Below the pieces are notes generated by a model, which was not told the DNA's origin, searched no databases, and saw only the letters and a list, made by a program, of their open reading frames with translations. A stretch of 64,000 nucleotides of DNA, from contig JBGSRK010000009.1 of the NCBI GenBank assembly GCA_041737595.1, positions 43,233-107,232 of the forward strand, in the 5' to 3' direction. The position numbers and the translations under genes are program-made. Position 1 is the stretch's first letter; every line of letters starts with the position of its first letter. The stretch comes from Patescibacteria group bacterium (lineage in GTDB: Bacteria > Patescibacteriota > CPR2 > UBA1875). Positions 1-64,000 of this stretch are shown in pieces.

Positions 1-855
1 CATAAGGGCATTCTTTATATCAGGGTTAAAGAGTTCTGAAAGACGAAAATATTTAGTATATTCAAGAACAAGCTCATTACTGTTTTTAAACATTGCCGAT
101 TGAACTCCTAACTTATCCTGAAGAAGTGCAAGGACATCTTTTCCAGTTAATTTATCTTTACCTTCCTGCAAAAGAATACGACTGTATTGAGTATCGATAT
201 CTAATAAATATTTACTTGAGACATTACTATCTACGGCATAAATGTAAAAAATTATCGGTATAAATATAAAAACCTTAGTTATATCTGGGTTTATTAACAA
301 AGACGAAACTATAAGTAAAAAAACTAATAAATACAAAATATTTGTACTCCCCATTAATGGAATTAAGATTAAACCTGCCCCGAATGTCCCAACAATACTT
401 CCAAACGTTGAAACTGCATATATACCACCAACAGTGCTACCGCTGTCTTTTAAATTATTTAGTAATAGTCTTGTTGTATATGGTGTTACCATCCCTAAAA
501 GAAAACTTGTGGGCCCAAAAAGAATAGCCGCTGCAATAAATGATCCTGCAATAGTACTTAAATTAGTCCCCAATAAATCTAAAATAGGTTCTTTAATAAT
601 AATATTTAAAGCGATTAGTAAGGCAGCAATTAAAATTATAGTTGAAAGTTTTTTAGGCTTTGGATCTTTATCCGCATATTTACCACCTAGATAATAACCT
701 AAGCTCAAACTTGCTAAAACTACCCCAATAATATTGGTCCATACATAAATCGCATTTCCAAACTGCGGAGCGATAATTCTTGAACCAACAAGTTCAAAAA
801 TCATTACAACAGCGCCAACTATCGTAATTGCAATATATAAAAATATCCTTTTCAT
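1..855 (-). CDS. Spermidine synthase-like protein with N-terminal multi-TM domain; partial, C-terminus runs off the window edge
   Basis: Reverse translation from ATG at 855..853 gives MKRIFLYIAITIVGAVVMIFELVGSRIIAPQFGNAIYVWTNIIG..., with 7-8 hydrophobic helices followed by YSRILLQEGKDKLTG...LVLEYTKYF, typical of fused membrane/aminopropyltransferase proteins. No stop before position 1. Confidence 0.5.
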   Translation of the reverse strand, partial: MKRIFLYIAITIVGAVVMIFELVGSRIIAPQFGNAIYVWTNIIGVVLASLSLGYYLGGKYADKDPKPKKLSTIILIAALLIALNIIIKEPILDLLGTNLSTIAGSFIAAAILFGPTSFLLGMVTPYTTRLLLNNLKDSGSTVGGIYAVSTFGSIVGTFGAGLILIPLMGSTNILYLLVFLLIVSSLLINPDITKVFIFIPIIFYIYAVDSNVSSKYLLDIDTQYSRILLQEGKDKLTGKDVLALLQDKLGVQSAMFKNSNELVLEYTKYFRLSELFNPDIKNALM

Positions 856-900
856 ACATCGATTATATCAAATATTTATTTAATCTAAATGAGTTAGATA

Positions 901-2130
901 TTAAACAACAAATGTAAGGGCTTTACCGATAGAATCTGCACGGCCTGTTCTACCAATTCTGTGAACATAATCATCGTAGGTTTGAGGAACAGTATAGTTT
1001 ATTACGTGAGTAACTTCTTTTATATCAAGACCTCTTGCTGCAACATCAGTTGCAACTAAGATATCTACTCGATTTTCCTTAAAATTATTAAGAGCTCTTT
1101 GTCTTTGACCTTGTCTTTTGTCTCCATGTATTGAATCAGCTTTAAAACCATGGCTAATAAGATCATTTGAAAGTTTTTCTACATCTCTTTTTGTTTCAGA
1201 AAATACTAAAACCTTATTTGCCCCTGGTTCACTCAGTAAATCTGTAAGTTTCCCAAATTTCATATCTTTACTTGTACGGATAACTTCTTGTTTTACATTA
1301 TTCGAAATTTCTTGAGATTTAACTTGCACAACAATAGGGTTATTTGAGAATATTTCAATTAAAGATTTAATTTTAGGTGGCATTGTTGCTGAGAAAAATA
1401 GACTCTGTCTTTCCTTCGGAAGTTCATTTAACATAAATTTTATTTCATCAACAAAACCCATATCAAGCATACGATCCACCTCATCAAGTATCACATTTTT
1501 AAAAGTATGAAGCCTTATTAAACCTCTATCAGTTAGGTCTTTAATACGTCCAGGTGTTCCAATTATAAAATTTGGATTATGATTTTTAATATCTCTGATT
1601 TGTCGTCCAATAGGCATACCTCCAACGCAAGATACATAAAAAATTCTCATTCTGTATGAAAATTCTCTGAGCTCTGTCTCAATTTGAAGAGCAAGCTCAC
1701 GAGTCGGTGCTACTATTAATACTTTTTCAGTTCTATCTCTATATACTTTTTCAATCATAGGCAAAAGAAAAGCAGCTGTTTTACCAGTACCTGTATTTGC
1801 CATACCAATAAGATCTTTACCTTCAAGAATTGGTTTGATTGATTGATCTTGGATAGGTGTTGGAGTTCGATAGCCTTTATATTTAAGATTATCTTGTATC
1901 CCCACTGATAAATCAAAATCCAAAAAAGTATTTTTGATTACTGTTTTTACTTGCGGTTCTGCCGCTTTTTGAATCGCTTTTTGGATATAAGAATTTATAT
2001 CAAGTTTACTTTCACCTCTTCGCCCTCGATTATATTTTGGGCTATAAGTGTTGTGACCTGGTCTGCTTCTGAAATTACTTTGAGTTCTACCTCTACTAAA
2101 ACCGTTATTTGATCTTCTACTTCCTTGCAT
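901..2130 (-). CDS. DEAD-box ATP-dependent RNA helicase with N-terminal R/G/N-rich extension
   Basis: Motifs GTGKTAAFLLP (Walker A/motif I), PTRELALQ, VLDEVDRML (motif II), SAT, HRIGRTGR (motif VI). Preferred start is ATG 2130..2128 (MQGSRRSN) with a GGGAA SD; the longer ORF reaches 2187. Confidence 0.85.
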   Translation of the reverse strand: MQGSRRSNNGFSRGRTQSNFRSRPGHNTYSPKYNRGRRGESKLDINSYIQKAIQKAAEPQVKTVIKNTFLDFDLSVGIQDNLKYKGYRTPTPIQDQSIKPILEGKDLIGMANTGTGKTAAFLLPMIEKVYRDRTEKVLIVAPTRELALQIETELREFSYRMRIFYVSCVGGMPIGRQIRDIKNHNPNFIIGTPGRIKDLTDRGLIRLHTFKNVILDEVDRMLDMGFVDEIKFMLNELPKERQSLFFSATMPPKIKSLIEIFSNNPIVVQVKSQEISNNVKQEVIRTSKDMKFGKLTDLLSEPGANKVLVFSETKRDVEKLSNDLISHGFKADSIHGDKRQGQRQRALNNFKENRVDILVATDVAARGLDIKEVTHVINYTVPQTYDDYVHRIGRTGRADSIGKALTFVV

Positions 2131-2148
2131 AAAAAAAATTCCCGTCTC

Positions 2149-2163
2149 GACAAATTGTCGGAT
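2149..2163. promoter_or_regulatory. Perfect 15-nt palindrome TCGACAAATTGTCGA just upstream of the helicase start; possible operator
   Basis: Seen directly. A related TCGACAAAAT...ATTTTGTCGA hairpin core recurs in the inter-tRNA elements at 42428 and 58430. Confidence 0.25.
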
Positions 2164-2274
2164 TATTATTATTCTTTCTTTCAACAAGCTGCATAGAACG
2201 TCGAAAGAATAATACTTACGGAAATCTACAAAACTTTATTGACTCGAGAATTATATCAACTTTTTTTATGATTG

Positions 2275-2883
2275 TCAATAATACTTTATAATAGTTTCGA
2301 TAACTCGGTCTAAACTTTTTTCAGAAATCATAATTTTATTTTTTTCTAAGGTTATTCTATTTTTATAAACGTCTGTCCAAGGAATATGAATAAATAAAAA
2401 GGGTATAGGGTTTTCACTTTCTGATATTTTTTTGCTCAATAAATATATTAAAGTATTGCAAATAAACCCTTCAGAATTATTTGAAAGCTCTGCTCTTATA
2501 CCAAATTTTTCTAATTCTTTTACTAGTTGGGGAATTTTCCCCGAAGTATAATAAAATTCTTTATCCCCCTTAATAATTGGAACCCCTGAAAATTGCCTGC
2601 CTTCAGAGTCCATATATTTACTATTTTTAACATTTCTTCCTCGTGTTTCAAATCTAATAGAAGGGACTCTAGATGCAAGGCCAAAAGATATAACAATATC
2701 AGGTTTGTTTTTTTTAATAAGATCAGATGCAACTTTTACGGCATCATTATAGGAACAAGGTAATACTTTACCAATAATAATACTCCCTGCTATTTCCTTC
2801 CCATTAAGTCGGTTAATTAGATCTTGTGTAGGGTTATATTTATAATCCCCAAATGGGTAAAAACCCGTTAAAAGTACTTTTAT
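2275..2883 (-). CDS. pcp: Pyroglutamyl-peptidase I (pyrrolidone-carboxylate peptidase) with non-ATG start (ATA 2883..2881 or ATT 2886..2884)
   Basis: The open frame from the TAA at 2889..2887 reads IIKVLLTGFYPFGDYKYNPTQDLINRLNGKEIAG...SEGFICNTLIYLL...FIHIPW, i.e. MKVLVTGFEPFG-like N-terminus, catalytic Cys in GFICN and His in FIHIP. There is no ATG/GTG/TTG before the first conserved residues. GGAG lies 7 nt upstream of the ATA. Confidence 0.65.
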   Translation of the reverse strand: MKVLLTGFYPFGDYKYNPTQDLINRLNGKEIAGSIIIGKVLPCSYNDAVKVASDLIKKNKPDIVISFGLASRVPSIRFETRGRNVKNSKYMDSEGRQFSGVPIIKGDKEFYYTSGKIPQLVKELEKFGIRAELSNNSEGFICNTLIYLLSKKISESENPIPFLFIHIPWTDVYKNRITLEKNKIMISEKSLDRVIETIIKYY

Positions 2884-2904
2884 AATTTATCTCCAATACA
2901 AATA

Positions 2905-4014
2905 TTAAAAATTAAGAATGCTCTCAGGGGTTTCTCCACCTTGGCTTTTTATTTTTATCCCAGATTCTTTAACTATTGTTCCACAAACCTTTACCTTAAA
3001 TTTATATTTTTCGGCTATTTCTTTTATTTTTTTATCTTCTGGCGCGATAATAAGCATACCTTGCCCCATATTCCAAGTTTGATAAGCCTCCTTATCAGAT
3101 ACTTCTCCCATCTTTTGCATCTCTAACATTAGATCACATGGAGCAAAAAGATTTGGTAAATCTGCTCCTAGCCCTGATGGTCTTAAAATCCTGCCAAGTT
3201 TTCCTGGCACCCCTCCGCCTGTTACATGAACGACTCCATGGATTTCGGTTTTTGGCTCTTTTGAAAAACCACCAGTAAGTTCACAAATAAATTTTGAATA
3301 TATTTTAGAAGGCTCAAGTATTTTTTCTGCCAAATCTTCTTTTTTATGCCATTCATTTCCATAAGCATTTGATAATATCTTTCTGGCTAAAGAAAGTCCA
3401 TTTGATCTGAAACCACTTTCTGAAAGAGCAATAACCTTGTCCCCCTCTTTTATTTCATGGCCAGTAAACATACGATCCTTTCTGGCAAACCAAACTAGAC
3501 CAGCCCCCCAATTATAATTAAAATCACCATAGCCAGAAACTCTTGAACCAAGTTCTGCAAGTTCTCCATTAATAACTGCAACATTTGCTTCTTTTGCAGC
3601 TGCAACATAACCGACGGCTAAATCTTTAAGAAAATTTTTAAATTCAACCCCATTTTTTGAAAGACAATTTACGTCAAGGATTGAACCAATTAATACAGGT
3701 TCACCACCTCTCACTACTGCATCATCACAAACCATCGCAAAAAGATCATATGCAATTGTGTCATGTTTTCCGATTCTCTCACCTATTTCCATTTTTGTCC
3801 CAACACCATCAAAGCCAAGACACATTAATGAACCTTTTGGGAGTTCGCTTACATCAACTACTCTTACTCCGCTAAAATCGTCAAATGGGCTTATTACTTC
3901 ACCAATTTCACCTTTCCGGTTTTCCCAAGTCAATTTAGCAGCTTGAAATAATACTTTTGAAGCATCATCGCCTAATTCAATATCAACACCGGCATCTTTA
4001 TAAGAAATTCCCAT
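2905..4014 (-). CDS. purM: Phosphoribosylformylglycinamidine cyclo-ligase (AIR synthetase)
   Basis: MGISYKDAGVDIELGDDASK... has the typical PurM N-terminus, and AIR synthase-related N and C domains are recognisable. Confidence 0.9.
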   Translation of the reverse strand: MGISYKDAGVDIELGDDASKVLFQAAKLTWENRKGEIGEVISPFDDFSGVRVVDVSELPKGSLMCLGFDGVGTKMEIGERIGKHDTIAYDLFAMVCDDAVVRGGEPVLIGSILDVNCLSKNGVEFKNFLKDLAVGYVAAAKEANVAVINGELAELGSRVSGYGDFNYNWGAGLVWFARKDRMFTGHEIKEGDKVIALSESGFRSNGLSLARKILSNAYGNEWHKKEDLAEKILEPSKIYSKFICELTGGFSKEPKTEIHGVVHVTGGGVPGKLGRILRPSGLGADLPNLFAPCDLMLEMQKMGEVSDKEAYQTWNMGQGMLIIAPEDKKIKEIAEKYKFKVKVCGTIVKESGIKIKSQGGETPESILNF

Positions 4015-4015
4015 T

Positions 4016-4831
4016 TTAATCCTTTTGTTTAAAATAATTTACTGCGTTTTCAAAAATCATAAGAGCGGGTTCATAAATTTCACTTATTGCTATTTTTCTT
4101 CTTCTCGCTTGCTCTCTTTTTTCATAATAATCAGGATGAGAAAGAAATGAAATTGATCTTTCAGGGTGAGGCATCATTCCAAGAATATGGCCTGTTTCGT
4201 CACAAATACCAGCCACATCTTCTAATGCCCCGTTTGGGTTAAATGGAAACTCACCTTCTGCTAAGGTGCTATCTTCTTTCACATACCTAAATACGACTTG
4301 ATCTGAGTCATTCATTTTACTCATCATTTTTTCATCGGCATAAAAATTACCCTCACCATGTGCAATTGGAATATTCATTTCTTTTATACCTTTTGTAAAA
4401 ACACAAATATTTGATTCAACCCTTATCTTAACCCAACGGCATTCAAACCTAGCCTTCTGATTATGGAGAAGGGCAACCTGTTTTTCTCCATACCCACCAT
4501 TGGCTGCAGGAAGTAACCCTAAATTAACTAGAATTTGGAAACCATTGCATATTCCAATTATCAGATTACCTCTCTTAATAAAATCTTTAATCTCTGTAAA
4601 TAGGTTATTTTTTATTTTATTCGCAAAAGCTTTTCCAGAACCAGTATCATCACCATAAGAGAAACCACCCGGGAAAACAAGAATCTGAGCACTTTTTAAC
4701 TTTGATTTATCTTCTGTTAAATCATTTATATGAACAATTTCTACATCTGCACCAACCTTATTAAATGCAAAAGCAGTCTCCTCGTCACAATTTATCCCAT
4801 ATCCGGTGATTACAATTACTTTTGGTTTCAT
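4016..4831 (-). CDS. purQ: FGAM synthase glutaminase subunit (class I GATase)
   Basis: MKPKVIVITGYGINCDEETAFAF...GICNGFQIL...HPER. It sits between purL and purM. Confidence 0.9.
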   Translation of the reverse strand: MKPKVIVITGYGINCDEETAFAFNKVGADVEIVHINDLTEDKSKLKSAQILVFPGGFSYGDDTGSGKAFANKIKNNLFTEIKDFIKRGNLIIGICNGFQILVNLGLLPAANGGYGEKQVALLHNQKARFECRWVKIRVESNICVFTKGIKEMNIPIAHGEGNFYADEKMMSKMNDSDQVVFRYVKEDSTLAEGEFPFNPNGALEDVAGICDETGHILGMMPHPERSISFLSHPDYYEKREQARRRKIAISEIYEPALMIFENAVNYFKQKD

Positions 4832-7768
4832 TTAATAGTCCTTTAATGTTTTATGATAATTATTTTGAAGATCATTTATTAATAAATTAATTATTTTTTC
4901 CCCATTACTATTTATTATAAATCGGTTATTATCTGAAACCTCGCCAATAAATGTAGCGTCCACTGAAAACAATTTTTCAAATTCTTCTTTATTTTCCTTT
5001 GCTATACTTACTAAAAATCTACTCTGTGTTTCAGAAAATAAATATTGATCCTTTTTTATTGTTTTTTCATCAGTATTTATATCTATTTTTACCCCTAAAT
5101 TACTAGATATCGTACTTTTTGCAAGAGCTACCCCAATACCACCTCTCTCAATACTAATCGACGAAGCTAATAGCCCCCTTTTTATAGCAATGGTAACTTT
5201 TTGGTATCTTTCTTTTGCAACTTTGGCATCAACTTTTGGAGAAGTATTCCCAATCGCGCCGAGTAATTTATAATATTCACTTCCACCTAATTCATCCTTT
5301 GTTTCTCCAATAACATATATTAAATCACCAGGAGTTTTAAAAGCTATATCTATAGTTTCAGAAACATCATCTATAACCCCTATTGAAGATATTAACAGAG
5401 TTGGCGGGACTGATATTTTTATTTTATTATCTGAATCATCTTCATACCCAACAAAATCATTAAACATACTGTCTTTCCCGGAAATAAATGGTGTTTCAAA
5501 GGCAACTGAATAATCATAACAAGCCTTAACAGCTTCTTTTAGTTGACCTAATCTTTCTGGCTCATTTGAACTACACCAACAGAAATTATCTAAAAGAGCT
5601 AATTTATTAATATCACCACCGGCAGAAATTGCATTTCTTATAGCAGTATCAATTGTACAAGCAGCCATGTGGTAAGTGTCTATTTCTGAAAGATTTGGGT
5701 ATAAGGCTTGTGAAAGTACTACTCCTTTTTTTGAATCAAGCCTTGGTCTTGTTATTGTAGTTGTCGAATTCACTCTACCTTTACCTTGAAGTGGTTTTAA
5801 AACCGAACCTCCTTGTACTTCATGATCATATTGGGTAGAGATAAATTCAAAAGAAGATATATTTAATGTCGAGAGTATATCACAAATTATTTTATCTAGA
5901 TCTGTTGGGAATTTGTCTGGTTCTGGATTTATTTTTTTTTGATATGAAGATGTGAGAACTTTATCAGGGAGACCATCATGAAGAAAGTCCATACTAATAT
6001 CCATAATTACATTATTATTGAATTTAACAATACATTTCCCGTTATTTTTAAATTCTCCTATAATTGTTGCTTCTACTCCTCTTTTTTTCATTAATATATC
6101 GAAAGAATTCCATTTTTCTTTTGGAACTGAAAGAGTCATTCTTTCTTGAGATTCAGAAATCCAAATTTCCCAAGGTTTAAGACCAGGATACTTTAATGGA
6201 ACCTTTTCTAAATCAACAACACACCCACCACATTCTTTTGCCATTTCAGCTACCGAACAAGAAATCCCACCTGCCCCGTTATCTGTAATACTTGTATATA
6301 AATCTAAATCTCTTGCTTCTTTTACAATTGCATCAGAAAGCTTTTTTTGTGTTATTGGATCTCCAATTTGGACTGCAGTTGCAGGACTCCCAGAATCCAT
6401 TGCTTCAGATGAAAAAGTAGCACCATGGATACCATCTGCCCCAACCTTGCCGCCAATCATTACAATATAATCACCAGACTGTGCTTGTTTTTTTGTACTA
6501 TCTTTCCTATTTATTGTCCGAGGGATTAACCCAACCGTACCAACAAAAACTAGTGGCTTTCCTCGATATTTTTCATCAAAGTAAATAAATCCCTGAGGAC
6601 TAGGTATTCCAGAACAATTTCCACCGACATTAACCCCTGAAATTACACCTTCCATTATTTTCCTTGGGCTAAGCATTTTTTGAGTTTTATTTGACCCTTT
6701 ATAAAGTTTTCTTTCGTCTCTTGGATCAGCAAAACAAAATCCATAACGATTAATAACTGGTTTTGCTCCCATACCAAACCCAATTGTGTCACGATTAACT
6801 CCGACTATCCCAGTAATTGCTCCTCCGAAAGGATCAAGAGCAGAAGGGGAATTATGTGTCTCAACCTTATCTGTAATTAAATATTCATCGTCAAATATAA
6901 TCCCACCAGAATTATCAACAAAAACTGAAACACAAATATCATTCTTCCCTTTTTTCTTTCTAATTTCCTGGGTAGCTTTTTTAATGTAATCTTTGTAAAG
7001 CCCCCCTTTAATTTCATCTAAAGAAGCAGCAAAAATAGTATGTTTACAATGTTCTGACCAGGTTTGTGCAAGAGATTCAATTTCAATATCGGTTGGTATG
7101 CGTTTTTCTTTATTAAAATATTTTTTAATTTCTTTTAGTGATTCAAGATCAAGTGCTAAGGGGCCCCTTCTTGAACCATCTTTGTTTAAAACACCCTCTT
7201 TTCCCAGTTTTGTAAGTTCTTCATCTGAAAGATCTAAAGAAACTAAATCAGTAGTTTGACCTAATTCAAGTTTGACTAAAGGAGTTGAGATACCCATACC
7301 ATTGTTTTTGATATAATCATTCTTAGATAAAAGTTGGGCTCTTTGAATAAGTGGGTTATAAAGTGATTCAGAAATTTCTTTTTGTTTATCAATTTCACCA
7401 CTTATAAGATATAAAAATGATGAATATACAGACTCCTCATTCTTAAAATCACAATTTATTGATTCCGAAATTTCCTCTTTAATAGTAGTTGCAATATTAT
7501 CAGTTACTCCCGGTAAAAAACCTATTTCAATTGCAAAATCAAAGTTTTCTATACTAGTTGGCTCATCAATTTTTATCTCTTCATTTACTGAATTAAGTAA
7601 TAGATCGGTGATTTTTTTAAGCTCATTTTGGCTAAAATCTTTTGCTATAGTATAAACATTAATAATTTTTACATTAGATATTTTGAATCCAAGAGATTTT
7701 AAATCAGCAAGTAGTGTTTCAGACCTGCCATCATGAATTTTTGATTTTATTTCTACCCTGTGTCCCAT
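4832..7768 (-). CDS. purL: FGAM synthase II with fused N-terminal PurS-like domain (PurS-PurL fusion)
   Basis: 978 aa. The first ~80 aa (MGHRVEIKSKIHDGRSETLLADLKSLGF...) are PurS-like. The rest is PurL, with duplicated AIRS-like domains, GG.TG..G, and DNGAGG motifs. Confidence 0.85.
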   Translation of the reverse strand: MGHRVEIKSKIHDGRSETLLADLKSLGFKISNVKIINVYTIAKDFSQNELKKITDLLLNSVNEEIKIDEPTSIENFDFAIEIGFLPGVTDNIATTIKEEISESINCDFKNEESVYSSFLYLISGEIDKQKEISESLYNPLIQRAQLLSKNDYIKNNGMGISTPLVKLELGQTTDLVSLDLSDEELTKLGKEGVLNKDGSRRGPLALDLESLKEIKKYFNKEKRIPTDIEIESLAQTWSEHCKHTIFAASLDEIKGGLYKDYIKKATQEIRKKKGKNDICVSVFVDNSGGIIFDDEYLITDKVETHNSPSALDPFGGAITGIVGVNRDTIGFGMGAKPVINRYGFCFADPRDERKLYKGSNKTQKMLSPRKIMEGVISGVNVGGNCSGIPSPQGFIYFDEKYRGKPLVFVGTVGLIPRTINRKDSTKKQAQSGDYIVMIGGKVGADGIHGATFSSEAMDSGSPATAVQIGDPITQKKLSDAIVKEARDLDLYTSITDNGAGGISCSVAEMAKECGGCVVDLEKVPLKYPGLKPWEIWISESQERMTLSVPKEKWNSFDILMKKRGVEATIIGEFKNNGKCIVKFNNNVIMDISMDFLHDGLPDKVLTSSYQKKINPEPDKFPTDLDKIICDILSTLNISSFEFISTQYDHEVQGGSVLKPLQGKGRVNSTTTITRPRLDSKKGVVLSQALYPNLSEIDTYHMAACTIDTAIRNAISAGGDINKLALLDNFCWCSSNEPERLGQLKEAVKACYDYSVAFETPFISGKDSMFNDFVGYEDDSDNKIKISVPPTLLISSIGVIDDVSETIDIAFKTPGDLIYVIGETKDELGGSEYYKLLGAIGNTSPKVDAKVAKERYQKVTIAIKRGLLASSISIERGGIGVALAKSTISSNLGVKIDINTDEKTIKKDQYLFSETQSRFLVSIAKENKEEFEKLFSVDATFIGEVSDNNRFIINSNGEKIINLLINDLQNNYHKTLKDY

Positions 7769-7935
7769 CTATATTTATTTAATCACAGTTTTTATTTATT
7801 AAGAAGCTTTTTAAGGTTATTGGATATTTCGACCATTTACAGCTTATGGTTCTGATGATAGAATGTCTCCACGTGAATATAGGATATGGATCCGTACTCA
7901 GGTTCCTAAAAACCGAAAGGCAAGGTGAATATCTA

Positions 7936-8847
7936 ATGAACGAAGATAGGACTGGCTTTCAACCTGATCATAGGGGGAAAGTCAGAGATATCTACGATCT
8001 TGGGGACAGACTTCTCCTAATCGCTACCGATCGAGCTTCGTCGTTTGATGTTGTTCTCCCTGGCACGATTCCTGGGCGCGGGGTGATTCTCACCAAGATC
8101 TCGAAGTTCTGGCTTGAGGGTCCACTCGCAGATATCGTCCCTAACCACCTTCTGAGCACCAATATCCTCGATCTTCCAGCTGACTTCCTGATGCAGTTCA
8201 CTTCTGATGAAGTGGACTATCTCGAAGGTAGAATCATGATCGCGAAAAAGGCCAAGGTTTTCCCTGTCGAATGTATTGTCAGGGGATATTTGGCCGGCTC
8301 AGGTCTCAAGGAGTACAACAATCAAGGGACCGTTTGCGGGATCGTTCTTCCTACTGGTTTGGTCAATTCCGACAAACTGCCGGAACCGATCTTTACTCCG
8401 TCAACCAAGGCCGAGGCAGGCTCCCACGACGAAAACATCACTTTTGGGCAGATGTGTCGCATTGTCGGCGAGTCAGTCGCAGTAGAACTCAAGCGGCTCT
8501 CTCTCGAACTCTACAACAGAGCGGCCGAACACGCTCTGGTACGAGGTGTCATCATTGCCGATACCAAGTTCGAGTTCGGAATCATCAACGACGAGATCAT
8601 GTTGATCGACGAAGTTCTGACCCCTGACTCATCTCGGTTCTGGCCTCTCGATGAGTACGAGCCAGGTCGGGAGCAGAACAGCTTCGACAAGCAGATCCTG
8701 AGGAACTACCTTACGGGTCTCAAGAAGCAAGGTCTGTGGAATGGAGAAGCCCCTGGGCCTGTCATTTCTCAAGAGATCGTCGAACAGACTATCGCACGCT
8801 ATCGCGAAGTCTACGGGAGAATCACCGGTCATACCTATATGGTCTGA
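7936..8847 (+). CDS. purC: SAICAR synthetase, long (actinobacterial-type) form; high-GC island gene
   Basis: GKVRDIYDLGDRLLLIATDRASSFDVVLPGTIPGRGVILTKISKFW ... IIADTKFEFG ... LTPDSSRFWP. GC ~55% versus ~30% in the flanks. The real start ATG is at 7936 (the ORF-track start at 7846 is an upstream extension). Confidence 0.85.
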   Translation: MNEDRTGFQPDHRGKVRDIYDLGDRLLLIATDRASSFDVVLPGTIPGRGVILTKISKFWLEGPLADIVPNHLLSTNILDLPADFLMQFTSDEVDYLEGRIMIAKKAKVFPVECIVRGYLAGSGLKEYNNQGTVCGIVLPTGLVNSDKLPEPIFTPSTKAEAGSHDENITFGQMCRIVGESVAVELKRLSLELYNRAAEHALVRGVIIADTKFEFGIINDEIMLIDEVLTPDSSRFWPLDEYEPGREQNSFDKQILRNYLTGLKKQGLWNGEAPGPVISQEIVEQTIARYREVYGRITGHTYMV

Positions 8848-8880
8848 CACCAACCCCTCAGAAGAAAGTGCTCCATGAAG

Positions 8881-8912
8881 GACCTCTCGCGCGAGGGGTT
8901 CTTTATTATTTA
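8881..8912 (+). terminator. Rho-independent terminator after purC
   Basis: GC hairpin CCTCTCGCGCGAGGGG followed by TTCTTTATTATTTATTT. Confidence 0.5.
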
Positions 8913-8913
8913 T

Positions 8914-9654
8914 TTATCTAACTATATCCCAATCAGATTCTTTATCATTTTTTAAAATAACTCTGTAAAAATAACTTTTCATTCTTTTAACGAGTTGTGA
9001 AAAAAATCTCCCTTGAAAACGACGATAACTAGTTTCTAGAATTAATTTGGGACAATATTTAATTTTTCCTATTTCTTTTACTCTTAAAGATAAATCAACA
9101 TCTTCAAGTGCGCTAATTTCGGGGTTAAACCCCCTTGACTTTAAATAGGCTTTTTTTGTAATCGCAAAGTTTAAACCCCGAAAAGCATACCCCCGATTAA
9201 ATATTCGATGGATATAATCGAAAAATATCATGGCAGACCGGAAAGAAAAATTAAATATATCGCTCTTATCAAAAAATCTATATGTCCCAACTGTTCCTAC
9301 ATATCTGTTATCATTTATATTATTATAAATTTTTATTAGCCAATCTGACGGTAGAACTGTATCTGCATCAGTGCTCGCAATAATTTCACTTTTGACCTTA
9401 GTAAAACCTTTTTTCCGAGCAGAACCAATCCCTTGTTTTTTCTCTTTTACAATCTTTAGGGTTGGTAATTTTTTTTTGTATTTATTTATTATTTCTAAAG
9501 TTTTATCAGTTGAATTATTATCAACTAGAATTAGTTCATATGATACCTCTTTAGAAAGATTTAATATCGAATTCAAGAGATGTATTATAGATTTCTCTTC
9601 ATTATAGAATGGTATAACAATAGATATTTTTGGACTATTTTGTAAATTCATCTT
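8914..9654 (-). CDS. Family 2 glycosyltransferase
   Basis: [11 protein letters not shown]...[12 protein letters not shown]...DADTV (DXD) are GT2 hallmarks. The start is probably MKMNLQ or MNLQ rather than the longest ORF. Confidence 0.75.
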
Positions 9655-11431
9655 CATTGCCTGCTTGATGCCCCCAAAGTTTTGCATATAAACCATCTAA
9701 TTTAATCAACTCTTCATGGGTACCATCTTGAACAATTTTCCCCTTATCAAGAACTAGTATTCTATCAAGATGTTTAATAGTTGAAAGCCTATGGGCAATA
9801 ACAAGCGCTGTTTTATCTTTCATAAGTTCCCACAAACCTTCTTGAATATATTTTTCTAATTCAGAATCATGTGAACTTGTAGCTTCGTCTAAAACAAGTA
9901 TTGGGGCTTTTTTTAATAGGGCCCTTGCAATTGCTACTCTTTGTCTTTGCCCCCCACTTAGTTTAATTCAACGTTCTCCTACTAATGTATTATAGCCTTC
10001 AGGTAGTAAATTAATAAATTCATCAGCATGTGCAATTTTTGCAGCTTTTAAAATATCTTTTTTTGATGCATTTTCATCTCCGTATGAAATATTCTCCAAA
10101 AGAGAACGATGGAAAAGTAGTGGTTCTTGCGGAACGTAAGAAATTGCTTCTCTGAGAGAAATTTGGGTAACTTCTTTAATTGGTTGGTTATCAATAGTTA
10201 TTTCCCCCGATTCAGAATCTATAAATCTTAAAATCATCTTTGTTATAGTTGTCTTTCCACCACCACTTGGTCCGACAAGCCCAACTTTTTCTTTTTTCTT
10301 AATATCTAAACTAAAATTGTTTAAAAAACACTCTCCATCTTTTCCATTATCACAATATTTAAAATTAACATCCGAAAAAGAAATATTTCCATCTATAACT
10401 TTTAAATCTTTCGCACAATCAATATCTTTAATTGATGGCGGATCTACAAATAGTTGAGTAAATTCAGCAGCTTCACTTATAGAAGATTCTGTATTACGAT
10501 AAATTTTACTAATATTCCAAAATATTCTCGTAATTTGAGCATAATAAGAGAAAACAACTACAATCGCGCCAGCATTTAAATTAAGGGACTGAGCAAAAAA
10601 TATTGCCGCAAAAAGCCCAATTGCGTTTGTAAAAACATAAAATGGAGAAACAATTGAATCATAACGTAAATTTTGAAAATCTGCAGTTTGTTTGAATTTG
10701 TTAGTAAATTTATCTACATGTTTACCAAAAATTTTATATTCTTGATTTTCTTTTGCAAAAGACTTAACTGCAAGAATATTTGTGAGTGAATCTGATAATC
10801 TCCCAACCATTTTACTGCTTGCATCATGTCTTTCTGTAACTAATTTTACTCTTTTTTTAATGAGAGGAATGGCGATGAAAACCAATATAGACAAACAAAA
10901 TAATAATATAGTTGGTATCCAAGGTGAATATCTCCATAAGACAAAAAAGACAAAAAAGACCGGAAGGATTTCTGAAACAATATTAAAACTCAAAGTATCA
11001 GTCACGGTTTCAAAATTTCTTGAATAGGAAGCAGCCTTTTTTGTAAGTGTTCCAACAAAATTATTCGAATAAAAATCATAATCTCTTTCAGCTAATAATG
11101 AAAAAGATTTTTTTGATAAGTTATTAATCCCTTTAGTTTCAATTTTAATAATAAAATGTATTCCAACCCGCCAAAATATTTCCCCGATTAACCAACCTCC
11201 GGCAAAAAGGAAAATATAACCTAAAGAATCAGAAAGTAAAATTTGCTGTTTTTCATTAAAAATATCAATCAGCTTTGCAATTATTAAAGGTGGGACATAA
11301 AAAACAAAAATATTACCAAAACCAGGTGAAAAAAGAGCTATTAGTGTTTGAAATGGAAAACTACGTAATTGAACCCAATAATCACTAATAACCTGGTTGA
11401 CTGCTTTTTTTGTAATTAACTTTTCTGCCAT
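9635..11431 (-). pseudogene. ABCB-type exporter (TMD+NBD) interrupted by a single in-frame TGA (9968..9970) at the conserved Gly preceding the LSGGQ signature
   Basis: Upstream ORF ends ...GYNTLVGER-TGA. The same frame continues [38 protein letters not shown]...[10 protein letters not shown]...; the canonical sequence is VGERG..LSGGQ. Walker A GPSGGGKTT is present. The standard-code ORF track splits it into 487-aa and 66-aa pieces. Confidence 0.6.
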
Positions 11432-11561
11432 TTTATACCTTTATTTTTTATATAAACTAAATTATAACAACAAACAGGAACGTAGCAAAGATAAACAAAA
11501 AAGATCTACTTTTAGGTTTTGTTAAATATCGAGATATTTTGTAAATAATCTTTTAGTTTAG

Positions 11562-13568
11562 TTATTGTTTCATTAAAGCAAATTGGCTGTTATAAAGAGA
11601 TGCATAAAAGCCTTTTTTTGCTAATAATTCTTTGTGAGTGCCTTGTTCAACAACATCACCATTATTCATAACTAAAATAAGATCTGCGTCGCGTATAGTT
11701 GAAAGACGGTGTGCTATAACAAAACTTGTTTTATTCTTCATTAAATTATCCATAGCTTTTTGAATAAGTACTTCTGTTCTAGTATCAACCGAGCTTGTGG
11801 CTTCATCAAGTATGAGCATGGGTGTTTTAGCAAGCATTGCTCTTGCAATCGTTAAGAGTTGTTTTTCACCTTGAGATATATTATTTGCTTCTTCATTTAA
11901 TTTCATATCATAACCATCAGGCAAAGAACAAACAAAATGATCAACATGAGCTTCTTTAGCTGTTTTAATTATTTCTCTATCAGAAGCATTAGTATTGCCA
12001 TAGGTAATATTATCTCGAATAGTACCATTAAAAAGCCAAGTGTCCTGGAGTACCATCCCAAAAAGTTTTCTAACATCAGAACGTCTCATATCTCTGATAT
12101 CAACACCATCAATTTTTATAGAACCACTATTTATTTCATAGAATCGCATCAAAAGATTTACTAAAGTTGTTTTCCCGGCTCCAGTTGGACCAACTATTGC
12201 AATTCTGTGCCCCGGTTCGATTTTCACAGTAAGATTTTTAATTATTTTTGTATCTGGTTTATAGCCAAATACTACATTATTAAATTCAATTTGACCCTTA
12301 ATATTTGAAATAGTTACCGGTTTTTTTGTTTCTGAAGATTGTTCTTCTTCTGCTAAAAACTCAAAAACCCTTTCAGCTGATGCTGCAGTTGATTGTAAAA
12401 CATTTGCGATATTTGCTGTTTGAGCAATTGGTTGGTTAAACTGTTGAACATATTGAATAAATGCTTGGATATCTCCGATTTGTATTTTGCCATTTATTGC
12501 TTGCCAACCTCCCACAACAGCAACCCCAACATAACCTAAATTTCCAACAAATGTCATCACCGGGAACATTAAACCAGATAAAAACTGTGATTTCCAAGCA
12601 CTATGATATAACTTATCATTTATCTTATTAAACTTATCAACAGATGACTTTTCACCATTAAAAACACGCATTACCATATGACCTGCATACATCTCTTCAA
12701 TATGGCCATTAAGATCGCTAAGTTCTTTTTGTTGTTTTGTAAATTGAACTTGAGATTTTTTCATAATCAACATAATTAGAATAAAACTTAAAGGTAAAAT
12801 TAAAAGAGTAACTAAGGTTAAAAGCCAGCTGATTGAAAGCATCATTACGATAATTCCAATAATCATTACAAAAGAAGTAACAATTTGAGATAAACTTTGA
12901 TTTAAAGTCTGGCTAACAGTATCTACATCATTTGTAACTCGGCTAAGAACTTCCCCATAAGTGATTTTATCGAAATAGCTAAGTGGTAATCGATTAATTT
13001 TTTCAGAAATATCTTTTCGAAACTGATAAGTAACTTTTTGAGTTACTCCCGTCATAATCCAACCCTGTATATAACTAAAAATTGCACTAAAAATATATAA
13101 AGCAAAAAGAAATAGAATAATATTTCTAGTACTCGTAAAATCAAATTTTGGGCGACTAGTTAAATCAAGAGATTTAATTTTATCAAGCTTATCCTGAGGG
13201 ATTTGCTCCAACATTTTAGGAGGCATTTTCTGGATTAAATCAGCTACAGTTGTTCCAGCGGGAAGTTTCGTCCCAGCTGGAATTTTTTCAATAACCTGAT
13301 CATATGCTTTAATATTTATATAATCATCAACTATTTGGTTTGTGACATTCCCTAAAATCTTTGGGCTAACTATTGCAAATATTGTGCTCGCAATCGCAAA
13401 AATAAATACAAACATTATCTTAACCCAGTAAGGCTTAAGATAAACTGCAAGGCTTTTTAGCGTACCCATAAAATCTTTTGCTTTTTCTTGTGCATTACCA
13501 CCTAACATCGGAGGACCAAAATGTCTGCCTGGACGCGCTTGTGAAGTAGTTATTTTTTTTTCTTCCAT
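11562..13568 (-). CDS. Heterodimeric ABC exporter subunit (canonical Walker A/B and H-loop, degenerate signature motif)
   Basis: GPTGAGKTT; ILDEATSSVD; AHRLST. The signature is ISQGEKQ instead of LSGGQ. There is a 6-TM N-terminal domain with a long extracellular loop. Confidence 0.85.
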   Translation of the reverse strand: MEEKKITTSQARPGRHFGPPMLGGNAQEKAKDFMGTLKSLAVYLKPYWVKIMFVFIFAIASTIFAIVSPKILGNVTNQIVDDYINIKAYDQVIEKIPAGTKLPAGTTVADLIQKMPPKMLEQIPQDKLDKIKSLDLTSRPKFDFTSTRNIILFLFALYIFSAIFSYIQGWIMTGVTQKVTYQFRKDISEKINRLPLSYFDKITYGEVLSRVTNDVDTVSQTLNQSLSQIVTSFVMIIGIIVMMLSISWLLTLVTLLILPLSFILIMLIMKKSQVQFTKQQKELSDLNGHIEEMYAGHMVMRVFNGEKSSVDKFNKINDKLYHSAWKSQFLSGLMFPVMTFVGNLGYVGVAVVGGWQAINGKIQIGDIQAFIQYVQQFNQPIAQTANIANVLQSTAASAERVFEFLAEEEQSSETKKPVTISNIKGQIEFNNVVFGYKPDTKIIKNLTVKIEPGHRIAIVGPTGAGKTTLVNLLMRFYEINSGSIKIDGVDIRDMRRSDVRKLFGMVLQDTWLFNGTIRDNITYGNTNASDREIIKTAKEAHVDHFVCSLPDGYDMKLNEEANNISQGEKQLLTIARAMLAKTPMLILDEATSSVDTRTEVLIQKAMDNLMKNKTSFVIAHRLSTIRDADLILVMNNGDVVEQGTHKELLAKKGFYASLYNSQFALMKQ

Positions 13569-15343
13569 TATTTAACTCCCTCACTAATAACTTTAGTTGG
13601 ATCTATTTCAATAGATTTCAATTCTTCATCAGAGAGTTGTGAATAAGCAATTTCTTTATAAACTTTATTATTTTTAAGAAGTTCTTTATGTTTACCTTGA
13701 CCGACAATTTTACCTTCATCTAAAACAATTATTTTATCTGCATTTGAAATTGTACTAATTCTTTGGCCAACAATAAGAACCGTTTTATTTTTAATTTCCT
13801 CTGAAAGAGCTTCTCTTAGTAGGGAATCAGTTTTAAAATCAAGCGCTGAAAATGAATCATCAAATATATATATCTTTGGATCAACTGTAAGTGCTCTTGC
13901 AATTGATAACCTTTGCTTTTGTCCTCCTGAAACATTTGAACCACCTTGTGAAATTTTATTATCGTATTTATTTCCTAAGTTATTCACAAAATCACTTGCT
14001 TGTGCAATTTCTACAGATTTTTCTATTTTTGAATCTTTAGCATTTTTATTCCCATATTTAATATTACTTTTAATGGTTCCCGAAAAAAGTACACCCTTTT
14101 GTGGAACATAACCAATTTGTTTATATAAATCTTCTAGATTCATATCTCGAATATCCACACCATCAATTAATATCTGGCCAGATGAAACATCATAAAATCT
14201 TGGGATTAGATTTATAAGAGTTGATTTTCCGCTACCAGTACTACCTATAAATGCAGTTGTTTGGCCTATCTCAGCAGTAAAATTAATCCCCATAATAACT
14301 GGTAAATCCGCGCCAGGATAACTAAATGTAACATCTTTAAATTCGATTCGTCCCTTACTTTTTTTATCTATCTTAATAGGTTTTTTAGGATTTTTTATTG
14401 TCGATTCTGTTTCAATTACTTCTGATATTCTGTTTGCAGAAACTGAGGCACGTGGGATCATAATAAACACAATTGATATCATTAAAAATGACATAATCAC
14501 TTGTATTGCATATTGCATGAAAGCAAGCATATTACCTATTTCTAAATTACCGGCATCAATTAAATGAGCTCCAAACCAAACAATAGCAACTATTGCAAGA
14601 TTCATAATAAGCATCATGGCTGGCTGTAAAATAACCATTAATCTATTAACAAATAAATTTAAATTTGTTAGATCTACATTTGCTTTTTCAAATTTTTCTT
14701 CTTCTTTAGCTTCATTATTAAATGCACGAACCACTCTTAGCCCAGTCAAATTTTCTCGAGTTACTAAGTTTAATCTATCAACCATTTTTTGAAGAAGCTT
14801 AAATTTAGGGATACCAATTGAAAAAAGAACAATAATCATTACCATTAATGATGTTGCGGCAACAGCAATAATCCAGCTCATTGATGGGGCCATATTAATA
14901 GCTTTTTGTAGTGCGCCTACAGCCATAAATGGTGCCATTAATACCATCCTAAATATCATGATCATAGCCATTTGAATCTGTTGAACATCATTTGTAGAGC
15001 GTGTTATTAAAGATGCAGTTGAAAATTTATTAAATTCATTTATAGAAAAACCCTCTACTTTTGTAAAAACCTTTTTTCTGATATCACGAGAAGCACCTGT
15101 TGCAATCTTTGAGGCAAGATAACCTACAATGACAGCACAAATACCTCCACCTAAAGTCACAAGTAGCATTAACCCACCATTTTGATAAATTGCATTTATA
15201 TCTTTTAAGAGGATGCCTTTATTAATAATATTTGCGATATAGTCCGGAAGTTTAAGATTTGCCATTACTTGGAGGTAAGTAAAAAAAACTAAAACTACCA
15301 TTAGCCATGTGTAGGGTTTAAAGAATTTTAGTAATTTTTTCAT
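13568..15343 (-). CDS. Heterodimeric ABC exporter subunit (canonical signature, degenerate Walker B and H-loop)
   Basis: GSTGSGKST; VSGGQKQRLSIARAL. Walker B is IYIFDDSFSALD (catalytic E to D) and the H-loop is VGQRIST (H to Q). It overlaps its neighbours at start and stop (ATGA). Confidence 0.85.
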   Translation of the reverse strand: MKKLLKFFKPYTWLMVVLVFFTYLQVMANLKLPDYIANIINKGILLKDINAIYQNGGLMLLVTLGGGICAVIVGYLASKIATGASRDIRKKVFTKVEGFSINEFNKFSTASLITRSTNDVQQIQMAMIMIFRMVLMAPFMAVGALQKAINMAPSMSWIIAVAATSLMVMIIVLFSIGIPKFKLLQKMVDRLNLVTRENLTGLRVVRAFNNEAKEEEKFEKANVDLTNLNLFVNRLMVILQPAMMLIMNLAIVAIVWFGAHLIDAGNLEIGNMLAFMQYAIQVIMSFLMISIVFIMIPRASVSANRISEVIETESTIKNPKKPIKIDKKSKGRIEFKDVTFSYPGADLPVIMGINFTAEIGQTTAFIGSTGSGKSTLINLIPRFYDVSSGQILIDGVDIRDMNLEDLYKQIGYVPQKGVLFSGTIKSNIKYGNKNAKDSKIEKSVEIAQASDFVNNLGNKYDNKISQGGSNVSGGQKQRLSIARALTVDPKIYIFDDSFSALDFKTDSLLREALSEEIKNKTVLIVGQRISTISNADKIIVLDEGKIVGQGKHKELLKNNKVYKEIAYSQLSDEELKSIEIDPTKVISEGVK

Positions 15344-15783
15344 CTATTATTTTCTTTAATTTTCTTAAGTAGTTTTGTTGTAATAATATTAAGCTGTTTA
15401 ATTTCAGTTTCCGATAAAATTTCAAAAAAAGTAAAAATTTTATCAAAAGCTTTTTTTCTCGTGTTTTCTAAATATTTAACACCTTTATTTGAAGGTTTTA
15501 TTCTAAAAATCCTTCTGTCAATATCATCAACTTCTCTTATAACAAACTTATTTTTGATTAAACCATCAATTAACTGTGTTGCGGCACTTTTTGTAACCCC
15601 AAGCATATTAGCAATTTCAGTAACATTCATTTCTTTTTTATTTTTCAGCATAAATAAAACCATTGCCTGAGTAACAGTCATGCCGAAATTATTATTCATA
15701 CACTGTTTTTCAAAAGCAATCATTCTTTTTATAGCATGAAAGTTTTTAAATATTTTTTCGATTTGTATATTTCTTTTATTCAA
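15340..15783 (-). CDS. MarR-family transcriptional regulator
   Basis: Winged-HTH region MTVTQAMVLFMLKNKKEMNVTEIANMLGVTKSAATQLIDGLIKNKFV. It is the first gene of the exporter operon. Confidence 0.8.
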   Translation of the reverse strand: MNKRNIQIEKIFKNFHAIKRMIAFEKQCMNNNFGMTVTQAMVLFMLKNKKEMNVTEIANMLGVTKSAATQLIDGLIKNKFVIREVDDIDRRIFRIKPSNKGVKYLENTRKKAFDKIFTFFEILSETEIKQLNIITTKLLKKIKENNR

Positions 15784-15875
15784 ATTCTACCTTAGTTAAG
15801 TACCTAAATAGTTTAGTATCTTAACCTTTATTTGTCAATAATAAATTTTAGGTTAGTTTTAACCTTTACCTAAAT
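15784..15875 (-). promoter_or_regulatory. Promoter/operator region of the marR-ABC operon with inverted repeats (AGGTTAGTTTTAACCT; TTAACCTTTA x2)
   Basis: AT-rich intergenic region with a 6-4-6 inverted repeat typical of MarR operators. Confidence 0.3.
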
Positions 15876-16688
15876 TTATTTAGATAAAAGTGATTTCATC
15901 TGTTTTGCTATAAGATTTGTTGCAAAAACAGGGTTCAGGCGATAAAGCATATTCATAAATTTCGAATCTTTACCGGTAAATATTTGAAATTTATTTTTTT
16001 CTATACCATCTAAAATTATTTTTGCTGCCTCACTGGCAGGGAGCATTGGAATATTTTGTTCTTTTGAATTTGTTTTTGGTGTTTCTGGCATTCCAACCCC
16101 TGAATTTTTTGAAATATTAGTTTCAGTTGCACCCGGGAAAACGACTGAAACTCGAACATTTGTATCTTTTAGCTCTGCATATAACCCTTCAGTCAAAAGT
16201 TTTACGGCAGCTTTTGATGCTCCATAGACACTCTGCCCAGGAACTGGGAGGAAGCCACCCATACTAGAAATATTAACTATATGAGCCTCTGGTCTTTTTA
16301 ATAGTTTTGGCAAAAATGCTTTTACCATATATAGTGTGCCATAAAAATTAACATTCATTACTCTTTCAATCGCTTCAAAATCAAGATCGTTAACTTTTAA
16401 AAATGGCTGAATAATCCCTGCACAGTTAACTATTCCATCTATACTACCTTGTTTTTTTATAACATCTTCTGGTAAATCAAAAACGGCCTTTTTATCTGAA
16501 ATGTTTATAACATGAATTGAAATATCTTTAGCCTTTTCGCCTGCTAATTTTTTTAATTCTATTAAAGATTCTTCTCGAAGATCAACCGCAGCTACTTTTG
16601 CTCCTTTTGATATCAAAGCTAATGTTATCTCTCTTCCGATACCACTTCCAGCACCTGTTACAAGAATTGTTTTATTTTGTATATTCAT
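15876..16688 (-). CDS. SDR-family oxidoreductase
   Basis: TGAGSGIGREI (TGxxxGxG), NAG, and YGASKAAV (YxxxK). Confidence 0.85.
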   Translation of the reverse strand: MNIQNKTILVTGAGSGIGREITLALISKGAKVAAVDLREESLIELKKLAGEKAKDISIHVINISDKKAVFDLPEDVIKKQGSIDGIVNCAGIIQPFLKVNDLDFEAIERVMNVNFYGTLYMVKAFLPKLLKRPEAHIVNISSMGGFLPVPGQSVYGASKAAVKLLTEGLYAELKDTNVRVSVVFPGATETNISKNSGVGMPETPKTNSKEQNIPMLPASEAAKIILDGIEKNKFQIFTGKDSKFMNMLYRLNPVFATNLIAKQMKSLLSK

Positions 16689-16791
16689 AAGATTAGTTTA
16701 TCATTTTACTCAATTAATATAAATAAGCTAAACATAGACAGTTAATTTATTATCCTCTATTTAAAAATAGTAATAAAATCACAAAATATAC

Positions 16792-17832
16792 TTAATATTC
16801 TAAATAAATCTTTTTTTGAGAAGTAAGAACGCGAGCTTTTTTACCAAGTGGGAGTGAAATTTGAGGGTCTGTGTGACCAAAATCAAGATTTTGAACAATC
16901 GGTATACTTTTATTATATTCTCTTACTACTCTTATTATTGTTTCTCTTTGTTCTTTTCGATAATTAGCTTTTTCGACCGTGCTAAGTTTTTTCCCAAAAT
17001 CCCACGCCTTAGGACGACCAATTAAAATTGCCTTAAATTTTTCTAAAAATCCCCGTTCTCCAAAACCGGTAAGAAGATACTCTATAACCCAATGTTCTGG
17101 GATGTCTTCTGCAGTTTCAAGAACAAGAATAGTTCCATCTAAATCATTATCATTTGGTAAATATTTGTTTGTTGTAGTTTGGACAATAAGACTCTCGACA
17201 CATCCGCCCCACAAAATACCTTCTGCGTTTAAGTTCCCGTCCCAATAAAGACCATCATTTTTTTCAATTTCCCTAGTCTTTAAAAGATTTCCCCTATCTG
17301 ACCAGTCAAGCCCAATATCGTTATAATTATCAGAAACCGTAAGCTCATATTCACCAACATCAAAAAGTGCATGCTTTAAGAAATTGATAGTTTCACGGTC
17401 CATTTCTCCTTGCATCGCGAACTGAGTCATAATTGCACCACCATAATAGGTAGGGATGCCAAGATTCCATAAATAATTATGAAGATGAGTGTTATCGCTA
17501 AAACCAAAAAATGGTTTTTTATTTGCTATTAATATTTTTGGATCAAGATATTTTAATAATTTAATTTGGTCATTACCTCCAATTGATGTAAAAACTGCTT
17601 TATTATTTGGGTCAGAAAAAGCATCCATAATATCACGCGCCCTATCTTTTAAAGAAGACCCCATTAATCTAGTGGTTGGATATTCTTTCGGCACAAGACC
17701 AAAAACATCTCTTAATCTTTCTAGCCCAAGGTCAAAAACCCATGGGAAAATTCCAGGTAGTCCAGCAGACGGAGATATAACAGCAACTTGGTCACCCTTT
17801 TTTAGTTTTGGTAATGTAATAAATCTTTTCAT
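16792..17832 (-). CDS. LD-carboxypeptidase (peptidase S66, MccF-like)
   Basis: KKGDQVAVISPSAG...GFSDNTHLH (Ser nucleophile)... Confidence 0.7.
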   Translation of the reverse strand: MKRFITLPKLKKGDQVAVISPSAGLPGIFPWVFDLGLERLRDVFGLVPKEYPTTRLMGSSLKDRARDIMDAFSDPNNKAVFTSIGGNDQIKLLKYLDPKILIANKKPFFGFSDNTHLHNYLWNLGIPTYYGGAIMTQFAMQGEMDRETINFLKHALFDVGEYELTVSDNYNDIGLDWSDRGNLLKTREIEKNDGLYWDGNLNAEGILWGGCVESLIVQTTTNKYLPNDNDLDGTILVLETAEDIPEHWVIEYLLTGFGERGFLEKFKAILIGRPKAWDFGKKLSTVEKANYRKEQRETIIRVVREYNKSIPIVQNLDFGHTDPQISLPLGKKARVLTSQKKIYLEY

Positions 17833-17857
17833 ATTAAAATTTTATCATAAAAGATAA

Positions 17858-18032
17858 TTAATCTTCATCTTCATTCTCAATATCTTCTTCAAAGTTATTT
17901 CCATCCTCTTCGGGCAAATAATCTGGATCTAAACTTTTGTTTTTTTTAGAAATTTTTTCTGCTTCTTCTGCATCTTTTAGCCTGCTTCTAAATTCGCCAT
18001 AACTATCAACCCCTGGTAAAAATTCCCGGCTC
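17858..18032 (-). CDS. Small acidic protein (58 aa), hypothetical
   Basis: ATG 18032..18030 preceded by AAGGAGG at 8-nt spacing. Sequence is MSREFLPGVDSYGEFRSRLKDAEEAEKISKKNKSLDPDYLPEEDGNNFEEDIENEDED. Confidence 0.5.
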
Positions 18033-18047
18033 ATAATAAATGCCTCC

Positions 18048-18785
18048 TTATTTAACTTTATGGTTTTTAGAATTATGTTGGTCAAGTTTTTCGTAGAGAG
18101 GAACAATCTTAAGTGCAAGAATAAACGCAAATATCAATGCAAACCCACACATAATTGATGCGACACCAATTCTTGAATTCACTATAAATAAATAAACAAG
18201 AGTTAAGGGAACGATAAATGAAAGATATCCAACAATGAACCAAAATAGAATCTTTCTTAAAATTTTATTTGTACCATCTTCCTTTAAGCGTTGGAATGAT
18301 TCCCACATTGCAAAAAGTAAAAATCCAAAATAATAAAAGCCGTAAAATTTAAATAAAGTTTCCGGTCCATTAAATATTACATAATTTCCTCCGCAAGCCG
18401 CACCATCAATTGCTTTTGGAACAAAAATAAAATAAAGGCCAAATCCTATAGAAAGAATATACCCTAAATATAAAAGCCAGGTTTTTTTATTTATTAAAGA
18501 AATAAGATATAAACCTAATATTGGTAATATAGTGATAGAAAAAAGGCCTACCTTTGACCATAAAAGAGGGTTAGAGCCCGAACAAATTTGAAATTCAGAA
18601 ATTTGGAAAAAGGCTAAAAAAATTAAGGTATAAATCGCCCCACGGCCGAATTTAGTAGATCTGGCTTTTAAAAAAGTCCATGCTGCAAGAATTATTTCTG
18701 CCGAAAAAGTAAAAAACATTACTTCTGGGGTAAAACAATATAGTTTCAAATAATTATTTTTTTTGTTTTTAATATTTCTTAACAT
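18048..18785 (-). CDS. Multi-pass membrane protein, hypothetical
   Basis: About 7 hydrophobic helices. It is co-directional and tightly spaced after aspS. Confidence 0.45.
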   Translation of the reverse strand: MLRNIKNKKNNYLKLYCFTPEVMFFTFSAEIILAAWTFLKARSTKFGRGAIYTLIFLAFFQISEFQICSGSNPLLWSKVGLFSITILPILGLYLISLINKKTWLLYLGYILSIGFGLYFIFVPKAIDGAACGGNYVIFNGPETLFKFYGFYYFGFLLFAMWESFQRLKEDGTNKILRKILFWFIVGYLSFIVPLTLVYLFIVNSRIGVASIMCGFALIFAFILALKIVPLYEKLDQHNSKNHKVK

Positions 18786-18791
18786 TTATAA

Positions 18792-20189
18792 TTATTTATT
18801 TTTGTCTTTTGTTAATTTCACACCAGCTTCCTTTAAAAGAACATCGGGTAGTGAGGTTGGTGCTCCCGTCATAGGGTCTTTAGCATCTCCTGTTTTAGGG
18901 AATGCAATTACTTCTCGTATATTTGGCTCTTCCAAAAGAATTGAAAGTATTCTATCAATACCTAGAGCGATCCCGCCATGTGGGGGTGGAGAAAATTTAA
19001 ATGCTTTAAGCAAGTGCCCGAATCGTTCTGACATTTCATTTTTAGGGACTCCCAAAACTTCGAATATCTTTTTTTGTAATTCTTCCTCATGGATTCTAAT
19101 GCTTCCGCCGCCAATTTCAAATCCGTTTAAAACAAGGTCATAAGCTGATGCCCTAACCTTAGCTGGTTCTTTTTCTAAAAGTTTCATATCACTATCTTTG
19201 GGTCTAGTAAATGGGTGATGAGATGAAGTTAAACCATTTGAATTTTCTGTTTTTTCGAAAAGTGGAAAATCGACGACCCATGCAAATGCTAGTTCATTTT
19301 GGTCCTTTTTGTTCTTTCTAAGATCGGGCTTATCAGTTTTGTATTTTTTTATCGATTCTGAATAGTCAATCCTTGGAAATGGTTTTCCCGTAATTTTCTT
19401 TTCAGGGAAAAGCTTTGTTACAAGTTCAATAATCATCTGCTCTGTTAAAGATAAAACATCTTCTTCTTCAACAAATGACATTTCAATATCAAGTTGTGTA
19501 AATTCAGGTTGACGGTCACCCCTTTGATCTTCATCTCTAAAACAACGCGCTATCTGGAAATACTTTTCAAAACCAGCCACCATTAAAAGTTGTTTATATT
19601 GTTGAGGGGATTGGGGTAAAACAAAGAATGAACCTTTACTTAAACGAGAAGGAACAATAAATTCTCTGGCCCCCTCCGGTGTCCCCTTGGTTAAAATAGG
19701 TGTCTCTATTTCTAAAAAAGATTTTTCAGAAAGATAATTTCTTAAAAAAAGATTAAATTCATGACGTGTCTTAATATTTCGAGCCATTCTAGGTGTTCTA
19801 AGATCTAAATAACGATATTTAAATCGAGTTTCTTCATTCACATTACTTGTTGATTTATTAATTTCAAAAGGCGGGACCTCACAACTAGAAACTAGAGAGA
19901 TGGATTCTGAAGCTAATTCTAAGTTGCCATTTTTTAGTTCTGGATTCACAAGTTTATCTGGTCTTTTTTTAACTTTACCTGTAATTGAAACTAAAAATTC
20001 TTCTCTGAAACTTTTTACCTGCTCTAAAAGATCTTTATTAAAAATAACAACCTGCACTACCCCAGATGTGTCGCGAACATCCCAAAAAACAACTTTGCCG
20101 TGATCCCGAGAATTTTCAATCCATCCAGTGATAGTCACTTCTTGATCTATTTTATCTGAAATTTTTTCAATCATTTCTCTCTTAGCCAT
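18792..20189 (-). CDS. aspS: Aspartyl-tRNA synthetase, short form lacking the GAD insertion (archaeal/non-discriminating type)
   Basis: N-terminal OB fold; FRDEDQRGDRQPEFTQLDIEMSF (motif 2 region); GGGSIRIH (motif 3). Length is 465 aa. Confidence 0.9.
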   Translation of the reverse strand: MAKREMIEKISDKIDQEVTITGWIENSRDHGKVVFWDVRDTSGVVQVVIFNKDLLEQVKSFREEFLVSITGKVKKRPDKLVNPELKNGNLELASESISLVSSCEVPPFEINKSTSNVNEETRFKYRYLDLRTPRMARNIKTRHEFNLFLRNYLSEKSFLEIETPILTKGTPEGAREFIVPSRLSKGSFFVLPQSPQQYKQLLMVAGFEKYFQIARCFRDEDQRGDRQPEFTQLDIEMSFVEEEDVLSLTEQMIIELVTKLFPEKKITGKPFPRIDYSESIKKYKTDKPDLRKNKKDQNELAFAWVVDFPLFEKTENSNGLTSSHHPFTRPKDSDMKLLEKEPAKVRASAYDLVLNGFEIGGGSIRIHEEELQKKIFEVLGVPKNEMSERFGHLLKAFKFSPPPHGGIALGIDRILSILLEEPNIREVIAFPKTGDAKDPMTGAPTSLPDVLLKEAGVKLTKDKNK

Positions 20190-20293
20190 TTTTTACCTAA
20201 CTTTTTTATTTATTATTAAAATAACGTAATTTAACCCTCATTATAATACTAAAAGCTTGGGCTTCCAAGTGTTACTAACTTTTTAAATAGATT

Positions 20294-21202
20294 TTATTTT
20301 AGGTTTTTTGGTTTTAAATTATAATCATTACGAATGTCTCGTTGCTTACCATCTATCTCTACTGTTGCCATTACAGGATCTTCAATTCCAATAGCGTATG
20401 CGAGTTTAACGAGTACTTCTTGAGCTTTTTCTTTCTTAAGTATTTCAAGAGCTATTTCCCTAGCTTTTTTGGCACCTGATCTATCTACCTTTGTGTAATC
20501 TTTACCAGAAAAAGCGCCGCCGCCAACAGGTATTTCTGGACCATAGGCGTCAACAACTATTTTTCTTCCCGTTAAACCTGTATCAGCTTCAAATCCACCA
20601 ACCGTAAATTCACCAGTTGGGTTAATAAGAATGTTTTTTGGTTTATATCTTTTTGCTAAATCATATAAAGGGGTTAAATCTTGGCCTTTTTTATGTTGTG
20701 CTGAGATAACAATGGTTTCTACTTCATTTTTTTTATTAATTGTAACTTGGCTCTTTGCGTCTGGACCGAAATTTTTAGGTAGTTCTTCTATAATTTTTTT
20801 AGCTAGATAATATTCTTGAGGTAAATATTCTTCATTATCAGAACAAGCGTAACCAATCATGATACCTTGGTCACCAGCACCTCCAGAATCTACCCCTAGC
20901 GCGATATTTGGACTTTGTTTAACTATATTTACTGTAATATCTAATTTATCTTTATATCCAATCGATTCATATTTATCTTGAGCTATTTTCTTTACATCTA
21001 CATCATGTTTAGATGTTATCTCACCCATAATATATAATTTGCCGTGTCCACCCATGCACTCTACAGCAACTCGGCTATCTTTGTCTTTTTCTAAATACGC
21101 GTCCAGAATTGCATCAGATATTGCATCACACATTTTATCTGGATGCCCAGCTGAAACATATTCAGCAGTTCTAATCCCTTTAGTAGTTACAAAATTCTTC
21201 AT
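20294..21202 (-). CDS. metK: S-adenosylmethionine synthetase (compact, ~303 aa)
   Basis: AEYVSAGHPDKMCDAISDAILDA; GGAGDQGIMIGYA; GGGAFSGKDYTKVDRSGA. Start ATG 21202..21200 has AAGGAG 5 nt upstream. Confidence 0.85.
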   Translation of the reverse strand: MKNFVTTKGIRTAEYVSAGHPDKMCDAISDAILDAYLEKDKDSRVAVECMGGHGKLYIMGEITSKHDVDVKKIAQDKYESIGYKDKLDITVNIVKQSPNIALGVDSGGAGDQGIMIGYACSDNEEYLPQEYYLAKKIIEELPKNFGPDAKSQVTINKKNEVETIVISAQHKKGQDLTPLYDLAKRYKPKNILINPTGEFTVGGFEADTGLTGRKIVVDAYGPEIPVGGGAFSGKDYTKVDRSGAKKAREIALEILKKEKAQEVLVKLAYAIGIEDPVMATVEIDGKQRDIRNDYNLKPKNLK

Positions 21203-21216
21203 TTTTTCTCCTTTTA

Positions 21217-21248
21217 AACAAAAAAATCTTTCCGTATGGAAAGACTTC
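21217..21248 (-). terminator. Attenuator terminator of the metK leader
   Basis: On the minus strand, AAGTCTTTCC-ATAC-GGAAAGATTT is followed by TTTTTG, immediately before the metK SD. Confidence 0.6.
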
Positions 21249-21261
21249 TTAACTTTAGTTA

Positions 21262-21358
21262 ATACTCGTATCTTCCCACTTTCGTGGCTGGATTTAGCAC
21301 CGTTGTTATCCGGTTGTTGGTAGATCACTGGGCCAGGTCCCTAACTACACTCTCAATA
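21262..21358 (-). promoter_or_regulatory. SAM-I (S-box) riboswitch aptamer upstream of metK
   Basis: Minus strand: UAUUGAGAGUGUAGUUAGGGACCUGGCCCAGUGAUCUACCAACAACCGG...GGUGCUAAAUCCAGCCACGAAAGUGGGAAGAUACGAGUA. This matches the S-box consensus blocks AGGGAC.UGGCCC..UGA, GCAACC, GGUGCUAAUUCC.GC and GAAAGAUGAG, with P1 UAUUG/CGAGUA. Confidence 0.7.
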
Positions 21359-21409
21359 TATTCCTTTGTATTAATATTATATCATATTAATTTTATAAAC
21401 CCCCTATAA

Positions 21410-22180
21410 TTATTTCCTATTTGGCAAAGGAATAAGAGGGCTCGTTTTCTTCTTGTATTCTTGCCAATGTGGCTTATTTTCAAAATGTTTTTCGGTGAGT
21501 GGAATACCAGAAACAAAAATAATAAGATAAGTGATAGTGATTGGGGTTATAATTGCCCAATAATTATTGGTGTTTAAAAAAACAAATATAAAAATACCCC
21601 ACCACATCGTAACTTCACCAAAATAATTTGGATGTCTAGAATATTTCCAAAGACCTCTGTCCATAATTTTGCCTTTATTATCAATCTCCGCAATAAAACC
21701 TTTTAACTGTGTATCGGCGATTGTTTCAAATATGAACCCAAATAGCCAAATAGCTACACCAATAAGAGAAAGTGAATTCCAGTTTTTATCACTTATAATT
21801 AAAAACATTGAGCTCATGCCCAATAAATACATTAGGAACCCCTGAAGTAAAAATACATATATATATGCTTTTAATTTTGGAAATTTTTTCCAATTGGCAC
21901 GCATTTCTAAATAACGGACATCTTCGGAAGAACTCTTGGCATGTCTCTTGTGAATATGATTAGACAGCCTATACCCCCAAATAAAAGTTAAGATCAATAA
22001 AATAATTGAGCCTAAAAAATAGTTTTTAGTTAAAAAAATAGCTGTTAGCACTATAAATGGTTGTGCCAACCCCCAAGCTTCATCGGCAACATCAAGACGC
22101 CCTATTTTTTGTCCATATATATACCACAAACTAGTATATATCAGTACAGCGAATGCAATAATTATAAAATATGAAAACAT
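21410..22180 (-). CDS. Membrane protein of the ICMT/PEMT/steroid-5-alpha-reductase-like (DUF1295) superfamily
   Basis: RHPNYFGEVTMWWG motif near the C-terminus; multiple TM helices. Start is probably MFSYF at 22180. Confidence 0.55.
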   Translation of the reverse strand: MFSYFIIIAFAVLIYTSLWYIYGQKIGRLDVADEAWGLAQPFIVLTAIFLTKNYFLGSIILLILTFIWGYRLSNHIHKRHAKSSSEDVRYLEMRANWKKFPKLKAYIYVFLLQGFLMYLLGMSSMFLIISDKNWNSLSLIGVAIWLFGFIFETIADTQLKGFIAEIDNKGKIMDRGLWKYSRHPNYFGEVTMWWGIFIFVFLNTNNYWAIITPITITYLIIFVSGIPLTEKHFENKPHWQEYKKKTSPLIPLPNRK

Positions 22181-22184
22181 ATTA

Positions 22185-22586
22185 TTAGAATAACTTTTTA
22201 CTAATAAAGTAAGAAATTGTTGCCACAACCCCTGTAAGTACACTACCCCAAACCATATCAACAAGGGTAATTGAGAGTGGCCAATTTTTCATGACTGCAT
22301 AGTTTGTCAGATCGTAGGTTGCATAAGCAAAAAAACCGAATAGCGCACCATAAAGAAGAACATGTTGCCAACCTTTATCTATGTTTGGTAAAACTGCAAA
22401 TATTAAAATCCCAACTATATAAATAAGATAAAAAATTATTGCAGCTAACCAGTTTGGTTGAGGGCTAAGACCTGGTATTGTTTTGAAATAGAAATCCTTT
22501 GCAATAACTCCTATCCAGAGCATGTCGATAGCAAAAAATATTGGAACCGTAGCTATATATAGCATTACTTCTTTGATATTTACCAC
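22185..22586 (-). CDS. Small 4-TM membrane protein (DUF2177-like), hypothetical
   Basis: Hydrophobic profile only. It lies 4 nt upstream of the next gene. Confidence 0.45.
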   Translation of the reverse strand: MVNIKEVMLYIATVPIFFAIDMLWIGVIAKDFYFKTIPGLSPQPNWLAAIIFYLIYIVGILIFAVLPNIDKGWQHVLLYGALFGFFAYATYDLTNYAVMKNWPLSITLVDMVWGSVLTGVVATISYFISKKLF

Positions 22587-22716
22587 CTTTCTTTACTATA
22601 TTTTAACATATTATATATATTAGATTGGAGAATTTGTGTCATTTATATAAATAGACCGATAAAATCGGCCTATTTCGTATGCGTTCCATTTGGCGAAGCG
22701 AGTAACGAAGATAATA

Positions 22717-23733
22717 TTAAGAATAATCCTTAATCAAAGATTTGATAATTTTAAATCTTTTTGTGTAATCTAGATAATATTGTTTGAGTTCTTTTGTGAG
22801 TTTACCATCTTTCTCATCATGATAAGCTTCAAAATATCTACCTTGATATCTTTTCTCAAGGGCATAATAAAACGACATTATTTTTTCTTCTTTATTAAGT
22901 TTTTTTATGGATTCATACCCATCAAAAAAAATTTCAATTTTTCTTTTACATGATTTTTTATTACCCCTTTTTAAGAGCACATGGAAAAACATCCCGATAT
23001 CTTCTGAAACTACGCTATGTCTAGTATCATCAAAATCAAAAATACCCGAAAGTTTATTGTGCAAAAATCTTAGATTCCCTTCATGCATATCAGAATGAAT
23101 TTGAAGTGTTGGTAATTTCTTAATAACTTTAGGATTAATAAATTTTTGGTAATAATTAATAATTGGTAGATATGAATGACTAATATCCTCATCTTTCACC
23201 TCTTGTTTTTTCCTCGCCGCATCAACCCACCAATTGTAATAGTTTAGGGCTCCATCTTTTTCTCGAATATATTTTGGTTTATAATTCAAGGTTAATTTAT
23301 GAATTTTAGCCATCCATTTTGCTAAATCTTTAATCTTTTCCTTATTAAACTTTTTGATTTTATCACCATATATATAATCAAAAAGGACAACAAAAAGATC
23401 ATATTGACCCAATCTAATCTTAGTAAATAACTTACCATTAGTAGTTTTATTAATATGAGCAACTAGTATTTTATGTTCAGACAAAAAGTTTAGAAAATTC
23501 AATTCATATAAAAGATGTTTTTTATCCCTAAAAACTCGACCATATTGTTTATCATTATAAATCCTAACTACATATTTCTTTTTGCTAATTTTAACTATTA
23601 TATTAATATTTTCATAACCTTGTTCTACTGGCGTAAAATTAAATTGAAAATCGCCAGAATAATAATTTTTTAAAATTTCATGTAATTTTTCTTTCGTTAC
23701 TAAATGGCCGTATTTATCTTTGAATCTTTCCAT
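22717..23733 (-). CDS. Phosphotransferase (APH/choline-kinase-like kinase fold)
   Basis: HSDMHEGNL (Brenner HxDxxxxN) and IFDFDD (DFG-like). Confidence 0.7.
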   Translation of the reverse strand: MERFKDKYGHLVTKEKLHEILKNYYSGDFQFNFTPVEQGYENINIIVKISKKKYVVRIYNDKQYGRVFRDKKHLLYELNFLNFLSEHKILVAHINKTTNGKLFTKIRLGQYDLFVVLFDYIYGDKIKKFNKEKIKDLAKWMAKIHKLTLNYKPKYIREKDGALNYYNWWVDAARKKQEVKDEDISHSYLPIINYYQKFINPKVIKKLPTLQIHSDMHEGNLRFLHNKLSGIFDFDDTRHSVVSEDIGMFFHVLLKRGNKKSCKRKIEIFFDGYESIKKLNKEEKIMSFYYALEKRYQGRYFEAYHDEKDGKLTKELKQYYLDYTKRFKIIKSLIKDYS

Positions 23734-23835
23734 ATATAAATCTTATCACAAATAGAGCTTAGTAGATTAGCACTTCTGGTAATTAATATATATAGGTTGA
23801 AAATTATTGATTACCTTTAAAACATTTAATTTTGT

Positions 23836-24669
23836 ATGTATATTTTTTTTAGATTTTTCACTAGAGGTATGTCCCATTTCTTCGAATCTATAAAGCTTGC
23901 ATTTTCTTGTAATAAGTCCTATAAACAGTCTATCAAACCATTAATCGAAAAAATTTATAACTGTATGTTTTTTAATCCAAAGAAGAAAAATGAATGGAAG
24001 TTTTGGGATTATAAAATGTCAAAAAAAGTTAGTGAAATTATTAAGGGAGGGGAATTTAAGGAAATAGAAGATCCGGTAGAAAAAAAGTTTTATTTTTGGT
24101 TATTAGAAGAATTGTCTAATGATATTAACTTTAATAAATTAAACACCCTTGAGTTAGGTGCAGGTTCTGGAGCTTTTTCCTATTATTTACAGAAGCGCTT
24201 CAGATGCTCGGTTACACTTTTAGATAATAGTAAAAATGCCATTAAATACGCAAAGTTACTAAACTATAGAGCAAAAATATTAGAAAAAGATGCTCGGCAG
24301 TCATTTGGTATCAGTAAATATAATTTTATTCATACAACTGGGTTACTTGAACACCTTAATGACAAAGATATAAAACAAATAATCAAAAACATTAAGCGAG
24401 CCTTAAAACCTAATGGTATAGCCTTCTTAGCAGTCCCAAATTATTTTAGCCCAGCATTAATAACACTATGGAAAATTCACGGCAAGGGTTCAGAAAGGTA
24501 TATAACAATAAGAGATCTTAAAAAATATATAAAATCTTATGGATTTAACTTGATTGCAGCTCGTCATTCGTATTTTAGTTTTGAAAAGATAACAAGATAT
24601 ATCTGGTTGGAGAAAATAATAGGTAGACTCGGTCTAGGCTTTTTAAATTATATTATTGTACAAAAATGA
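23836..24669 (+). CDS. Class I SAM-dependent methyltransferase
   Basis: LELGAGSGAFSYYL (motif I) ... LLDNS ... LKPNGIAFLAVP. Confidence 0.7.
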   Translation: MYIFFRFFTRGMSHFFESIKLAFSCNKSYKQSIKPLIEKIYNCMFFNPKKKNEWKFWDYKMSKKVSEIIKGGEFKEIEDPVEKKFYFWLLEELSNDINFNKLNTLELGAGSGAFSYYLQKRFRCSVTLLDNSKNAIKYAKLLNYRAKILEKDARQSFGISKYNFIHTTGLLEHLNDKDIKQIIKNIKRALKPNGIAFLAVPNYFSPALITLWKIHGKGSERYITIRDLKKYIKSYGFNLIAARHSYFSFEKITRYIWLEKIIGRLGLGFLNYIIVQK

Positions 24670-24946
24670 AAACCAATAACGAACATTCAAATTATTAAAA
24701 ACTTATATCTTGGTTACCAATTTATAATTTTTAAGGTTGAAAAATAATATAATGAGTTAGTTTATTTGTATTATTTGTAATTTTAGTTTAAAAGGAGAAT
24801 TATTATATGACTAGATAAAAAATAATTTCTGAAATGTTTATTACTAACCAAAAGATTAAAATGGCTATTTAATATATTATAGATTCTTATTGAATTTATT
24901 ACGATTATGGCTTATTATTAATGAAATATTAAAAAAAGGAAAAATC

Positions 24947-25963
24947 ATGTATATATATAATAAAAAATATTTCATTGTTACACTGGTTGTATTGGCTTTA
25001 TTCCTAATTACATGTATCGTATTTAATATTTATATGCCAAAAAAACAGACATCTAAAACAAAAATTAGAATTGGTTGGCAAACTCCTTGGGCTATTCAAG
25101 GACAAATAGCTCAAAGTTTAAAAAATACTGATTATTTATCAAAAAATAATCTAGAACCAGAGTTTACTGGTTTTGATTCTGGTGCTCCTCTTAATGAGGC
25201 TGCGTTAGCAGGTAAAGTAGATGTTATATTTACTGCGGATCAACCAGCCGCTACATTATTATCTAAAAGCAGTGACTGGGTAATTGTTTCGCGATTGATG
25301 TATAATAGGGTTTCTCTGTATGTACCACCAAAATCAAGTATTTTAAGCATATCTGATTTAAAAGGGAAAACAGTTGGTATGCCATTTGGGGCAGCGGCAC
25401 AGAGAATGGCTTATAAAGCAGAACAAGATATGGGGCTAAAACCAGGCATAGATGTGAAAAATGTAAACCTGGGAATCTATGAACAAAGTGATTTGGTAAA
25501 AAATTCTGAAGCAACTAATTGGGGCAACTTTGATGCCTTAGCAGGTTTTGATCCGACCCCAGCTGTATTTGAAGATAAGGGACTTATAAAGATGCTTAAA
25601 ACCGATACTGTTATTTCACTAGTACTTGTAAACAAAAAATATATTTCTGAAAATACTGACTCAGTTCGTAGTTTTCTAAAATCACTTAAGTCTAGTTATC
25701 TATTTTATGCACAAAATCAGGAAAAAGCTAACAAATGGTTTAAGGATGCTTCTAGACTAAATATCTCGGATAATGCACTAAAAATTTCTGCCTCTGTTGA
25801 ACCAAACTTAAAAGCAAAAAAAGAAAAAGATATAATACTTAATTTAAATGATAATGATTATAAAATAATGCAGGAAGCTGCAGACTTTTTATTCAATAAT
25901 GGTTTAATAAAAACTAAGGTTGATATGCGAGCTAATGTGAATTTAGATTATCTTACAAAGTAA
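24947..25963 (+). CDS. ABC transporter substrate-binding protein, NMT1/THI5-like (NitT/TauT family)
   Basis: N-terminal TM anchor, then IRIGWQTPWAIQGQIAQ...FDSGAPLNEAALAGKVDVIFTADQPA. Confidence 0.75.
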   Translation: MYIYNKKYFIVTLVVLALFLITCIVFNIYMPKKQTSKTKIRIGWQTPWAIQGQIAQSLKNTDYLSKNNLEPEFTGFDSGAPLNEAALAGKVDVIFTADQPAATLLSKSSDWVIVSRLMYNRVSLYVPPKSSILSISDLKGKTVGMPFGAAAQRMAYKAEQDMGLKPGIDVKNVNLGIYEQSDLVKNSEATNWGNFDALAGFDPTPAVFEDKGLIKMLKTDTVISLVLVNKKYISENTDSVRSFLKSLKSSYLFYAQNQEKANKWFKDASRLNISDNALKISASVEPNLKAKKEKDIILNLNDNDYKIMQEAADFLFNNGLIKTKVDMRANVNLDYLTK

Positions 25964-27081
25964 TGAAAAATATCCTACTTATTTCTATTGATTCTGTAAG
26001 AGCAGATGTAGCATATAATAGCAATCTACCTACATTAGATAATTTAGCAGCCGATGGTATAAAATACATTAATTGTATTTCCTCCTCTCCTCTTACCCCA
26101 GTTAGTCATGCGACTGTTTTGACTGGTTTACAACCATTTAACCACGGTGTCAGACATCTTTTTAAGGAAAAAATGAATGACAAAAGACCAACATTAGCAG
26201 AAATACTGAAATTAAATGGATATAAAACAAGAGCCATTGTCTCTTGTCCAGGGATGAATAGTTGGTACGGATTTTCTCGTGGTTTTGATATATACGATGA
26301 TGAAATCCCAAAATTAACAGACGGTTCTGATGCTCTACTTACTGTTGATGTTGAAAAAAGAGGGTTAGCAATGAAAAGAGCGAAAGACGTAGTTGATAGG
26401 GCTATTTCACATATAGATGAGTTAGATAACAACTTCTTTCTTTTTGTTCACTTTTTCGATGCGCACTGGCCTTACAACCCTCCTAAAAAATATGGTGGAA
26501 AAAATAAATACGAAGAGGAAGTATTTTATACTGATCATCATTTAGGTAGACTTATTAATCACCTTAAAGAGATTAATAAGTATAAAGATACTACTATTAT
26601 ATTATTCTCTGACCACGGGGAAGATCTTGGCGGATGGTATCCGAACGATAAAGCAGGAGATAAATATGGTAATCCAGACGAAAAAGGTCATGGTACACTA
26701 CTATATGATCAGACCATAATGACTGTTCTTATTATAAAAGACTCACGAATTAAAAAAAATCAGACTGTAATAGACCAAGTCAGGCTTGTTGATATTATGC
26801 CAACAATCTTAGATTTACTAGATATAAAAACTGATAATCAGTTTGATGGATTTAACCTTTTAAAGACAACTGAAGAGGAGGGAAAACAGCTACTAGGCTA
26901 TTCTGAGACTTTTTTCCCTGAAGAAATCAAAAGTGGTATTAGTAGAAAAAAATCATTCCGTTTAAATAATACTTATAAAGTCATTATTGGGTTAGATAAT
27001 GATGCAATTGAGTTTTATAACTTAATTGCTGACCCAAACGAGCAAAACAACATGTTTAAAACAATTGACAAAAATGCATAA
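25963..27081 (+). CDS. Alkaline-phosphatase-superfamily enzyme, nucleotide pyrophosphatase/phosphodiesterase (NPP)-like, cytoplasmic
   Basis: LLISIDSVRADV; LTPVSHATVLTGL (Thr nucleophile, T-x-P-x-H motif); FSDHGE. No signal peptide. Confidence 0.7.
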   Translation: MKNILLISIDSVRADVAYNSNLPTLDNLAADGIKYINCISSSPLTPVSHATVLTGLQPFNHGVRHLFKEKMNDKRPTLAEILKLNGYKTRAIVSCPGMNSWYGFSRGFDIYDDEIPKLTDGSDALLTVDVEKRGLAMKRAKDVVDRAISHIDELDNNFFLFVHFFDAHWPYNPPKKYGGKNKYEEEVFYTDHHLGRLINHLKEINKYKDTTIILFSDHGEDLGGWYPNDKAGDKYGNPDEKGHGTLLYDQTIMTVLIIKDSRIKKNQTVIDQVRLVDIMPTILDLLDIKTDNQFDGFNLLKTTEEEGKQLLGYSETFFPEEIKSGISRKKSFRLNNTYKVIIGLDNDAIEFYNLIADPNEQNNMFKTIDKNA

Positions 27082-27091
27082 GTTTGGTAGA
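27063..27091 (+). promoter_or_regulatory. Consensus sigma70-like promoter TTGACA-N17-TAGAAT for the high-GC hisS cassette
   Basis: TTGACA 27063..27068, a 17-nt spacer, then TAGAAT 27086..27091. It lies inside the 3' end of the NPP gene. Confidence 0.45.
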
Positions 27092-27148
27092 ATATGCCCT
27101 ACGAAGGCTCAGTGGGCTTTCGGGCCCCTTAAAAAGGAGAAGATTTAG

Positions 27149-28450
27149 ATGAATAAGAAAAGAGCAGGACTCCTTAGTGGGTTCTTGGATTTCCTTCCCG
27201 AGGTAGAGCTCATGAGAGAGGCCATGATCGATAAGGTTACTGGCGTCTTCAAGCTCTATGGGTATGGTCCCCAAGATACTCCCTGTCTGGAGTACGCCGA
27301 GACCTTGTTAGACAAGTATGGTGAGAACCAGAAGCTTGTCTACGAGTTCGAGGACAATGGTGGGCGAAAGGTTGCCCTGAGGTATGACCTGACCGTTCCG
27401 CTTTCACGTGTGGTGCCGTCCTATCCAAGTAAGATCAAGCTTCCATTCAAGCGCTACCAAGTAGGCAAGGTGTGGCGAGCAGATCGTCCTGGTAAAGGAC
27501 GTTTTCGCGAATTCATACAAGTAGATGCTGACACAATCGGCACGTCCTCGCCGCAGCTCGATTCTGAGCTTGTCATGGTTACACTTGATGTCATCGCCGC
27601 ACTGAAGCTCACAGCATATGTGAGGATCAACGATAAACGGATCCTCGACGCTCTGAGCAAAACATGTGGTCTGACCGAAGAGCAGAAGATACTTGTACTG
27701 CGCTCAATTGACAAGCTGGATAAGATCGGTCAAGACGCTGTAGTTGTCGAGATTAGCAAGATTGGCCTCGATGCTGAGAAGCTAGATATCGTACAGCAGT
27801 ATCTCGGCATCAACGGGATACCCCGTGAAGTCATCACCAGTCTTCGCGACTTGCTTCAGCCGTGTACTGAGCTTGACGAGGGATGCAAAGTTCTCGAGAC
27901 AGTATTCGAAACCGTCTTTGCGCTTGGCTACGATGCCAAGTCTCTGCGTATCGATCCATGTATCGCCCGAGGCCTCGACTACTACACGGGAGTCATCTTC
28001 GAGACCATGCTGGTTGATAACCCAGAATTCGGGAGTATCTGTTCCGGCGGACGTTACGACTCGATCGTCAAGGATGGCAATGGCAGAGTTTTGCCGGCGG
28101 CCGGTGTTTCAATCGGCCTAGATAGACTCTTTGCGGCCATGCTTGATCGGGATCAGCTTCCCAATGCGGAAGCAGTTGCGAGAGTCCTCATTACAAACAT
28201 GGGAGACTCTACTGCTCGGAAAGCAACAGAGATCGCCTCGTCACTCAGACGCGCCGGTATCTCTGTGCTTTACTACCCAGAAAAGGCCAAGCTCGCAAAA
28301 CAGCTTGGCTACGCATCCGACCTTAAGATCCCTTGGGCCCTTATCGTAGGTCCCGAAGAGATCGAAGCCGGTATGTACACCATCCGTTCTATGGTAGACC
28401 GTCAGCAGACAACCGTACCCCAGGATCAAATCATCAAATCACTCCGCTAG
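27149..28450 (+). CDS. hisS: Histidyl-tRNA synthetase, high-GC island copy
   Basis: GRFREFIQVDADTIG (motif 2/HisA), CSGGRYDSIV...AAGVSIGLDRL (motif 3), and a C-terminal anticodon-binding domain. GC ~56%. AAGGAG SD. Confidence 0.9.
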   Translation: MNKKRAGLLSGFLDFLPEVELMREAMIDKVTGVFKLYGYGPQDTPCLEYAETLLDKYGENQKLVYEFEDNGGRKVALRYDLTVPLSRVVPSYPSKIKLPFKRYQVGKVWRADRPGKGRFREFIQVDADTIGTSSPQLDSELVMVTLDVIAALKLTAYVRINDKRILDALSKTCGLTEEQKILVLRSIDKLDKIGQDAVVVEISKIGLDAEKLDIVQQYLGINGIPREVITSLRDLLQPCTELDEGCKVLETVFETVFALGYDAKSLRIDPCIARGLDYYTGVIFETMLVDNPEFGSICSGGRYDSIVKDGNGRVLPAAGVSIGLDRLFAAMLDRDQLPNAEAVARVLITNMGDSTARKATEIASSLRRAGISVLYYPEKAKLAKQLGYASDLKIPWALIVGPEEIEAGMYTIRSMVDRQQTTVPQDQIIKSLR

Positions 28451-28493
28451 ATCAGTGGGGCGGCTTCGCCGCCCCACTGATCTCAATCTTTTA
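28450..28493 (+). terminator. Strong terminator: 15-bp perfect hairpin GATCAGTGGGGCGGC-TTCG-GCCGCCCCACTGATC followed by TCAATCTTTT
   Basis: Seen directly. It overlaps the hisS stop codon and ends 8 nt before the permease start. Confidence 0.6.
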
Positions 28494-28500
28494 AACGAAA

Positions 28501-29136
28501 ATGATTATTTTAAATAACATATTAACATTATTTATTACAGATGGACTTGCCAGCCTTAGTCGGGTTTTTGTCGGTTTTTTTATTGCTATTATTCTAGGGG
28601 TAGGGCTAGGTACTATTACTTTTTATATAAAAGGGTATAGAAATATACTAAAATTAATTGCAGAATTTCTTAAGTCAATTCCACCCATAGCATGGATTCC
28701 TATTACTATTATGTTTTTAGGGCTTGGTTCGCAATCTGCGATATTTATAGTCTTTTTAGGTGGTTTCTTCCCTATTTTTCTTAATACAGCTTACGGCGTA
28801 ACTTCAATGCCAAAAAAATATACTGAAATATCAAAAAATTTCGGAGTAAATGGAGTATATTTTTATCATAAAATTCTCTTAGGCTATCTCATGCCATATA
28901 TATTAACAGGGCTAAAAATAGGGATAGGGATTGCCTGGACAAGTGTAATTGCCTCTGAAATGATAGGAGTTCAAAGTGGTCTTGGCTATTATATTCAGAT
29001 AAACAGACTTTTACTTAATACCCAGGAGGTAGTTACTGGCATGGTAATGATAGGCGTAATTGGTTACGGAATGACAAAGTTTGTTGAGAAAATTGAGAAG
29101 AAGTACTTAGTTTGGCAAGAGGCAAAGAATGCTTAG
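28501..29136 (+). CDS. ABC transporter permease (binding-protein-dependent inner membrane component, SsuC/TauC-like)
   Basis: EAA-like loop region and 6 TM helices. It is adjacent to the ATPase. Confidence 0.8.
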   Translation: MIILNNILTLFITDGLASLSRVFVGFFIAIILGVGLGTITFYIKGYRNILKLIAEFLKSIPPIAWIPITIMFLGLGSQSAIFIVFLGGFFPIFLNTAYGVTSMPKKYTEISKNFGVNGVYFYHKILLGYLMPYILTGLKIGIGIAWTSVIASEMIGVQSGLGYYIQINRLLLNTQEVVTGMVMIGVIGYGMTKFVEKIEKKYLVWQEAKNA

Positions 29137-29815
29137 ATTGGATAATGTTATTTTTAATAGAGGCGGCAAAAGAATACTTGAAAATATCAACATTCATATC
29201 AAAAAATCTGAAGTTGTGAGCATACTTGGACCATCGGGGATAGGGAAAACTACTCTTGCAAAGATTATGTCAGGTTTACTGAATCCTATTTCTGGTTCAG
29301 TATTTTTAGAGGGGAATATTCTGAAAACCCCTGTACCAACACTAGTATTATCTCACCAAGAATCAGATTTGTTTGATTGGTTGACGGTTGAGGAAAATGT
29401 AGGGTTAGTAGGTGGCAAGAAAAACGCAGAAAAATGGCTTAATATATTTGGTCTGGTTGAATACCGTAATAACTATCCAAAAACCCTCTCAGGTGGTATG
29501 AAAAAAAAAGTTTCACTAGCTAGAGCCGCAAGTGTAAATCCTTCTGTAATAATTTTAGACGAGCCGTTCTCTTCACTGGATGAAAAACAAAAAATAAAGT
29601 ATTATAAAGAATTTAAAAATTTAGCAAATCAAGAAGGAGTTGCAATTATTGTTGTGACTCACGACATAAACGAAGCATATAATTTTTCAAACAGAATTAT
29701 TTTTCTAGGTGGCAACCCTGCGACTATAATAGATGAAAAAATTCCGACCGGGGAAGAAAGTTCAAGTGAAAAAAGAGATTTAGTACTAAAAAATCTTGAG
29801 TCGATAGGAAAATGA
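29129..29815 (+). CDS. ABC transporter ATP-binding protein (SsuB/TauB-like)
   Basis: GPSGIGKTT; LSGGMKKKVSLARA; ILDEPFSSLD; THD H-loop. Confidence 0.85.
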   Translation: MLRLDNVIFNRGGKRILENINIHIKKSEVVSILGPSGIGKTTLAKIMSGLLNPISGSVFLEGNILKTPVPTLVLSHQESDLFDWLTVEENVGLVGGKKNAEKWLNIFGLVEYRNNYPKTLSGGMKKKVSLARAASVNPSVIILDEPFSSLDEKQKIKYYKEFKNLANQEGVAIIVVTHDINEAYNFSNRIIFLGGNPATIIDEKIPTGEESSSEKRDLVLKNLESIGK

Positions 29816-29818
29816 AAG

Positions 29819-31159
29819 ATGAAATATTTAAAAACCGTACTCCCGATGGAAATAAATGAAATCCCAAAGGCAGCTTCGCTTTTAATATCAAGAGCAAGAG
29901 ATTTTGAAGTCTTACTATTTTCTGAGGCAGGGAGCTGGCCTATTAAATATATTTGGGAAAAGATGGCTGCAAAAGATAATAATTATAATAAAGTATTTTT
30001 TTCATCAAAAATTACTTCATTTTCAAAAAGTCCACTAGCTAATCAATTGTGTGGACTGCTAACAATTACTGAAAGAAAATCAAAGCTTTCTCAAAAGAAA
30101 AAAAATAAGATTGCTACACTTTTAAATTCATTTAATGATGAATTTAAAGGTAAAATAACAAATCAGTTACTTAATCAAAATGTAGAAAAAATTATACATT
30201 ATATTTCTTCAATGGGGCTTATAATCCCTAGTGAAGAAGGGTTGATAAAACAAAATAAATGTTTTGATAATAATATATCCACACTTAGTAAAAATTTTAT
30301 TGATTTTAAAAAAAAATCAGTATCATACATTCTTTCTGATCTCCCAAATATTAAACATGAAGTTAGGCCTATACTGCAGATAATTTTATCAGATACTAAA
30401 TTTGGTAAAGCAATAAAGTCACGAAAAGTTTATGTATTTGATGAGATAATAAGTCGTGGGAGGACTATCAATTCTATAGAAGTGATTATAAATTCATTTT
30501 CATCCACAACGGATTGGGTTATGGGAGTTGTCTATTGCCCAAAGTTTTATGTTGGAAGTAAAATTGATTTTGTTTATAGCGATAAAAAGGCATTACCTAC
30601 GTCAAATCGACCAGATATGATTGGAGAAGTGACTTATGAGACTGTATTTGCTTTTGAAACTAAATCACTTACGAATATTTTGCCTAATACAAGAGTAAAA
30701 AATGAAGACGATATAAGTATTTATAACAGTGAAATTGCAAAGTTTAATAGTCGATATTTCCCAAAGCTTAAAATGTTAAATAAGACATCTTTTCGAGCTC
30801 TTTTAAACTTATACTTTATGGCTGACGATAAGGATATATTTGAAAAGTGCCTTCATCTTAATTTAGTTGAATCAGTAAGCCTTTTAGAAGAAATCGCTTT
30901 TTATATAACAATGCCATTTCCACTTTCAGATATTATAAAACGAAATAAGTTTAAAAAAGAATCACGGCAAGTATTAAAAAAATTAGAATGCTCAATAACT
31001 AATTCTGATTTTTCTGATAACCTTAACAAGCTAAAAATAAAGTACTATGCTATTAGAAGTATAATTATTAAGAGTGAAATAGCTTCCTGGATAAAAACAA
31101 ATACTAAAGTAATAAGGGAGTTAGACTTAGTACTGGAGGAGGTTTTTAATGGAAAATAG
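29819..31159 (+). CDS. Hypothetical 446-aa protein with a central PRPP-binding (type I PRTase)-like motif
   Basis: KVYVFDEIISRGRTINS resembles hhhhD(D/E)hh(T/S)(T/S)GxT. The N- and C-terminal parts are unrecognised. It sits inside the ABC/NPP cluster. Confidence 0.35.
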   Translation: MKYLKTVLPMEINEIPKAASLLISRARDFEVLLFSEAGSWPIKYIWEKMAAKDNNYNKVFFSSKITSFSKSPLANQLCGLLTITERKSKLSQKKKNKIATLLNSFNDEFKGKITNQLLNQNVEKIIHYISSMGLIIPSEEGLIKQNKCFDNNISTLSKNFIDFKKKSVSYILSDLPNIKHEVRPILQIILSDTKFGKAIKSRKVYVFDEIISRGRTINSIEVIINSFSSTTDWVMGVVYCPKFYVGSKIDFVYSDKKALPTSNRPDMIGEVTYETVFAFETKSLTNILPNTRVKNEDDISIYNSEIAKFNSRYFPKLKMLNKTSFRALLNLYFMADDKDIFEKCLHLNLVESVSLLEEIAFYITMPFPLSDIIKRNKFKKESRQVLKKLECSITNSDFSDNLNKLKIKYYAIRSIIIKSEIASWIKTNTKVIRELDLVLEEVFNGK

Positions 31160-32546
31160 CTATAAACATATTATTCTTATTTCTATTGATACTTTACGAG
31201 CAGACTGTATTACTGCAGTCGAAACTAGTGATTTTATAAAAAAATATGGTCCAAAAAATTTTTCTACAAAATCACTAAATAATATTGTGAAAAAAGGTAC
31301 TTTTTTCACAAACTGTATCTCGGCAGCACCATATACAACAGCTTCACATGCAGCCTATTTTACTGGTTGTTGGCCTAAAAATAACGGAGTTTATGAATTC
31401 TTTAACCAAAAATTAAAGAAACCTACTATATTTGAATTTGCAAAAAATAACCAATATAGAACTATATTTCAAACTGACTTTCCTATTATTCTAGGTGAAA
31501 CACTTGGGTTTACTAAGGATGTTGATGATTATTTTATTGAGGATGAAATATCAGCTTTTGACAAATTAAAAAATTCAACAAAAAAAACTGTTTCTTTTTT
31601 CCATTTTGGTGGTGTTCATTATCCATATGGGTTTCATAAACTAAAGTTTGCTGGAAAGGATTATATCCATAAAGTTGAAAGTCTAGAAAAAGAATTATCC
31701 GTTAGTAGTAAAGACAAATTAGACGATATATTAGTAGAAAGCTATTATAATAACAAAGATAGAGAGCTACTTTCCAGATATAAAAGGATAGTCGACAAAC
31801 TTTACAGAGAAAAAAAATATAATCGACTGAAGAATCTATATATTGAGGGAATAGATTATTTTATGGAAAATCGGTTCAATAGCTTTATAAAAAAAATAGT
31901 TGATTTTACCGACAGCACTGGTAGTTTACTAGTTATCTTTGCTGACCATGGGGAAGAATGGGATGATTTATCGCGCGGACATGCAAATTCCATCTCTGAC
32001 ACTGTTCTTCGAGTCCCTCTTATATTCTATGGGAAGGGTATCCCAAAAGGCGTAATAAATGATAGTTTAGTTAGAACAATCGATCTTCTCCCTACTATTT
32101 CGAATTTATTTAACATAGAAACCCCTCAATTAGATGGCGTAGCCATGAAATTTACAAAAGAAAAGAAAAATACAAACAATATGGCAATTTCTCAGGTTTG
32201 GAGATTAGGAGATAAGGATAAAATAGCAAAACACCAACAAATGATGATTAACAAAGAAAAGGTGGCGCCCCTACAGACTCTCTTAGAAAAAGAATCAATA
32301 TATTTCAAAAATGTAGCATTTAAAAGAATATACAACAAAGAAGGAACAACTATTTCTGAAAAAACATATTATAATAATGGAAAACAACTTATAAATTCAG
32401 TTGATACACAAAATGAAGAGTTAATAATAATGAAAAATCTACTTGAGAAATATAATTCAAAAGGATTTCGAAAAGTTGAGGCGGCAATTAGTTTACCTAA
32501 AAGACTTATTAAAGAGCTTCGCATGCAGGGCTATAAAATAAAATAA
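31149..32546 (+). CDS. Second NPP-like alkaline-phosphatase-superfamily paralogue, cytoplasmic
   Basis: ILISIDTLRADC; YTTASHAAYFTGCWP; FADHGEEWDD. Confidence 0.7.
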   Translation: MENSYKHIILISIDTLRADCITAVETSDFIKKYGPKNFSTKSLNNIVKKGTFFTNCISAAPYTTASHAAYFTGCWPKNNGVYEFFNQKLKKPTIFEFAKNNQYRTIFQTDFPIILGETLGFTKDVDDYFIEDEISAFDKLKNSTKKTVSFFHFGGVHYPYGFHKLKFAGKDYIHKVESLEKELSVSSKDKLDDILVESYYNNKDRELLSRYKRIVDKLYREKKYNRLKNLYIEGIDYFMENRFNSFIKKIVDFTDSTGSLLVIFADHGEEWDDLSRGHANSISDTVLRVPLIFYGKGIPKGVINDSLVRTIDLLPTISNLFNIETPQLDGVAMKFTKEKKNTNNMAISQVWRLGDKDKIAKHQQMMINKEKVAPLQTLLEKESIYFKNVAFKRIYNKEGTTISEKTYYNNGKQLINSVDTQNEELIIMKNLLEKYNSKGFRKVEAAISLPKRLIKELRMQGYKIK

Positions 32547-32557
32547 AGGAGAATATT

Positions 32558-33844
32558 TTGCCTAAATATAAAACAATTAAACCTCCCAGAGGAATGCATG
32601 ATCAATTTGAAGAAGATTTATTAAAAATTGAATCAGTTATTTCTATAGCATCTGAGATTGCTAGATCATACGGATTTAAAAGAATAGAAACCCCCACTAT
32701 TGAGTCAATCGAAGTTTTCACAAATACTGGAGATAAGACGATTGATAAATGTTTTACATTTATGGATAAATCAAACCGCGAGATGATATTGAGACCAGAT
32801 ATAAATGCTCCAATCAGCCGCGCTATAGTAAATCATAGCTCATCTCAACCACTACCTCAAAAAATATTTTTCCATGGCAGCGTTTTCAGATATAGAAAAT
32901 CATACCGACGTGAGTTTATTATGTTTGGGGTAGAGACATATGGGATTGCTGAGCCTATTGCAGACGCCGAAATACTTCGAGTAGTGGTTGATTTGATTAA
33001 AAGACTGGGTTTTAAAAAATATACGATTGAATATAGTAATCTTTCAATATTTAGTAGGTTGATTAAATTTTTATCAAAGACAGACAAAGTTAATGTTAAT
33101 GTAGAAGAGCTAATATATAAGCTTAGATTTCATAATAAAAAAGAGCAAAAAAGTATTTTAAATAAAATAGGTTTCCAAAAAAAATCAGAAGAGCTAATCA
33201 TGGATTTTCTATCTTGCCCAGAGGTGAATAAAAACAGCTTTAATTTACTTAAAAAGGTAGCGGCTATGGATAAGTCTATAGAAATTGAAGCTCTGTCTGT
33301 TCTGAATTTCCGAGATGAACTCTTAAAACAACAGTTATCAAATTGTATTTTTAAAATTTCAAATCTACATGGTGAATCATTTTACTCTGGTCTTACATAT
33401 CGTTTATATTTATCAACAGAAATGGGAGATGGGGGAAGATATGACAATTTTACTCTTTTACTAGGGGGTTTATATATTCCAGCTACTGGGTTAGGTTTTG
33501 GTATTAGTAGATTAATTAGACTAGCAGAAGCAGAAAGTATATTAATCCCAATAAAAACAAACATAAAATATTTAGTTCGAATAGTAAGAGGCTCTGAAGA
33601 AACTGTACGACCTTATCTGAGATTACTTAGGAAACAAAATATTATTGTCAACGAAATCCCTGAAGACTATAAAGATGATCGGTTGATGCCATTTGCAATC
33701 AAAGGTGGTTATCACCGTATCTTTGTTATAAAAAGTTTTAACAAAATAAGTGGACTTTATGAAGTTTGGTCAATAAATATAGTTGATGGAACTAATAAAA
33801 AATTTTCTACATATGGTCTAAAAGATATATTTAATTGCTCATAA
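32558..33844 (+). CDS. Second histidyl-tRNA synthetase homologue (low-GC, native-composition copy)
   Basis: Class II motifs: ILRPDINAPISRA (motif 1 region), FRYRKSYRREFIMFGVETYG (motif 2), GDGGRYDNF...ATGLGFGISRLI (motif 3), and a C-terminal anticodon-binding-like domain. It is 12 nt downstream of NPP-2. Confidence 0.75.
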   Translation: MPKYKTIKPPRGMHDQFEEDLLKIESVISIASEIARSYGFKRIETPTIESIEVFTNTGDKTIDKCFTFMDKSNREMILRPDINAPISRAIVNHSSSQPLPQKIFFHGSVFRYRKSYRREFIMFGVETYGIAEPIADAEILRVVVDLIKRLGFKKYTIEYSNLSIFSRLIKFLSKTDKVNVNVEELIYKLRFHNKKEQKSILNKIGFQKKSEELIMDFLSCPEVNKNSFNLLKKVAAMDKSIEIEALSVLNFRDELLKQQLSNCIFKISNLHGESFYSGLTYRLYLSTEMGDGGRYDNFTLLLGGLYIPATGLGFGISRLIRLAEAESILIPIKTNIKYLVRIVRGSEETVRPYLRLLRKQNIIVNEIPEDYKDDRLMPFAIKGGYHRIFVIKSFNKISGLYEVWSINIVDGTNKKFSTYGLKDIFNCS

Positions 33845-34023
33845 TATTAAAATGTGAAGACAAACCAGGTAATATTATATTTAGATCTTTTCCCCAAATT
33901 ACAAACTTAGGCGATGCGAGTAACGCAGTGACTATCCAGAAAGATATAGAAATGAGATAAATAAAACATTATAAAAAGGGATAGTCTTTATGTTTCTTAT
34001 ATTTTTTAAGTATTAAAGGAAAG

Positions 34024-34052
34024 AAGCCACACCCCGCTGGGGTATGGCTTCA
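34024..34052 (-). terminator. Hairpin/terminator downstream of purB (GAAGCCACACCCCG-C-TGGGGTATGGCTTC)
   Basis: 11/12-bp stem at the left edge of the high-GC island, with a T-rich tail on the minus strand. Confidence 0.4.
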
Positions 34053-34074
34053 ATTCCGTTGTGTCTTATTCGAT

Positions 34075-35481
34075 CTAGATGGTCAGTGAGCCAAGAATTT
34101 CGGTCCACTGGCCGACAATGCGCTCGGTCGACTCAATCGAGAGACCAATATAGTTATGCGCCGGATCCTTGATAGTCGCAAGTTCAGAAGCGTTGAAAGT
34201 GTTGATATAGGTACGAAGCTTCTGACTTTGAAGTGCGAGGTCCTGGACCGAGACCCCTGTCTCTTTCGACTCGAGAGTCAAAAGACGAACAGCTTCATGC
34301 GCATCCGGATGACCGTGTTTGGCCAAAAGAATGTAGAGCTGCTCACCACATGAACCCTTTCTCATCTCGAGGTTGCGTTCCATGTTGCCAGTGTGAACCT
34401 GAAGCTTCTTCATCGTTTTTGTGATTTTGGTCACGACGATGTAGAGATAGCCCAGAATCTCACCATAAGTACGGCCGGATGCTGAGTTAGTTAGGTCACG
34501 TTGGTGCTCACAGATCTGATCAAGCTGGACCGTAACCCAGCGACCAACCAGAACCTTGTAGAGTGACTCCGCGTTTTCGAAGTTGATCGGGTTCTGCTTG
34601 TCGGGCATCGTTGATGACCCGACCTGACCAGCTTCGAAAAATTCACCGACTTCGGCAATTTCTGTACGCTGCAGGTTCCGCATATCGCGTGAGAGTCCGG
34701 CAAGGAGTCCGGCGGTCTGTACGACCTCAAACAGTAGGTACTGAAGCGGTTCAGGTGGTGCGATCTGAGTTGAGATCGGCGCCGGGTTGACACCAAGTCG
34801 GCCAAGCACAAGACGCTCGAACTCACGAGGATCATCCACTAGAAGCGAGCTGGCATTGTACGCTCCAACTGCTCCAGAGAACTTCCCAACCAGACCGTTT
34901 TTGGCCTGGCAGAGTTTAAGAATCTTCTGACCAAGGGCGTCGACGTACTTTGAGATGGCATTGCCAAAGGTGATCGGAACGGCGTGTTGGCCGTGGGTTC
35001 GACCTACCTGAAGCTGAGCCTTCTCCCGGAGAGCAAGATCGATTAGGACCTTCTCGAGCTCGATCAGAGCCGGAAGAAGGACCTGTTCAGTCACTGCCTT
35101 GTAGCGCGCCACGTTGGCAGTATCGATAATGTCGTACGAAGTGGCAGCAAGGTGGACGAATGGACGGGCTTCTGGACTTACTCGAGCCTGAATGCAGTTG
35201 ACGACCGCTCGGATGTCATGCCGTGTCAGATCTTCCTCCTTGTACACCTCATCGGTCGTGATCTGCTTGCAAGCCTCAGTGACCTCATCAAGGACATCAG
35301 ACGAACAAAGGCCAAGCTCTGCAAGAGTGGCAACAAGCGCACACTCTGCCTCGAGCTTGTAATCCGTGAAAGCATTCTCGGACAGGAACGGTACGAGCGG
35401 AATCACATCCTTCGCGTAACGAGTATCGATAGGAGCAATCCCATCCCAACGGTCATAAGTGACTTTTTCAGTAGGCTCCAT
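34075..35481 (-). CDS. purB: Adenylosuccinate lyase; high-GC island gene
   Basis: The fumarate-lyase family signature region and the PurB N-terminus (YDRWDGIAPIDTRYA) are present. GC ~57%. Start is probably ATG 35481 (MEPTEK) with AGGAG upstream; the longest ORF starts at GTG 35517. Confidence 0.85.
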   Translation of the reverse strand: MEPTEKVTYDRWDGIAPIDTRYAKDVIPLVPFLSENAFTDYKLEAECALVATLAELGLCSSDVLDEVTEACKQITTDEVYKEEDLTRHDIRAVVNCIQARVSPEARPFVHLAATSYDIIDTANVARYKAVTEQVLLPALIELEKVLIDLALREKAQLQVGRTHGQHAVPITFGNAISKYVDALGQKILKLCQAKNGLVGKFSGAVGAYNASSLLVDDPREFERLVLGRLGVNPAPISTQIAPPEPLQYLLFEVVQTAGLLAGLSRDMRNLQRTEIAEVGEFFEAGQVGSSTMPDKQNPINFENAESLYKVLVGRWVTVQLDQICEHQRDLTNSASGRTYGEILGYLYIVVTKITKTMKKLQVHTGNMERNLEMRKGSCGEQLYILLAKHGHPDAHEAVRLLTLESKETGVSVQDLALQSQKLRTYINTFNASELATIKDPAHNYIGLSIESTERIVGQWTEILGSLTI

Positions 35482-35752
35482 GGCGATTATCTTCTCCTTT
35501 TTCAAAGGGCTGGACACAACGAGAATGTCGCTATTTTACTACCAAATAAGGGAAAGGTAAACGTGCTTTATATCCTAAATGTTCAAAAAACTTTATTTTT
35601 TTAAATCGATTTTAGTAAAAATAAAAAAATAGATAAAAAACATGAATTATTTACAGTAAACGATTGTTATGTTAATATACCCGCACGTGTAAGAAAGACA
35701 AACGTCAAGATCTACAGTTTCCTTCAATAGAGAGGTAAGGTGAAAAGGCTCT

Positions 35753-36301
35753 ATGGCTGCAAACGTACCGCTTCTTAGTACCAAATGGCCCAACAAAGAG
35801 GCATATGTCGCGATTGTGCTCGGTAGCAAGAATGATTACAGCAAGATCGAAAAGTTGATCGAGATGATGGAGAAGTTCTCTATCCCCTACGTCATCGTCG
35901 TCATCTCGGCACACCGCAACAAGCAAAAACTCGACGAGTTCATCCAAGGATTATCTGCCACAAACGTTCGCTTTGTCGTAGCTGTCGCCGGTATGGCAGC
36001 AGCACTAGGTGGCGCAATTGCCGCGGAGACCTGTCTTCCAGTATTTGGCATCCCACTACCATCACCGAATGACCCCGATGGTATTGGTGCCAAATTCGCA
36101 ACCAATGAGTTGCCTCCAGGCATCGCACAAGTAGCAGTTCTGGCGGACAATGTCTCAGACAACAGCACACGAATCGTGAACTTGATTGCTCGAACTCTTG
36201 CGATCCTTGACCCCAACTATAAGGGGTTGAAAGAGTTCATGGCAAGTGCATCCGTCGAGAAGCCACCAGTCATTCCGTATGTTCCAAAGGAGGCGAGCTA
36301 G
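35753..36301 (+). CDS. purE: AIR carboxylase / N5-CAIR mutase catalytic subunit; high GC
   Basis: YVAIVLGSKNDYSKIEK...VISAHRN...VAVAGMAAALGGAIAAETCLPVFGIP. Confidence 0.85.
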   Translation: MAANVPLLSTKWPNKEAYVAIVLGSKNDYSKIEKLIEMMEKFSIPYVIVVISAHRNKQKLDEFIQGLSATNVRFVVAVAGMAAALGGAIAAETCLPVFGIPLPSPNDPDGIGAKFATNELPPGIAQVAVLADNVSDNSTRIVNLIARTLAILDPNYKGLKEFMASASVEKPPVIPYVPKEAS

Positions 36302-37156
36302 ATGGCTCACAGAAGAGAAATCAACCGTGGCAAGACTAAGACGATCTACGAAGGCACCAAACTCGGAACTGTCCACGTTGTCAGTCGTGACGACATAACC
36401 GCTGGCGATGGCCAGCGTAAAGATCTGATCCCGGGCAAGGGCCATCTTTCGACCGTCACTACCGCGAACATGTTCATGCTTCTTGCCGCACACGGCATCC
36501 CTACCCACTTCATGAGCATGATCAATGGGAATACGTTCAAAGCGAAGCAAGTCGACATGATCCCGCTCGAATGTGTCGCTCGGAGACTCGCTGTCGGTTC
36601 GTTCCTTGATCGTCAGCCCTCGTTCAAATCCGATCCTCCTCACCGCTTCGAGGCGATTGTTACCGAGCTCTTCTACAAGAGCGACGCAGACAACGACCCG
36701 ATCGTCGTTCCTCAGAGCAACGGTGAGCTCTGGATTCACGATGCACACAAGCCGATTACAGACGCAACCCACAAGGGTATGCTTTCACCGGTGGCGTATC
36801 ATGTCCCACCGGAGAGCTACAACGGCACTCAACTCGAACTCATCGAACAACTGCTCAAGATCACCGAACGAGTCTTTGAGATCCTTGAGCAGGCCTGGCG
36901 ACAAATGGCGAACGCTAATCTCGTTGATCTCAAGATCGAATTTGGGGTGACGAGTGATGGCGAGCTCATAGTTGCCGACGTTATCGATGCAGATTCATGG
37001 CGTCTCTGGCCAGACGGCGACCCGAACCAGGCATGGGACAAGGACTACTACCGTCAGCATGCCGATGCTTCTCGCATTGAAGCTACTCTTCACAAGTACA
37101 ATGAAGTAGCCAAGGCGAGTAACGTTGTTGCCACTTACCGAGACATGACATCCTAA
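36302..37156 (+). CDS. purC: SAICAR synthetase, second copy (E. coli/yeast-type), translationally coupled to purE (TAGATG)
   Basis: GKTKTIYEG...SRDDITAGDGQRKDLIPGKG...LVDLKIEFG...DADSWRLWP. Confidence 0.85.
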   Translation: MAHRREINRGKTKTIYEGTKLGTVHVVSRDDITAGDGQRKDLIPGKGHLSTVTTANMFMLLAAHGIPTHFMSMINGNTFKAKQVDMIPLECVARRLAVGSFLDRQPSFKSDPPHRFEAIVTELFYKSDADNDPIVVPQSNGELWIHDAHKPITDATHKGMLSPVAYHVPPESYNGTQLELIEQLLKITERVFEILEQAWRQMANANLVDLKIEFGVTSDGELIVADVIDADSWRLWPDGDPNQAWDKDYYRQHADASRIEATLHKYNEVAKASNVVATYRDMTS

Positions 37157-37187
37157 CCCCCTTAAGGGGAGAAAGAACCTGAAGGTT

Positions 37188-37216
37188 CCCTCTCTCTGAG
37201 AGGGGGCCTTTATTTA
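37188..37216 (+). terminator. Terminator after purE-purC (CCCTCTC-TCT-GAGAGGG followed by CCTTTATTT)
   Basis: Seen directly. It is preceded by a CCCCTTAAGGGG palindrome. Confidence 0.4.
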
Positions 37217-37260
37217 CAAAAAAGTGCTAAGCATATTAGTTGATTTGAGTCATTAATAGA

Positions 37261-37285
37261 AATAAGCTACTTAAAGTAGCTTATT
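37261..37285. terminator. Perfect AT-rich hairpin AATAAGCTAC-TTAAA-GTAGCTTATT
   Basis: It belongs to the same family as the hairpin at 38389..38415 (AATAAGCTGAC-TTTAT-GTCAGCTTATT). The two flank the metalloprotease-like gene. Confidence 0.35.
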
Positions 37286-37341
37286 CAAGGTGTGTTATAT
37301 TTAGCGAATTGGGGGGCAAGAGCTACAATCATAATCACTTA

Positions 37342-38319
37342 CTATTGATGTAATATTCCTTCGGCTTGATCATAACATCCAACAAAAAACTTTTCGTTTT
37401 CATCTAAGGTATTGGGGTCTTTAGTTTTTGCTAAAGCCGAAGCTTCTGCGAAAAATTCTGCATAATATTCAGAAAATTCATACATAAATTTGTCAGTTTT
37501 TACTGGGTCTTGAGTCTCTAAACATTCTGAATATAGACTTTGTAAAGCCTTAACTCTAACTTGTAAATAAGGAGTAAACGGACAATCCATAAATGTTTGT
37601 ATAAAATCATAGTTATAACAAAGATTCTCTTGTTCTTTAACATATAATAAACTACCGAACTGAGTTCTTTCAGGTACATCATCTCTTACTGATAAATCGT
37701 CGTTCAAGAAGACTGAACTATAAACAAAATGACCTACTTCATGTCCTAAAAGATATAAAAGTAATGCCCTATCCTTATCAGGAGCTGACTCAACATAGTC
37801 AGGCAGTTCATAAGGGTAATCATAAAAATCAAAGATTTCAATGGATCCATATTCAGTATCGCTTTTGCTCCAATGGGAAGCAGCTCTAACTCTTAACCAC
37901 TCATTAGCAGCGGGCAAAGTTCCTCTATCTTTTGCTCCATTATATTCTTTTCTAGTATAAATTTTTGGTTTAATCTTGTCCGTATCATTACCTGGTTCTT
38001 CGCTGCTTATTTTATAGAACCTAATTTCATCAACTAAATTAATTGATGTTAAACCTATTTTCTCAAGTTCAGAAACTCTATAGTTTCGAGCCAGAAATTC
38101 AATAATTGAACCAGTATATTCGGGATTTTCTTCCCCACCAATTATTTCAATATAACCACGCATTTCGTCTAGTCTTTCAGCACTTATCTGATCGTGAGCT
38201 TCCTGATAGTCACAAGCATCAATAGGTGCATCTGGAAAATTACAAAAAATTTTTGCACGTTCTTGGACTTCCATTCCCTCTTTTTCAGCTGTAGCTTTAT
38301 TTAACGGTATATTTTCCAT
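37342..38319 (-). CDS. Hypothetical protein with HEXXH zinc-metallopeptidase motif
   Basis: LLGHEVGHFV is the only recognisable motif. The protein is acidic. Confidence 0.4.
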   Translation of the reverse strand: MENIPLNKATAEKEGMEVQERAKIFCNFPDAPIDACDYQEAHDQISAERLDEMRGYIEIIGGEENPEYTGSIIEFLARNYRVSELEKIGLTSINLVDEIRFYKISSEEPGNDTDKIKPKIYTRKEYNGAKDRGTLPAANEWLRVRAASHWSKSDTEYGSIEIFDFYDYPYELPDYVESAPDKDRALLLYLLGHEVGHFVYSSVFLNDDLSVRDDVPERTQFGSLLYVKEQENLCYNYDFIQTFMDCPFTPYLQVRVKALQSLYSECLETQDPVKTDKFMYEFSEYYAEFFAEASALAKTKDPNTLDENEKFFVGCYDQAEGILHQ

Positions 38320-38388
38320 ATTTGACCTTCTATCTACCTTTTATCGCATTATTAGATTAACAAATTAAGATTATTTTGTCATTAATTT

Positions 38389-38415
38389 AATAAGCTGACT
38401 TTATGTCAGCTTATT
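38389..38415 (-). terminator. Terminator hairpin immediately downstream of tRNA-Asp
   Basis: AATAAGCTGAC-TTTAT-GTCAGCTTATT followed by an AT-rich tail. Confidence 0.4.
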
Positions 38416-38431
38416 AAATATACGTTCCATT

Positions 38432-38508
38432 TGGCGATCCAGATGGGACTCGAACCCACGACCTCCGCCGTGACAGGGCGGCGCTCTAACCAGCTGAGCT
38501 ACTGGACC
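38432..38508 (-). tRNA. tRNA-Asp (GTC), CCA-encoded
   Basis: Minus strand: GGTCCAGTAGCTCAGCTGGTTAGAGCGCCGCCCTGTCACGGCGGAGGTCGTGGGTTCGAGTCCCATCTGGATCGCCA. Cloverleaf with anticodon loop CUGUCAC. Confidence 0.9.
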
Positions 38509-38596
38509 GTATAAAAAAAGTCACCTTTCGATGACATAAAATCGCTGTCACCGATTACGAATATTATAGCAAAAATAAAAGAAATATCAATAGTAA

Positions 38597-39583
38597 CTAG
38601 CTCTTCAGTAGATTAATGATTAGTTTAATTAGAATATCTTTTTCTTTTGGGTCACTTGAGGCTGTAAGAATCGCGAGTGCAACAAGCGTATTATCATTTA
38701 TTTTCCGCTCACCATCTTTGCGATACAAATATTTATTCTTTTCAAGAAAATAGACAAACAAAATTGATGCGATACGTTTATTACCATCGAAAAAAGCATG
38801 GTCTTTTGTGACTAAATAAAGCAGGTTGGCTGCCTTACTTTCTATAGAATTGTATAAATCGATTCCATCAAAGGTTTGATATATGCTCCCAATTACTGAT
38901 TTAAATTTATGCTCAATTTCTGAACCAAAAAATGAACCAGCTTCATTTGTTGTAAGTAAATTTTGTTTTAAACTCCCGACAATATTAATAGCCGATTCAT
39001 AGGTCAACTCAAACGACGGGATAATGCCTTTTGTCACTCTTAGTTTCTTTGAGTCATACCTGCCAAGAATTGAGATTGAGCTGGAATAATATTCCAAAAC
39101 AGAAAAAAGTTCTTGTTCCTGACCTAAAAGATCTTCGGTTTTGGCACTTTTGCTCAGAAAATTTACAGTGTCCTTTAATTCTTGTAACTTATTTTGACTT
39201 TCTACAAGTAATTTTTGATTTACAACATGCCCCTGAAGTAAATATTGTTTTAGCACATTGTTAGCCCAGATTCTAAATTGCGTTCCCTGAATTGAATTAA
39301 CCCGATAACCTACAGAAATAGTGACGTCTAGGCTATAATAATCAACCTGATATACCTTACCATCAGCGGCAGTTGTTGCATATTTTGCAACAACTGATTT
39401 TCTTTCTAGTTCTTTTTCATTAAATATATTCTTTAGGTGACGTGAAATAACCGATTTATCGCGGTGAAAAAGTTCTGCTATTTGATCAAGTGAAAGCCAC
39501 AGGGTTTCTTTTTCTAACTTAACCTCAAACTGAGTTTGGCCTGTTTTATCTTTATAAATAACTAACTTTTGTGTTTTTACCAT
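38597..39583 (-). CDS. RhuM-like N-terminal domain fused to a Fic/Doc domain
   Basis: N-terminus KLVIYKDKTGQTQFEVKLEKETLWLSLDQIAELF (RhuM-like). C-terminal HAFFDGNKRIA matches the Fic/Doc motif HxFx(D/N)GNKR. Confidence 0.7.
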   Translation of the reverse strand: MVKTQKLVIYKDKTGQTQFEVKLEKETLWLSLDQIAELFHRDKSVISRHLKNIFNEKELERKSVVAKYATTAADGKVYQVDYYSLDVTISVGYRVNSIQGTQFRIWANNVLKQYLLQGHVVNQKLLVESQNKLQELKDTVNFLSKSAKTEDLLGQEQELFSVLEYYSSSISILGRYDSKKLRVTKGIIPSFELTYESAINIVGSLKQNLLTTNEAGSFFGSEIEHKFKSVIGSIYQTFDGIDLYNSIESKAANLLYLVTKDHAFFDGNKRIASILFVYFLEKNKYLYRKDGERKINDNTLVALAILTASSDPKEKDILIKLIINLLKS

Positions 39584-39630
39584 ACCTTAATCATAAGTAT
39601 TATAAATATAAAAACAAGTATACAAAGCTT

Positions 39631-41085
39631 ATGTTTTTTTATAGTATTAAAGTACTTATGTTACACCCATCCCGAATTTTTGTTTTGTATCTTTCTCTGT
39701 TCTTGGTTTCTGTCTGTTATTTTATATTCCATCCAATATTTATCGATAAGATATATTTAATTCCTATCTTAATAATACTTTTGGCGTTTTGGAGAATTAA
39801 ATTTATTAGATACGTATATTTGTTATTATTTGTTATTTTACTTGCCTGTATTCGAACTTTTCCTTATGCCCAATCTCCCGATCTAAATATTTACAAAGAT
39901 AAATTAATTAGTGGATATATCTCATCTGAGCCATACATAGTAGATTCAAAACAAAAATTTACTCTTACTCTTACAGGGTCCCACCCTGTCAAACCTAAAA
40001 TTGAAATCGCCACCAATCAATCTCCTAAATATAAATTTGGTGATGAAATTAAAATCGACGGTAAATTATCGAACGAGTATCTAAATTCATCCCACAAGTC
40101 CAAGAATATTTTTGCCAGAATGTCTTACCCAGATATTAAAGTTACTGGGGAATCGAAACTTCTCTACATCGGAGTAGAGAAGTATCTGCTTAAAATAAAA
40201 AACTTTTTTAAAGACAGAATATCTATGATTTTACCGGAACCACATTCCGGGCTCGTAAATGGCATACTTTTAGGTGAACGTTCAAATATTTCTGATAGTC
40301 TTAAAACTTCACTTTCAAGAACTGGGACAACTCATATTATTGCTCTTTCAGGTTTTAATATTACAATTGTCGCTATTTTTTTAGGATTTTTAACCTCTGG
40401 TTTATCAAGAAAATCTTCGGTCATTATAAGTATTATTGGGATATTTTGTTTTGTGTGTGCAACTGGATTTTCCTCTTCTGCAATCCGGGCCGGTATAATG
40501 GGAACATTACTTGTTCTTTCTAAAATTTTTGGTAGAAAATCTGATGGGATTATAGCAATTATTTTTGCATGCGTAGTAATGACTTTTTTAAATCCAATGA
40601 TACTTTTATATGATATTGGGTTCCAACTTTCATTTTCTGCTGCGTGTGGAATTATCTTTTTTTACCCTAAAATTGAACATTATTTTAATATTTTTGGAAA
40701 AACTATGTCCCAAAACATCGCAGCGACTATATCGGCTATTTTATTTACCTGGCCAATAACTAGTTATTATTTTGAAGTATTTTCTTTGGTTGCACTTTTT
40801 ACAAATATTTTAATACTTCCATTTATAGAATGGCTGATGTTTTTTGGATTTATATCAGTTTTTATTTCGTATATTTCTAAGGGATTAACGGATATTTTTA
40901 TATATATTTGTTGGGGGATGTCTTCATATATATTTAAAGTAATTGAAACATTTTCAAAAATTAATTGGGCAGTTTTGGATTTAAAAATAAATTCATGGAT
41001 ATTTTTAATTGGGTACTTTTTAGTCGTATTTGAAATAATATATATCTTGGGGAATATAAAATATGCAAAAACAAAAAATATTTGA
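39631..41085 (+). CDS. comEC: ComEC/Rec2 competence protein, N-terminal (DUF4131) plus competence domain; ends in an A6 run
   Basis: SLSRTGTTHIIALSGFNITIV (competence domain) and many TM helices. The ORF-track start at 39571 overlaps the divergent Fic start, so a later ATG is preferred. Confidence 0.7.
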   Translation: MFFYSIKVLMLHPSRIFVLYLSLFLVSVCYFIFHPIFIDKIYLIPILIILLAFWRIKFIRYVYLLLFVILLACIRTFPYAQSPDLNIYKDKLISGYISSEPYIVDSKQKFTLTLTGSHPVKPKIEIATNQSPKYKFGDEIKIDGKLSNEYLNSSHKSKNIFARMSYPDIKVTGESKLLYIGVEKYLLKIKNFFKDRISMILPEPHSGLVNGILLGERSNISDSLKTSLSRTGTTHIIALSGFNITIVAIFLGFLTSGLSRKSSVIISIIGIFCFVCATGFSSSAIRAGIMGTLLVLSKIFGRKSDGIIAIIFACVVMTFLNPMILLYDIGFQLSFSAACGIIFFYPKIEHYFNIFGKTMSQNIAATISAILFTWPITSYYFEVFSLVALFTNILILPFIEWLMFFGFISVFISYISKGLTDIFIYICWGMSSYIFKVIETFSKINWAVLDLKINSWIFLIGYFLVVFEIIYILGNIKYAKTKNI

Positions 41086-41908
41086 AAAATTTATTGTAGC
41101 TATATTTATCGCAGGTCTGTTTTTTTTAGGTCTAGATATTTACAGCAAATCAGAGAGTGATATATACCCAGTTGAAGTAACGTTTTTTGATGTAGGGCAA
41201 GGGGATGCATCAATGATAAAGGTAGGGAAAGATAAAGAACTTTTAATAGATGCTGGGCCAAATAGAAAAATTAGTGAAGAATTAGGAAAATATTTAATAC
41301 CAACTGATAATGAAATTGAGGCGGTGATAATTTCACATATGCATGCTGATCATATTTCTGGTCTTAATTATCTTATTAAAGAAAGAAAAATAAATGAAAT
41401 ATTTATTTCGGATCCGGATTATTCTGCGCCTGATGCGGTTGAATTAATATCAAATATTAAGAAATTCAACATAAAAGTAACTAAAATAGAAAGAGGTACA
41501 CATATAGATTTTTATGGTGTAAATATTAATACTTTGTGGCCGGAAAGTGGTTATCTAAGTAATGATCTAAATAATAATTCAGTAATATTTACTGCAAATT
41601 TTGGGGGATGTAACTACTTTTTCCCTGGAGATGCATCAGCGGAAATACAGGAAGGGGTAATTAATAATATAGAAAAAATTAATATTTTAAAAGTTTCACA
41701 CCATGGTTCTAAAACTGGAACATCAGAAAATATTATTAAAAATTTAAATCCAGATTATATAATTATTTCCGTTGGGAAAAATAATCAATACCGCCACCCA
41801 TCAAAATTTACTACTAATTTATTATTACCTTACAAAACATTTAGAACAGATATAAATGGCACTATAAAATTTGGTTGTGATGGAAAAAACAATTTACTTA
41901 TTCCATAA
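41063..41908 (+). CDS. ComEC C-terminal metallo-beta-lactamase domain as a separate ORF overlapping the upstream ORF by 23 nt
   Basis: VTFFDVGQGDASMI...ISHMHADHISGL...VSHHGS. Deleting one A from the A6 run at 41073..41078 fuses it in-frame with the upstream ORF. Confidence 0.7.
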   Translation: MQKQKIFEKFIVAIFIAGLFFLGLDIYSKSESDIYPVEVTFFDVGQGDASMIKVGKDKELLIDAGPNRKISEELGKYLIPTDNEIEAVIISHMHADHISGLNYLIKERKINEIFISDPDYSAPDAVELISNIKKFNIKVTKIERGTHIDFYGVNINTLWPESGYLSNDLNNNSVIFTANFGGCNYFFPGDASAEIQEGVINNIEKINILKVSHHGSKTGTSENIIKNLNPDYIIISVGKNNQYRHPSKFTTNLLLPYKTFRTDINGTIKFGCDGKNNLLIP

Positions 41909-41925
41909 TCTGCTATAATTAAAAT

Positions 41926-42279
41926 ATGCGAAGGGGGAATTCAGGGGTCAAATATTTTTGGCTCGCGGTAGTTCTATACATAATCTTCTCAGTCGGTCGT
42001 TTAGCGTATAAGAATTACCAACTTAATCTAGAAGAGGCTAATCTTAAACAAGATGTAGCTCAACTTCAGGTTGAAATTCAACAATTGAAAAATCAGATAG
42101 TATATTTTCAGTCAGATTCATATAAAGATAAGATGATTCGATCAAAACTAAATATGCAAAAAGAAGGTGAAAAAGTTGTTGTAATCCCAGAATCACCTAA
42201 AATAACTGAGGTATCAGATAAATCTAAAGAAAAATTAAATAATCCGCAAAGATGGATGAGATATTTTTTCGGAATCTAG
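41926..42279 (+). CDS. FtsB/DivIC-like septum-formation initiator (TM + coiled coil)
   Basis: One TM helix, then a heptad-rich segment LEEANLKQDVAQLQVEIQQLKNQI. Confidence 0.45.
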   Translation: MRRGNSGVKYFWLAVVLYIIFSVGRLAYKNYQLNLEEANLKQDVAQLQVEIQQLKNQIVYFQSDSYKDKMIRSKLNMQKEGEKVVVIPESPKITEVSDKSKEKLNNPQRWMRYFFGI

Positions 42280-42326
42280 CGTTGATTTAAAGTTAATAAA
42301 ATGCTAAAATATCAAAGTTAAAACGA

Positions 42327-42401
42327 CGCGGGGTAGAGCAGTGGTAGCTCGTCGGGCTCATAACCCGGAAGTCGCAGGTTCGAATCCTGCCCCCGCTACC
42401 A
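42327..42401 (+). tRNA. tRNA-fMet (CAT) initiator
   Basis: CGCGGGGTAGAGCAGTGGTAGCTCGTCGGGCTCATAACCCGGAAGTCGCAGGTTCGAATCCTGCCCCCGCTACCA. There is a C1:U72 mismatch and three G-C pairs at the base of the anticodon stem. Confidence 0.8.
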
Positions 42402-42425
42402 AGTTTATATATTGACAAAGAATAG

Positions 42426-42515
42426 AATCGACAAAATCTGTCGATTTTGTCGAAAAAGAAGGAATCGCAAAAGGATGAAGACGTTTAATAGCGTCTGAAT
42501 TCAAAAGCAGATTCC
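42426..42515 (+). repeat. Conserved structured inter-tRNA element, copy 1
   Basis: Hairpin TCGACAAAATC-TGTC-GATTTTGTCGA, then core AAATCTGTCGATTTTGTCGAAAAAGAAGGAATCGCAAAAGGATGAAGACG, then hairpin AGACG-N8-CGTCT. It is homologous to 58424..58545. Confidence 0.45.
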
Positions 42516-42520
42516 GACGC

Positions 42521-42597
42521 GGCAGGGTAGCTCAGCTGGTTAGAGCACAGGACTCATAAGCCTGAGGTCGTGGGTTCGAGTCCCACCCCTGCTACCA
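42521..42597 (+). tRNA. tRNA-Met (CAT) elongator or tRNA-Ile2 (lysidine)
   Basis: GGCAGGGTAGCTCAGCTGGTTAGAGCACAGGACTCATAAGCCTGAGGTCGTGGGTTCGAGTCCCACCCCTGCTACCA. The tilS gene lies immediately downstream. Confidence 0.8.
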
Positions 42598-42680
42598 ACG
42601 GACTCGAAGGGTGTGAGTAGGAAACGAATGCATGGAGTTTTCTGTGTGTAGCACCCAGGCTCTTTAGTCGGAGCGAAGAG

Positions 42681-42700
42681 GAGTCCCACCCCTGCTACCA
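42681..42700 (+). repeat. Direct duplicate of the last 20 nt of the preceding tRNA (GAGTCCCACCCCTGCTACCA), 83 nt downstream of it
   Basis: Exact 20-nt match to 42578..42597. Confidence 0.45.
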
Positions 42701-42763
42701 TAAAAATATCTACATTATTTACATATAGAACTATAATAAAGTAAGTTAACGTTTAGGACACCT

Positions 42764-44056
42764 ATGGGGAATAAACCTTTTTTAGATTTAAATAAAAATA
42801 TTTTAGTAAAAAACGACAAATTAATTGTTGCTGTTTCTGGTGGCGTTGATTCTGTTGTACTTTTGGATTTAATTACAAAAAATACTAATTCTAAAAATAT
42901 AATAATCGTGCATATTAATCATGGTTTAAGAAAAGAATCCCTTGATGAAGCTATTTTTGTTGAAAAGTTAGCAAAAAAATATGGCATACAATATGAAACA
43001 TCTAAATTAAATTTAAAAAATCCGACAGAAGAAAATTTAAGAAATTCACGCTATAAGTTTTTAAGAAAAATTAAAGAAAAATATAATGCAAAATACGTCG
43101 TAACCGCTCATCATCTTAATGATCAGGCCGAAACAGTTCTTTTATATTTAACTCGTGGGACTGGACCAACACAAATCTGGGGCATGAAAGAAATTGAAAA
43201 TGATATTTGGCGCCCATTACTCTCATTTTCTAAAAAAGAAATTATTGCTTATGCCAAAGATAATAAATTAAAACACATAACTGATAAATCAAATTTAGAT
43301 TCTAAATATTCTAGAAATCGAATTCGTAACAAAATTATCCCCGAGATTAATAAAATAAATGAAAATTTTTTAACTACGATTCAAAAAGAAATTATACTTG
43401 GGCAAGAATTGGAATATTTTATTAAGGAAGAGACAAAAAAAGCATTAAAAAATATCGCTAGTGGCAATACAATAGACCTTAAAAAGTTTAAAAAACTTAA
43501 TATTTTTATCAAAAAAAGCATTCTTTTTGAAATGTTAAAAACTCATACTCCAAAAAAAGAAGGTATTTATCAAAAAAACGTTAATGAAATATTAAAAATC
43601 GCCGATTCTTCCGGAAATAAAATGTCAAAAATTGGAGGATTTACGGTGAGCAAAAATTATGATAAAATCATCTTTGATTTCAAGAGAAAAAAGTCACAAA
43701 AAAAGACACATTTAGTTTTAGGAGGGAATAACTACAATAATTGGTCACTTATTCTTAGTAAAGAGAAGAATAAAAAGCCCACAAAAAACAATGTTTTACT
43801 CCCAATAAAATACGAAAATGAGCTTTTTGTTAGAAGTTGGAAAACTGGTGACAAAATAAGTACAAATATTGGGACAAAAAAGATTCAAGATATTTTTACT
43901 GACGCAAAAATTGATACGGAAAGTAGAAAAAACTGGCCAATAATTGTTTTTAGAAATAAAATTATTTGGGTCCCGAAACTTCAGGCAAGCATTTATGCGT
44001 TAAAAAAATCAAATGATAATAATTTAATAATTGAGGTGAAAAATGAAAAAAGATAG
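42764..44056 (+). CDS. tilS: tRNA(Ile)-lysidine synthetase
   Basis: PP-loop motif SGGVDS and a TilS-family N-terminal domain. It is adjacent to the CAT tRNAs. Confidence 0.85.
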   Translation: MGNKPFLDLNKNILVKNDKLIVAVSGGVDSVVLLDLITKNTNSKNIIIVHINHGLRKESLDEAIFVEKLAKKYGIQYETSKLNLKNPTEENLRNSRYKFLRKIKEKYNAKYVVTAHHLNDQAETVLLYLTRGTGPTQIWGMKEIENDIWRPLLSFSKKEIIAYAKDNKLKHITDKSNLDSKYSRNRIRNKIIPEINKINENFLTTIQKEIILGQELEYFIKEETKKALKNIASGNTIDLKKFKKLNIFIKKSILFEMLKTHTPKKEGIYQKNVNEILKIADSSGNKMSKIGGFTVSKNYDKIIFDFKRKKSQKKTHLVLGGNNYNNWSLILSKEKNKKPTKNNVLLPIKYENELFVRSWKTGDKISTNIGTKKIQDIFTDAKIDTESRKNWPIIVFRNKIIWVPKLQASIYALKKSNDNNLIIEVKNEKR

Positions 44057-45863
44057 TAATAAAAATTGGATATATATAGTAGGGTTCATTTTTTTAATGA
44101 TTTCTTTCTACTTTATACTTGGTGACCCACTAACTAAAAAAGAAACGGTTCCAATTTCTCAGGTAGCAGAAGAAATTAAAGCAGAAAAAGTAGAATCTAT
44201 TTCTGTATCTGGGACTGAAGTCACTGTAAATTTAAAAGATAATTCAAAACAAACCTCTGAAATTGCTGCAGGACAACAAATTACTACTACATTAAAAGAC
44301 CTTGGAGCAGACCCTTCAAAAGTAAGACTTGAAATCAAGGAGGGCGGGGGGAATAGTATGTTTTGGGCAATATTTATAAGCTTTGCTCCTGTACTTTTAA
44401 TTGTCGGGTTCTTTTGGTATATGATGAAACAGGCGCAGGGTTCAAACAATCAAGCAATGACTTTCGGAAAATCAAAAGCAAAACTTTTTGATCCAAATCG
44501 AGAAAAAGTAACCTTTAATGATGTCGCTGGAGCAGAAGAATCAAAACAAGAACTGTTAGAAATAGTAGAATTTTTGAAATATCCCAAAAAATTCACCGCT
44601 CTTGGAGCAAAAATTCCAAAAGGTGTTCTTCTTTTTGGGCCTCCAGGAACAGGAAAAACATTGATGGCCAGAGCAGTTGCAGGAGAAGCTGGAGTCCCGT
44701 TCTTTTCAATTTCTGGTTCTGAATTTGTTGAAATGTTTGTTGGGGTAGGGGCTTCTCGGGTACGAGATTTATTTTCTCGAGCAAAAAAGAATGCTCCTTG
44801 TATAATTTTTATTGATGAAATTGATGCAGTTGGAAGACAACGAGGATCTGGGCTTGGTGGCTCACATGATGAAAGAGAACAAACCTTAAATCAAATACTG
44901 ACAGAAATGGATGGATTTGAACAAGGTGCAAATGTTATTGTTATGGCCGCTACAAATCGTCCTGATGTTTTAGACCCTGCTCTTCTTAGACCTGGACGGT
45001 TTGATCGTAGAGTAACGCTTGATCTTCCGGATATAAAAGATAGAGAAGCTATTCTTAAAGTACACTCAAAAAATAAACCACTCATAAAGGGCGTTGATCT
45101 TATGGTTGTTGCTAGAAAAACTCCAGGTTTTTCAGGTGCAGATCTATCAAACATGATGAATGAAGCTGCAATTTTCACTGCCAGAGCTAATCGTAAAGAA
45201 ATTACTTTACCTGATCTTTTAGAAGCATCTGAAAAAGTAATGCTTGGACCAGAAAGAAAAAGTATGGTTATTTCTACAAAAGAGAAAGAAATAACTGCTT
45301 ATCATGAAGCGGGTCACGCCATTGTCGGTCATCTTTTAGTGCATACTGACCCTATCCATAAAATATCAATTATATCTCGAGGTATGGCTCTTGGACTTAC
45401 TTGGAGCCTACCCGAAGAAGATAAAAGATTAGTTTCCAAATCTGAAATGGAAGACAAAATTGCTATGGCTCTTGGAGGAAGAATAGCCGAAGAATTAATA
45501 TTCAATGAGATAACAACTGGAGCTGGTTCTGATATGGAAGAGGCAACAAAAACAGCTCGAAATATGGTTACAAGATATGGGATGAGTAAAAACTTAGGGC
45601 CTCAAATATATGGGAAGAGAGATGAATTAGTTTTTCTTGGTAGGGAACTTGCAGAACATGAAAAAAATTATTCTGAAGAAGTTGCAGCTAAAATAGATAA
45701 AGAAGTTTCTGATATTATTACTGAAGCTTATAAAAAAGCATCTTTAGTTATTTCAAAAAATAAGAATAAATTAAAAGAAATTGCGGAAAAACTTATCAAA
45801 AATGAAACAATAGAAGCTGAAGAATTTGAGAAAATAATGGGAGCTAGGCCTAAAAAGAAATAG
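44043..45863 (+). CDS. ftsH: ATP-dependent zinc metalloprotease FtsH
   Basis: [23 protein letters not shown] (AAA+), HEAGHAIVG (HEXXH), and an N-terminal TM anchor. Confidence 0.95.
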
Positions 45864-47479
45864 TGAAAGAAAGAGCTAAAAAATTTTGGTATGAGATTTC
45901 TCAGAAAAAGCTGACAATACCATCGGCTGCTTTAATATTGGCAGTAACCGCAACTATCTCAAATCTTTTAGGTGTATACCGTGAAAGATTAATTGCAGGA
46001 CAATTTGGAGCAACTCATTTAACTGATATTTTTTACGCCAGTTTCAAAATACCCGATCTTATATTTAATTTATTAGTACTTGGGGCTGTTTCATCTGCAT
46101 TCATCCCAATTTTTGTTGATTCTTTAAAAAAAGACACTAAAGAAGAATCAAATTTAATCGCTTCAAACTTTATGAATTTTTTATCGATCGCGACTATCAT
46201 ATTTGGAGTTGTTATTTTTGTTCTTGCAAGAAAACTTGTACCATTTTTACTCCCAGGTTTTTTTGCTAACGGTGTTAATGCAGATTTTAACACTTTTGAG
46301 GTAGCCGTAAATGCGGTCAGGATAATGGTCCTTTCACCTGTTTTTTTCGCAATATCTTCAGTTTTTTCAGGTATATTAAACTCACACAAAAAATTTGTAG
46401 CCTATGCCATGGCGCCAATTGTTTATAATATCTCAATTATTATTGGGATAATCTTCTTTACTAGTAAAACAGGTTCTCCAATTTATGGTCTTTTGTATGG
46501 AGTAATTCTTGGAGCAATTTTACATGCATTAATTCAATTACCTTCTGCTTTTATAAATGGTTTTCGTTGGAAACCGGTCTTAAATTTAAGAAAATACGAA
46601 TTACCTCAAATAATAAAACTAATGGTCCCTAGAACTATTTCTATAGGAGTTGGGCAAATAAATATCTTAGTTGATACAATTATTGCTTCATATTTTGTTG
46701 GCGGGATTACGGTACTTAATTTTGCTAATAATATTCAAACTGTTCCAACAGTAATTTTTGGAATATCAATTGCAACTGCAGTATTCCCACTTTTGGCGGA
46801 AAAATCAGGTCCAGAAAGCAAAAAAGAATTTCTTGCTACATTCTCTGAGTCAGCTCGGAAAATATTATATTTTATGATTCCTGCAGCTATTGGAGTAATT
46901 GTACTCCGGGCACAAATTGTAAGACTTTTATATGGAGTTGGTAATTTTAGTTGGGATAATACTTATTGGACTACAAAAGCACTTGGGTTTTTTGCAATTG
47001 GACTTATTGCACAAGGGTTAATCCCTTTACTTGTTAGAGCCTTTTATGCATTAAAAGATACAAAAACACCGTTGATAATTAGTCTTATTGTTATGGCAAC
47101 AAATTTAATATTTTCTCTTTCTCTCCCATTTATACCAAAACTTGGGCTTGGAATTGCAGGTGTAGCACTTGCCTTTTCTATTGCAGGGTTTGTAAATATT
47201 ATCCTTTTATTCTGGTTTTTACATGGCAAAGTTGGTGCCCTTGATAAAGATAATAAAATTTTTGCATCTACTACAAGACTTTTGTTTTCTGCTACTATTA
47301 TGGGTCTTGTAGCTCATTATTCACTTTATCTATTTGATCCATTTTTGAATACTCACACTGTTATTGGCCTTCTCATACAAACAAGTGGAGCAATTACACT
47401 TGGAGCAATAACTTACTTTGGTCTTTCACATTTTTTCAAATGTGACGAAGCTGGATATATTTTTAAAAAATCTATCTAA
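45863..47479 (+). CDS. murJ: Lipid II flippase MurJ (MviN)
   Basis: 14 TM helices and MOP-family motifs in the N-terminal region. Confidence 0.8.
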   Translation: MKERAKKFWYEISQKKLTIPSAALILAVTATISNLLGVYRERLIAGQFGATHLTDIFYASFKIPDLIFNLLVLGAVSSAFIPIFVDSLKKDTKEESNLIASNFMNFLSIATIIFGVVIFVLARKLVPFLLPGFFANGVNADFNTFEVAVNAVRIMVLSPVFFAISSVFSGILNSHKKFVAYAMAPIVYNISIIIGIIFFTSKTGSPIYGLLYGVILGAILHALIQLPSAFINGFRWKPVLNLRKYELPQIIKLMVPRTISIGVGQINILVDTIIASYFVGGITVLNFANNIQTVPTVIFGISIATAVFPLLAEKSGPESKKEFLATFSESARKILYFMIPAAIGVIVLRAQIVRLLYGVGNFSWDNTYWTTKALGFFAIGLIAQGLIPLLVRAFYALKDTKTPLIISLIVMATNLIFSLSLPFIPKLGLGIAGVALAFSIAGFVNIILLFWFLHGKVGALDKDNKIFASTTRLLFSATIMGLVAHYSLYLFDPFLNTHTVIGLLIQTSGAITLGAITYFGLSHFFKCDEAGYIFKKSI

Positions 47480-48528
47480 AGTTTCAAATTTGGATCAGCA
47501 ACAAAATTATTATTCCCTTTATCACCTTTTTTAATATGATAAAAAGCTGCAGCTCCCATCATCCCTGCATTATCTGTACAAAGATTGAACTCAGGGATAA
47601 TAAATGTAGTTTTGCCTTTAAGTGCAATCGTAAGAGATTCCCTTAATGATTTATTTGCAGCAACCCCACCTGAAAGTATAAATGTCTTTGGTTTATATTT
47701 TTCCACTGCACGAAGTGAATTTTGTACTAATGTGTCTATTACCGCTTTTTGGAATGATGCAGCAATATCATTTTTATTTTTCTCGGTTAATTTATTTTCT
47801 CCGATTTTTTTTACTTGGTTTATTACAGCTGTTTTTAGCCCAGAGAATGAAAAATCCAAAGAAAGTTCCGGATATTTCAAAAACATATCTTCTCCTCTTT
47901 CAGGGCTTGGGGTTAAATCAATAACAGGAAATTTATAAGCATTTTCATCACCCTGTACTGCTGCGACTGAAATTGCTGGCCCTCCTGGATAACCAAGACC
48001 CAAAACTTTTGAAACTTTATCAAAAGCCTCTCCCGCTGCATCATCTTTTGTAGTTCCAATAATCTTATATTCTAAGTGGTCAGACATATAGATAAGCATT
48101 GAATGACCACCAGATACGAGTAAAGCGACTATTGGGAATTTTGGCTTAACGTCAGATAAAAAGTTTGCATAAAAATGACCCTCTAGGTGATTTAGTGGGA
48201 TTATAGGTTTATTATAAACTGCAGCAATTGCCTTTGTTGTTTCGACTCCAACTACAAGAGAACCAATAAGACCAGGGCCTGAGGTAACTGAAAAATAATC
48301 TATATCGGCAATATTTACTTTTGCCTTCGTTAAACATTCTGAGATTACAGGGATAATATTTTCTATATGAGCTCTTGCTGCTACCTCAGGGACAACTCCA
48401 CCAAATTCTTTATGAATATCAATCTGAGAAGAAACAATATTTGAAAGTAAAACAGGATTACCTGATTTTTCTGTTATAACGGCGGCCGATGTTTCATCGC
48501 AAGATGATTCAATTGCTAATATATTCAC
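47476..48528 (-). CDS. tsaD: tRNA t6A threonylcarbamoyltransferase TsaD (Kae1/YgjD)
   Basis: MNILAIESSCDETSAAV ... HLEGH. Confidence 0.9.
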   Translation of the reverse strand: MNILAIESSCDETSAAVITEKSGNPVLLSNIVSSQIDIHKEFGGVVPEVAARAHIENIIPVISECLTKAKVNIADIDYFSVTSGPGLIGSLVVGVETTKAIAAVYNKPIIPLNHLEGHFYANFLSDVKPKFPIVALLVSGGHSMLIYMSDHLEYKIIGTTKDDAAGEAFDKVSKVLGLGYPGGPAISVAAVQGDENAYKFPVIDLTPSPERGEDMFLKYPELSLDFSFSGLKTAVINQVKKIGENKLTEKNKNDIAASFQKAVIDTLVQNSLRAVEKYKPKTFILSGGVAANKSLRESLTIALKGKTTFIIPEFNLCTDNAGMMGAAAFYHIKKGDKGNNNFVADPNLKL

Positions 48529-48565
48529 CCGTGTATTCTATCAGTTATGTTAAAATATTAGAAGT

Positions 48566-49477
48566 ATGCAAAAAGATTTATATAAAAAAAATAATAATAT
48601 TTTCCAATCCAAGGATTGGCTGTCTTTTCAGAGTGATTTTGGGAGAGATATTATAACTAGCAAAAACTTATCTTTTATAAAAATTGATTTACCATTTAAA
48701 AAATTTGGACTTTTATCTCAAAAATCTCCAGAAAAATTTGACCTTAATGAGTTAAAAAAAATTGGAAAAGATAATAATGCGATATTTATAAGAGTTGAGC
48801 CAAAAGAAAATATAAATTTAAAAGAGTTAAAAAAAATAACTAAAAAATCACTGCTTTCCGGTCAAGCATCTCCTAAAGCGACACAAATTTTAGATATTTC
48901 AGGTTCAGAAGATGAAATTTTAAAAAATATGAAACCTAAAACTAGATATAATATTCGTCTCGCTGAAAAAAAGGGCGTAAAAGTAAAGGTTTCAGATAAC
49001 GTAGATGTTTTTTATGAACTACTAGAAAAAACTGCCAAAAGAGAAAAGGGTTATTCTCCACATATAAAAGATTATTATTTAAAAATGATAAAAAATCTAA
49101 AAGATAATAATTTCGCACATATATTTATTGCAGAGCATGATGATGAACCGCTAGCGGGTATTTTAGTTTCCTTTTATGGTGATACTGCAATATATTTACA
49201 TGGCGGGTTTAACGATTTAAAAAGAAATTTTATGGCTCCATATTTATGCCAATGGGAAGCAATAAAATATGCCAAAAGCCAAGGGTGTAAATATTATGAT
49301 TTTTGGGGAGTCGCAGAAAGTAATGACCCGCTTGACCCTTGGGCCGGAATTACAAGATTTAAAGAGGGTTTCGGTGGGGAAAAGGTAATATTTACAGGAA
49401 CTTATGATATTGTTATTAATAAATTCTGGTATAATATTTTAACCTTAGGGGCAAAAATTAAACATATGGTGAAATAA
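48566..49477 (+). CDS. FemAB-family aminoacyltransferase (peptidoglycan interpeptide bridge formation)
   Basis: KTRYNIRLAEKKG ... FYGDTAIYLHGGF ... ITRFKEGFGG. Confidence 0.6.
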   Translation: MQKDLYKKNNNIFQSKDWLSFQSDFGRDIITSKNLSFIKIDLPFKKFGLLSQKSPEKFDLNELKKIGKDNNAIFIRVEPKENINLKELKKITKKSLLSGQASPKATQILDISGSEDEILKNMKPKTRYNIRLAEKKGVKVKVSDNVDVFYELLEKTAKREKGYSPHIKDYYLKMIKNLKDNNFAHIFIAEHDDEPLAGILVSFYGDTAIYLHGGFNDLKRNFMAPYLCQWEAIKYAKSQGCKYYDFWGVAESNDPLDPWAGITRFKEGFGGEKVIFTGTYDIVINKFWYNILTLGAKIKHMVK

Positions 49478-50778
49478 TGTTAGAAAAATTATTAAATTTT
49501 GGAAGAAAATTAATACCAAGAAAAATATTTAGATTTTTCCAGCCAGCTTATCATTATTTACTTGCATTATCTGGTAATATTTTTTATAGATTCCCAGGTA
49601 AAAAAATGATTTGTATAGGCGTTACTGGGACAAATGGTAAATCAACAACAGTTGAACTGATAAACTCAATTTTAAAATCTGCAGGCTATAAAACTGGCAT
49701 GATTTCAACTGTAGCCTTTGAAATTGCAGGCAAAAGAGAAGATAACAAGACATCAAGAACAACATTGGGACGTTGGCAGACTCCAAAAATGCTTCGGAAA
49801 ATGGTAAAAGCTGGTTGTAAGTATGCTGTTGTTGAAGTTGCTTCTGAGGGAATATTACACTTTAGGACCTGGGGGATACCATTTGATGTTGCTGTTTTTA
49901 CAAATTTATCACCCGAACATTTAAATACCCACAAAACAATGGCTAATTATAGAAATACAAAGGGGAAATTATTTGCAAACCTTTCACTATCTAAAAAGAA
50001 AAAGGGTATATTAAAGATTAATATCTATAACGCAGAGGATAAAGAAAGTAATTATTTTGGCTCTTTTCCTGCGGATAAACATATAAGTTACGGATTCAAT
50101 AAAGGAAATGTTTTAATAAAAAATCTTAGTGAAACTCAAGGACTAATGTTTGATCTAAAATATCTAAATAAAAGTTACCCGATTAAATCTGATCTTACGG
50201 CGGCTTTTAATGCTCAAAATATTGCGGCTTCCTGGTGCGTTGGTCTTTCTCAAAATATAGATCCGAAAGATATAGCCAAAGGGATAAATAATTTACATTC
50301 AGTAAAAGGTAGAATGGAAAAGGTAACTGAAAAAAACGGAGTAAAATATTTTATAGATTATGCGATGACTCCAGATTCATATGAGATGTTAATATCAGAG
50401 ATGAAAAAAATAGCGAAAGGAAAAGTTATTTTAGTTTTTGGAGCAGCAGGTGATCGTGATAAATTAAAGCGACCAAAAATAGGTGAGATTGCCGCGAAAA
50501 ACGCTGATTTTTCTATACTTACAGATGACGAATCATATTCGGAAGATACAAAAAAAATTATAGAAGAGATTGAGGTTGGTTTTAAAAAAGCGAAAAAAAA
50601 TAACTATAAAGTAATTCTGGATAGAAAAAATGCTTTCCGTGAAGCGGTGAAAATAGCAAAAGATGGTGATGTTGTTGTAATCCCAGGAATAGGGCATGAA
50701 TCTTTTAGAAATATTGGTGGAAACAATAAAATACCTTGGAATGAGTCGGAAATTATTAGAAAAATTGTAAATAAATAA
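49477..50778 (+). CDS. Mur ligase family protein (MurE/MurT-like central and C-terminal domains)
   Basis: GVTGTNGKSTTV; EVASEG; TNLSPEHLNTHKTMANY. Confidence 0.7.
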   Translation: MLEKLLNFGRKLIPRKIFRFFQPAYHYLLALSGNIFYRFPGKKMICIGVTGTNGKSTTVELINSILKSAGYKTGMISTVAFEIAGKREDNKTSRTTLGRWQTPKMLRKMVKAGCKYAVVEVASEGILHFRTWGIPFDVAVFTNLSPEHLNTHKTMANYRNTKGKLFANLSLSKKKKGILKINIYNAEDKESNYFGSFPADKHISYGFNKGNVLIKNLSETQGLMFDLKYLNKSYPIKSDLTAAFNAQNIAASWCVGLSQNIDPKDIAKGINNLHSVKGRMEKVTEKNGVKYFIDYAMTPDSYEMLISEMKKIAKGKVILVFGAAGDRDKLKRPKIGEIAAKNADFSILTDDESYSEDTKKIIEEIEVGFKKAKKNNYKVILDRKNAFREAVKIAKDGDVVVIPGIGHESFRNIGGNNKIPWNESEIIRKIVNK

Positions 50779-51270
50779 TTTAATTTGAGTTACGGGCTCC
50801 GCTCACTAGAAAATCCTAGGAGCGGAGCCCGCAGTTGTTGGGCCATAATGAGCCCGTAGCAGTTTTTTTGGCGCCTCCCTTTTCGCTCGTTGGTTCCGGG
50901 CGTCACCCGGCCTTCTTAGACAAGGATCACCTCCGCCGCCCAAAGGGTATAGAACGGACAGAAAGCCCATGATCACGACGATACTGCCTCATAAGAGATG
51001 CATTTCGTCTGCGTGGATGAACATTTATCCGAGAACCGAGTGCAATAAGGAAGTACAGCACCAATATTAAGGTGCGTTTCACGGTTCTCCCCTTCTTTTG
51101 ACTAGATGATTTGCTTTTCTTCTCTCTTTGGAGCTAAAAACTATTACCTTCCGTGAGAAGTTATCCTCACAAATTGTAATGAGTTACTTCCCAATGTTTG
51201 TCCCATTGTTATTATAATTTTAGCATAACTTTATTTTAAGAAAAGATACTTTTAGGGTACAATATATTTA
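50779..51270. other. ORF-free 490-nt region, GC-rich in its first ~330 nt, with long perfect hairpins; unassigned structured RNA or foreign-DNA remnant
   Basis: GGGCTCCGCTC-N15-GAGCGGAGCCC (11 bp); CCGGGCG-TCA-CCCGG; GAGAACCG...CGGTTCTC (8 bp). There is no ORF longer than 35 codons. Confidence 0.3.
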
Positions 51271-52599
51271 ATGAATTTATCAGCTTTTAAAGCATATGAT
51301 ATCCGTGGACAATATCCAGAAGAAGTTAATGAGGATTTAGCTTATTCTGTTGGTAGAGCACTAGTTAGAAAGTTATCTGCTAAAACTATTGTTGTAGGGC
51401 GTGATATGAGACTATCTTCTCCTTCACTTTCAGAAAAAATTATTGAAGGAGTAACCTGCGAGGGGGCTGATGTAATTAACATTGGAATGTGTACAACCCC
51501 AATGCTTAATTTTGCAGTCGCAAATTACGGGTATGATGGTGGAATTATGATTACTGCATCTCATAACCCTGGCAAAGACAATGCTTTTAAAGTTATTGGG
51601 CCTGGTGCAATTCAATTAGATGAAGATTACGGACTTTCTGATTTAAAAGAAATTGTAAAAAAAGGGTTTGGACAATGTGCAAGAAGTGGGGCTGTAACTG
51701 AAAAAGAAGTACTTTCAGATTATTTATCTCATTTAATGTCACAAGCGACTAATATTAATCATATGAAAATTGCGGTAGATTATGGGAATGGTGTTGGAGC
51801 TATTTCTGCAAAACCTCTTTTTGCGAGATTAGATGTGGAAACTATTGATATGTACGAAGAGCCTGATGGAAACTTCCCTAATCATCCTGCAAACCCTCAT
51901 GATGAAATAAATTTTAATGATTTAAAAAAGAAAGTAATAGATGAAAATTGTGATCTTGGTATATTTTTTGATGGTGATGCCGACCGTGCAACTTTTGTAG
52001 ATGAGAATGGCAGTATTATTCCTATTGATCTTTTAGTTACACTTTTTGCCTTAGAAAAAATTAAGTTAGAAAAAAGTGGGAAAGTATATTATGATTTAAG
52101 ATTTTCAAAATCTATTCCTGACCATATAAAAAAGGCTGGCGGAGAGCCAATAATGATGAGAGTTGGGAATCCTTTCTATAAAAGAAGACTTACAAAAGAA
52201 GGAGGACTTTTAGGCGCCGAATTTTCTGGTCATATTATGTTTCCTGAAAATTTTAATATGGATGATGGTCTTTTTGCGGCAATAAAAACAATCAAATTAA
52301 TTTCAGATTCAAATAAAAAGATCTCTGAACTAATTGAATCTGTTAGAGAATATTTTGCTTCACCTGAAGAATCATATGAAGCAAAAAACCCAGATACAGT
52401 TCAAGATAGATTAATAAATGCTTTTCCTGAAGCTTCGAAAATCGAACTAGATGGTACTTATCTTGATTTTATAGATGGCTTTATATCTGTTAGGCAATCA
52501 AAAAATGAGCCTCAGCTTTTTAGAATTAGGGTAGAAGCAAAAACGCCCGAAAAACTTTCCGCGCGTTTTAAAAAAGTAAAAGAAATTGTGCTATCTTAA
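51271..52599 (+). CDS. Phosphohexomutase (phosphoglucosamine/phosphomanno/phosphoglucomutase family)
   Basis: TASHNPGKDN (active-site Ser loop); GDADR (Mg loop). Confidence 0.8.
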   Translation: MNLSAFKAYDIRGQYPEEVNEDLAYSVGRALVRKLSAKTIVVGRDMRLSSPSLSEKIIEGVTCEGADVINIGMCTTPMLNFAVANYGYDGGIMITASHNPGKDNAFKVIGPGAIQLDEDYGLSDLKEIVKKGFGQCARSGAVTEKEVLSDYLSHLMSQATNINHMKIAVDYGNGVGAISAKPLFARLDVETIDMYEEPDGNFPNHPANPHDEINFNDLKKKVIDENCDLGIFFDGDADRATFVDENGSIIPIDLLVTLFALEKIKLEKSGKVYYDLRFSKSIPDHIKKAGGEPIMMRVGNPFYKRRLTKEGGLLGAEFSGHIMFPENFNMDDGLFAAIKTIKLISDSNKKISELIESVREYFASPEESYEAKNPDTVQDRLINAFPEASKIELDGTYLDFIDGFISVRQSKNEPQLFRIRVEAKTPEKLSARFKKVKEIVLS

Positions 52600-53600
52600 T
52601 AATATTTATCAACCCCAATTGATTTTTTAACTCTTGCAACTACATCTTGGACTACTTTTCGGCCTTTTTCAGTCCCCTCTTTCATAACTTCTCGAACATA
52701 TTTAGGATCGTTTTCAAATTTTTTTCTTTTTTCACGAATTGGAGCAATAAAATTTTCCATTGCAACAAAAAGTTTTTCTTTTACTTCAACATCGCCAACT
52801 GTCCCCTTTTTATATCGTTCTTTCAAATCGTTTACTTCAGATTTATTCGGATTAAAGACATCATGATAAATAAATACTGGGTTACCTTCAACCTTACCTG
52901 GCATATCAGCTCTAACACGAGCAGGATCAGTATACATACTCATAATTTTTTTCTTTAATGATTCTGTAGATTCACATAAGTAAATTGAATTTTCTAAACT
53001 TTTAGACATTTTTGATTTTCCATCAAGCCCTATTAATCTAGCTACATCACCAACCATTGCCTTACTTTCTTTAATTGTTTTCCCATAAAGTCGGTTAAAT
53101 GTTCGAACAATTTCGTTTGTTTGCTCTATCATAGGCAACTGATCTTCCCCTACTGGGACAAGATCTGCATCAAAACCAGTAATATCTGCAGCCTGAGAAA
53201 CAGGATAAGTTAAAAATCCCATAGGAATACTTTTTTCGAATCCCTTTTGATTCAACTCTTCCTTTACCGTTGGGTTTCTTTTTAGGCGTCCAAGGGTAAC
53301 TAGATTCATATAAAAAAATGTAAGTTCTGCAAGTTCTGGCACCTGACTTTGTATTACAATTGTAGCTTTTTTAGGATCTATCCCTATAGATAAATAATCC
53401 ATTACAAGTTCTCGAACGTTTTCTGAAACTTTTTTAGGATCATCAAAATTATCGGTTAGTGCCTGAAGATCAGCTATAAGAATATACTCATCATATTCAT
53501 CCTGAAGCTTCACTCTATTTGCAAGTGATCCGATATAATGACCAACATGTAATTTCCCAGTTGGTCTGTCACCAGTTAAAATTCTCTTTTTCATAAACAT
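52596..53600 (-). CDS. trpS: Tryptophanyl-tRNA synthetase
   Basis: TGDRPTGKLHVGHYIG (HIGH) ... KMSKS. Confidence 0.9.
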   Translation of the reverse strand: MFMKKRILTGDRPTGKLHVGHYIGSLANRVKLQDEYDEYILIADLQALTDNFDDPKKVSENVRELVMDYLSIGIDPKKATIVIQSQVPELAELTFFYMNLVTLGRLKRNPTVKEELNQKGFEKSIPMGFLTYPVSQAADITGFDADLVPVGEDQLPMIEQTNEIVRTFNRLYGKTIKESKAMVGDVARLIGLDGKSKMSKSLENSIYLCESTESLKKKIMSMYTDPARVRADMPGKVEGNPVFIYHDVFNPNKSEVNDLKERYKKGTVGDVEVKEKLFVAMENFIAPIREKRKKFENDPKYVREVMKEGTEKGRKVVQDVVARVKKSIGVDKYY

Positions 53601-53614
53601 ATTTTATCTCCTTT

Positions 53615-54317
53615 TTACCTTTTAGTTAACTCTTTTAATGTTTCATCTATTAACGCTTTTGTGGAATCTATTATTGGAATTTCTGTATTTTCTTTATTAA
53701 TTAATTGATAAAGATCAGAACAACCGAGTATTATTGCTTCTGCCCCGATTGATTGTAAGTTAATAATTATATTATTTAATTCGTTCAGATTTTTAATAAC
53801 TCTTTGCTGTAAAAGATTATTAATAATAATATTTATTATTTTTTGATCTTTTGCTTCGGGATATATTATATTTACGCCAAATTTTAAAGCTTTTTTTTGA
53901 TATATTCTACTTTTAATTGTTTGCCCCGTCGCTATAAGAGCAACTTTTCTGAAACCTTTTATTTTTACTATATTTATAGTTGCGTCTATAATACTTAAAA
54001 ATTTAGCTTTACTATATTTTTTTATTTCAAATTCAAATATATGAGCCGTGTTACATGGTAATATAATTAAATCTGCTCCTGCTTTTGTAAGCTTATCTAC
54101 TGACGACAATAAATATTTTTTTAGTTTAATAATATTTTTGTTTTCAGTAATAATTTTTTCTTCAATAGAAAATTTCAAAGGGATACTGTTAATTAGAATG
54201 TCCGGATAATGATTTTGTTTATTTAAATTAGATCTTTTTGTTAAGCCAAAGATAAACCTCGGCCGTTGTTACAGGGCCAAGGCCTCCAATAATTCCTATT
54301 GTTTTTAGCTTATTCAT
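53615..54317 (-). pseudogene. Asp/Glu/hydantoin racemase family gene (aspartate racemase-like) frameshifted in an A5 run (plus-strand T5 at 54235..54239)
   Basis: The N-terminal 29 codons MNKLKTIGIIGGLGPVTTAEVYLWLNKKI end in a stop. The body (LPCNTAH, GCSDL) continues in the -1 frame. Deleting one A restores ...LNKRSNLNKQNHYPDILINS... Confidence 0.55.
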
Positions 54318-54409
54318 AAAAATATTATAACACATAAATACTCTAAAATGAAGAAGGTCGACAGTTGCACCTTAAGTGCGAACTATCGACCCATTTATTA
54401 CCGACATTT

Positions 54410-54769
54410 CTACTTAAGGGTTAAATCGTATGGGAAAAGGGCTTCATTCACAATCCTTACAGCCCAATCACCACCGTCGTTGACCCTATCCATACCATAG
54501 TAGAAACGACGAACCAGACGCTCTCCTCCTGAAACTAGATCACCAAGTGTCTTAATCCCCTGCTTTATAAGCCAGGAAATAAAAACATCTGGTAAAACCA
54601 GTTTCTCAACCGAAATTCGAGATGCAATCAATTGATCTTTGAGGTATTCAATTGCCACCTCAACTGTGGTTATCCCCTCTTCGAGAAAATAGAGTGCGTC
54701 GTCAAGTTCCATTATGTCAGTGATTTGAATACCTTTTATGGTATTCAGATTCCTCTGCCGTGTATTCAT
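54410..54769 (-). CDS. Hypothetical 119-aa protein
   Basis: ORF only, with moderately elevated GC. Confidence 0.35.
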   Translation of the reverse strand: MNTRQRNLNTIKGIQITDIMELDDALYFLEEGITTVEVAIEYLKDQLIASRISVEKLVLPDVFISWLIKQGIKTLGDLVSGGERLVRRFYYGMDRVNDGGDWAVRIVNEALFPYDLTLK

Positions 54770-54866
54770 TTGTCTGCTCCTTCTACGACTAAGCTACAAC
54801 TGCAGAACGCCGCTATTCTAACATAAAATATTAGTTTTTTCAATAAATTATGCTATAATTTGCATA

Positions 54867-55056
54867 TAAAAGCGTATAAGTCAGCTAGTCACTGATGAGC
54901 ATTGGGAAGAAATCGAAAGAAAGTAGACCCCAACGGGTAAGCCCGTAATAGCAGGAATGAAGAGCCCTCGCGCCTGCCTGTCGCAGACAGGGAATTGGGG
55001 TGGTACCTCCGCCGACAAGCGGACCCCAAGTGCAGGGATTTTTTTATAGGAGAAAA
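54867..55056 (+). promoter_or_regulatory. T-box leader upstream of valS (putative -10 TATAAT at 54854..54859)
   Basis: AAUUGGGGUGGUACCUCCG at 54993..55010 matches the T-box sequence AAnnnGGGUGGnACCnCGG with a UGGU bulge (discriminator A). There are GA-motif-like UGAUGAG/UGAAGAG at the Stem I base and a GUA Val codon at 54923..54925 in the candidate specifier loop. Confidence 0.5.
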
Positions 55057-57222
55057 ATGAAAGAACTACCAAAACATTTTGATTTTTTAGATCAAACAAA
55101 AATATATAAACTATGGGAAGATGGGGGATATTTTAAACCAGTAAAAAAAGCTGGCGTTAAGCCTTTTTCTATCATTATGCCGCCGCCAAATGCAAATGGT
55201 TTTCTGCATATTGGCCATGCTGTTTTTGTTACACTTGAAGATATAACTATTAGATATCACAGAATGAAAGGGGAACCAACTCTTTGGCTTCCGGGGGCAG
55301 ATCATGCAGGGATTCAAACACAGGTTGTTTATGAAAAAGAGCTTTTAAAACAAGGTAAAACTCGCTTTGATTTAGGTAGAGACGAATTTTATAAACAAAC
55401 ATATGATTTCACAATGGGAAATAAGAAAATTATGGAAAACCAACTTCGAGAACTTGGAGCGAGTTGTGATTGGTCTCGAGAACACTTTACTTTAGAACCA
55501 GATATTTCAAAATCAGTTTATTATACTTTTAAAAAAATGTATGACGATGGCTTAATCTATCGAGGAGAAAGAATAATTAATTGGTGTCCAAGATGTGGGA
55601 CAGCTTTATCTGATATTGAGGTTATACATAAAGAAAAAGAAGGGAAACTAACATATATAAAATATCCGATAGAGAATAGTAATGACTTTATAACTGTTGC
55701 AACAACAAGACCAGAAACAATGCTCGGAGACACCGCCGTTGCTGTAAACCCAGGTGATAAAAGATATAAAAAATATATTGGTCTTAATCTAATTTTGCCT
55801 TTATCAAGCCGTAAAATACCAATAATATCTGATGAGGCAGTAGATATTACTTTTGGAACTGGAGCAGTTAAAATTACACCAGCGCACGACCCATTAGATT
55901 TTGAAATATCAGAAAGACATAATTTAGATGTTATTGAAATTATTAGTAAAGATTTAAAAATGACAAAAGAAGCAGGTAGTAAATACAGTGGCCTAAAATA
56001 TAATGTAGCCAGAGAAAAAGTTATTGAAAATCTTAAAAAATTAAATTTGGTTGAGAAACAAGATAACTTTATTCATTCAGTTGGAACGTGTGAAAGATGT
56101 AAATCAACTATTGAGCCATTAATATCAAAGCAATGGTTTGTAAAGATAAAACCTTTAGCTGAAAAAGCAATTAAGTCAGTAAAATCAGGTGAAATTAAAT
56201 TTACTCCAAAAAGATATGAAAAAGTTTATTTTAATTGGATGGAAAATATTCGTGATTGGTGTATTTCAAGACAAATATGGTGGGGGCATAGAATCCCGGT
56301 ATATTATTGCCAAGACTGTGGCGAGATTATAGTAGAGGTGGAGGCTCCGAATAAATGTAAATGTGGAAGCAAAAACATAATGCAAGATCCTGATACTCTT
56401 GATACTTGGTTTTCGTCAGGGCAGTGGCCTTTTAACACTTTAGGATGGGATAAGGAAGTATCAAAGGGCAAAAAATCAAAAAATGGTGATTTTGAATACT
56501 TTTATCCAACTTCAGTAATGGAAACTGGAATGGATATTTTATTTTTCTGGGTTGCAAGAATGATTATGCTTGGGATATATTGCACCGGTAAACCTCCGTT
56601 TACTGAGGTAGTTCTACACGGTCTTGTTAGAGATAATGATCGTCAAAAGATGTCAAAATCAAAGGGTAATTCGGTTGATCCCCTTGGAATTGTTGAAATA
56701 TATGGGACAGATGCTATAAGAATGGCACTTGTTTTTGGAACAGGTATTGGGAATGATATTGTTATTTCAGAGGATAAAATTAAAGGATTTCGTAATTTCA
56801 GTACAAAAATATGGAATGCTTCTAGATATATACTTATGAATTTAGATGGATATAAAAATGTTCCACGTGGAACATTAGAAAAGATGTTTACTAAAGAGGA
56901 TCTGTGGATAATTAAAGAATTTGAAAAAACTACTGAAAAAATAACAAATTCACTTGAAAAACATAATTTTCATCATGCTGCCGAAGAAATATATGAATTT
57001 TTCTGGCATAAATTTTGTGACAAAACAATTGAAGATACAAAAAAACGCATATATGAGGGTTCAGATAAGGAAAAAATGGTTGCAAAATGGGTATTATTTA
57101 ATGTTTTATCTGGATCATTAAAGTTATTACATCCATTTATGCCTTTTGTAACAGAAGCAATTTGGCAGAATCTAAATAATAAAACACCTTTAATTGTATC
57201 TGAATGGCCTAAAAAGCTATAA
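55057..57222 (+). CDS. valS: Valyl-tRNA synthetase (compact, lacks the C-terminal coiled-coil)
   Basis: PPPNANGFLHIGHA (HIGH), KMSKSKGN, and editing-domain and anticodon-binding regions. Start ATG 55057 has AGGAG upstream. Confidence 0.85.
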   Translation: MKELPKHFDFLDQTKIYKLWEDGGYFKPVKKAGVKPFSIIMPPPNANGFLHIGHAVFVTLEDITIRYHRMKGEPTLWLPGADHAGIQTQVVYEKELLKQGKTRFDLGRDEFYKQTYDFTMGNKKIMENQLRELGASCDWSREHFTLEPDISKSVYYTFKKMYDDGLIYRGERIINWCPRCGTALSDIEVIHKEKEGKLTYIKYPIENSNDFITVATTRPETMLGDTAVAVNPGDKRYKKYIGLNLILPLSSRKIPIISDEAVDITFGTGAVKITPAHDPLDFEISERHNLDVIEIISKDLKMTKEAGSKYSGLKYNVAREKVIENLKKLNLVEKQDNFIHSVGTCERCKSTIEPLISKQWFVKIKPLAEKAIKSVKSGEIKFTPKRYEKVYFNWMENIRDWCISRQIWWGHRIPVYYCQDCGEIIVEVEAPNKCKCGSKNIMQDPDTLDTWFSSGQWPFNTLGWDKEVSKGKKSKNGDFEYFYPTSVMETGMDILFFWVARMIMLGIYCTGKPPFTEVVLHGLVRDNDRQKMSKSKGNSVDPLGIVEIYGTDAIRMALVFGTGIGNDIVISEDKIKGFRNFSTKIWNASRYILMNLDGYKNVPRGTLEKMFTKEDLWIIKEFEKTTEKITNSLEKHNFHHAAEEIYEFFWHKFCDKTIEDTKKRIYEGSDKEKMVAKWVLFNVLSGSLKLLHPFMPFVTEAIWQNLNNKTPLIVSEWPKKL
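56857..56876. repeat. 20-nt perfect palindrome AATGTTCCACGTGGAACATT inside the valS coding sequence
   Basis: It encodes NVPRGT. The 18-nt core ATGTTCCACGTGGAACAT is shared with 57221..57254 and 58171..58198. Confidence 0.5.
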
Positions 57223-57254
57223 TTATATATAGAAATAGATGTTCCACGTGGAAC
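57221..57254. repeat. 34-nt perfect palindrome AGAAATAGATGTTCCACGTGGAACATCTATTTCT just after the valS stop
   Basis: Verified base by base. It may also act as a terminator hairpin. Confidence 0.5.
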
Positions 57255-57289
57255 ATCTATTTCTAATGCTTGAAACATTTATATGAATA

Positions 57290-58174
57290 ATGCAATATAG
57301 ATATATGAGAAAAAATATATATATATATTTTCTAATAGTATTTTTATTTATATTTAACGGTTATTCTATATATTTATCTACAAGATATTTAAATATAAAA
57401 AGAATTAATTATTCTAAAGAATTATTAACCAAATCAGAAAAAAGTGATAATAAGCTCATATACTTAATTGAATCTGATATATTAACCCCAAAGGATGATA
57501 AAAAACTAGAAATAGCTAATATATATCTTAAATCTGGAGATTTTAGTCTTGCTAATATGTATTTAAAGCTAATAAAGGACCCTTCGGGTATAGTTAAATA
57601 TGCTGAATCAGCTTTAGAGGAGGGTAATTATACAGTTTTTAATAATTTATATCAAAAAATTAATAATGAAGCAGTGAAAAATGAATTAATTTTTTTTGAA
57701 AAATTTACTAAAGGAGAGTATGAAGTAATAAATAGTATTAACGATGAACCTGTTACAGGTCTAGGTAAAGTATTATTAGCCATAAATAAAAGAGATTATT
57801 CAGAAATTGATGATAATGGGGCTATAGTCGAGATTATTAATAGTCAAATAAATGATAATATAATATTCACCGAGTTAAATATTTCAAAATCATTAATAGA
57901 AATGTCTCAAATAAATATCGCAAAATATTTACTTAATAGAATCAATAGTGAAAGACCTGAAATATCGGTTACATATTTACTCCAATCTAAAATTTTTGAA
58001 AAAGAAAACAATTATAATAAAGCAATAGATTATATTAAAATCGCAATTTCAAAGGATCCATCTAATATTTCTTACTACGAAGAGGGGATTATACTTTCAG
58101 AAAAAACAAAAAACAATATAGATTTAAGTTTCTTTAAAAATCGTTTAGATAGTTTAAATTCTTCAATAAAATAA
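57290..58174 (+). CDS. Membrane-anchored TPR-like repeat protein, N/K-rich, hypothetical
   Basis: N-terminal TM helix and TPR-like segments (for example YNKAIDYIKIAISKDP). It is flanked by the palindromes. Confidence 0.4.
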   Translation: MQYRYMRKNIYIYFLIVFLFIFNGYSIYLSTRYLNIKRINYSKELLTKSEKSDNKLIYLIESDILTPKDDKKLEIANIYLKSGDFSLANMYLKLIKDPSGIVKYAESALEEGNYTVFNNLYQKINNEAVKNELIFFEKFTKGEYEVINSINDEPVTGLGKVLLAINKRDYSEIDDNGAIVEIINSQINDNIIFTELNISKSLIEMSQINIAKYLLNRINSERPEISVTYLLQSKIFEKENNYNKAIDYIKIAISKDPSNISYYEEGIILSEKTKNNIDLSFFKNRLDSLNSSIK

Positions 58175-58222
58175 TATGTTCCACGTGGAACATATTATAA
58201 AATGGCTTTATAAAGCCATTTT
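58171..58222. repeat. Tandem perfect palindromes: 28-nt ATAATATGTTCCACGTGGAACATATTAT and 24-nt AAAATGGCTTTATAAAGCCATTTT
   Basis: Seen directly. Together they form a probable bidirectional terminator. Confidence 0.5.
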
Positions 58223-58279
58223 ATAATAAATTACTATTGTAAATAATATCAATTTATTATAATATAAGCAGGTTCTTAG

Positions 58280-58355
58280 GCGCCCGTAGCTCAGGGGATA
58301 GAGCGTATGGTTGCGGTCCATAAGGTCGCAGGTTCGATTCCTGCCGGGCGCACCA
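58280..58355 (+). tRNA. tRNA-Arg (GCG)
   Basis: GCGCCCGTAGCTCAGGGGATAGAGCGTATGGTTGCGGTCCATAAGGTCGCAGGTTCGATTCCTGCCGGGCGCACCA; anticodon loop UUGCGGU. Confidence 0.75.
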
Positions 58356-58423
58356 ACGTCAGAATAAACTGACAGCTTTCACAAATTAGCATTTGTTTCA
58401 ATTTCTCGTTATTTTTCCTCAGC

Positions 58424-58545
58424 GATGAAAATCGACAAATTTTCATCGGTTCCAACCAAATCTGTCGATTTTGTCGGAAGAGGAGGAATTGCGATAGGAT
58501 GAAGACGTGATAACCACGTCGGAATCCGTAAGCGAATTCTGACGT
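58424..58545 (+). repeat. Conserved structured inter-tRNA element, copy 2
   Basis: Hairpin GATGAAAAT-CGACAA-ATTTTCATC, then core AAATCTGTCGATTTTGTCGGAAGAGGAGGAATTGCGATAGGATGAAGACG (45/51 identical to copy 1), then hairpin GACGTG-N6-CACGTC. The last hairpin is a compensatory change relative to AGACG/CGTCT in copy 1. Confidence 0.45.
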
Positions 58546-58637
58546 GGTGGGATGCCAGAGTCCGGTTGAATGGGCCGCACTCGAAATGCGGTATAGTCGC
58601 AAGATTATCGGGGGTTCGAATCCCTCTCCCACCGCCA
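58546..58637 (+). tRNA. tRNA-Ser (CGA) with long variable arm
   Basis: GGTGGGATGCCAGAGTCCGGTTGAATGGGCCGCACTCGAAATGCGGTATAGTCGCAAGATTATCGGGGGTTCGAATCCCTCTCCCACCGCCA. Confidence 0.8.
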
Positions 58638-58772
58638 TAATTAGACAATTTTGCCTTTAGGCGAAAGTGTCGAATTAATTACGAAGGAAATGGGATGAGA
58701 ACGGGTTTGCCCCGACGGCAAACCCCGGCCCGAAGCCCAGCGACATTGGAGCTGGGTTGCAAAGCAAGGTCG

Positions 58773-58795
58773 AATCCCTCTCCCACCGCCAGAGA
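58773..58795 (+). repeat. Duplicate of the tRNA-Ser 3' end (CGAATCCCTCTCCCACCGCCA), 135 nt downstream of the intact tRNA
   Basis: 22-nt exact match. The intervening 135 nt are GC-rich with hairpins (GGGTTTG-N9-CAAACCC; CCCAGC-N9-GCTGGG). Confidence 0.45.
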
Positions 58796-58825
58796 TAAGA
58801 TTATAATTATTTTTATAAGGAAAAA

Positions 58826-59368
58826 ATGTCAGTAAAGATAACATATTTTGTACATGGCACCACAATTGATAATGAAAGCCATATATCCTCTGGTTGGAAA
58901 GATATTAATCTTTCTGAGCTCGGGGTTAACCAGTCAAAAGAACTTCCCTTTTTAAATACAGACCAGTTTGACGTTGTATTCTGTTCTGATCTAACTCGTG
59001 CAATTCACTCAGCAAAACTTTCATTTAAAAACAAGTTCCCAATAATTGTTGATAAGAGGCTACGTGAGTGTAATTATGGAGATTACGACGGAAAACCGTC
59101 AGAAATTGTAGAACCCTTGCAAGAAAAAATGGTACAAGAAAGATTTCCTAACGGTGAGTCTTATGAAGATGTTAAATTCAGGATAGAATCCTTTTTAAAA
59201 GATATTGAAAAAAATTATAATGGTAAACAAATTGCAATTGTTGCTCATAAAGCTCCACAAATCGTTTTAGATGTTCTATTAAAAAATATGACTTGGGATG
59301 AGGCATTTGCCAATGATTGGCGTAAAGTCGGGAAGTGGCAACCAGGTTGGGAATATTTACTAAAATAG
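58826..59368 (+). CDS. Histidine phosphatase superfamily (PGM-branch) protein with VHG in place of RHG
   Basis: YFVHGTTIDNE...CSDLTRAIHSA. Confidence 0.65.
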   Translation: MSVKITYFVHGTTIDNESHISSGWKDINLSELGVNQSKELPFLNTDQFDVVFCSDLTRAIHSAKLSFKNKFPIIVDKRLRECNYGDYDGKPSEIVEPLQEKMVQERFPNGESYEDVKFRIESFLKDIEKNYNGKQIAIVAHKAPQIVLDVLLKNMTWDEAFANDWRKVGKWQPGWEYLLK

Positions 59369-59408
59369 AAGTATATACACGATAAAGGCAATTAAATTGA
59401 TTTAAGCT

Positions 59409-59678
59409 ATGAATAATATTAAAATACTAATGGAGGAGTATATTTTAAAAATAAAACCATATCTATGGGCAACACTTTGGTCACTATTAGTCTCTTTCCT
59501 TTTAGGGACTGGTTGGTATATTTTATTTACATATAGTTCAGATATAACAGTTTATAATTTGTTAATTGATATTTTTTCAGGATTAAATTTTTGGCTTAAC
59601 GTCGGCATTTTTACTGTCTTATATTCGATATTCATTACTTATCCAGTAGTATTTTTTAGAAAAAAGAAAGTAAATTAA
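59409..59678 (+). CDS. Small 3-TM membrane protein, hypothetical
   Basis: Hydrophobic profile only. Confidence 0.35.
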   Translation: MNNIKILMEEYILKIKPYLWATLWSLLVSFLLGTGWYILFTYSSDITVYNLLIDIFSGLNFWLNVGIFTVLYSIFITYPVVFFRKKKVN

Positions 59679-60187
59679 TGGCAAAAATTTTAATAATTAT
59701 ACCTCATGATCGTTTTCGAGATGAAGAACTTGATGCATTAATTAAAGAAATAGATTCTTCTGAACATACATACGAGATTGGTTCTTCTCACCATACAGAA
59801 GCTAAGGGTCAATATGGGATGATTATAAAACCAGACGTTGATATTAAATATGTTGAACCAAACGACTATGACTGTTTAGTTTTACTTGGAGGAGCTGGTA
59901 CACAAGAGTTTATATTGGATTCATTAATTACTAATTTGATTGCTAAATTTTATTATGATAGAAAAATAATTGCAGGAATTGGTATGGCAGTAGGTTTACT
60001 CGCCTATGCAGGCATACTTACTCAGAAAAGAGTAACCTGTGATCCTTTAACTTCTTCAAAAGTAACTGATGCCGGAGCTTTTTTTACTGGAGCGGGAACC
60101 GAATGGGATGGTGATATTTTAACTGGAAGCGGGTACAGAGCCTCAGAAGAATTTGCAAAAGAACTTATAAAAGGTTTAAAATCATAA
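59678..60187 (+). CDS. DJ-1/PfpI-family protein lacking the nucleophilic Cys
   Basis: Class I GATase-like fold (LVLLGGAGT...), but IAGIGMAV replaces the AICHGP nucleophile elbow. Confidence 0.6.
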   Translation: MAKILIIIPHDRFRDEELDALIKEIDSSEHTYEIGSSHHTEAKGQYGMIIKPDVDIKYVEPNDYDCLVLLGGAGTQEFILDSLITNLIAKFYYDRKIIAGIGMAVGLLAYAGILTQKRVTCDPLTSSKVTDAGAFFTGAGTEWDGDILTGSGYRASEEFAKELIKGLKS

Positions 60188-60204
60188 AGCTAAGTTAGGA
60201 TATT

Positions 60205-61101
60205 ATGCCGGAATTGCCTGAAGTAGAAACCATAAAGAGGGATCTAGAAGATGTTTTGATTAATAAAAAAATCAAAGACGTAGTTTTTATGTGGCCTGGA
60301 ATTCTCAAAGGTGTTGAACCTGAAATATTCTTAAAATATGTTAAAAATATAGAAATATTATCAGTTCAGAGAAGAGCAAAAAATATCAGTATTAAGCTTT
60401 CAAATGACTGGAACCTTCTTTTTCATATGAAAATGACAGGACATTTAATTTATACTGATAAATCATGGAAAGTTGATAAAAATGGAAAATGGATAGCCCA
60501 CAATAAAAAAAATAGCCCACTTTTTGATCCACTGAATCAATTCATAAGAGTAATATTCTATTTATCTAATAATAAAATATTAGCTTTTTCAGATCTTCGT
60601 AAATTTGCATACGTAAAATTACTTAATTCGGAAGAATTAACAGATGCTTTTAAAAATTACGGTCCAGAACCATTTTCAAATAGTTTTAATCTTGAATATT
60701 TAACTAAGTTATTTTCGAAAAAAAATGTTTCAATAAAAAAAGTTATTTTGGATCAAAAAAATATCGCAGGTATTGGTAATATTTATGCTGACGAAATATT
60801 GTGGGAATCTAAAATACATCCGCTAAGGGCAGCATCGAGTTTAACAAAGAATGAAATTAAATTATTTTATAAATCTACAAAAAGCATATTGACCAGAGCA
60901 ATTGAAAAAAGAGGTACATCAACTTCTGATTTTAGAGATATATCTGGTAAAAAGGGCTCATTTAGTGAATCACTAAGGGTCTATCGACAAACAGATAAGC
61001 CCTGCGAAAGAGATGGTAATTTGATACAAAGAATTTCAGTAGGTGGAAGGGGTACTCACTTTTGTTCAAAATGTCAGAAATTAGAGGCTATAAATGATTA
61101 A
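60205..61101 (+). CDS. mutM: Formamidopyrimidine-DNA glycosylase (Fpg/Nei family)
   Basis: N-terminal MPELPEVE; H2TH domain; C-terminal zinc finger C..C...CSKCQ. Confidence 0.85.
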   Translation: MPELPEVETIKRDLEDVLINKKIKDVVFMWPGILKGVEPEIFLKYVKNIEILSVQRRAKNISIKLSNDWNLLFHMKMTGHLIYTDKSWKVDKNGKWIAHNKKNSPLFDPLNQFIRVIFYLSNNKILAFSDLRKFAYVKLLNSEELTDAFKNYGPEPFSNSFNLEYLTKLFSKKNVSIKKVILDQKNIAGIGNIYADEILWESKIHPLRAASSLTKNEIKLFYKSTKSILTRAIEKRGTSTSDFRDISGKKGSFSESLRVYRQTDKPCERDGNLIQRISVGGRGTHFCSKCQKLEAIND

Positions 61102-62011
61102 AATATTTTATGGTGATGATAGTTTTTCTATTTCAAAAGAGTTAGAAAGACTTTATCTCGCCAACCAAAAAGATAATGGTGAAATAATTAATATAGATAA
61201 AAGTATTGAGACAAGCATTTCATCTATGATTCTTTCTGTCTCTTTTTTTAATAATAAAAGATTATTTATTATTAAGGATTATTTATATGAAATACCCGAT
61301 AGTGATATTAAAAGTATTATTGATAACTTTTCTGAAATATCAAATATAACAGATATAATTTTTATTGAAAAAACAATTTCAAAAAAATCTAAACTTATTG
61401 ATTTTATAAAGAAAAACGGAGAGATTAAACCTTTTGAATTAAAAGGTTATTCAGATCCAAAAAGTTTTATTAAAAAAAGATTTCTAGACGAAGGGGTAGA
61501 TATTGCTCCTCTCGCAGTGGAAAGATTAGCAAGTTTTGTGGGTAATGATTTTTGGCAACTTTCAGAAGAAATAAATAAATTAATCCTATATAAAAAAGGT
61601 GAAGAGATTGACCCTTGTATCGATAGTACAGATGTAGATCTTTTAGTCAAATCTAATTTTGAAGCGAATATTTTTGAACTTTTGGATAATATTTCTGCTA
61701 AAAATATAAAAAAATCTACTGAGCTTATAAATAGTTTTTTAGAATCTGGAGAAAATGCTATTTATATCCTAACCATGATAGAAAAACAATTCAGAAATAT
61801 CGCTATGGCAAAATTTGAAAATGGGATCAGTGATTTTAATCTTGCAAAAAAAGCAGGAATTCACCCCTATGTTGCTAAAAAATCAATATCACAAGCAAGA
61901 TCATATTCAAAAGAGGATATATTAAATATTTATAAAAAATTAATTTGGGCTGATTTAAAACTAAAAAGTGGGTTTGAACCAAACCAAATTCTCTTAAGAA
62001 TTATTAATTAA
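61094..62011 (+). CDS. holA: DNA polymerase III delta subunit
   Basis: N-terminal IFYGDDSF and the delta-subunit fold length. It overlaps fpg by 8 nt. Confidence 0.65.
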   Translation: MIKIFYGDDSFSISKELERLYLANQKDNGEIINIDKSIETSISSMILSVSFFNNKRLFIIKDYLYEIPDSDIKSIIDNFSEISNITDIIFIEKTISKKSKLIDFIKKNGEIKPFELKGYSDPKSFIKKRFLDEGVDIAPLAVERLASFVGNDFWQLSEEINKLILYKKGEEIDPCIDSTDVDLLVKSNFEANIFELLDNISAKNIKKSTELINSFLESGENAIYILTMIEKQFRNIAMAKFENGISDFNLAKKAGIHPYVAKKSISQARSYSKEDILNIYKKLIWADLKLKSGFEPNQILLRIIN

Positions 62012-62044
62012 TGATATCTCTATAGGTATGTTAAAATATTTTAT

Positions 62045-63937
62045 ATGACAAAAATAATCGATTTTTTAGATAAAATAAAAAATAAAAAAAATTGGGTCCT
62101 TTTCATAAAAAGTAATTATCTGTATATATTTTTTGTTATTAGTTTCACTATAAAGCAAATATTTTTTACAAGAGAAATTAATGGATATTTTTTACCTTTT
62201 CCTGAAATATTATTAAATATATTATTTTATTTTGTTTTAGCAGCCTTACTTTTTATCCCGGTAATTTTTTCTAAACGCAAATTGATTGTTTCGATTATTT
62301 TAGCTATTTTGTTTACAACAATTATAATTTTTGATTTAACATACTTTCATTTTTTTCATTCTTTACCTTCTGTAGCTATCTTTAGTTTAATCGGGAATGT
62401 TGATGATGTTGGGCCAGCTGTTATAAATGTTTTTAACTTATACGATTTAATCTATCTAATAGATATATTTATCGCGATATTATTATTTAAAAAAATAAAA
62501 AGTGAATTTAAGGTCGAAAAAAGACATCTTTTATATGGTTCTGTTTTTTTTATGTTTATAATACTTTCGAATATTTTATTTTTTGGGCTAGACCACGCTT
62601 TTGTAGAAAGAACTATTACAAGAATTTATGATAATCGGCTAGTTGCAGAAAGATATGGGTTTTTTGGATCTCACATATTTGATATTTATCGTAATGTTTC
62701 ACAATCATTAAAAAAAATCTCACCCGAAGAAAAAACAGATGTTTTAGAATGGATAAATAATAATAGAAAAACAGAAGAAATTAACGATTTCACAGGAATT
62801 GCAAAAGGTAAGAATGTTATAGTAATCCAAGTAGAATCTTTGCAAAATTTTGTTATTGGAGAAAAGGCAGATGGGCAAGAAATAACTCCAAGTCTTAATA
62901 AACTACTTAAAGATAGTTATTATTTTGAAAATTATTTTTTCCAAATGGGAGCTGGGCATACATCTGATGTAGATTTTACTATAAATACTTCATATTACCC
63001 CTTAAAAGAGGCTGCGGTAACAGTAAGTTATGGAAAAGATAATTTTTCAGCTCTTCCAAAAGATTTAAAAGAAAATAATTATTCATCATATGCCTATCAT
63101 GGTTATAATCGTAATTTTTGGAACAGAGATACATTTTTCCGATCTATGGGCTATGATAAATATATTGCGCGTGAGGGCTATCCAGATGGACCAATAGTAA
63201 ATATGGGCTTAAATGATGAAACCTTTCTAAGAAAAACTGCCGAATATATAAAAGAACAGCCAAAACCTTCATTCAGCTATGTTATTACTCTTTCAAATCA
63301 TAATCCTTTCCACTTGGAAAATGTCGAAAAAAGTATAAATCTTGATTCTTCTAAATACCCAGAAATGGTATACGGTTATCTAGAAAATGTAAATTATTCA
63401 GATCGCACCCTTGGAATATTTTTTGAACTTCTAAAAAAAGAGGGTCTTTATGACGATTCATTAATTGTGCTCTATGGTGATCATATGTCAAAAATTGAAC
63501 CATTTGAAGTTGATAACTTAAAATATGATAGAGATTCGGCCCCAAAATATAAAGGAGTTCCATTATTTATTAAATTACCTATGCAAAATGAAGGAAAGAT
63601 TATTAAAAGTGTTTCAAGCCACATTGATATAAAGCCCACAATATTGAATTTACTTGGGATTAAAACTAAAAGCTTTATGTTTGGTTCTGATTTATTCTCA
63701 AACGTTAAAAAATTCTTCGGTTCTGTTTCATACTATGACGATAAGACAATTGTTACAGATGATAAAATTTATAGATATACTAACCCAGATTTATTAATAT
63801 GCAAAGAGTGGTCCAAAGGAGATATATCTCAAAAAGATGAGGATTGCCAAGATATAATAGAAAGAGATAAAATAGAACAAGAAATTTCAGAAAAAATTAT
63901 TAGATATAATCTTTTTGATGAGGTTAACACTAAATAA
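62045..63937 (+). CDS. LTA-synthase-family (sulfatase-domain) membrane protein (polyglycerolphosphate transferase-like)
   Basis: 5 N-terminal TM helices. The extracellular domain has NVIVIQVESLQNF and an alkaline-phosphatase-superfamily core. Confidence 0.8.
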   Translation: MTKIIDFLDKIKNKKNWVLFIKSNYLYIFFVISFTIKQIFFTREINGYFLPFPEILLNILFYFVLAALLFIPVIFSKRKLIVSIILAILFTTIIIFDLTYFHFFHSLPSVAIFSLIGNVDDVGPAVINVFNLYDLIYLIDIFIAILLFKKIKSEFKVEKRHLLYGSVFFMFIILSNILFFGLDHAFVERTITRIYDNRLVAERYGFFGSHIFDIYRNVSQSLKKISPEEKTDVLEWINNNRKTEEINDFTGIAKGKNVIVIQVESLQNFVIGEKADGQEITPSLNKLLKDSYYFENYFFQMGAGHTSDVDFTINTSYYPLKEAAVTVSYGKDNFSALPKDLKENNYSSYAYHGYNRNFWNRDTFFRSMGYDKYIAREGYPDGPIVNMGLNDETFLRKTAEYIKEQPKPSFSYVITLSNHNPFHLENVEKSINLDSSKYPEMVYGYLENVNYSDRTLGIFFELLKKEGLYDDSLIVLYGDHMSKIEPFEVDNLKYDRDSAPKYKGVPLFIKLPMQNEGKIIKSVSSHIDIKPTILNLLGIKTKSFMFGSDLFSNVKKFFGSVSYYDDKTIVTDDKIYRYTNPDLLICKEWSKGDISQKDEDCQDIIERDKIEQEISEKIIRYNLFDEVNTK

Positions 63938-64000
63938 ACTATTTGCACAATAACTTAATTAACTTTATTATATATATAGAAACATAATTGGTTAGGAGGG

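What the first reader, a model, noticed from the sequence alone, without database searches (positions are those of the whole stretch)
24947..33844. Unusual gene cluster: NitT/TauT-type ABC importer, two cytoplasmic NPP-family phosphodiesterases, an unknown 446-aa PRTase-like protein and a HisRS paralogue
The cluster has an NMT1/THI5-like SBP, permease and ATPase. It also has two paralogous alkaline-phosphatase-superfamily enzymes with the NPP Thr-nucleophile motif (T-x-P-x-H...TG) and no signal peptides. An uncharacterised 446-aa protein carries the only recognisable element, a PRPP-binding-like loop (VYVFDEIISRGRT). All are co-directional and separated by 0-12 nt, or overlap by 8-11 nt, ending in an aaRS homologue. 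Intracellular NPP enzymes plus a PRTase-like protein and an aaRS-like ligase suggest import and processing, or synthesis, of a nucleotide- or pyrimidine-type compound; NMT1/THI5 SBPs bind HMP-type pyrimidines or sulfonates. I do not know this combination as a described system. It may be a salvage pathway typical of nutritionally dependent CPR cells, or an aminoacyl-nucleotide metabolite pathway.
Basis: inference. Interest (0 to 1): 0.65.

Follow-up and report, generated by a model that had tools for sequence, protein, structure and literature searches.

The report
Conserved CPR histidyl-tRNA-synthetase paralogue gene cluster
This is one version of a previously undescribed gene cluster, conserved across many candidate-phyla-radiation bacteria, that joins the histidine tRNA-charging enzyme and an old remodelled copy of it to an uptake transporter, two phosphatase-like enzymes and a swappable third enzyme; what it processes is still unknown.

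Summary
The genes are real and co-directional.

The neighbourhood is strongly conserved. About 26 distinct loci carry it, all of the named ones from CPR/Patescibacteria. The constant core is not the 446-aa protein. It is a HisRS plus HisRS-paralogue pair ('HisPar') with a NitT/TauT-type ABC importer. Usually there are also two cytoplasmic alkaline-phosphatase-superfamily enzymes with a Thr nucleophile (AP1, AP2).

The slot beside AP2 varies: the 446-aa protein X, a Mom-like acyltransferase, two SAM methyltransferases, or a radical-SAM enzyme.

- **X:** a rare new family with no Pfam hit. Its predicted structure (pLDDT 88) has a type-I PRTase core and an intact PRPP loop. The best fold hit is the PRPP-dependent ribofuranosyltransferase of Bcs3.
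- **HisPar:** monophyletic. It keeps ATP- and imidazole-binding residues but has R259→H and lacks R121. It fits neither HisRS nor HisZ.
- **Recurrent neighbours:** HAL-like lyase, tRNA-His, HisG/HisI, and S66/S51/HIT/GNAT enzymes, the families known to detoxify aminoacyl-nucleotides.

Best reading (about 0.35): uptake and processing of an anionic histidine-linked, possibly nucleotide-type, compound. The substrate is unresolved. Nothing supports a pyrimidine/HMP role.

The parts
23836..24669 (+). SAM-dependent methyltransferase. Possible accessory member, co-directional, 277 nt upstream of the SBP.
   Evidence: Pfam Methyltransf_23/25/11. 40 bits to the in-cluster methyltransferase of L008. Methyltransferases lie inside the cluster in L004, L008, L019 and the P0019 contig.
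24947..25963 (+). Membrane-anchored substrate-binding protein of a NitT/TauT-type ABC importer.
   Evidence: Pfam NMT1 1e-08, OpuAC 4.4e-05; TIGR01728 SsuA_fam 3.7e-27, below cutoff. Best solved relatives are SsuA 2x26 (1.5e-05) and TauA. N-terminal hydrophobic anchor. Orthologues in 10 or more loci.
25963..27081 (+). AP1: cytoplasmic alkaline-phosphatase-superfamily enzyme with a sulfatase-family fold and a Thr nucleophile.
   Evidence: Pfam Sulfatase 5.6e-38, Phosphodiest 1.9e-17. N-terminus aligns to NPP 2gsn. Invariant D10, T45, H49, H61, H163, D166, H168, D217, H218, H243 in 10 orthologues.
27065..27093 (+). Best promoter-like site of the region, directly upstream of hisS.
   Evidence: TTGACA-17-TAGAAT with TG, 11 of 12 matches. 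Consensus match only.
27149..28450 (+). Canonical histidyl-tRNA synthetase (hisS), carried on a GC-rich cassette.
   Evidence: TIGR00442 360.5 bits (cutoff 286.75). Pfam tRNA-synt_His plus HGTP_anticodon. GC 0.515 and GC3 0.57, against GC3 of about 0.2 in the neighbours. The closest relatives (at most 47% identity) are the HisRS genes that sit beside HisPar in other CPR. All catalytic residues are canonical.
28449..28483 (+). Terminator-like GC hairpin that closes the hisS cassette.
   Evidence: 16-bp stem with 11 GC pairs, followed by a T-rich tail.
28501..29136 (+). ABC importer permease.
   Evidence: Pfam BPD_transp_1 3.6e-19. NCBIfam SaoP, NtrB, TauC and SsuC all below cutoff. Conserved beside HisPar in most loci.
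29129..29815 (+). ABC importer ATPase, short form with no regulatory domain.
   Evidence: Pfam ABC_tran 2.6e-29. NCBIfam NtrCD, PhnT2, SaoA and TauB all below cutoff.
29819..31159 (+). X: new protein family with a type-I PRTase-like core, a helical insertion and a C-terminal helical bundle. Lineage-variable accessory enzyme.
   Evidence: No Pfam or PDB sequence hit. 3 relatives among 5.8e9 proteins by word search and 14 at E<1e-30 among 1.84e9 representatives. AF2 pLDDT 88.3. Foldseek hits to Bcs3 and type-I PRTases. PRPP loop invariant. hhalign aligns only that loop.
31149..32546 (+). AP2: second cytoplasmic Thr-nucleophile alkaline-phosphatase-superfamily enzyme. Overlaps the end of X by 11 nt.
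   Evidence: Pfam Sulfatase 8e-20, Phosphodiest 2.2e-07. Invariant D14, T63, H67, H152, H157, D266, H267, H278 in 14 orthologues. Always next to the variable enzyme.
32558..33844 (+). HisPar: full-length HisRS paralogue with a remodelled active site.
   Evidence: Pfam tRNA-synt_His only. hisS 189.7 (cutoff 286.75) and hisZ 161.7 (cutoff 271.65), both below cutoff. Distinct clade of about 25 proteins, monophyletic 23/23. R259->H in 23/23, residues 120-122 deleted, Q127->M; R113, F125, Y264, GGRYD and R311 kept. The C-terminal domain aligns to the HisRS anticodon domain.

Best explanation
**What it is (shown).** This is a CPR-specific operon built around histidine. The constant core is a canonical HisRS, an old HisRS paralogue (HisPar), and a binding-protein-dependent NitT/TauT-type importer. 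Most versions add two cytoplasmic, metal-dependent, Thr-nucleophile alkaline-phosphatase-superfamily enzymes (AP1, AP2) and one interchangeable enzyme next to AP2. In this window that enzyme is X.

**How I think it works (inferred).**
1. The importer takes up an anionic, histidine-related (imidazole-bearing) phospho- or sulfo-ester, possibly a nucleotide-type conjugate.
2. AP1 and AP2 cleave or transfer its ester group or groups through a covalent Thr intermediate.
3. X uses PRPP to add ribose-5-phosphate to the compound or to a released moiety. AP2, whose gene overlaps X, then acts as the follow-up phosphatase, as CriT and CrpP do in Bcs3.
4. In other lineages a Mom-like acyltransferase, methyltransferases or a radical-SAM enzyme does an alternative tailoring step.
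5. HisPar keeps the adenine/ATP and imidazole contacts but has lost two catalytic arginines. It does not charge tRNA. It binds histidine or a histidyl-adenylate-like ligand and acts as a sensor or ligand-handling subunit, on the same logic as HisZ. This ties the pathway to HisRS and to the histidine supply of an auxotrophic cell.
For: **Conservation and restriction to CPR**
-.
- 8 loci among 185,579 species genomes; the six with a named lineage are CPR.

**Histidine link beyond the paralogue**
- HisRS lies immediately upstream of HisPar in about 20 of 26 loci, often overlapping it.
- The foreign GC-rich hisS in this window still sits inside the cluster and belongs to the cluster-linked HisRS subfamily.
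- tRNA-His follows the ATPase in L014.
- A HAL-like lyase with the MIO motif is adjacent in L011 and L019.
- HisG and PRA-CH are adjacent on the P0019 contig.

**Importer type:**

**AP1 and AP2**
- Catalytic residues are invariant.
- Thr occupies the formylglycine position and there is no C/S-x-P-x-R motif.

**X**
- PRTase core with an invariant PRPP loop.
- Distant X-like domains are fused to a PfkB kinase plus ARMT1 phosphatase, a HAD phosphatase, an NTP-transferase and a radical-SAM domain.
- CriT is a PRPP-dependent ribose-5-P transferase with a PRTase core plus helical bundles, and it is followed by a phosphatase (PMC10299916).

**HisPar**
- The residue pattern is strictly conserved, which argues for a selected ligand site and against decay.
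Against: - No substrate is identified.
- NitT/TauT importers are not known to carry histidine compounds. Similarity of the SBP to SsuA and TauA is weak (28 bits).
- Type C loci (L006, L010, L031) have HisRS, HisPar and the importer but neither AP1 nor AP2. The AP step is therefore not universal.
- HisPar also occurs without X, so it cannot be an obligate partner of X.
- Fold hits for X never reach E<=0.001, and profile-profile comparison aligns only the PRPP loop (hhalign probability 8%).
- Methyltransferases, the Mom-like protein and the radical-SAM enzyme add groups rather than release histidine. That fits tailoring or biosynthesis better than simple scavenging.
- The S66, S51, HIT and GNAT neighbours fit the aminoacyl-nucleotide rival at least as well.
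- No riboswitch or T-box gives a ligand clue.
Confidence: 0.35

Rival explanations
1. Handling of toxic aminoacyl-nucleotides, that is immunity or turnover. HisRS is the target of a histidyl-adenylate mimic. HisPar is a non-catalytic decoy or presenter that binds the mimic tightly. AP1 and AP2 (phosphodiester, sulfamate or phosphoramidate cleavage), together with neighbouring peptidases and hydrolases, destroy it.
For: - L014/L034 carry HisRS-HisPar-permease-TauE-ATPase-tRNAHis-GNAT-HIT-S51-S66-NUDIX, all on one strand.
- S66 peptidases flank the cluster in four lineages: L008 (two copies), L014, L015/L041 and L016.
- S51 peptidases lie in or beside it in L006, L010, L031, L026 and L014.
- GNAT (MccE2), S66 (MccF), HIT (MccH) and S51 (MccG) are exactly the four families shown to inactivate aminoacyl-nucleotide aaRS inhibitors (PMC9239234).
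- HisPar keeps the adenine and imidazole contacts but changes the residues at the carboxyl/alpha-phosphate junction (R259H, Q127M).
- AP1 also hits the sulfamidase C-terminal domain SGSH_C.
Against: - To my knowledge no natural HisRS-directed aminoacyl-nucleotide is known.
- An SBP-dependent importer as a core component is odd for an immunity locus.
- S66 (LdcA) and S51 (PepE) are also ordinary peptide-recycling enzymes. NCBIfam names them only weakly.
- In this window the only S66 gene lies 7 kb away.
- PADLOC finds nothing.
Confidence: 0.2
2. Biosynthesis of an aminoacyl-nucleoside natural product of the ascamycin type. HisPar would attach a histidyl group. X would build the nucleoside. The sulfatase-family enzymes would build the sulfo- or phospho-linker. 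The variable enzymes would tailor the product, and the importer would bring in a sulfur or phosphorus precursor.
For: - The ascamycin cluster likewise combines two aaRS-type genes (acmD, acmF), a sulfatase essential for production (acmG, 480 aa), an acylsulfatase, a radical-SAM protein (453 aa) and a phosphoribosyltransferase (PMC4257720).
- A conserved core with a swappable tailoring enzyme (X, Mom-like, two methyltransferases, or radical-SAM) is typical of such pathways.
- Immunity-type neighbours are present.
Against: - There are no sulfate-activation or sulfotransferase genes and no dedicated exporter. TauE appears in only one lineage.
- The transporter is an importer.
- These are tiny CPR genomes.
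- A Thr nucleophile argues for phosphoryl rather than sulfuryl chemistry.
- The cluster-linked HisRS looks like a housekeeping enzyme rather than a resistance copy.
Confidence: 0.1
3. HisPar is a HisZ-like regulatory subunit of a new phosphoribosyltransferase (X), and the cluster is a variant of the early histidine / PRPP pathway. X would replace HisG, and the NPP-like AP enzymes would act as PR-ATP pyrophosphatase or as phosphatases.
For: - HisZ is the one known case of a HisRS paralogue working with a PRTase.
- NCBI annotators already label one member 'ATP phosphoribosyltransferase regulatory subunit'.
- HisG and PRA-CH lie beside the cluster on the P0019 contig.
- In the NJ tree the sister group of HisPar is a set of tRNA-synt_His-only (no Pfam anticodon domain) paralogues.
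- purB, purE, purC, purL, purM and purQ surround the cluster in this window.
Against: - HisPar occurs in many loci without X (types B and C).
- It keeps a C-terminal domain that aligns to the anticodon-binding domain and falls below the hisZ cutoff.
- X has a type-I PRT fold, not the type-IV fold of HisG.
- The HisG on the P0019 contig is the long form, which does not need HisZ.
- No other his genes are seen in the 64-kb window, judged by eye.
Confidence: 0.1
4. Two functionally separate modules that merely travel together. One is a hisS duplication, with HisPar modulating or partnering HisRS. The other is an ordinary organophosphate or organosulfonate scavenging operon made of the ABC importer and AP-type esterases.
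For: - Type C loci keep HisRS, HisPar and the importer without AP enzymes.
- The SBP is closest to sulfonate and taurine binders.
- A TauE/SafE anion exporter is inserted in L014.
- AP-superfamily enzymes are classic phosphate- and sulfate-scavenging enzymes.
Against: - Gene order is kept across several named CPR lineages from Saccharibacteria to Levybacteria.
- HisPar is nearly always directly next to the permease or AP2.
- The genes overlap.
- A foreign hisS has been retained inside the cluster.
Confidence: 0.15
5. One reading: uptake and salvage of an HMP/thiamin-type pyrimidine or a generic nucleotide.
For: - Pfam NMT1/THI5-like hit for the SBP.
- PRTase-like X.
- NPP-like nucleophile in AP1 and AP2.
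Against: - No ThiD, TenA, ThiE or other thiamin gene appears in any locus.
- The SBP is closer to SsuA/TauA than to any pyrimidine binder among solved structures.
- X is dispensable in many versions.
- This reading does not explain the HisRS/HisPar core.
Confidence: 0.07

Closest known systems
HisZ / HisG(short) ATP phosphoribosyltransferase
   Same: A HisRS paralogue that does not charge tRNA is encoded with, and in that system works with, a PRPP-using transferase. Histidine is the governing ligand.
   Different: - HisPar keeps a C-terminal domain that aligns to the anticodon-binding domain.
- It scores below the hisZ model cutoff and forms its own clade.
- It occurs without any PRTase in many loci.
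- X has a type-I PRT fold, not the fold of HisG.
- The rest of the cluster (importer, AP enzymes) has no counterpart.
CriT-CrpP module of the Bcs3 capsule polymerase (PDB 8a0c/8a0m; PMC10299916)
   Same: X is about 446 aa, with a PRTase-like core plus helical bundles. Bcs3 is its best Foldseek hit by E-value. Its gene overlaps a phosphatase-type gene (AP2), and distant X-like domains are fused to HAD or ARMT1 phosphatases.
   Different: - The match is weak (E 2.9e-3, TM about 0.23) and there is no sequence similarity.
- The partner is an alkaline-phosphatase-superfamily enzyme, not a HAD.
- There is no polymerase or other capsule gene in the cluster.
Microcin C-type immunity enzymes (MccE2 GNAT, MccF S66, MccH HIT, MccG S51; PMC9239234)
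   Same: All four families occur next to the HisRS/HisPar cluster in L014. S66 or S51 genes recur beside it in about eight lineages. The setting is an aaRS locus.
   Different: - No mccA or mccB.
- The target would be HisRS, not AspRS.
- None of these genes is inside the cluster in this window.
- No function has been tested.
Ascamycin/dealanylascamycin biosynthetic cluster (PMC4257720)
   Same: It combines two aaRS-type genes, two sulfatase-family genes, a phosphoribosyltransferase and a radical-SAM protein.
   Different: - It is an actinomycete cluster with sulfate activation, a sulfotransferase, a halogenase and an MFS exporter, all absent here.
- The CPR cluster has an SBP-dependent importer.
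- Its sulfatase-like enzymes have Thr instead of formylglycine.
NitT/TauT ABC importers (SsuABC, TauABC, NrtABCD, ThiXYZ)
   Same: Same three-component architecture and same families for the SBP, permease and ATPase.
   Different: - All three components fall below every equivalog cutoff.
- The substrate is unknown.
- There are no partner desulfonation or thiamin genes.
hisS genes linked to histidine transport in histidine decarboxylase (hdc) clusters
   Same: A HisRS-type gene is encoded next to a histidine-related transport system. This rests on my own recollection, prompted by the title of PMC12072131; I did not read that paper.
   Different: The transporter there is an antiporter and the pathway is decarboxylation. 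There are no AP-superfamily enzymes, and the paralogue does not have a remodelled active site.

Membership tests
Canonical HisRS (applied to HisPar, 32558-33844) | Passes the hisS equivalog model TIGR00442. | tested here: not met
   189.7 bits against a cutoff of 286.75. The in-cluster hisS at 27149-28450 scores 360.5.
Canonical HisRS (applied to HisPar) | Catalytic arginines R259 (HisA motif) and R121 (motif 2 loop), and Q127, in E. coli numbering. | tested here: not met
   R259->H in 23/23. Positions 120-122 deleted in 23/23. Q127->M in 22/23. R113, R123, E124, F125, Y264, GGRYD and R311 are kept.
Canonical HisRS (applied to HisPar) | Recognisable HGTP anticodon-binding domain. | tested here: inconclusive
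   No Pfam PF03129 hit. However, the clade profile aligns to T. acidophilum HisRS 1wu7 through residue 408 of 434, which covers that domain.
HisZ (ATP-PRT regulatory subunit) | Passes TIGR00443. | tested here: not met
   161.7 bits against a cutoff of 271.65.
HisZ | Truncated protein without an anticodon-domain region, encoded in a genome with a short HisG. | tested here: not met
   HisPar is 428 aa with an aligned C-terminal domain. No HisG-like ORF was seen in the 64-kb window by reading translations. The only HisG seen near a cluster is the long form. The whole genome could not be tested.
Type-I phosphoribosyltransferase (applied to X) | PRPP-binding loop: hydrophobic run, two acidic residues, then a [ST]-G-x-T type phosphate loop. 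| tested here: met
   VYVFDEIISRGRT. D208, S212, R213 and R215 are invariant, and E209 (D in two members) and G214 are near-invariant, in 11 sequences. NCBIfam APRT 1.3e-3 at residues 159-230. hhalign aligns this loop to APRT/PyrR/HPRT.
Type-I phosphoribosyltransferase (applied to X) | Sequence membership (Pfam PF00156 or a profile match over the core). | tested here: not met
   No Pfam hit for any of the 11 members. No PDB sequence hit. hhalign probability 8%, with only 41 columns aligned.
Type-I phosphoribosyltransferase (applied to X) | Five-stranded parallel alpha/beta core fold. | tested here: inconclusive
CriT-type PRPP-dependent ribofuranosyltransferase | PRTase core plus helical bundles, coupled to a phosphatase that removes the 5-phosphate. 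| tested here: inconclusive
   Top Foldseek hits are 8a0m and 8a0c (E 2.9e-3 to 1.1e-2, probability 0.91-0.96, TM about 0.23). Architecture per PMC10299916. X overlaps AP2 by 11 nt. Distant homologues are fused to HAD or ARMT1 phosphatases. Activity is not testable here.
S1 sulfatases (applied to AP1 and AP2) | C/S-x-P-x-R formylglycine motif. | tested here: not met
   The motif is replaced by T-P-V-S-H in AP1 and T-T-A-S-H in AP2. Thr is invariant (T45, T63) and His replaces Arg.
S1 sulfatases / Pfam PF00884 fold | Pfam Sulfatase domain above the gathering score, with metal ligands D...D-H. | tested here: met
   131.4 and 71.8 bits against a cutoff of 25. D10/D217/H218 and D14/D266/H267 are invariant.
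NPP / Pfam PF01663 (applied to AP1 and AP2) | Thr nucleophile in a T-x-P-x-H...TG context, with a Pfam hit above the cutoff. | tested here: inconclusive
   Phosphodiest scores 64.4 and 31.2 bits against a cutoff of 23, but is weaker than Sulfatase and covers mainly the N-terminus. NPP 2gsn aligns only to residues 4-66. The motif is T-x-x-x-H.
NitT/TauT ABC importer | NMT1/SsuA-type SBP, BPD_transp_1 permease and ABC ATPase encoded together. | tested here: met
   All specific equivalog models (Ssu, Tau, Nrt, Sao, PhnT) fall below cutoff, so no substrate can be assigned.
Microcin-C-type aminoacyl-nucleotide immunity set | GNAT, S66, HIT or S51 hydrolases encoded with the system. | tested here: inconclusive
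   Present in related loci (L014: all four; S66 or S51 in about eight lineages). In this window there is only an S66 gene, 7 kb away at 16792-17832. Substrate specificity is not testable here.

The most novel reading that the evidence does not exclude
The cluster is a new aaRS-paralogue-centred pathway, specific to CPR bacteria, that makes, senses or destroys a histidyl-nucleotide (a His-AMP-like molecule). HisPar would be its dedicated binding or ligating protein. X would be a new PRPP-dependent transferase family. The Thr-type sulfatase-fold enzymes would act on the phospho- or sulfo-linker. This would be the first HisRS-directed aminoacyl-nucleotide system, and the first function other than HisZ for a HisRS paralogue.
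Probability: 0.2. Interest if true: 0.85.

Novelty: new variant of a known kind. Interest (0 to 1): 0.62.

Why it matters
- CPR/Patescibacteria are a large share of bacterial diversity, and most of their lineage-specific genes have no assigned function. A gene order kept from Saccharibacteria to Levybacteria and Gracilibacteria marks something these reduced symbionts need.
- The cluster gives three concrete biochemical targets:
  1. A third kind of HisRS-derived protein, after HisRS and HisZ, with a conserved but remodelled active site.
  2. A new PRTase-fold family related in shape to the recently discovered PRPP-dependent glycosyltransferases.
  3. Cytoplasmic sulfatase-fold enzymes that use Thr instead of formylglycine.
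- If the link to histidyl-adenylate-like compounds holds, it would open a new class of aaRS-directed metabolites or defences. It would also say how auxotrophic episymbionts obtain or protect their histidine supply.

Tried and rejected
- **Structure of X from 3 sequences:** pLDDT 40.8, unusable. Redone with 11 sequences.
- **Sequence searches for X:** Pfam, NCBIfam and PDB sequence searches gave nothing beyond the PRPP loop. Profile-profile comparison against APRT/PyrR/HPRT aligned only that loop.
- **PADLOC defence models:** no hits for X, HisPar, AP1, AP2 or the Mom-like protein.
- **Riboswitch or T-box search:** Rfam at gathering threshold on the window and 20 related loci found only tRNAs and one marginal group I intron hit. 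No ligand clue came from RNA.
- **A dedicated tRNA in the cluster:** only L014/L034 have a tRNA-His.
- **Literature:** six searches found no description of this cluster or of a CPR HisRS paralogue.
- **Assembly chimera as the cause of the GC-rich hisS:** rejected. An independent Logan assembly (L003) has the same junctions. The boundaries are gene-precise and carry their own promoter-like and terminator-like sites.
- **HisPar as a recent tandem duplicate of the adjacent hisS:** rejected. It is as distant from the adjacent HisRS (0.90) as from any other HisRS (0.87), and both groups are monophyletic.
- **HMP/thiamin reading:** rejected for lack of any supporting gene.

Full report
**1. What is in the window**

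Between 24947 and 33844 there are eight co-directional genes on the + strand:
- a membrane-anchored substrate-binding protein (SBP, 24947-25963)
- AP1 (25963-27081)
- a full histidyl-tRNA synthetase (hisS, 27149-28450)
- an ABC permease (28501-29136)
- an ABC ATPase (29129-29815)
- the 446-aa protein X (29819-31159)
- AP2 (31149-32546)
- a HisRS paralogue, here called HisPar (32558-33844)

Family assignments come from Pfam and NCBIfam. Gene junctions are tight (1-nt shared, 8-nt overlap, 3-nt gap, 11-nt overlap, 11-nt gap) except around hisS, where the gaps are 67 and 50 nt. A SAM methyltransferase (23836-24669) lies 277 nt upstream on the same strand and resembles methyltransferases found inside the cluster elsewhere.

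**2. The hisS cassette is compositionally foreign but belongs to the cluster**

- hisS has GC 0.515 and GC3 0.57. Its neighbours have GC3 of about 0.2.
- It carries the best promoter-like site of the region (27065-27093) and a 16-bp GC hairpin terminator (28449-28483).
- An independent assembly (L003) has the same junctions, so this is not an assembly chimera.
- Its closest relatives are at most 47% identical. They are precisely the HisRS genes that sit beside HisPar in other CPR contigs, judged by shared contig lengths with HisPar hits and by loci L013 and L017.
- In a crude NJ tree these cluster-linked HisRS are monophyletic, 21 of 21.
- All of them have canonical catalytic residues.

**3. 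The neighbourhood is conserved**

Sources were look-ups of X and HisPar homologues, a scan of 185,579 species genomes (8 loci) and a metagenome scan (23 loci, 17 of them true HisPar loci). I annotated these with phmmer against the window proteins. This gives about 26 distinct loci.

Named taxa are Saccharibacteria, Paceibacterota, Buchananbacteria, Gracilibacteria, Nomurabacteria, Levybacteria and 'Parcubacteria group'.

Architectures:
- **Type A:** SBP-AP1-(NIF3)-X-AP2-HisRS-HisPar-permease-ATPase (L011, L027, L039, L012, L001, L015/L041, L016).
- **Type B:** SBP-AP1-(methyltransferase or NIF3)-HisRS-HisPar-(two methyltransferases)-AP2-(Mom-like PF25680 protein)-permease-ATPase (L004, L008, L018-L022). 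A variant has a radical-SAM gene before AP2 (P0019 contig).
- **Type C:** HisRS-HisPar-(265-aa nucleotidyltransferase-like protein)-SBP'-ATPase-permease-S51 peptidase, with no AP enzymes (L006, L010, L031, L024).

HisRS lies immediately upstream of HisPar in about 20 of the 26 loci, often overlapping it. The slot next to AP2 holds X, or the Mom-like protein, or two methyltransferases, or a radical-SAM enzyme, and X and the Mom-like protein are never found together. The window is a rearranged type A.

**4. Protein X**

- It is rare: 3 relatives by word search among 5.8e9 proteins, and 14 at E<1e-30 among 1.84e9 cluster representatives.
- It has no Pfam hit and no PDB sequence hit.
- An 11-sequence alignment shows these conserved motifs: FPExGA, SSKIT...K, IPSED, H..R.LLN, IYVIDEAISRGRTLN, SNRPD..G.
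- With that alignment AlphaFold2 gives pLDDT 88.3 and pTM 0.87. With 3 sequences it gave only 40.8.
- The model has a parallel alpha/beta core (strands 31-35, 59-63, 203-210, 232-239, 249-254). The conserved DE..SRGRT loop follows strand 203-210. There is a helical insertion at about 64-200 and a C-terminal helical bundle at about 297-446.
- Foldseek against the PDB finds no hit at E<=0.001, but the list is very consistent. The top hits are the Bcs3 capsule multienzyme (8a0m, 8a0c; E 2.9e-3 to 1.1e-2; probability 0.91-0.96). Then come about 40 type-I PRTases (PyrR, HGPRT, APRT, OPRT) at probability up to 0.99 and TM 0.4-0.52 normalised to the target.
- Bcs3 contains CriT, a PRPP-dependent ribofuranose-5-phosphate transferase. 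CriT has a PRTase-like core plus three helical bundles (about 445 residues) and is followed in the reaction cycle by the phosphatase CrpP (PMC10299916).
- Distant X-like domains are fused to a PfkB kinase plus ARMT1-like phosphatase, a HAD hydrolase, an NTP-transferase, a nucleoside-kinase-like P-loop domain, and a radical-SAM/SPASM domain.
- Profile-profile comparison with APRT, PyrR and HPRT aligns only the PRPP loop.

My conclusion is that X is a new family with a PRTase fold and an intact PRPP site, most like CriT in overall build. It is not a sequence member of PF00156.

**5. AP1 and AP2**

- Both are sulfatase-fold proteins by Pfam (5.6e-38 and 8e-20). Their best solved relatives are S1 sulfatases and phosphonate monoester hydrolases.
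- At the formylglycine position they have an invariant Thr, and His replaces the motif Arg (T45/H49 in AP1, T63/H67 in AP2).
- The N-terminal 60 residues of AP1 align to Xanthomonas NPP (2gsn, 3e-07).
- The metal ligands and several His residues are invariant in 10 and 14 orthologues respectively.
- Neither protein has a signal peptide.
- They are therefore intact cytoplasmic enzymes. From established knowledge of the superfamily (NPP, LtaS and EptA use Thr; sulfatases need formylglycine), they most likely carry out phosphoryl rather than sulfuryl transfer. This step is an inference.

**6. HisPar**

- About 25 proteins form a tight group (E<=1e-42), followed by a gap down to ordinary HisRS.
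- The clade is monophyletic, 23 of 23. It is as distant from the adjacent HisRS (0.90) as from other HisRS (0.87).
- It falls below both the hisS and hisZ model cutoffs.
- Its profile aligns to archaeal HisRS 1wu7 over nearly the whole length, including the anticodon-domain region.
- Mapped to E. coli numbering, these are kept: R113, R123, E124, F125, Y264, GGRYD, R311.
- These are changed in essentially all members: R259->H, a 3-residue deletion that removes G120-R121-Y122, Q127->M, T85->N/D, E270->R, A284->D.
- From established HisRS enzymology, R259 and R121 contact the alpha- and gamma-phosphates of ATP, and Q127 and R259 contact the carboxylate. The ATP/adenine and imidazole parts of the pocket are therefore kept, while the catalytic centre is rebuilt.
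- Strict conservation of the new residues argues for a selected ligand site, not for decay.

**7. Recurrent neighbours**

Histidine-related neighbours:
- tRNA-His directly after the ATPase in L014/L034
- a HAL-family lyase with the MIO motif in L011, and one with an SSG variant of it in L019
- long-form HisG plus PRA-CH on the P0019 contig

Peptidase and hydrolase neighbours:
- S66 peptidases in L008 (two copies), L014, L015/L041 and L016
- S51 peptidases in L006, L010, L031, L026 and L014
- L014 has GNAT, HIT, S51, S66 and NUDIX genes in a row, all on the cluster strand

GNAT (MccE2), S66 (MccF), HIT (MccH) and S51 (MccG) are the four families shown to inactivate aminoacyl-nucleotide aaRS inhibitors (PMC9239234).

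The ascamycin cluster also pairs two aaRS-type genes with two sulfatase-type genes, a PRTase and a radical-SAM protein (PMC4257720).

These are associations only. No function was tested.

**8. Interpretation**

The data show a histidine-centred, CPR-restricted operon. It has an importer, two Thr-type esterases or transferases, a swappable tailoring enzyme and a non-canonical HisRS-like ligand-binding protein.

I favour uptake and processing of an anionic, histidine-linked, possibly nucleotide-type compound, with HisPar acting as a HisZ-like sensor or handler (confidence about 0.35). The main rivals are:
- immunity or turnover of a His-AMP mimic (0.2)
- two independent modules travelling together (0.15)
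- ascamycin-like biosynthesis (0.1)
- a HisZ/X variant phosphoribosyltransferase pathway (0.1)

No riboswitch, T-box or defence-model hit helps to decide between them. No publication describing the cluster was found.

**9. Verdict**

The finding is a real, conserved and undescribed system made of known protein kinds plus one new family. Its substrate is unresolved. Interest 0.62.

Noticed in passing
window 7846-8847, 27149-28450, 34075-35517(-), 35753-36301, 36302-37156: Five gene-precise GC-rich islands (GC about 0.50-0.53, GC3 0.56-0.61) in a genome whose other genes have GC3 of about 0.13-0.29. They are a long purC-like gene, hisS, purB, purE and a second purC. All are ATP, purine or histidine-charging functions. 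This suggests gene-by-gene import from one or more higher-GC donors. No close donor was found for hisS (best 47% identity).
   Followed up: partly
window 27065-27093 and 28449-28483: The foreign hisS brings its own promoter-like site and a strong GC hairpin terminator. It therefore probably splits the ancestral operon into SBP-AP1 and permease-ATPase-X-AP2-HisPar transcription units.
   Followed up: partly
window 16792-17832 (-): A Peptidase_S66 (LdcA/MccF family) gene lies 7 kb upstream of the cluster. The same family flanks the cluster directly in four other CPR lineages.
   Followed up: partly
L014 5215-8418 (identical in L034): tRNA-His, GNAT, HIT, S51 peptidase, S66 peptidase and NUDIX follow HisRS-HisPar-permease-TauE-ATPase on one strand. 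These include all four families known to detoxify aminoacyl-nucleotide antibiotics.
   Followed up: partly
L011 12879-14483 (-) and L019 1552-2784 (+): Histidine-ammonia-lyase-family genes lie directly beside the cluster in two different architectures. The MIO motif is ASG in L011 and SSG in L019. Both score below the hutH cutoff, so they could act on a histidine derivative.
   Followed up: partly
P0019 contig (JGI 3300075153, no DNA held), genes at 11047-19855: A radical-SAM gene occupies the slot before AP2. Downstream lie long-form HisG, PRA-CH, a TrpR-like regulator, two methyltransferases, an amidohydrolase and a second NIF3. A TrpR-like gene also follows the cluster in L008 (15645-15965).
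   Followed up: no
L004 4952-5212 (+): A marginal Rfam group I intron match (52.6 bits, gathering score 50) in the intergenic region just upstream of the cluster's SBP gene.
   Followed up: no
L001 8883-9506: A GC-rich (0.55) 624-nt non-coding gap lies between AP2 and HisPar, where other type A loci have hisS. It may be a remnant of a lost or replaced hisS.
   Followed up: no
window 38597-39583 (-): A Fic/DOC-type protein (motif HAFFDGNKR) with a RhuM-like N-terminus, next to tRNA-Asp. Assigned by eye only.
   Followed up: no
window 48566-49477 and 62045-63937: A FemAB-like (aminoacyl-tRNA-dependent peptidoglycan bridge) gene beside a MurE-like gene, and a membrane-anchored LtaS-type sulfatase-family protein. 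The latter is a third Thr-type AP-superfamily protein in the window, this one extracytoplasmic. Both were assigned by eye from the translations.
   Followed up: no

What the first reader, a model, noticed from the sequence alone, without database searches (positions are those of the whole stretch)
56857..58222. 18-nt palindrome core ATGTTCCACGTGGAACAT occurs three times within 1.4 kb: once inside valS, and twice as long perfect palindromes flanking the downstream TPR-like gene
The copies at 56857-56876 (coding), 57221-57254 (34-nt perfect palindrome) and 58171-58198 (28-nt) are far too similar for chance. The last is followed by a second perfect 24-nt palindrome. The intergenic copies look like bidirectional terminators. 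A copy of the same stem inside the valS ORF (encoding NVPRGT) suggests a duplicated or mobilised cassette. This could be the 57255-58170 gene inserted by recombination between palindromes, a binding site for an unknown regulator (the CACGTG centre), or a REP-like element family.
Basis: seen in the sequence. Interest (0 to 1): 0.55.

Follow-up and report, generated by a model that had tools for sequence, protein, structure and literature searches.

The report
Three parS centromere sites at valS
The repeated palindrome is the standard bacterial chromosome "centromere" sequence (parS, the loading site of the partition protein ParB), here as a three-site cluster at the end of the valS gene of an uncultivated Patescibacteria-type bacterium: a well-known element in a little-studied lineage.

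Summary
ATGTTCCACGTGGAACAT occurs exactly three times (56858, 57239, 58176) and nowhere else in the 64 kb, even with 3 mismatches.

Its 16-bp core TGTTCCACGTGGAACA is letter for letter the perfect-palindrome parS of Pseudomonas aeruginosa (parS2/parS3) and P. putida. It is a variant of the near-universal chromosomal ParB-binding site tGTTNCACGTGNAACa.

- In a sample of 119 genome stretches from many phyla that carry this 16-mer, it is often clustered, and 26 (22%) also hold a ParB-like ORF within 8 kb.
- Four relatives (ValS 74-80% identical) keep the 16-mer at the same places. Inside valS it is the longest invariant nucleotide run of the gene, and all five synonymous third positions are frozen (P about 3e-6).
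- More distant relatives keep the valS-TPR gene pair but have no site, so the "inserted cassette" idea fails.
- The REP-family idea fails within the 64 kb seen, where there are three copies at one locus.
- Terminator activity is at most a secondary role of the extended hairpins.

Main gap: no parB, parA, smc or dnaA lies in the window, so the cognate ParB and origin proximity are inferred, not shown.

Verdict: ordinary parS sites, a new member of a known kind, of low to moderate interest. One relative shows an odd "parS inserted into parS" structure at both of its sites.

The parts
56859..56874 (.). parS-1: 16-bp core TGTTCCACGTGGAACA inside valS (codons N-V-P-R-G-T), within a 20-nt palindrome at 56857-56876
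   Evidence: It is conserved at the same codons in L001, L002 and L003, and it is the longest invariant nucleotide run in the 4-way valS alignment.
57240..57255 (.). parS-2: 16-bp core, 18 nt after the valS stop codon and about 50 nt before the TPR-like gene start. It is embedded in a 36-nt perfect palindrome at 57230-57265.
   Evidence: (I6). An orthologous site directly after valS is present in L001, L002, L003 and L124.
58177..58192 (.). parS-3: 16-bp core, 3 nt after the TPR-like gene stop codon and about 90 nt before tRNA-Arg. It is embedded in a 28-nt perfect palindrome at 58171-58198.
   Evidence: (I15). An orthologous site follows the TPR gene in L001. It is absent in L124.
58193..58228 (+). 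A separate 36-nt perfect palindrome (core AAAATGGCTTTATAAAGCCATTTT), not parS. It is the terminator-like hairpin for the TPR-like gene.
   Evidence: I9; called terminator-like on the + strand; fold.
55057..57222 (+). valS (valine--tRNA ligase, 721 aa as called). It hosts parS-1 in a variable linker before the anticodon-binding domain.
   Evidence: P0001, 100% identical.
57305..58174 (+). TPR-like gene (289 aa as called) bracketed by parS-2 and parS-3. It is the conserved neighbour of valS whether or not parS is present.
   Evidence: Neighbour of valS in L001, L124, L250 and L251.
58280..58355 (+). tRNA-Arg(GCG), the first gene downstream of the cluster, followed by tRNA-Ser(CGA) at 58546-58637
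   Evidence: The same tRNA pair follows the TPR gene in L124.

Best explanation
The three palindromes are chromosomal parS sites, the centromere-like loading sites of the ParABS/SMC chromosome-segregation system.

Inferred mechanism, from the established biology of the family: a ParB dimer recognises the 16-bp palindrome TGTTCCACGTGGAACA through its helix-turn-helix domains. It binds CTP, closes into a clamp and slides onto flanking DNA. Repeated loading at three sites within 1.4 kb builds one partition complex. That complex positions and segregates the origin-proximal region, through ParA if it is present, and loads SMC.

One site was recruited into a variable surface linker of ValS, where the palindrome reads as NVPRGT. 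Two sites sit in the short spacers just after the valS and TPR-gene stop codons.

Shown here: sequence identity to experimentally defined parS, nucleotide-level purifying selection, orthologous conservation, local clustering, and the strong link of this exact 16-mer with parAB genes in other bacteria.

Inferred: that this organism encodes a ParB that binds these sites, and that the locus is origin-proximal.

The extra palindromic arms of the two intergenic copies (36 and 28 nt) probably give them a secondary hairpin role. That extension is a general property of parS sites in the control set, not a peculiarity of this window.
For: 1. The 16-mer is identical to P. aeruginosa parS2/parS3 (PMC4368675 Table 1), to the P. 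putida consensus, and differs by one base from the M. xanthus consensus (PMC7022226 Table 1). All 9 papers in the library that contain the string have titles or abstracts about ParB, parS or partition systems.

It returned 119 stretches from many phyla, often with 2-5 copies per 8 kb. Of these, 26 of 119 hold a GERRxRA ParB-like ORF and 26 a KGGxGKTT ParA-like ORF. A ParB HMM built from such ORFs hits 47 of all loci fetched to that point. Homologues of an alignment of eight of those ParB-like ORFs are named ParB/Spo0J and carry PF02195. One metagenome stretch has four sites in the spacer after gyrB.

3. Only 3 copies occur in 64 kb, all within 1.4 kb.

4. Relatives L001, L002, L003 and L124 (ValS 74-80% identical) keep the exact 16-mer inside valS and just after it, and L001 also after the TPR gene.

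5. In the 4-way valS codon alignment the 16-mer is the longest invariant run of the 2.2-kb gene. Four-fold sites are identical in all four in 7.9% of columns generally, but in 5 of 5 columns within the site (P about 3e-6).

6. A Candidatus Kerfeldbacteria genome (also Patescibacteria) has four copies in 1.4 kb (L122).

7. In L124 the old site inside valS was interrupted, yet a complete new 16-mer is present in another reading frame. This argues that the DNA site is what is kept, not the peptide.
Against: No parB, parA, smc or dnaA lies in the 64-kb window (Pfam; ParB/ParA HMMs). None lies in 39 kb around the orthologous locus of the relative.

The rest of the source genome could not be reached, so the cognate ParB is unproven.

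Origin proximity is only suggested. GC skew and gene orientation switch at about 23.8 kb, but skew follows gene strand here, and there is no DnaA-box cluster.

Relatives at 69-70% ValS identity have no site near valS, so the location is lineage-specific.

No open-access paper found here describes parS or ParB in Patescibacteria.
Confidence: 0.87

Rival explanations
1. The palindromes act mainly as RNA hairpins: intrinsic, possibly bidirectional, transcription terminators or RNA-processing sites at the ends of valS and the TPR gene.
For: The intergenic copies fold into strong hairpins (-22.7 kcal/mol and about -25 kcal/mol, z about -6). They lie 18 nt and 3 nt after the stop codons. Their arms beyond the core differ between species yet stay complementary: window TAGAAATAGA/TCTATTTCTA, L124 GTGAA/TTCAC, L001 AAT/ATT.
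Against: Copy 2 has no T-run on the valS strand and is not called as a terminator. Copy 3 is called only on the strand with no incoming gene. Copy 1 lies 350 nt inside valS. The 16 core bases are invariant across species, whereas a hairpin needs only pairing. A canonical terminator-like hairpin follows at 58193-58228. Extended arms are common at parS sites in unrelated bacteria: extension of 3 or more in 24 sites against 2.7 expected.
Confidence: 0.04
2. The palindrome is the operator of a different, lineage-specific transcription factor that controls the TPR-like gene and the tRNA genes. One candidate is the small RNA-polymerase-alpha-CTD-like protein encoded upstream of valS. On this view it only resembles parS.
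For: Copy 2 lies about 50 nt upstream of the TPR gene start and copy 3 about 90 nt upstream of tRNA-Arg. A small helix-hairpin-helix-like ORF sits next to valS in the window, in L001 and in L124. No ParB was found in the sequence available.
Against: A 16 of 16 identity with an experimentally defined parS is unlikely by convergence. L002 has the sites but no small ORF upstream of valS. A site 350 nt inside the upstream gene is an odd operator. ParB itself is known to repress promoters next to parS (abstract of PMC5521831), so a promoter effect would not argue against parS.
Confidence: 0.05
3. The copies are members of a REP/MITE-like mobile palindromic repeat family that has spread locally, including into valS.
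For: There are three identical cores with unrelated flanks. In relative L124, insertions carrying the palindrome sit inside older copies.
Against: There are only three copies in 64 kb, all in one 1.4-kb locus. Positions are orthologous in four relatives separated by about 28% nucleotide divergence, which indicates vertical inheritance rather than mobility. There are no target-site duplications and no transposase nearby.
Confidence: 0.02
4. The TPR-like gene is a cassette inserted downstream of valS by recombination between palindromes (integron-like or site-specific).
For: The gene is bracketed by two copies of the palindrome in the window and in L001.
Against: valS followed by the TPR-like gene is the arrangement in L250 and L251, which have no palindrome within 16-22 kb. 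L124 has no site after the gene. No integrase lies nearby. The TPR proteins diverge in step with ValS (28-31% against 74-80%) rather than looking recently transferred.
Confidence: 0.01

Closest known systems
Pseudomonas aeruginosa parS2/parS3 and P. putida parS (ParB-binding chromosomal centromere sites)
   Same: The 16-bp sequence TGTTCCACGTGGAACA is identical (PMC4368675 Table 1; PMC7022226 Table 1). Like the four oriC-proximal P. aeruginosa sites, these form a small cluster.
   Different: The host is a Patescibacteria-type organism with 33% GC. The cluster lies at the valS 3' end, with no parAB operon within 55 kb upstream or 6 kb downstream. ParB binding is not demonstrated.
Bacillus subtilis / general chromosomal parS consensus TGTTNCACGTGAAACA
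   Same: Same family of 16-bp palindrome. Sites may lie inside coding sequence: from my own knowledge, not checked here, the first B. subtilis site described lies inside spo0J (Lin and Grossman 1998). Sites are few per genome and are mostly in the origin-proximal 20% of the chromosome (PMC7022226).
   Different: Positions 5 and 12 are C and G, the Pseudomonas/Myxococcus variant, rather than T and A. Origin proximity could not be verified here.
Noc-binding sites (NBS) and plasmid KorB operators: palindromes bound by ParB paralogues
   Same: These are also short palindromes recognised by ParB-family HTH proteins (from my own knowledge).
   Different: Their sequences differ from this one (from my own knowledge: NBS ATTTCCCGGGAAAT, KorB operator TTTAGCCGCTAAA). 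The window sequence matches parS exactly, not these.
Intrinsic (Rho-independent) terminators
   Same: The intergenic copies form stable stem-loops directly after stop codons.
   Different: There is no U-tract on the relevant strand for copy 2. The stem sequence is invariant across species. One copy lies in mid-gene.
REP / Rickettsia-palindromic-element-type repeats that can insert in frame into genes
   Same: A palindrome is tolerated in frame in a surface linker of an essential enzyme. In L124 a palindromic insert adds 15 codons to ValS.
   Different: Copy number is tiny, positions are orthologous, and the sequence is that of a known protein-binding site.

Membership tests
Chromosomal parS (ParABS centromere) | 16-bp palindrome matching tGTTNCACGTGNAACa | tested here: met
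   All three copies are TGTTCCACGTGGAACA, identical to P. aeruginosa parS2/parS3.
Chromosomal parS (ParABS centromere) | Few copies, clustered, not dispersed | tested here: met
   There are 3 copies within 1.4 kb and none in the other 62.6 kb at up to 3 mismatches. L124 has 2 copies in 39 kb. A genome-wide count was not possible.
Chromosomal parS (ParABS centromere) | Cognate ParB (ParB N-terminal CTPase domain plus HTH) encoded in the same genome | tested here: inconclusive
   None is present in the 64-kb window or in 39 kb of a relative.
Chromosomal parS (ParABS centromere) | Location in the origin-proximal domain | tested here: inconclusive
   A GC-skew minimum and a divergent gene-orientation switch lie at about 23.8 kb, 33 kb from the sites. 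There is no dnaA and no DnaA-box cluster, and skew is confounded with gene strand.
Chromosomal parS (ParABS centromere) | Selection on the DNA sequence itself, conserved at orthologous positions | tested here: met
   The site is the longest invariant run in valS. Synonymous sites are frozen in 5 of 5 columns against a 7.9% background. The same positions are occupied in L001-L003 and L124.
Chromosomal parS (ParABS centromere) | The same sequence is associated with parAB in other bacteria | tested here: met
   26 of 119 genome stretches and 14 of 120 metagenome stretches with the motif carry a ParB-like ORF. 47 loci do so by HMM.
Chromosomal parS (ParABS centromere) | Specific ParB binding and spreading (EMSA, ChIP-seq) | not testable with these tools
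   This needs an experiment.
Intrinsic terminator | G+C-containing stem-loop followed by a T-run on the transcribed strand | tested here: not met
   Copy 2 is not called. Copy 3 is called on the - strand only. Copy 1 is called on the - strand inside valS. The separate hairpin at 58193-58228 meets the criterion.
REP/MITE-like palindromic repeat family | Many dispersed, mostly intergenic copies | tested here: not met
   There are 3 copies in 64 kb at one locus, and their positions are orthologous in relatives.
Integron-type or recombination-delimited gene cassette | The gene is present only together with its flanking recombination sites, with a recombinase nearby | tested here: not met
   The valS-TPR pair exists without any palindrome in L250 and L251. 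No integrase lies in the neighbourhood.

The most novel reading that the evidence does not exclude
In this Patescibacteria lineage the chromosome centromere sits at the 3' end of valS, away from any parAB operon, with one site written into the ValS reading frame.

The sites may also turn over by a palindrome-centred mechanism. In the relative L124, both old sites were split exactly at their centres by 45-nt and 54-nt inserts, and each insert carries a fresh parS with identical flanks. This could reflect cruciform or hairpin cleavage at ParB-bound palindromes, followed by templated repair, which would be an undescribed route of centromere renewal.

A still less likely extension is that the lineage lacks canonical ParB and a different protein reads the sites.
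Probability: 0.15. Interest if true: 0.5.

Novelty: new member of a known kind. Interest (0 to 1): 0.25.

Why it matters
It turns an apparently odd "mobile palindrome" into an annotatable feature: the partition-complex nucleation region of an uncultivated Patescibacteria genome.

This gives a landmark for the origin-proximal domain in a group where oriC is hard to call. It is also a ready test substrate for the lineage's ParB.

It shows that parS can be held under selection inside an essential coding sequence. It warns annotators and assemblers that these perfect palindromes coincide with contig ends. Otherwise the element is textbook biology.

Tried and rejected
- **Restriction or methylation signal.** CACGTG is not depleted or enriched: 7 seen against about 5 expected. 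Rejected.
- **Rfam.** Only tRNAs at gathering thresholds, and nothing over the palindromes at E up to 1.
- **Duplicated valS fragment.** Similarity of the flanks outside the core is at AT-rich chance level (D1). Rejected.
- **Search for ParB, ParA, SMC and DnaA.** Nothing was found.
- **Extending the window's own contig.** Exact-protein look-ups returned only short Logan contigs or nothing.
- **Walking 39 kb of the relative's 175-kb contig.** No ParB.
- **A ParB profile search to find a Patescibacteria ParB or one on the same contig.** It returned only Clostridia-type ParBs.
- **Literature searches for ParB or parS in Patescibacteria/CPR.** Nothing relevant was found. The one apparent lead concerned the host bacterium, not TM7x.
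- **DnaA-box scan.** No enrichment: 23 seen against 20.8 expected.
- **Search for a source of the L124 insert spacers.** It gave only chance 9-mer matches.
Full report
**Observation.** The 18-mer ATGTTCCACGTGGAACAT occurs exactly three times in the window, at 56858-56875, 57239-57256 and 58176-58193. There is no other match with up to three mismatches, against a chance expectation of 0.01.

- Copy 1 lies in frame in valS (AAT GTT CCA CGT GGA ACA = NVPRGT) and is part of a 20-nt palindrome.
- Copy 2 is the centre of a 36-nt perfect palindrome at 57230-57265.
- Copy 3 is the centre of a 28-nt perfect palindrome at 58171-58198.
- An unrelated 36-nt perfect palindrome follows at 58193-58228.
- CACGTG alone is not unusual in the window, and Rfam has nothing for these sequences.

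**Context.** The window is 33% GC. Its ValS is most similar to proteins labelled Patescibacteria. The local gene order is:

- valS (55057-57222)
- a TPR-like gene (57305-58174)
- tRNA-Arg
- tRNA-Ser
- a histidine-phosphatase-like gene
- DJ-1
- fpg
- holA

The rest of the window is housekeeping: aminoacyl-tRNA synthetases, purine synthesis, FtsH, MurJ and ABC transporters. It is therefore chromosomal, not a plasmid or phage.

**Identification.** The invariant 16-bp core TGTTCCACGTGGAACA is the canonical chromosomal parS in its Pseudomonas/Myxococcus variant.

- It is listed letter for letter as parS2 and parS3, "the perfect palindrome", of P. aeruginosa (PMC4368675 Table 1).
- It is the P. putida consensus, and the M. 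xanthus consensus differs by one base. The general consensus is TGTTNCACGTGAAACA (PMC7022226).
- A full-text search for the 16-mer found nine papers, and the eight listed all concern ParB, parS or partition systems by title or abstract.

**Independent control.** It returned 119 stretches from Proteobacteria, Acidobacteriota, Bacteroidota, Verrucomicrobiota, Planctomycetota, Firmicutes, Actinobacteria and others, often with 2-5 copies per 8 kb.

- 26 of the 119 stretches contain an ORF with the ParB arginine-patch motif GERRxRA, and 26 contain a ParA-type KGGxGKTT ORF.
- An HMM built from those ORFs finds ParB in 47 of the loci fetched to that point.
- Database homologues of an alignment of eight of those ParB-like ORFs are named ParB/RepB/Spo0J and carry PF02195.
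- By my own rough estimate, an 8-kb block should contain a parB gene by chance well under 1% of the time.
- One metagenome stretch has four sites in the 1.8-kb spacer after gyrB.
- One genome hit is a Candidatus Kerfeldbacteria genome, also Patescibacteria, with four copies in 1.4 kb, some directly after stop codons and beside tRNA genes (L122).

**Conservation in relatives.** ValS proteins 76-80% identical to the window's (P0002-P0004) share the peptide VPRGT at this position. Proteins at or below 73% identity do not.

- Their contigs carry the exact 16-mer at the same codons, again directly after the valS stop, and in L001 again after the TPR-like gene.
- In the four-way codon alignment, 55% of nucleotide columns are invariant, and the longest invariant run in the whole gene is exactly the 16-mer.
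- Four-fold degenerate third positions are identical in all four sequences in 14 of 178 conserved-residue columns (7.9%), but in all five codons of the site. That gives P of about 3e-6.
- Selection therefore acts on the DNA, not on the peptide.
- The site sits in a linker that varies in length and sequence among ValS proteins, which explains why it is tolerated.

**What the relatives exclude.** L250 (ValS 70%) and L251 (69%) keep valS followed by the TPR-like gene, but have no match to either parS variant in 16-22 kb.

- The gene pair therefore predates the palindromes, and the "cassette inserted between palindromes" idea fails.
- Three copies at one locus, at orthologous positions across about 28% nucleotide divergence, is not how a REP or MITE family behaves.

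**Terminator question.** The intergenic copies fold into very stable hairpins.

- Copy 2 lacks a T-run on the valS strand and is not called as a terminator.
- Copy 3 is called only on the strand with no incoming gene.
- The hairpin at 58193-58228 is the one called on the + strand.
- The arms outside the core differ between species yet stay complementary, so some pressure or mechanism favours longer palindromes.
- This is not special to the window. Among 159 sites in the unbiased genome set, perfect extension by 3 or more bp occurs 24 times against 2.7 expected, and by 5 or more bp 9 times against 0.2.
- A secondary hairpin role is possible, but it is not the main identity of the element.

**Gaps.** No parB, parA, smc or dnaA is present in the window. 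None is present in 39 kb around the orthologous locus of a relative.

- I could not reach the other 56 kb of the source contig or the rest of the genome. A ParB profile search was swamped by Clostridia.
- GC skew and gene orientation both switch at about 23.8 kb in the sense expected of an origin, 33 kb from the sites. Skew tracks gene strand here, and there is no DnaA-box cluster, so origin proximity is only suggested.
- The relative's downstream region holds rpsF-ssb-rpsR and ychF. From my own knowledge these are origin-proximal in Bacillus, which is weak support at best.
- No open-access paper on parS or ParB in Patescibacteria was found.

**Mechanism.** The best-supported reading is a three-site parS cluster. 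It would nucleate CTP-dependent ParB clamps that spread over the region, assist ori-domain segregation and load SMC. This mechanism is taken from the review PMC7022226. The sequence-level evidence is shown here. ParB binding in this organism is inferred. I put this at about 0.87.

**A curiosity in a relative.** In L124 (ValS 74%; the same sequence appears in a JGI and a Logan assembly) both sites are nested.

- Inside valS the old site reads AAAAATGTTCCA[45 nt]CGTGGAACAATTG. The insert adds 15 codons (SRTGMFHVEHSMRDK) and carries a complete parS in another reading frame.
- After valS the old site reads AAAATTGTTCCAC[54 nt]GTGGAACAATTTT, again with a complete inner parS.
- The two inner sites share identical flanks, GAA...TTC.
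- This architecture occurs at no other locus among the 339 site instances scanned, and both regions fold as long hairpins.
- It suggests breakage at the palindrome centre with templated repair, but I could not find a source for the spacers.

**Verdict.** The element is an ordinary, well-known one (parS) in an under-studied lineage. It is a new member of a known kind, of low to moderate interest.

Noticed in passing
L124 11826-11900 and about 12287-12365 (same in L125 and L129): Both parS sites of this relative are 'parS inside parS'. The old palindrome is split at its centre by a 45-nt or 54-nt insert that carries a complete new parS with identical GAA...TTC flanks. The coding insert adds 15 residues to ValS. 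No other locus among the 339 site instances scanned shows this architecture.
   Followed up: partly
genome loci L004-L122 (159 sites): Perfect palindromic extension beyond the 16-bp parS core is much commoner than chance across phyla. Extension of 3 or more bp: 24 observed against 2.7 expected. Extension of 5 or more bp: 9 against 0.2. The longest palindromes are 48 nt (L071) and 38 nt (L057).
   Followed up: partly
L123 end (11647-11666), L002 end, L001 end: Three independent short-read assemblies end at or within about 60 nt of these palindromes. L123 stops 4 nt after parS-2. This suggests the perfect palindromes break assembly graphs.
   Followed up: no
window 58616-58637 and 58770-58791; 58356-58545; 58640-58770: The last 22 nt of tRNA-Ser(CGA), including CCA, are repeated exactly 154 nt downstream, after a GC-rich structured stretch. 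This could be a remnant att-like duplication or an undetected tRNA-like RNA. The 190-nt tRNA-Arg/tRNA-Ser spacer has imperfect inverted ends. Neither region has an Rfam or ARAGORN call.
   Followed up: partly
window 27149-28450 and 32558-33844; 7846-8847 and 36302-37156; 27.0-28.5 kb and 34-38 kb: There are two hisS genes and two SAICAR-synthase genes. One copy of each lies in or beside segments of 45-53% GC in a 33% GC window, which suggests horizontally acquired islands.
   Followed up: no
window about 23.7-24.9 kb: The cumulative GC-skew minimum coincides with a switch from - strand to + strand genes and with the most AT-rich DNA of the window (23-25% GC). This is origin-like, but there is no dnaA and no DnaA-box cluster.
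   Followed up: partly
window 56903-56911 (- strand): The only perfect DnaA box (TTATCCACA) in the window lies 28 nt from parS-1, inside the conserved DLWII codons of valS. The count of boxes is at chance level, so this is probably coincidence.
   Followed up: partly
window 54410-54769 (- strand); L001 122-490; L124 9426-9698: A small conserved ORF (90-122 aa) with weak RNA-polymerase-alpha-CTD / helix-hairpin-helix similarity sits divergently upstream of valS in several parS-bearing relatives, but not in L002. Its function is unknown.
   Followed up: no
window 38597-39583 (- strand): A RhuM/Fic-domain protein lies next to tRNA-Asp and comEC. It may be a toxin-like or mobile remnant.
   Followed up: no
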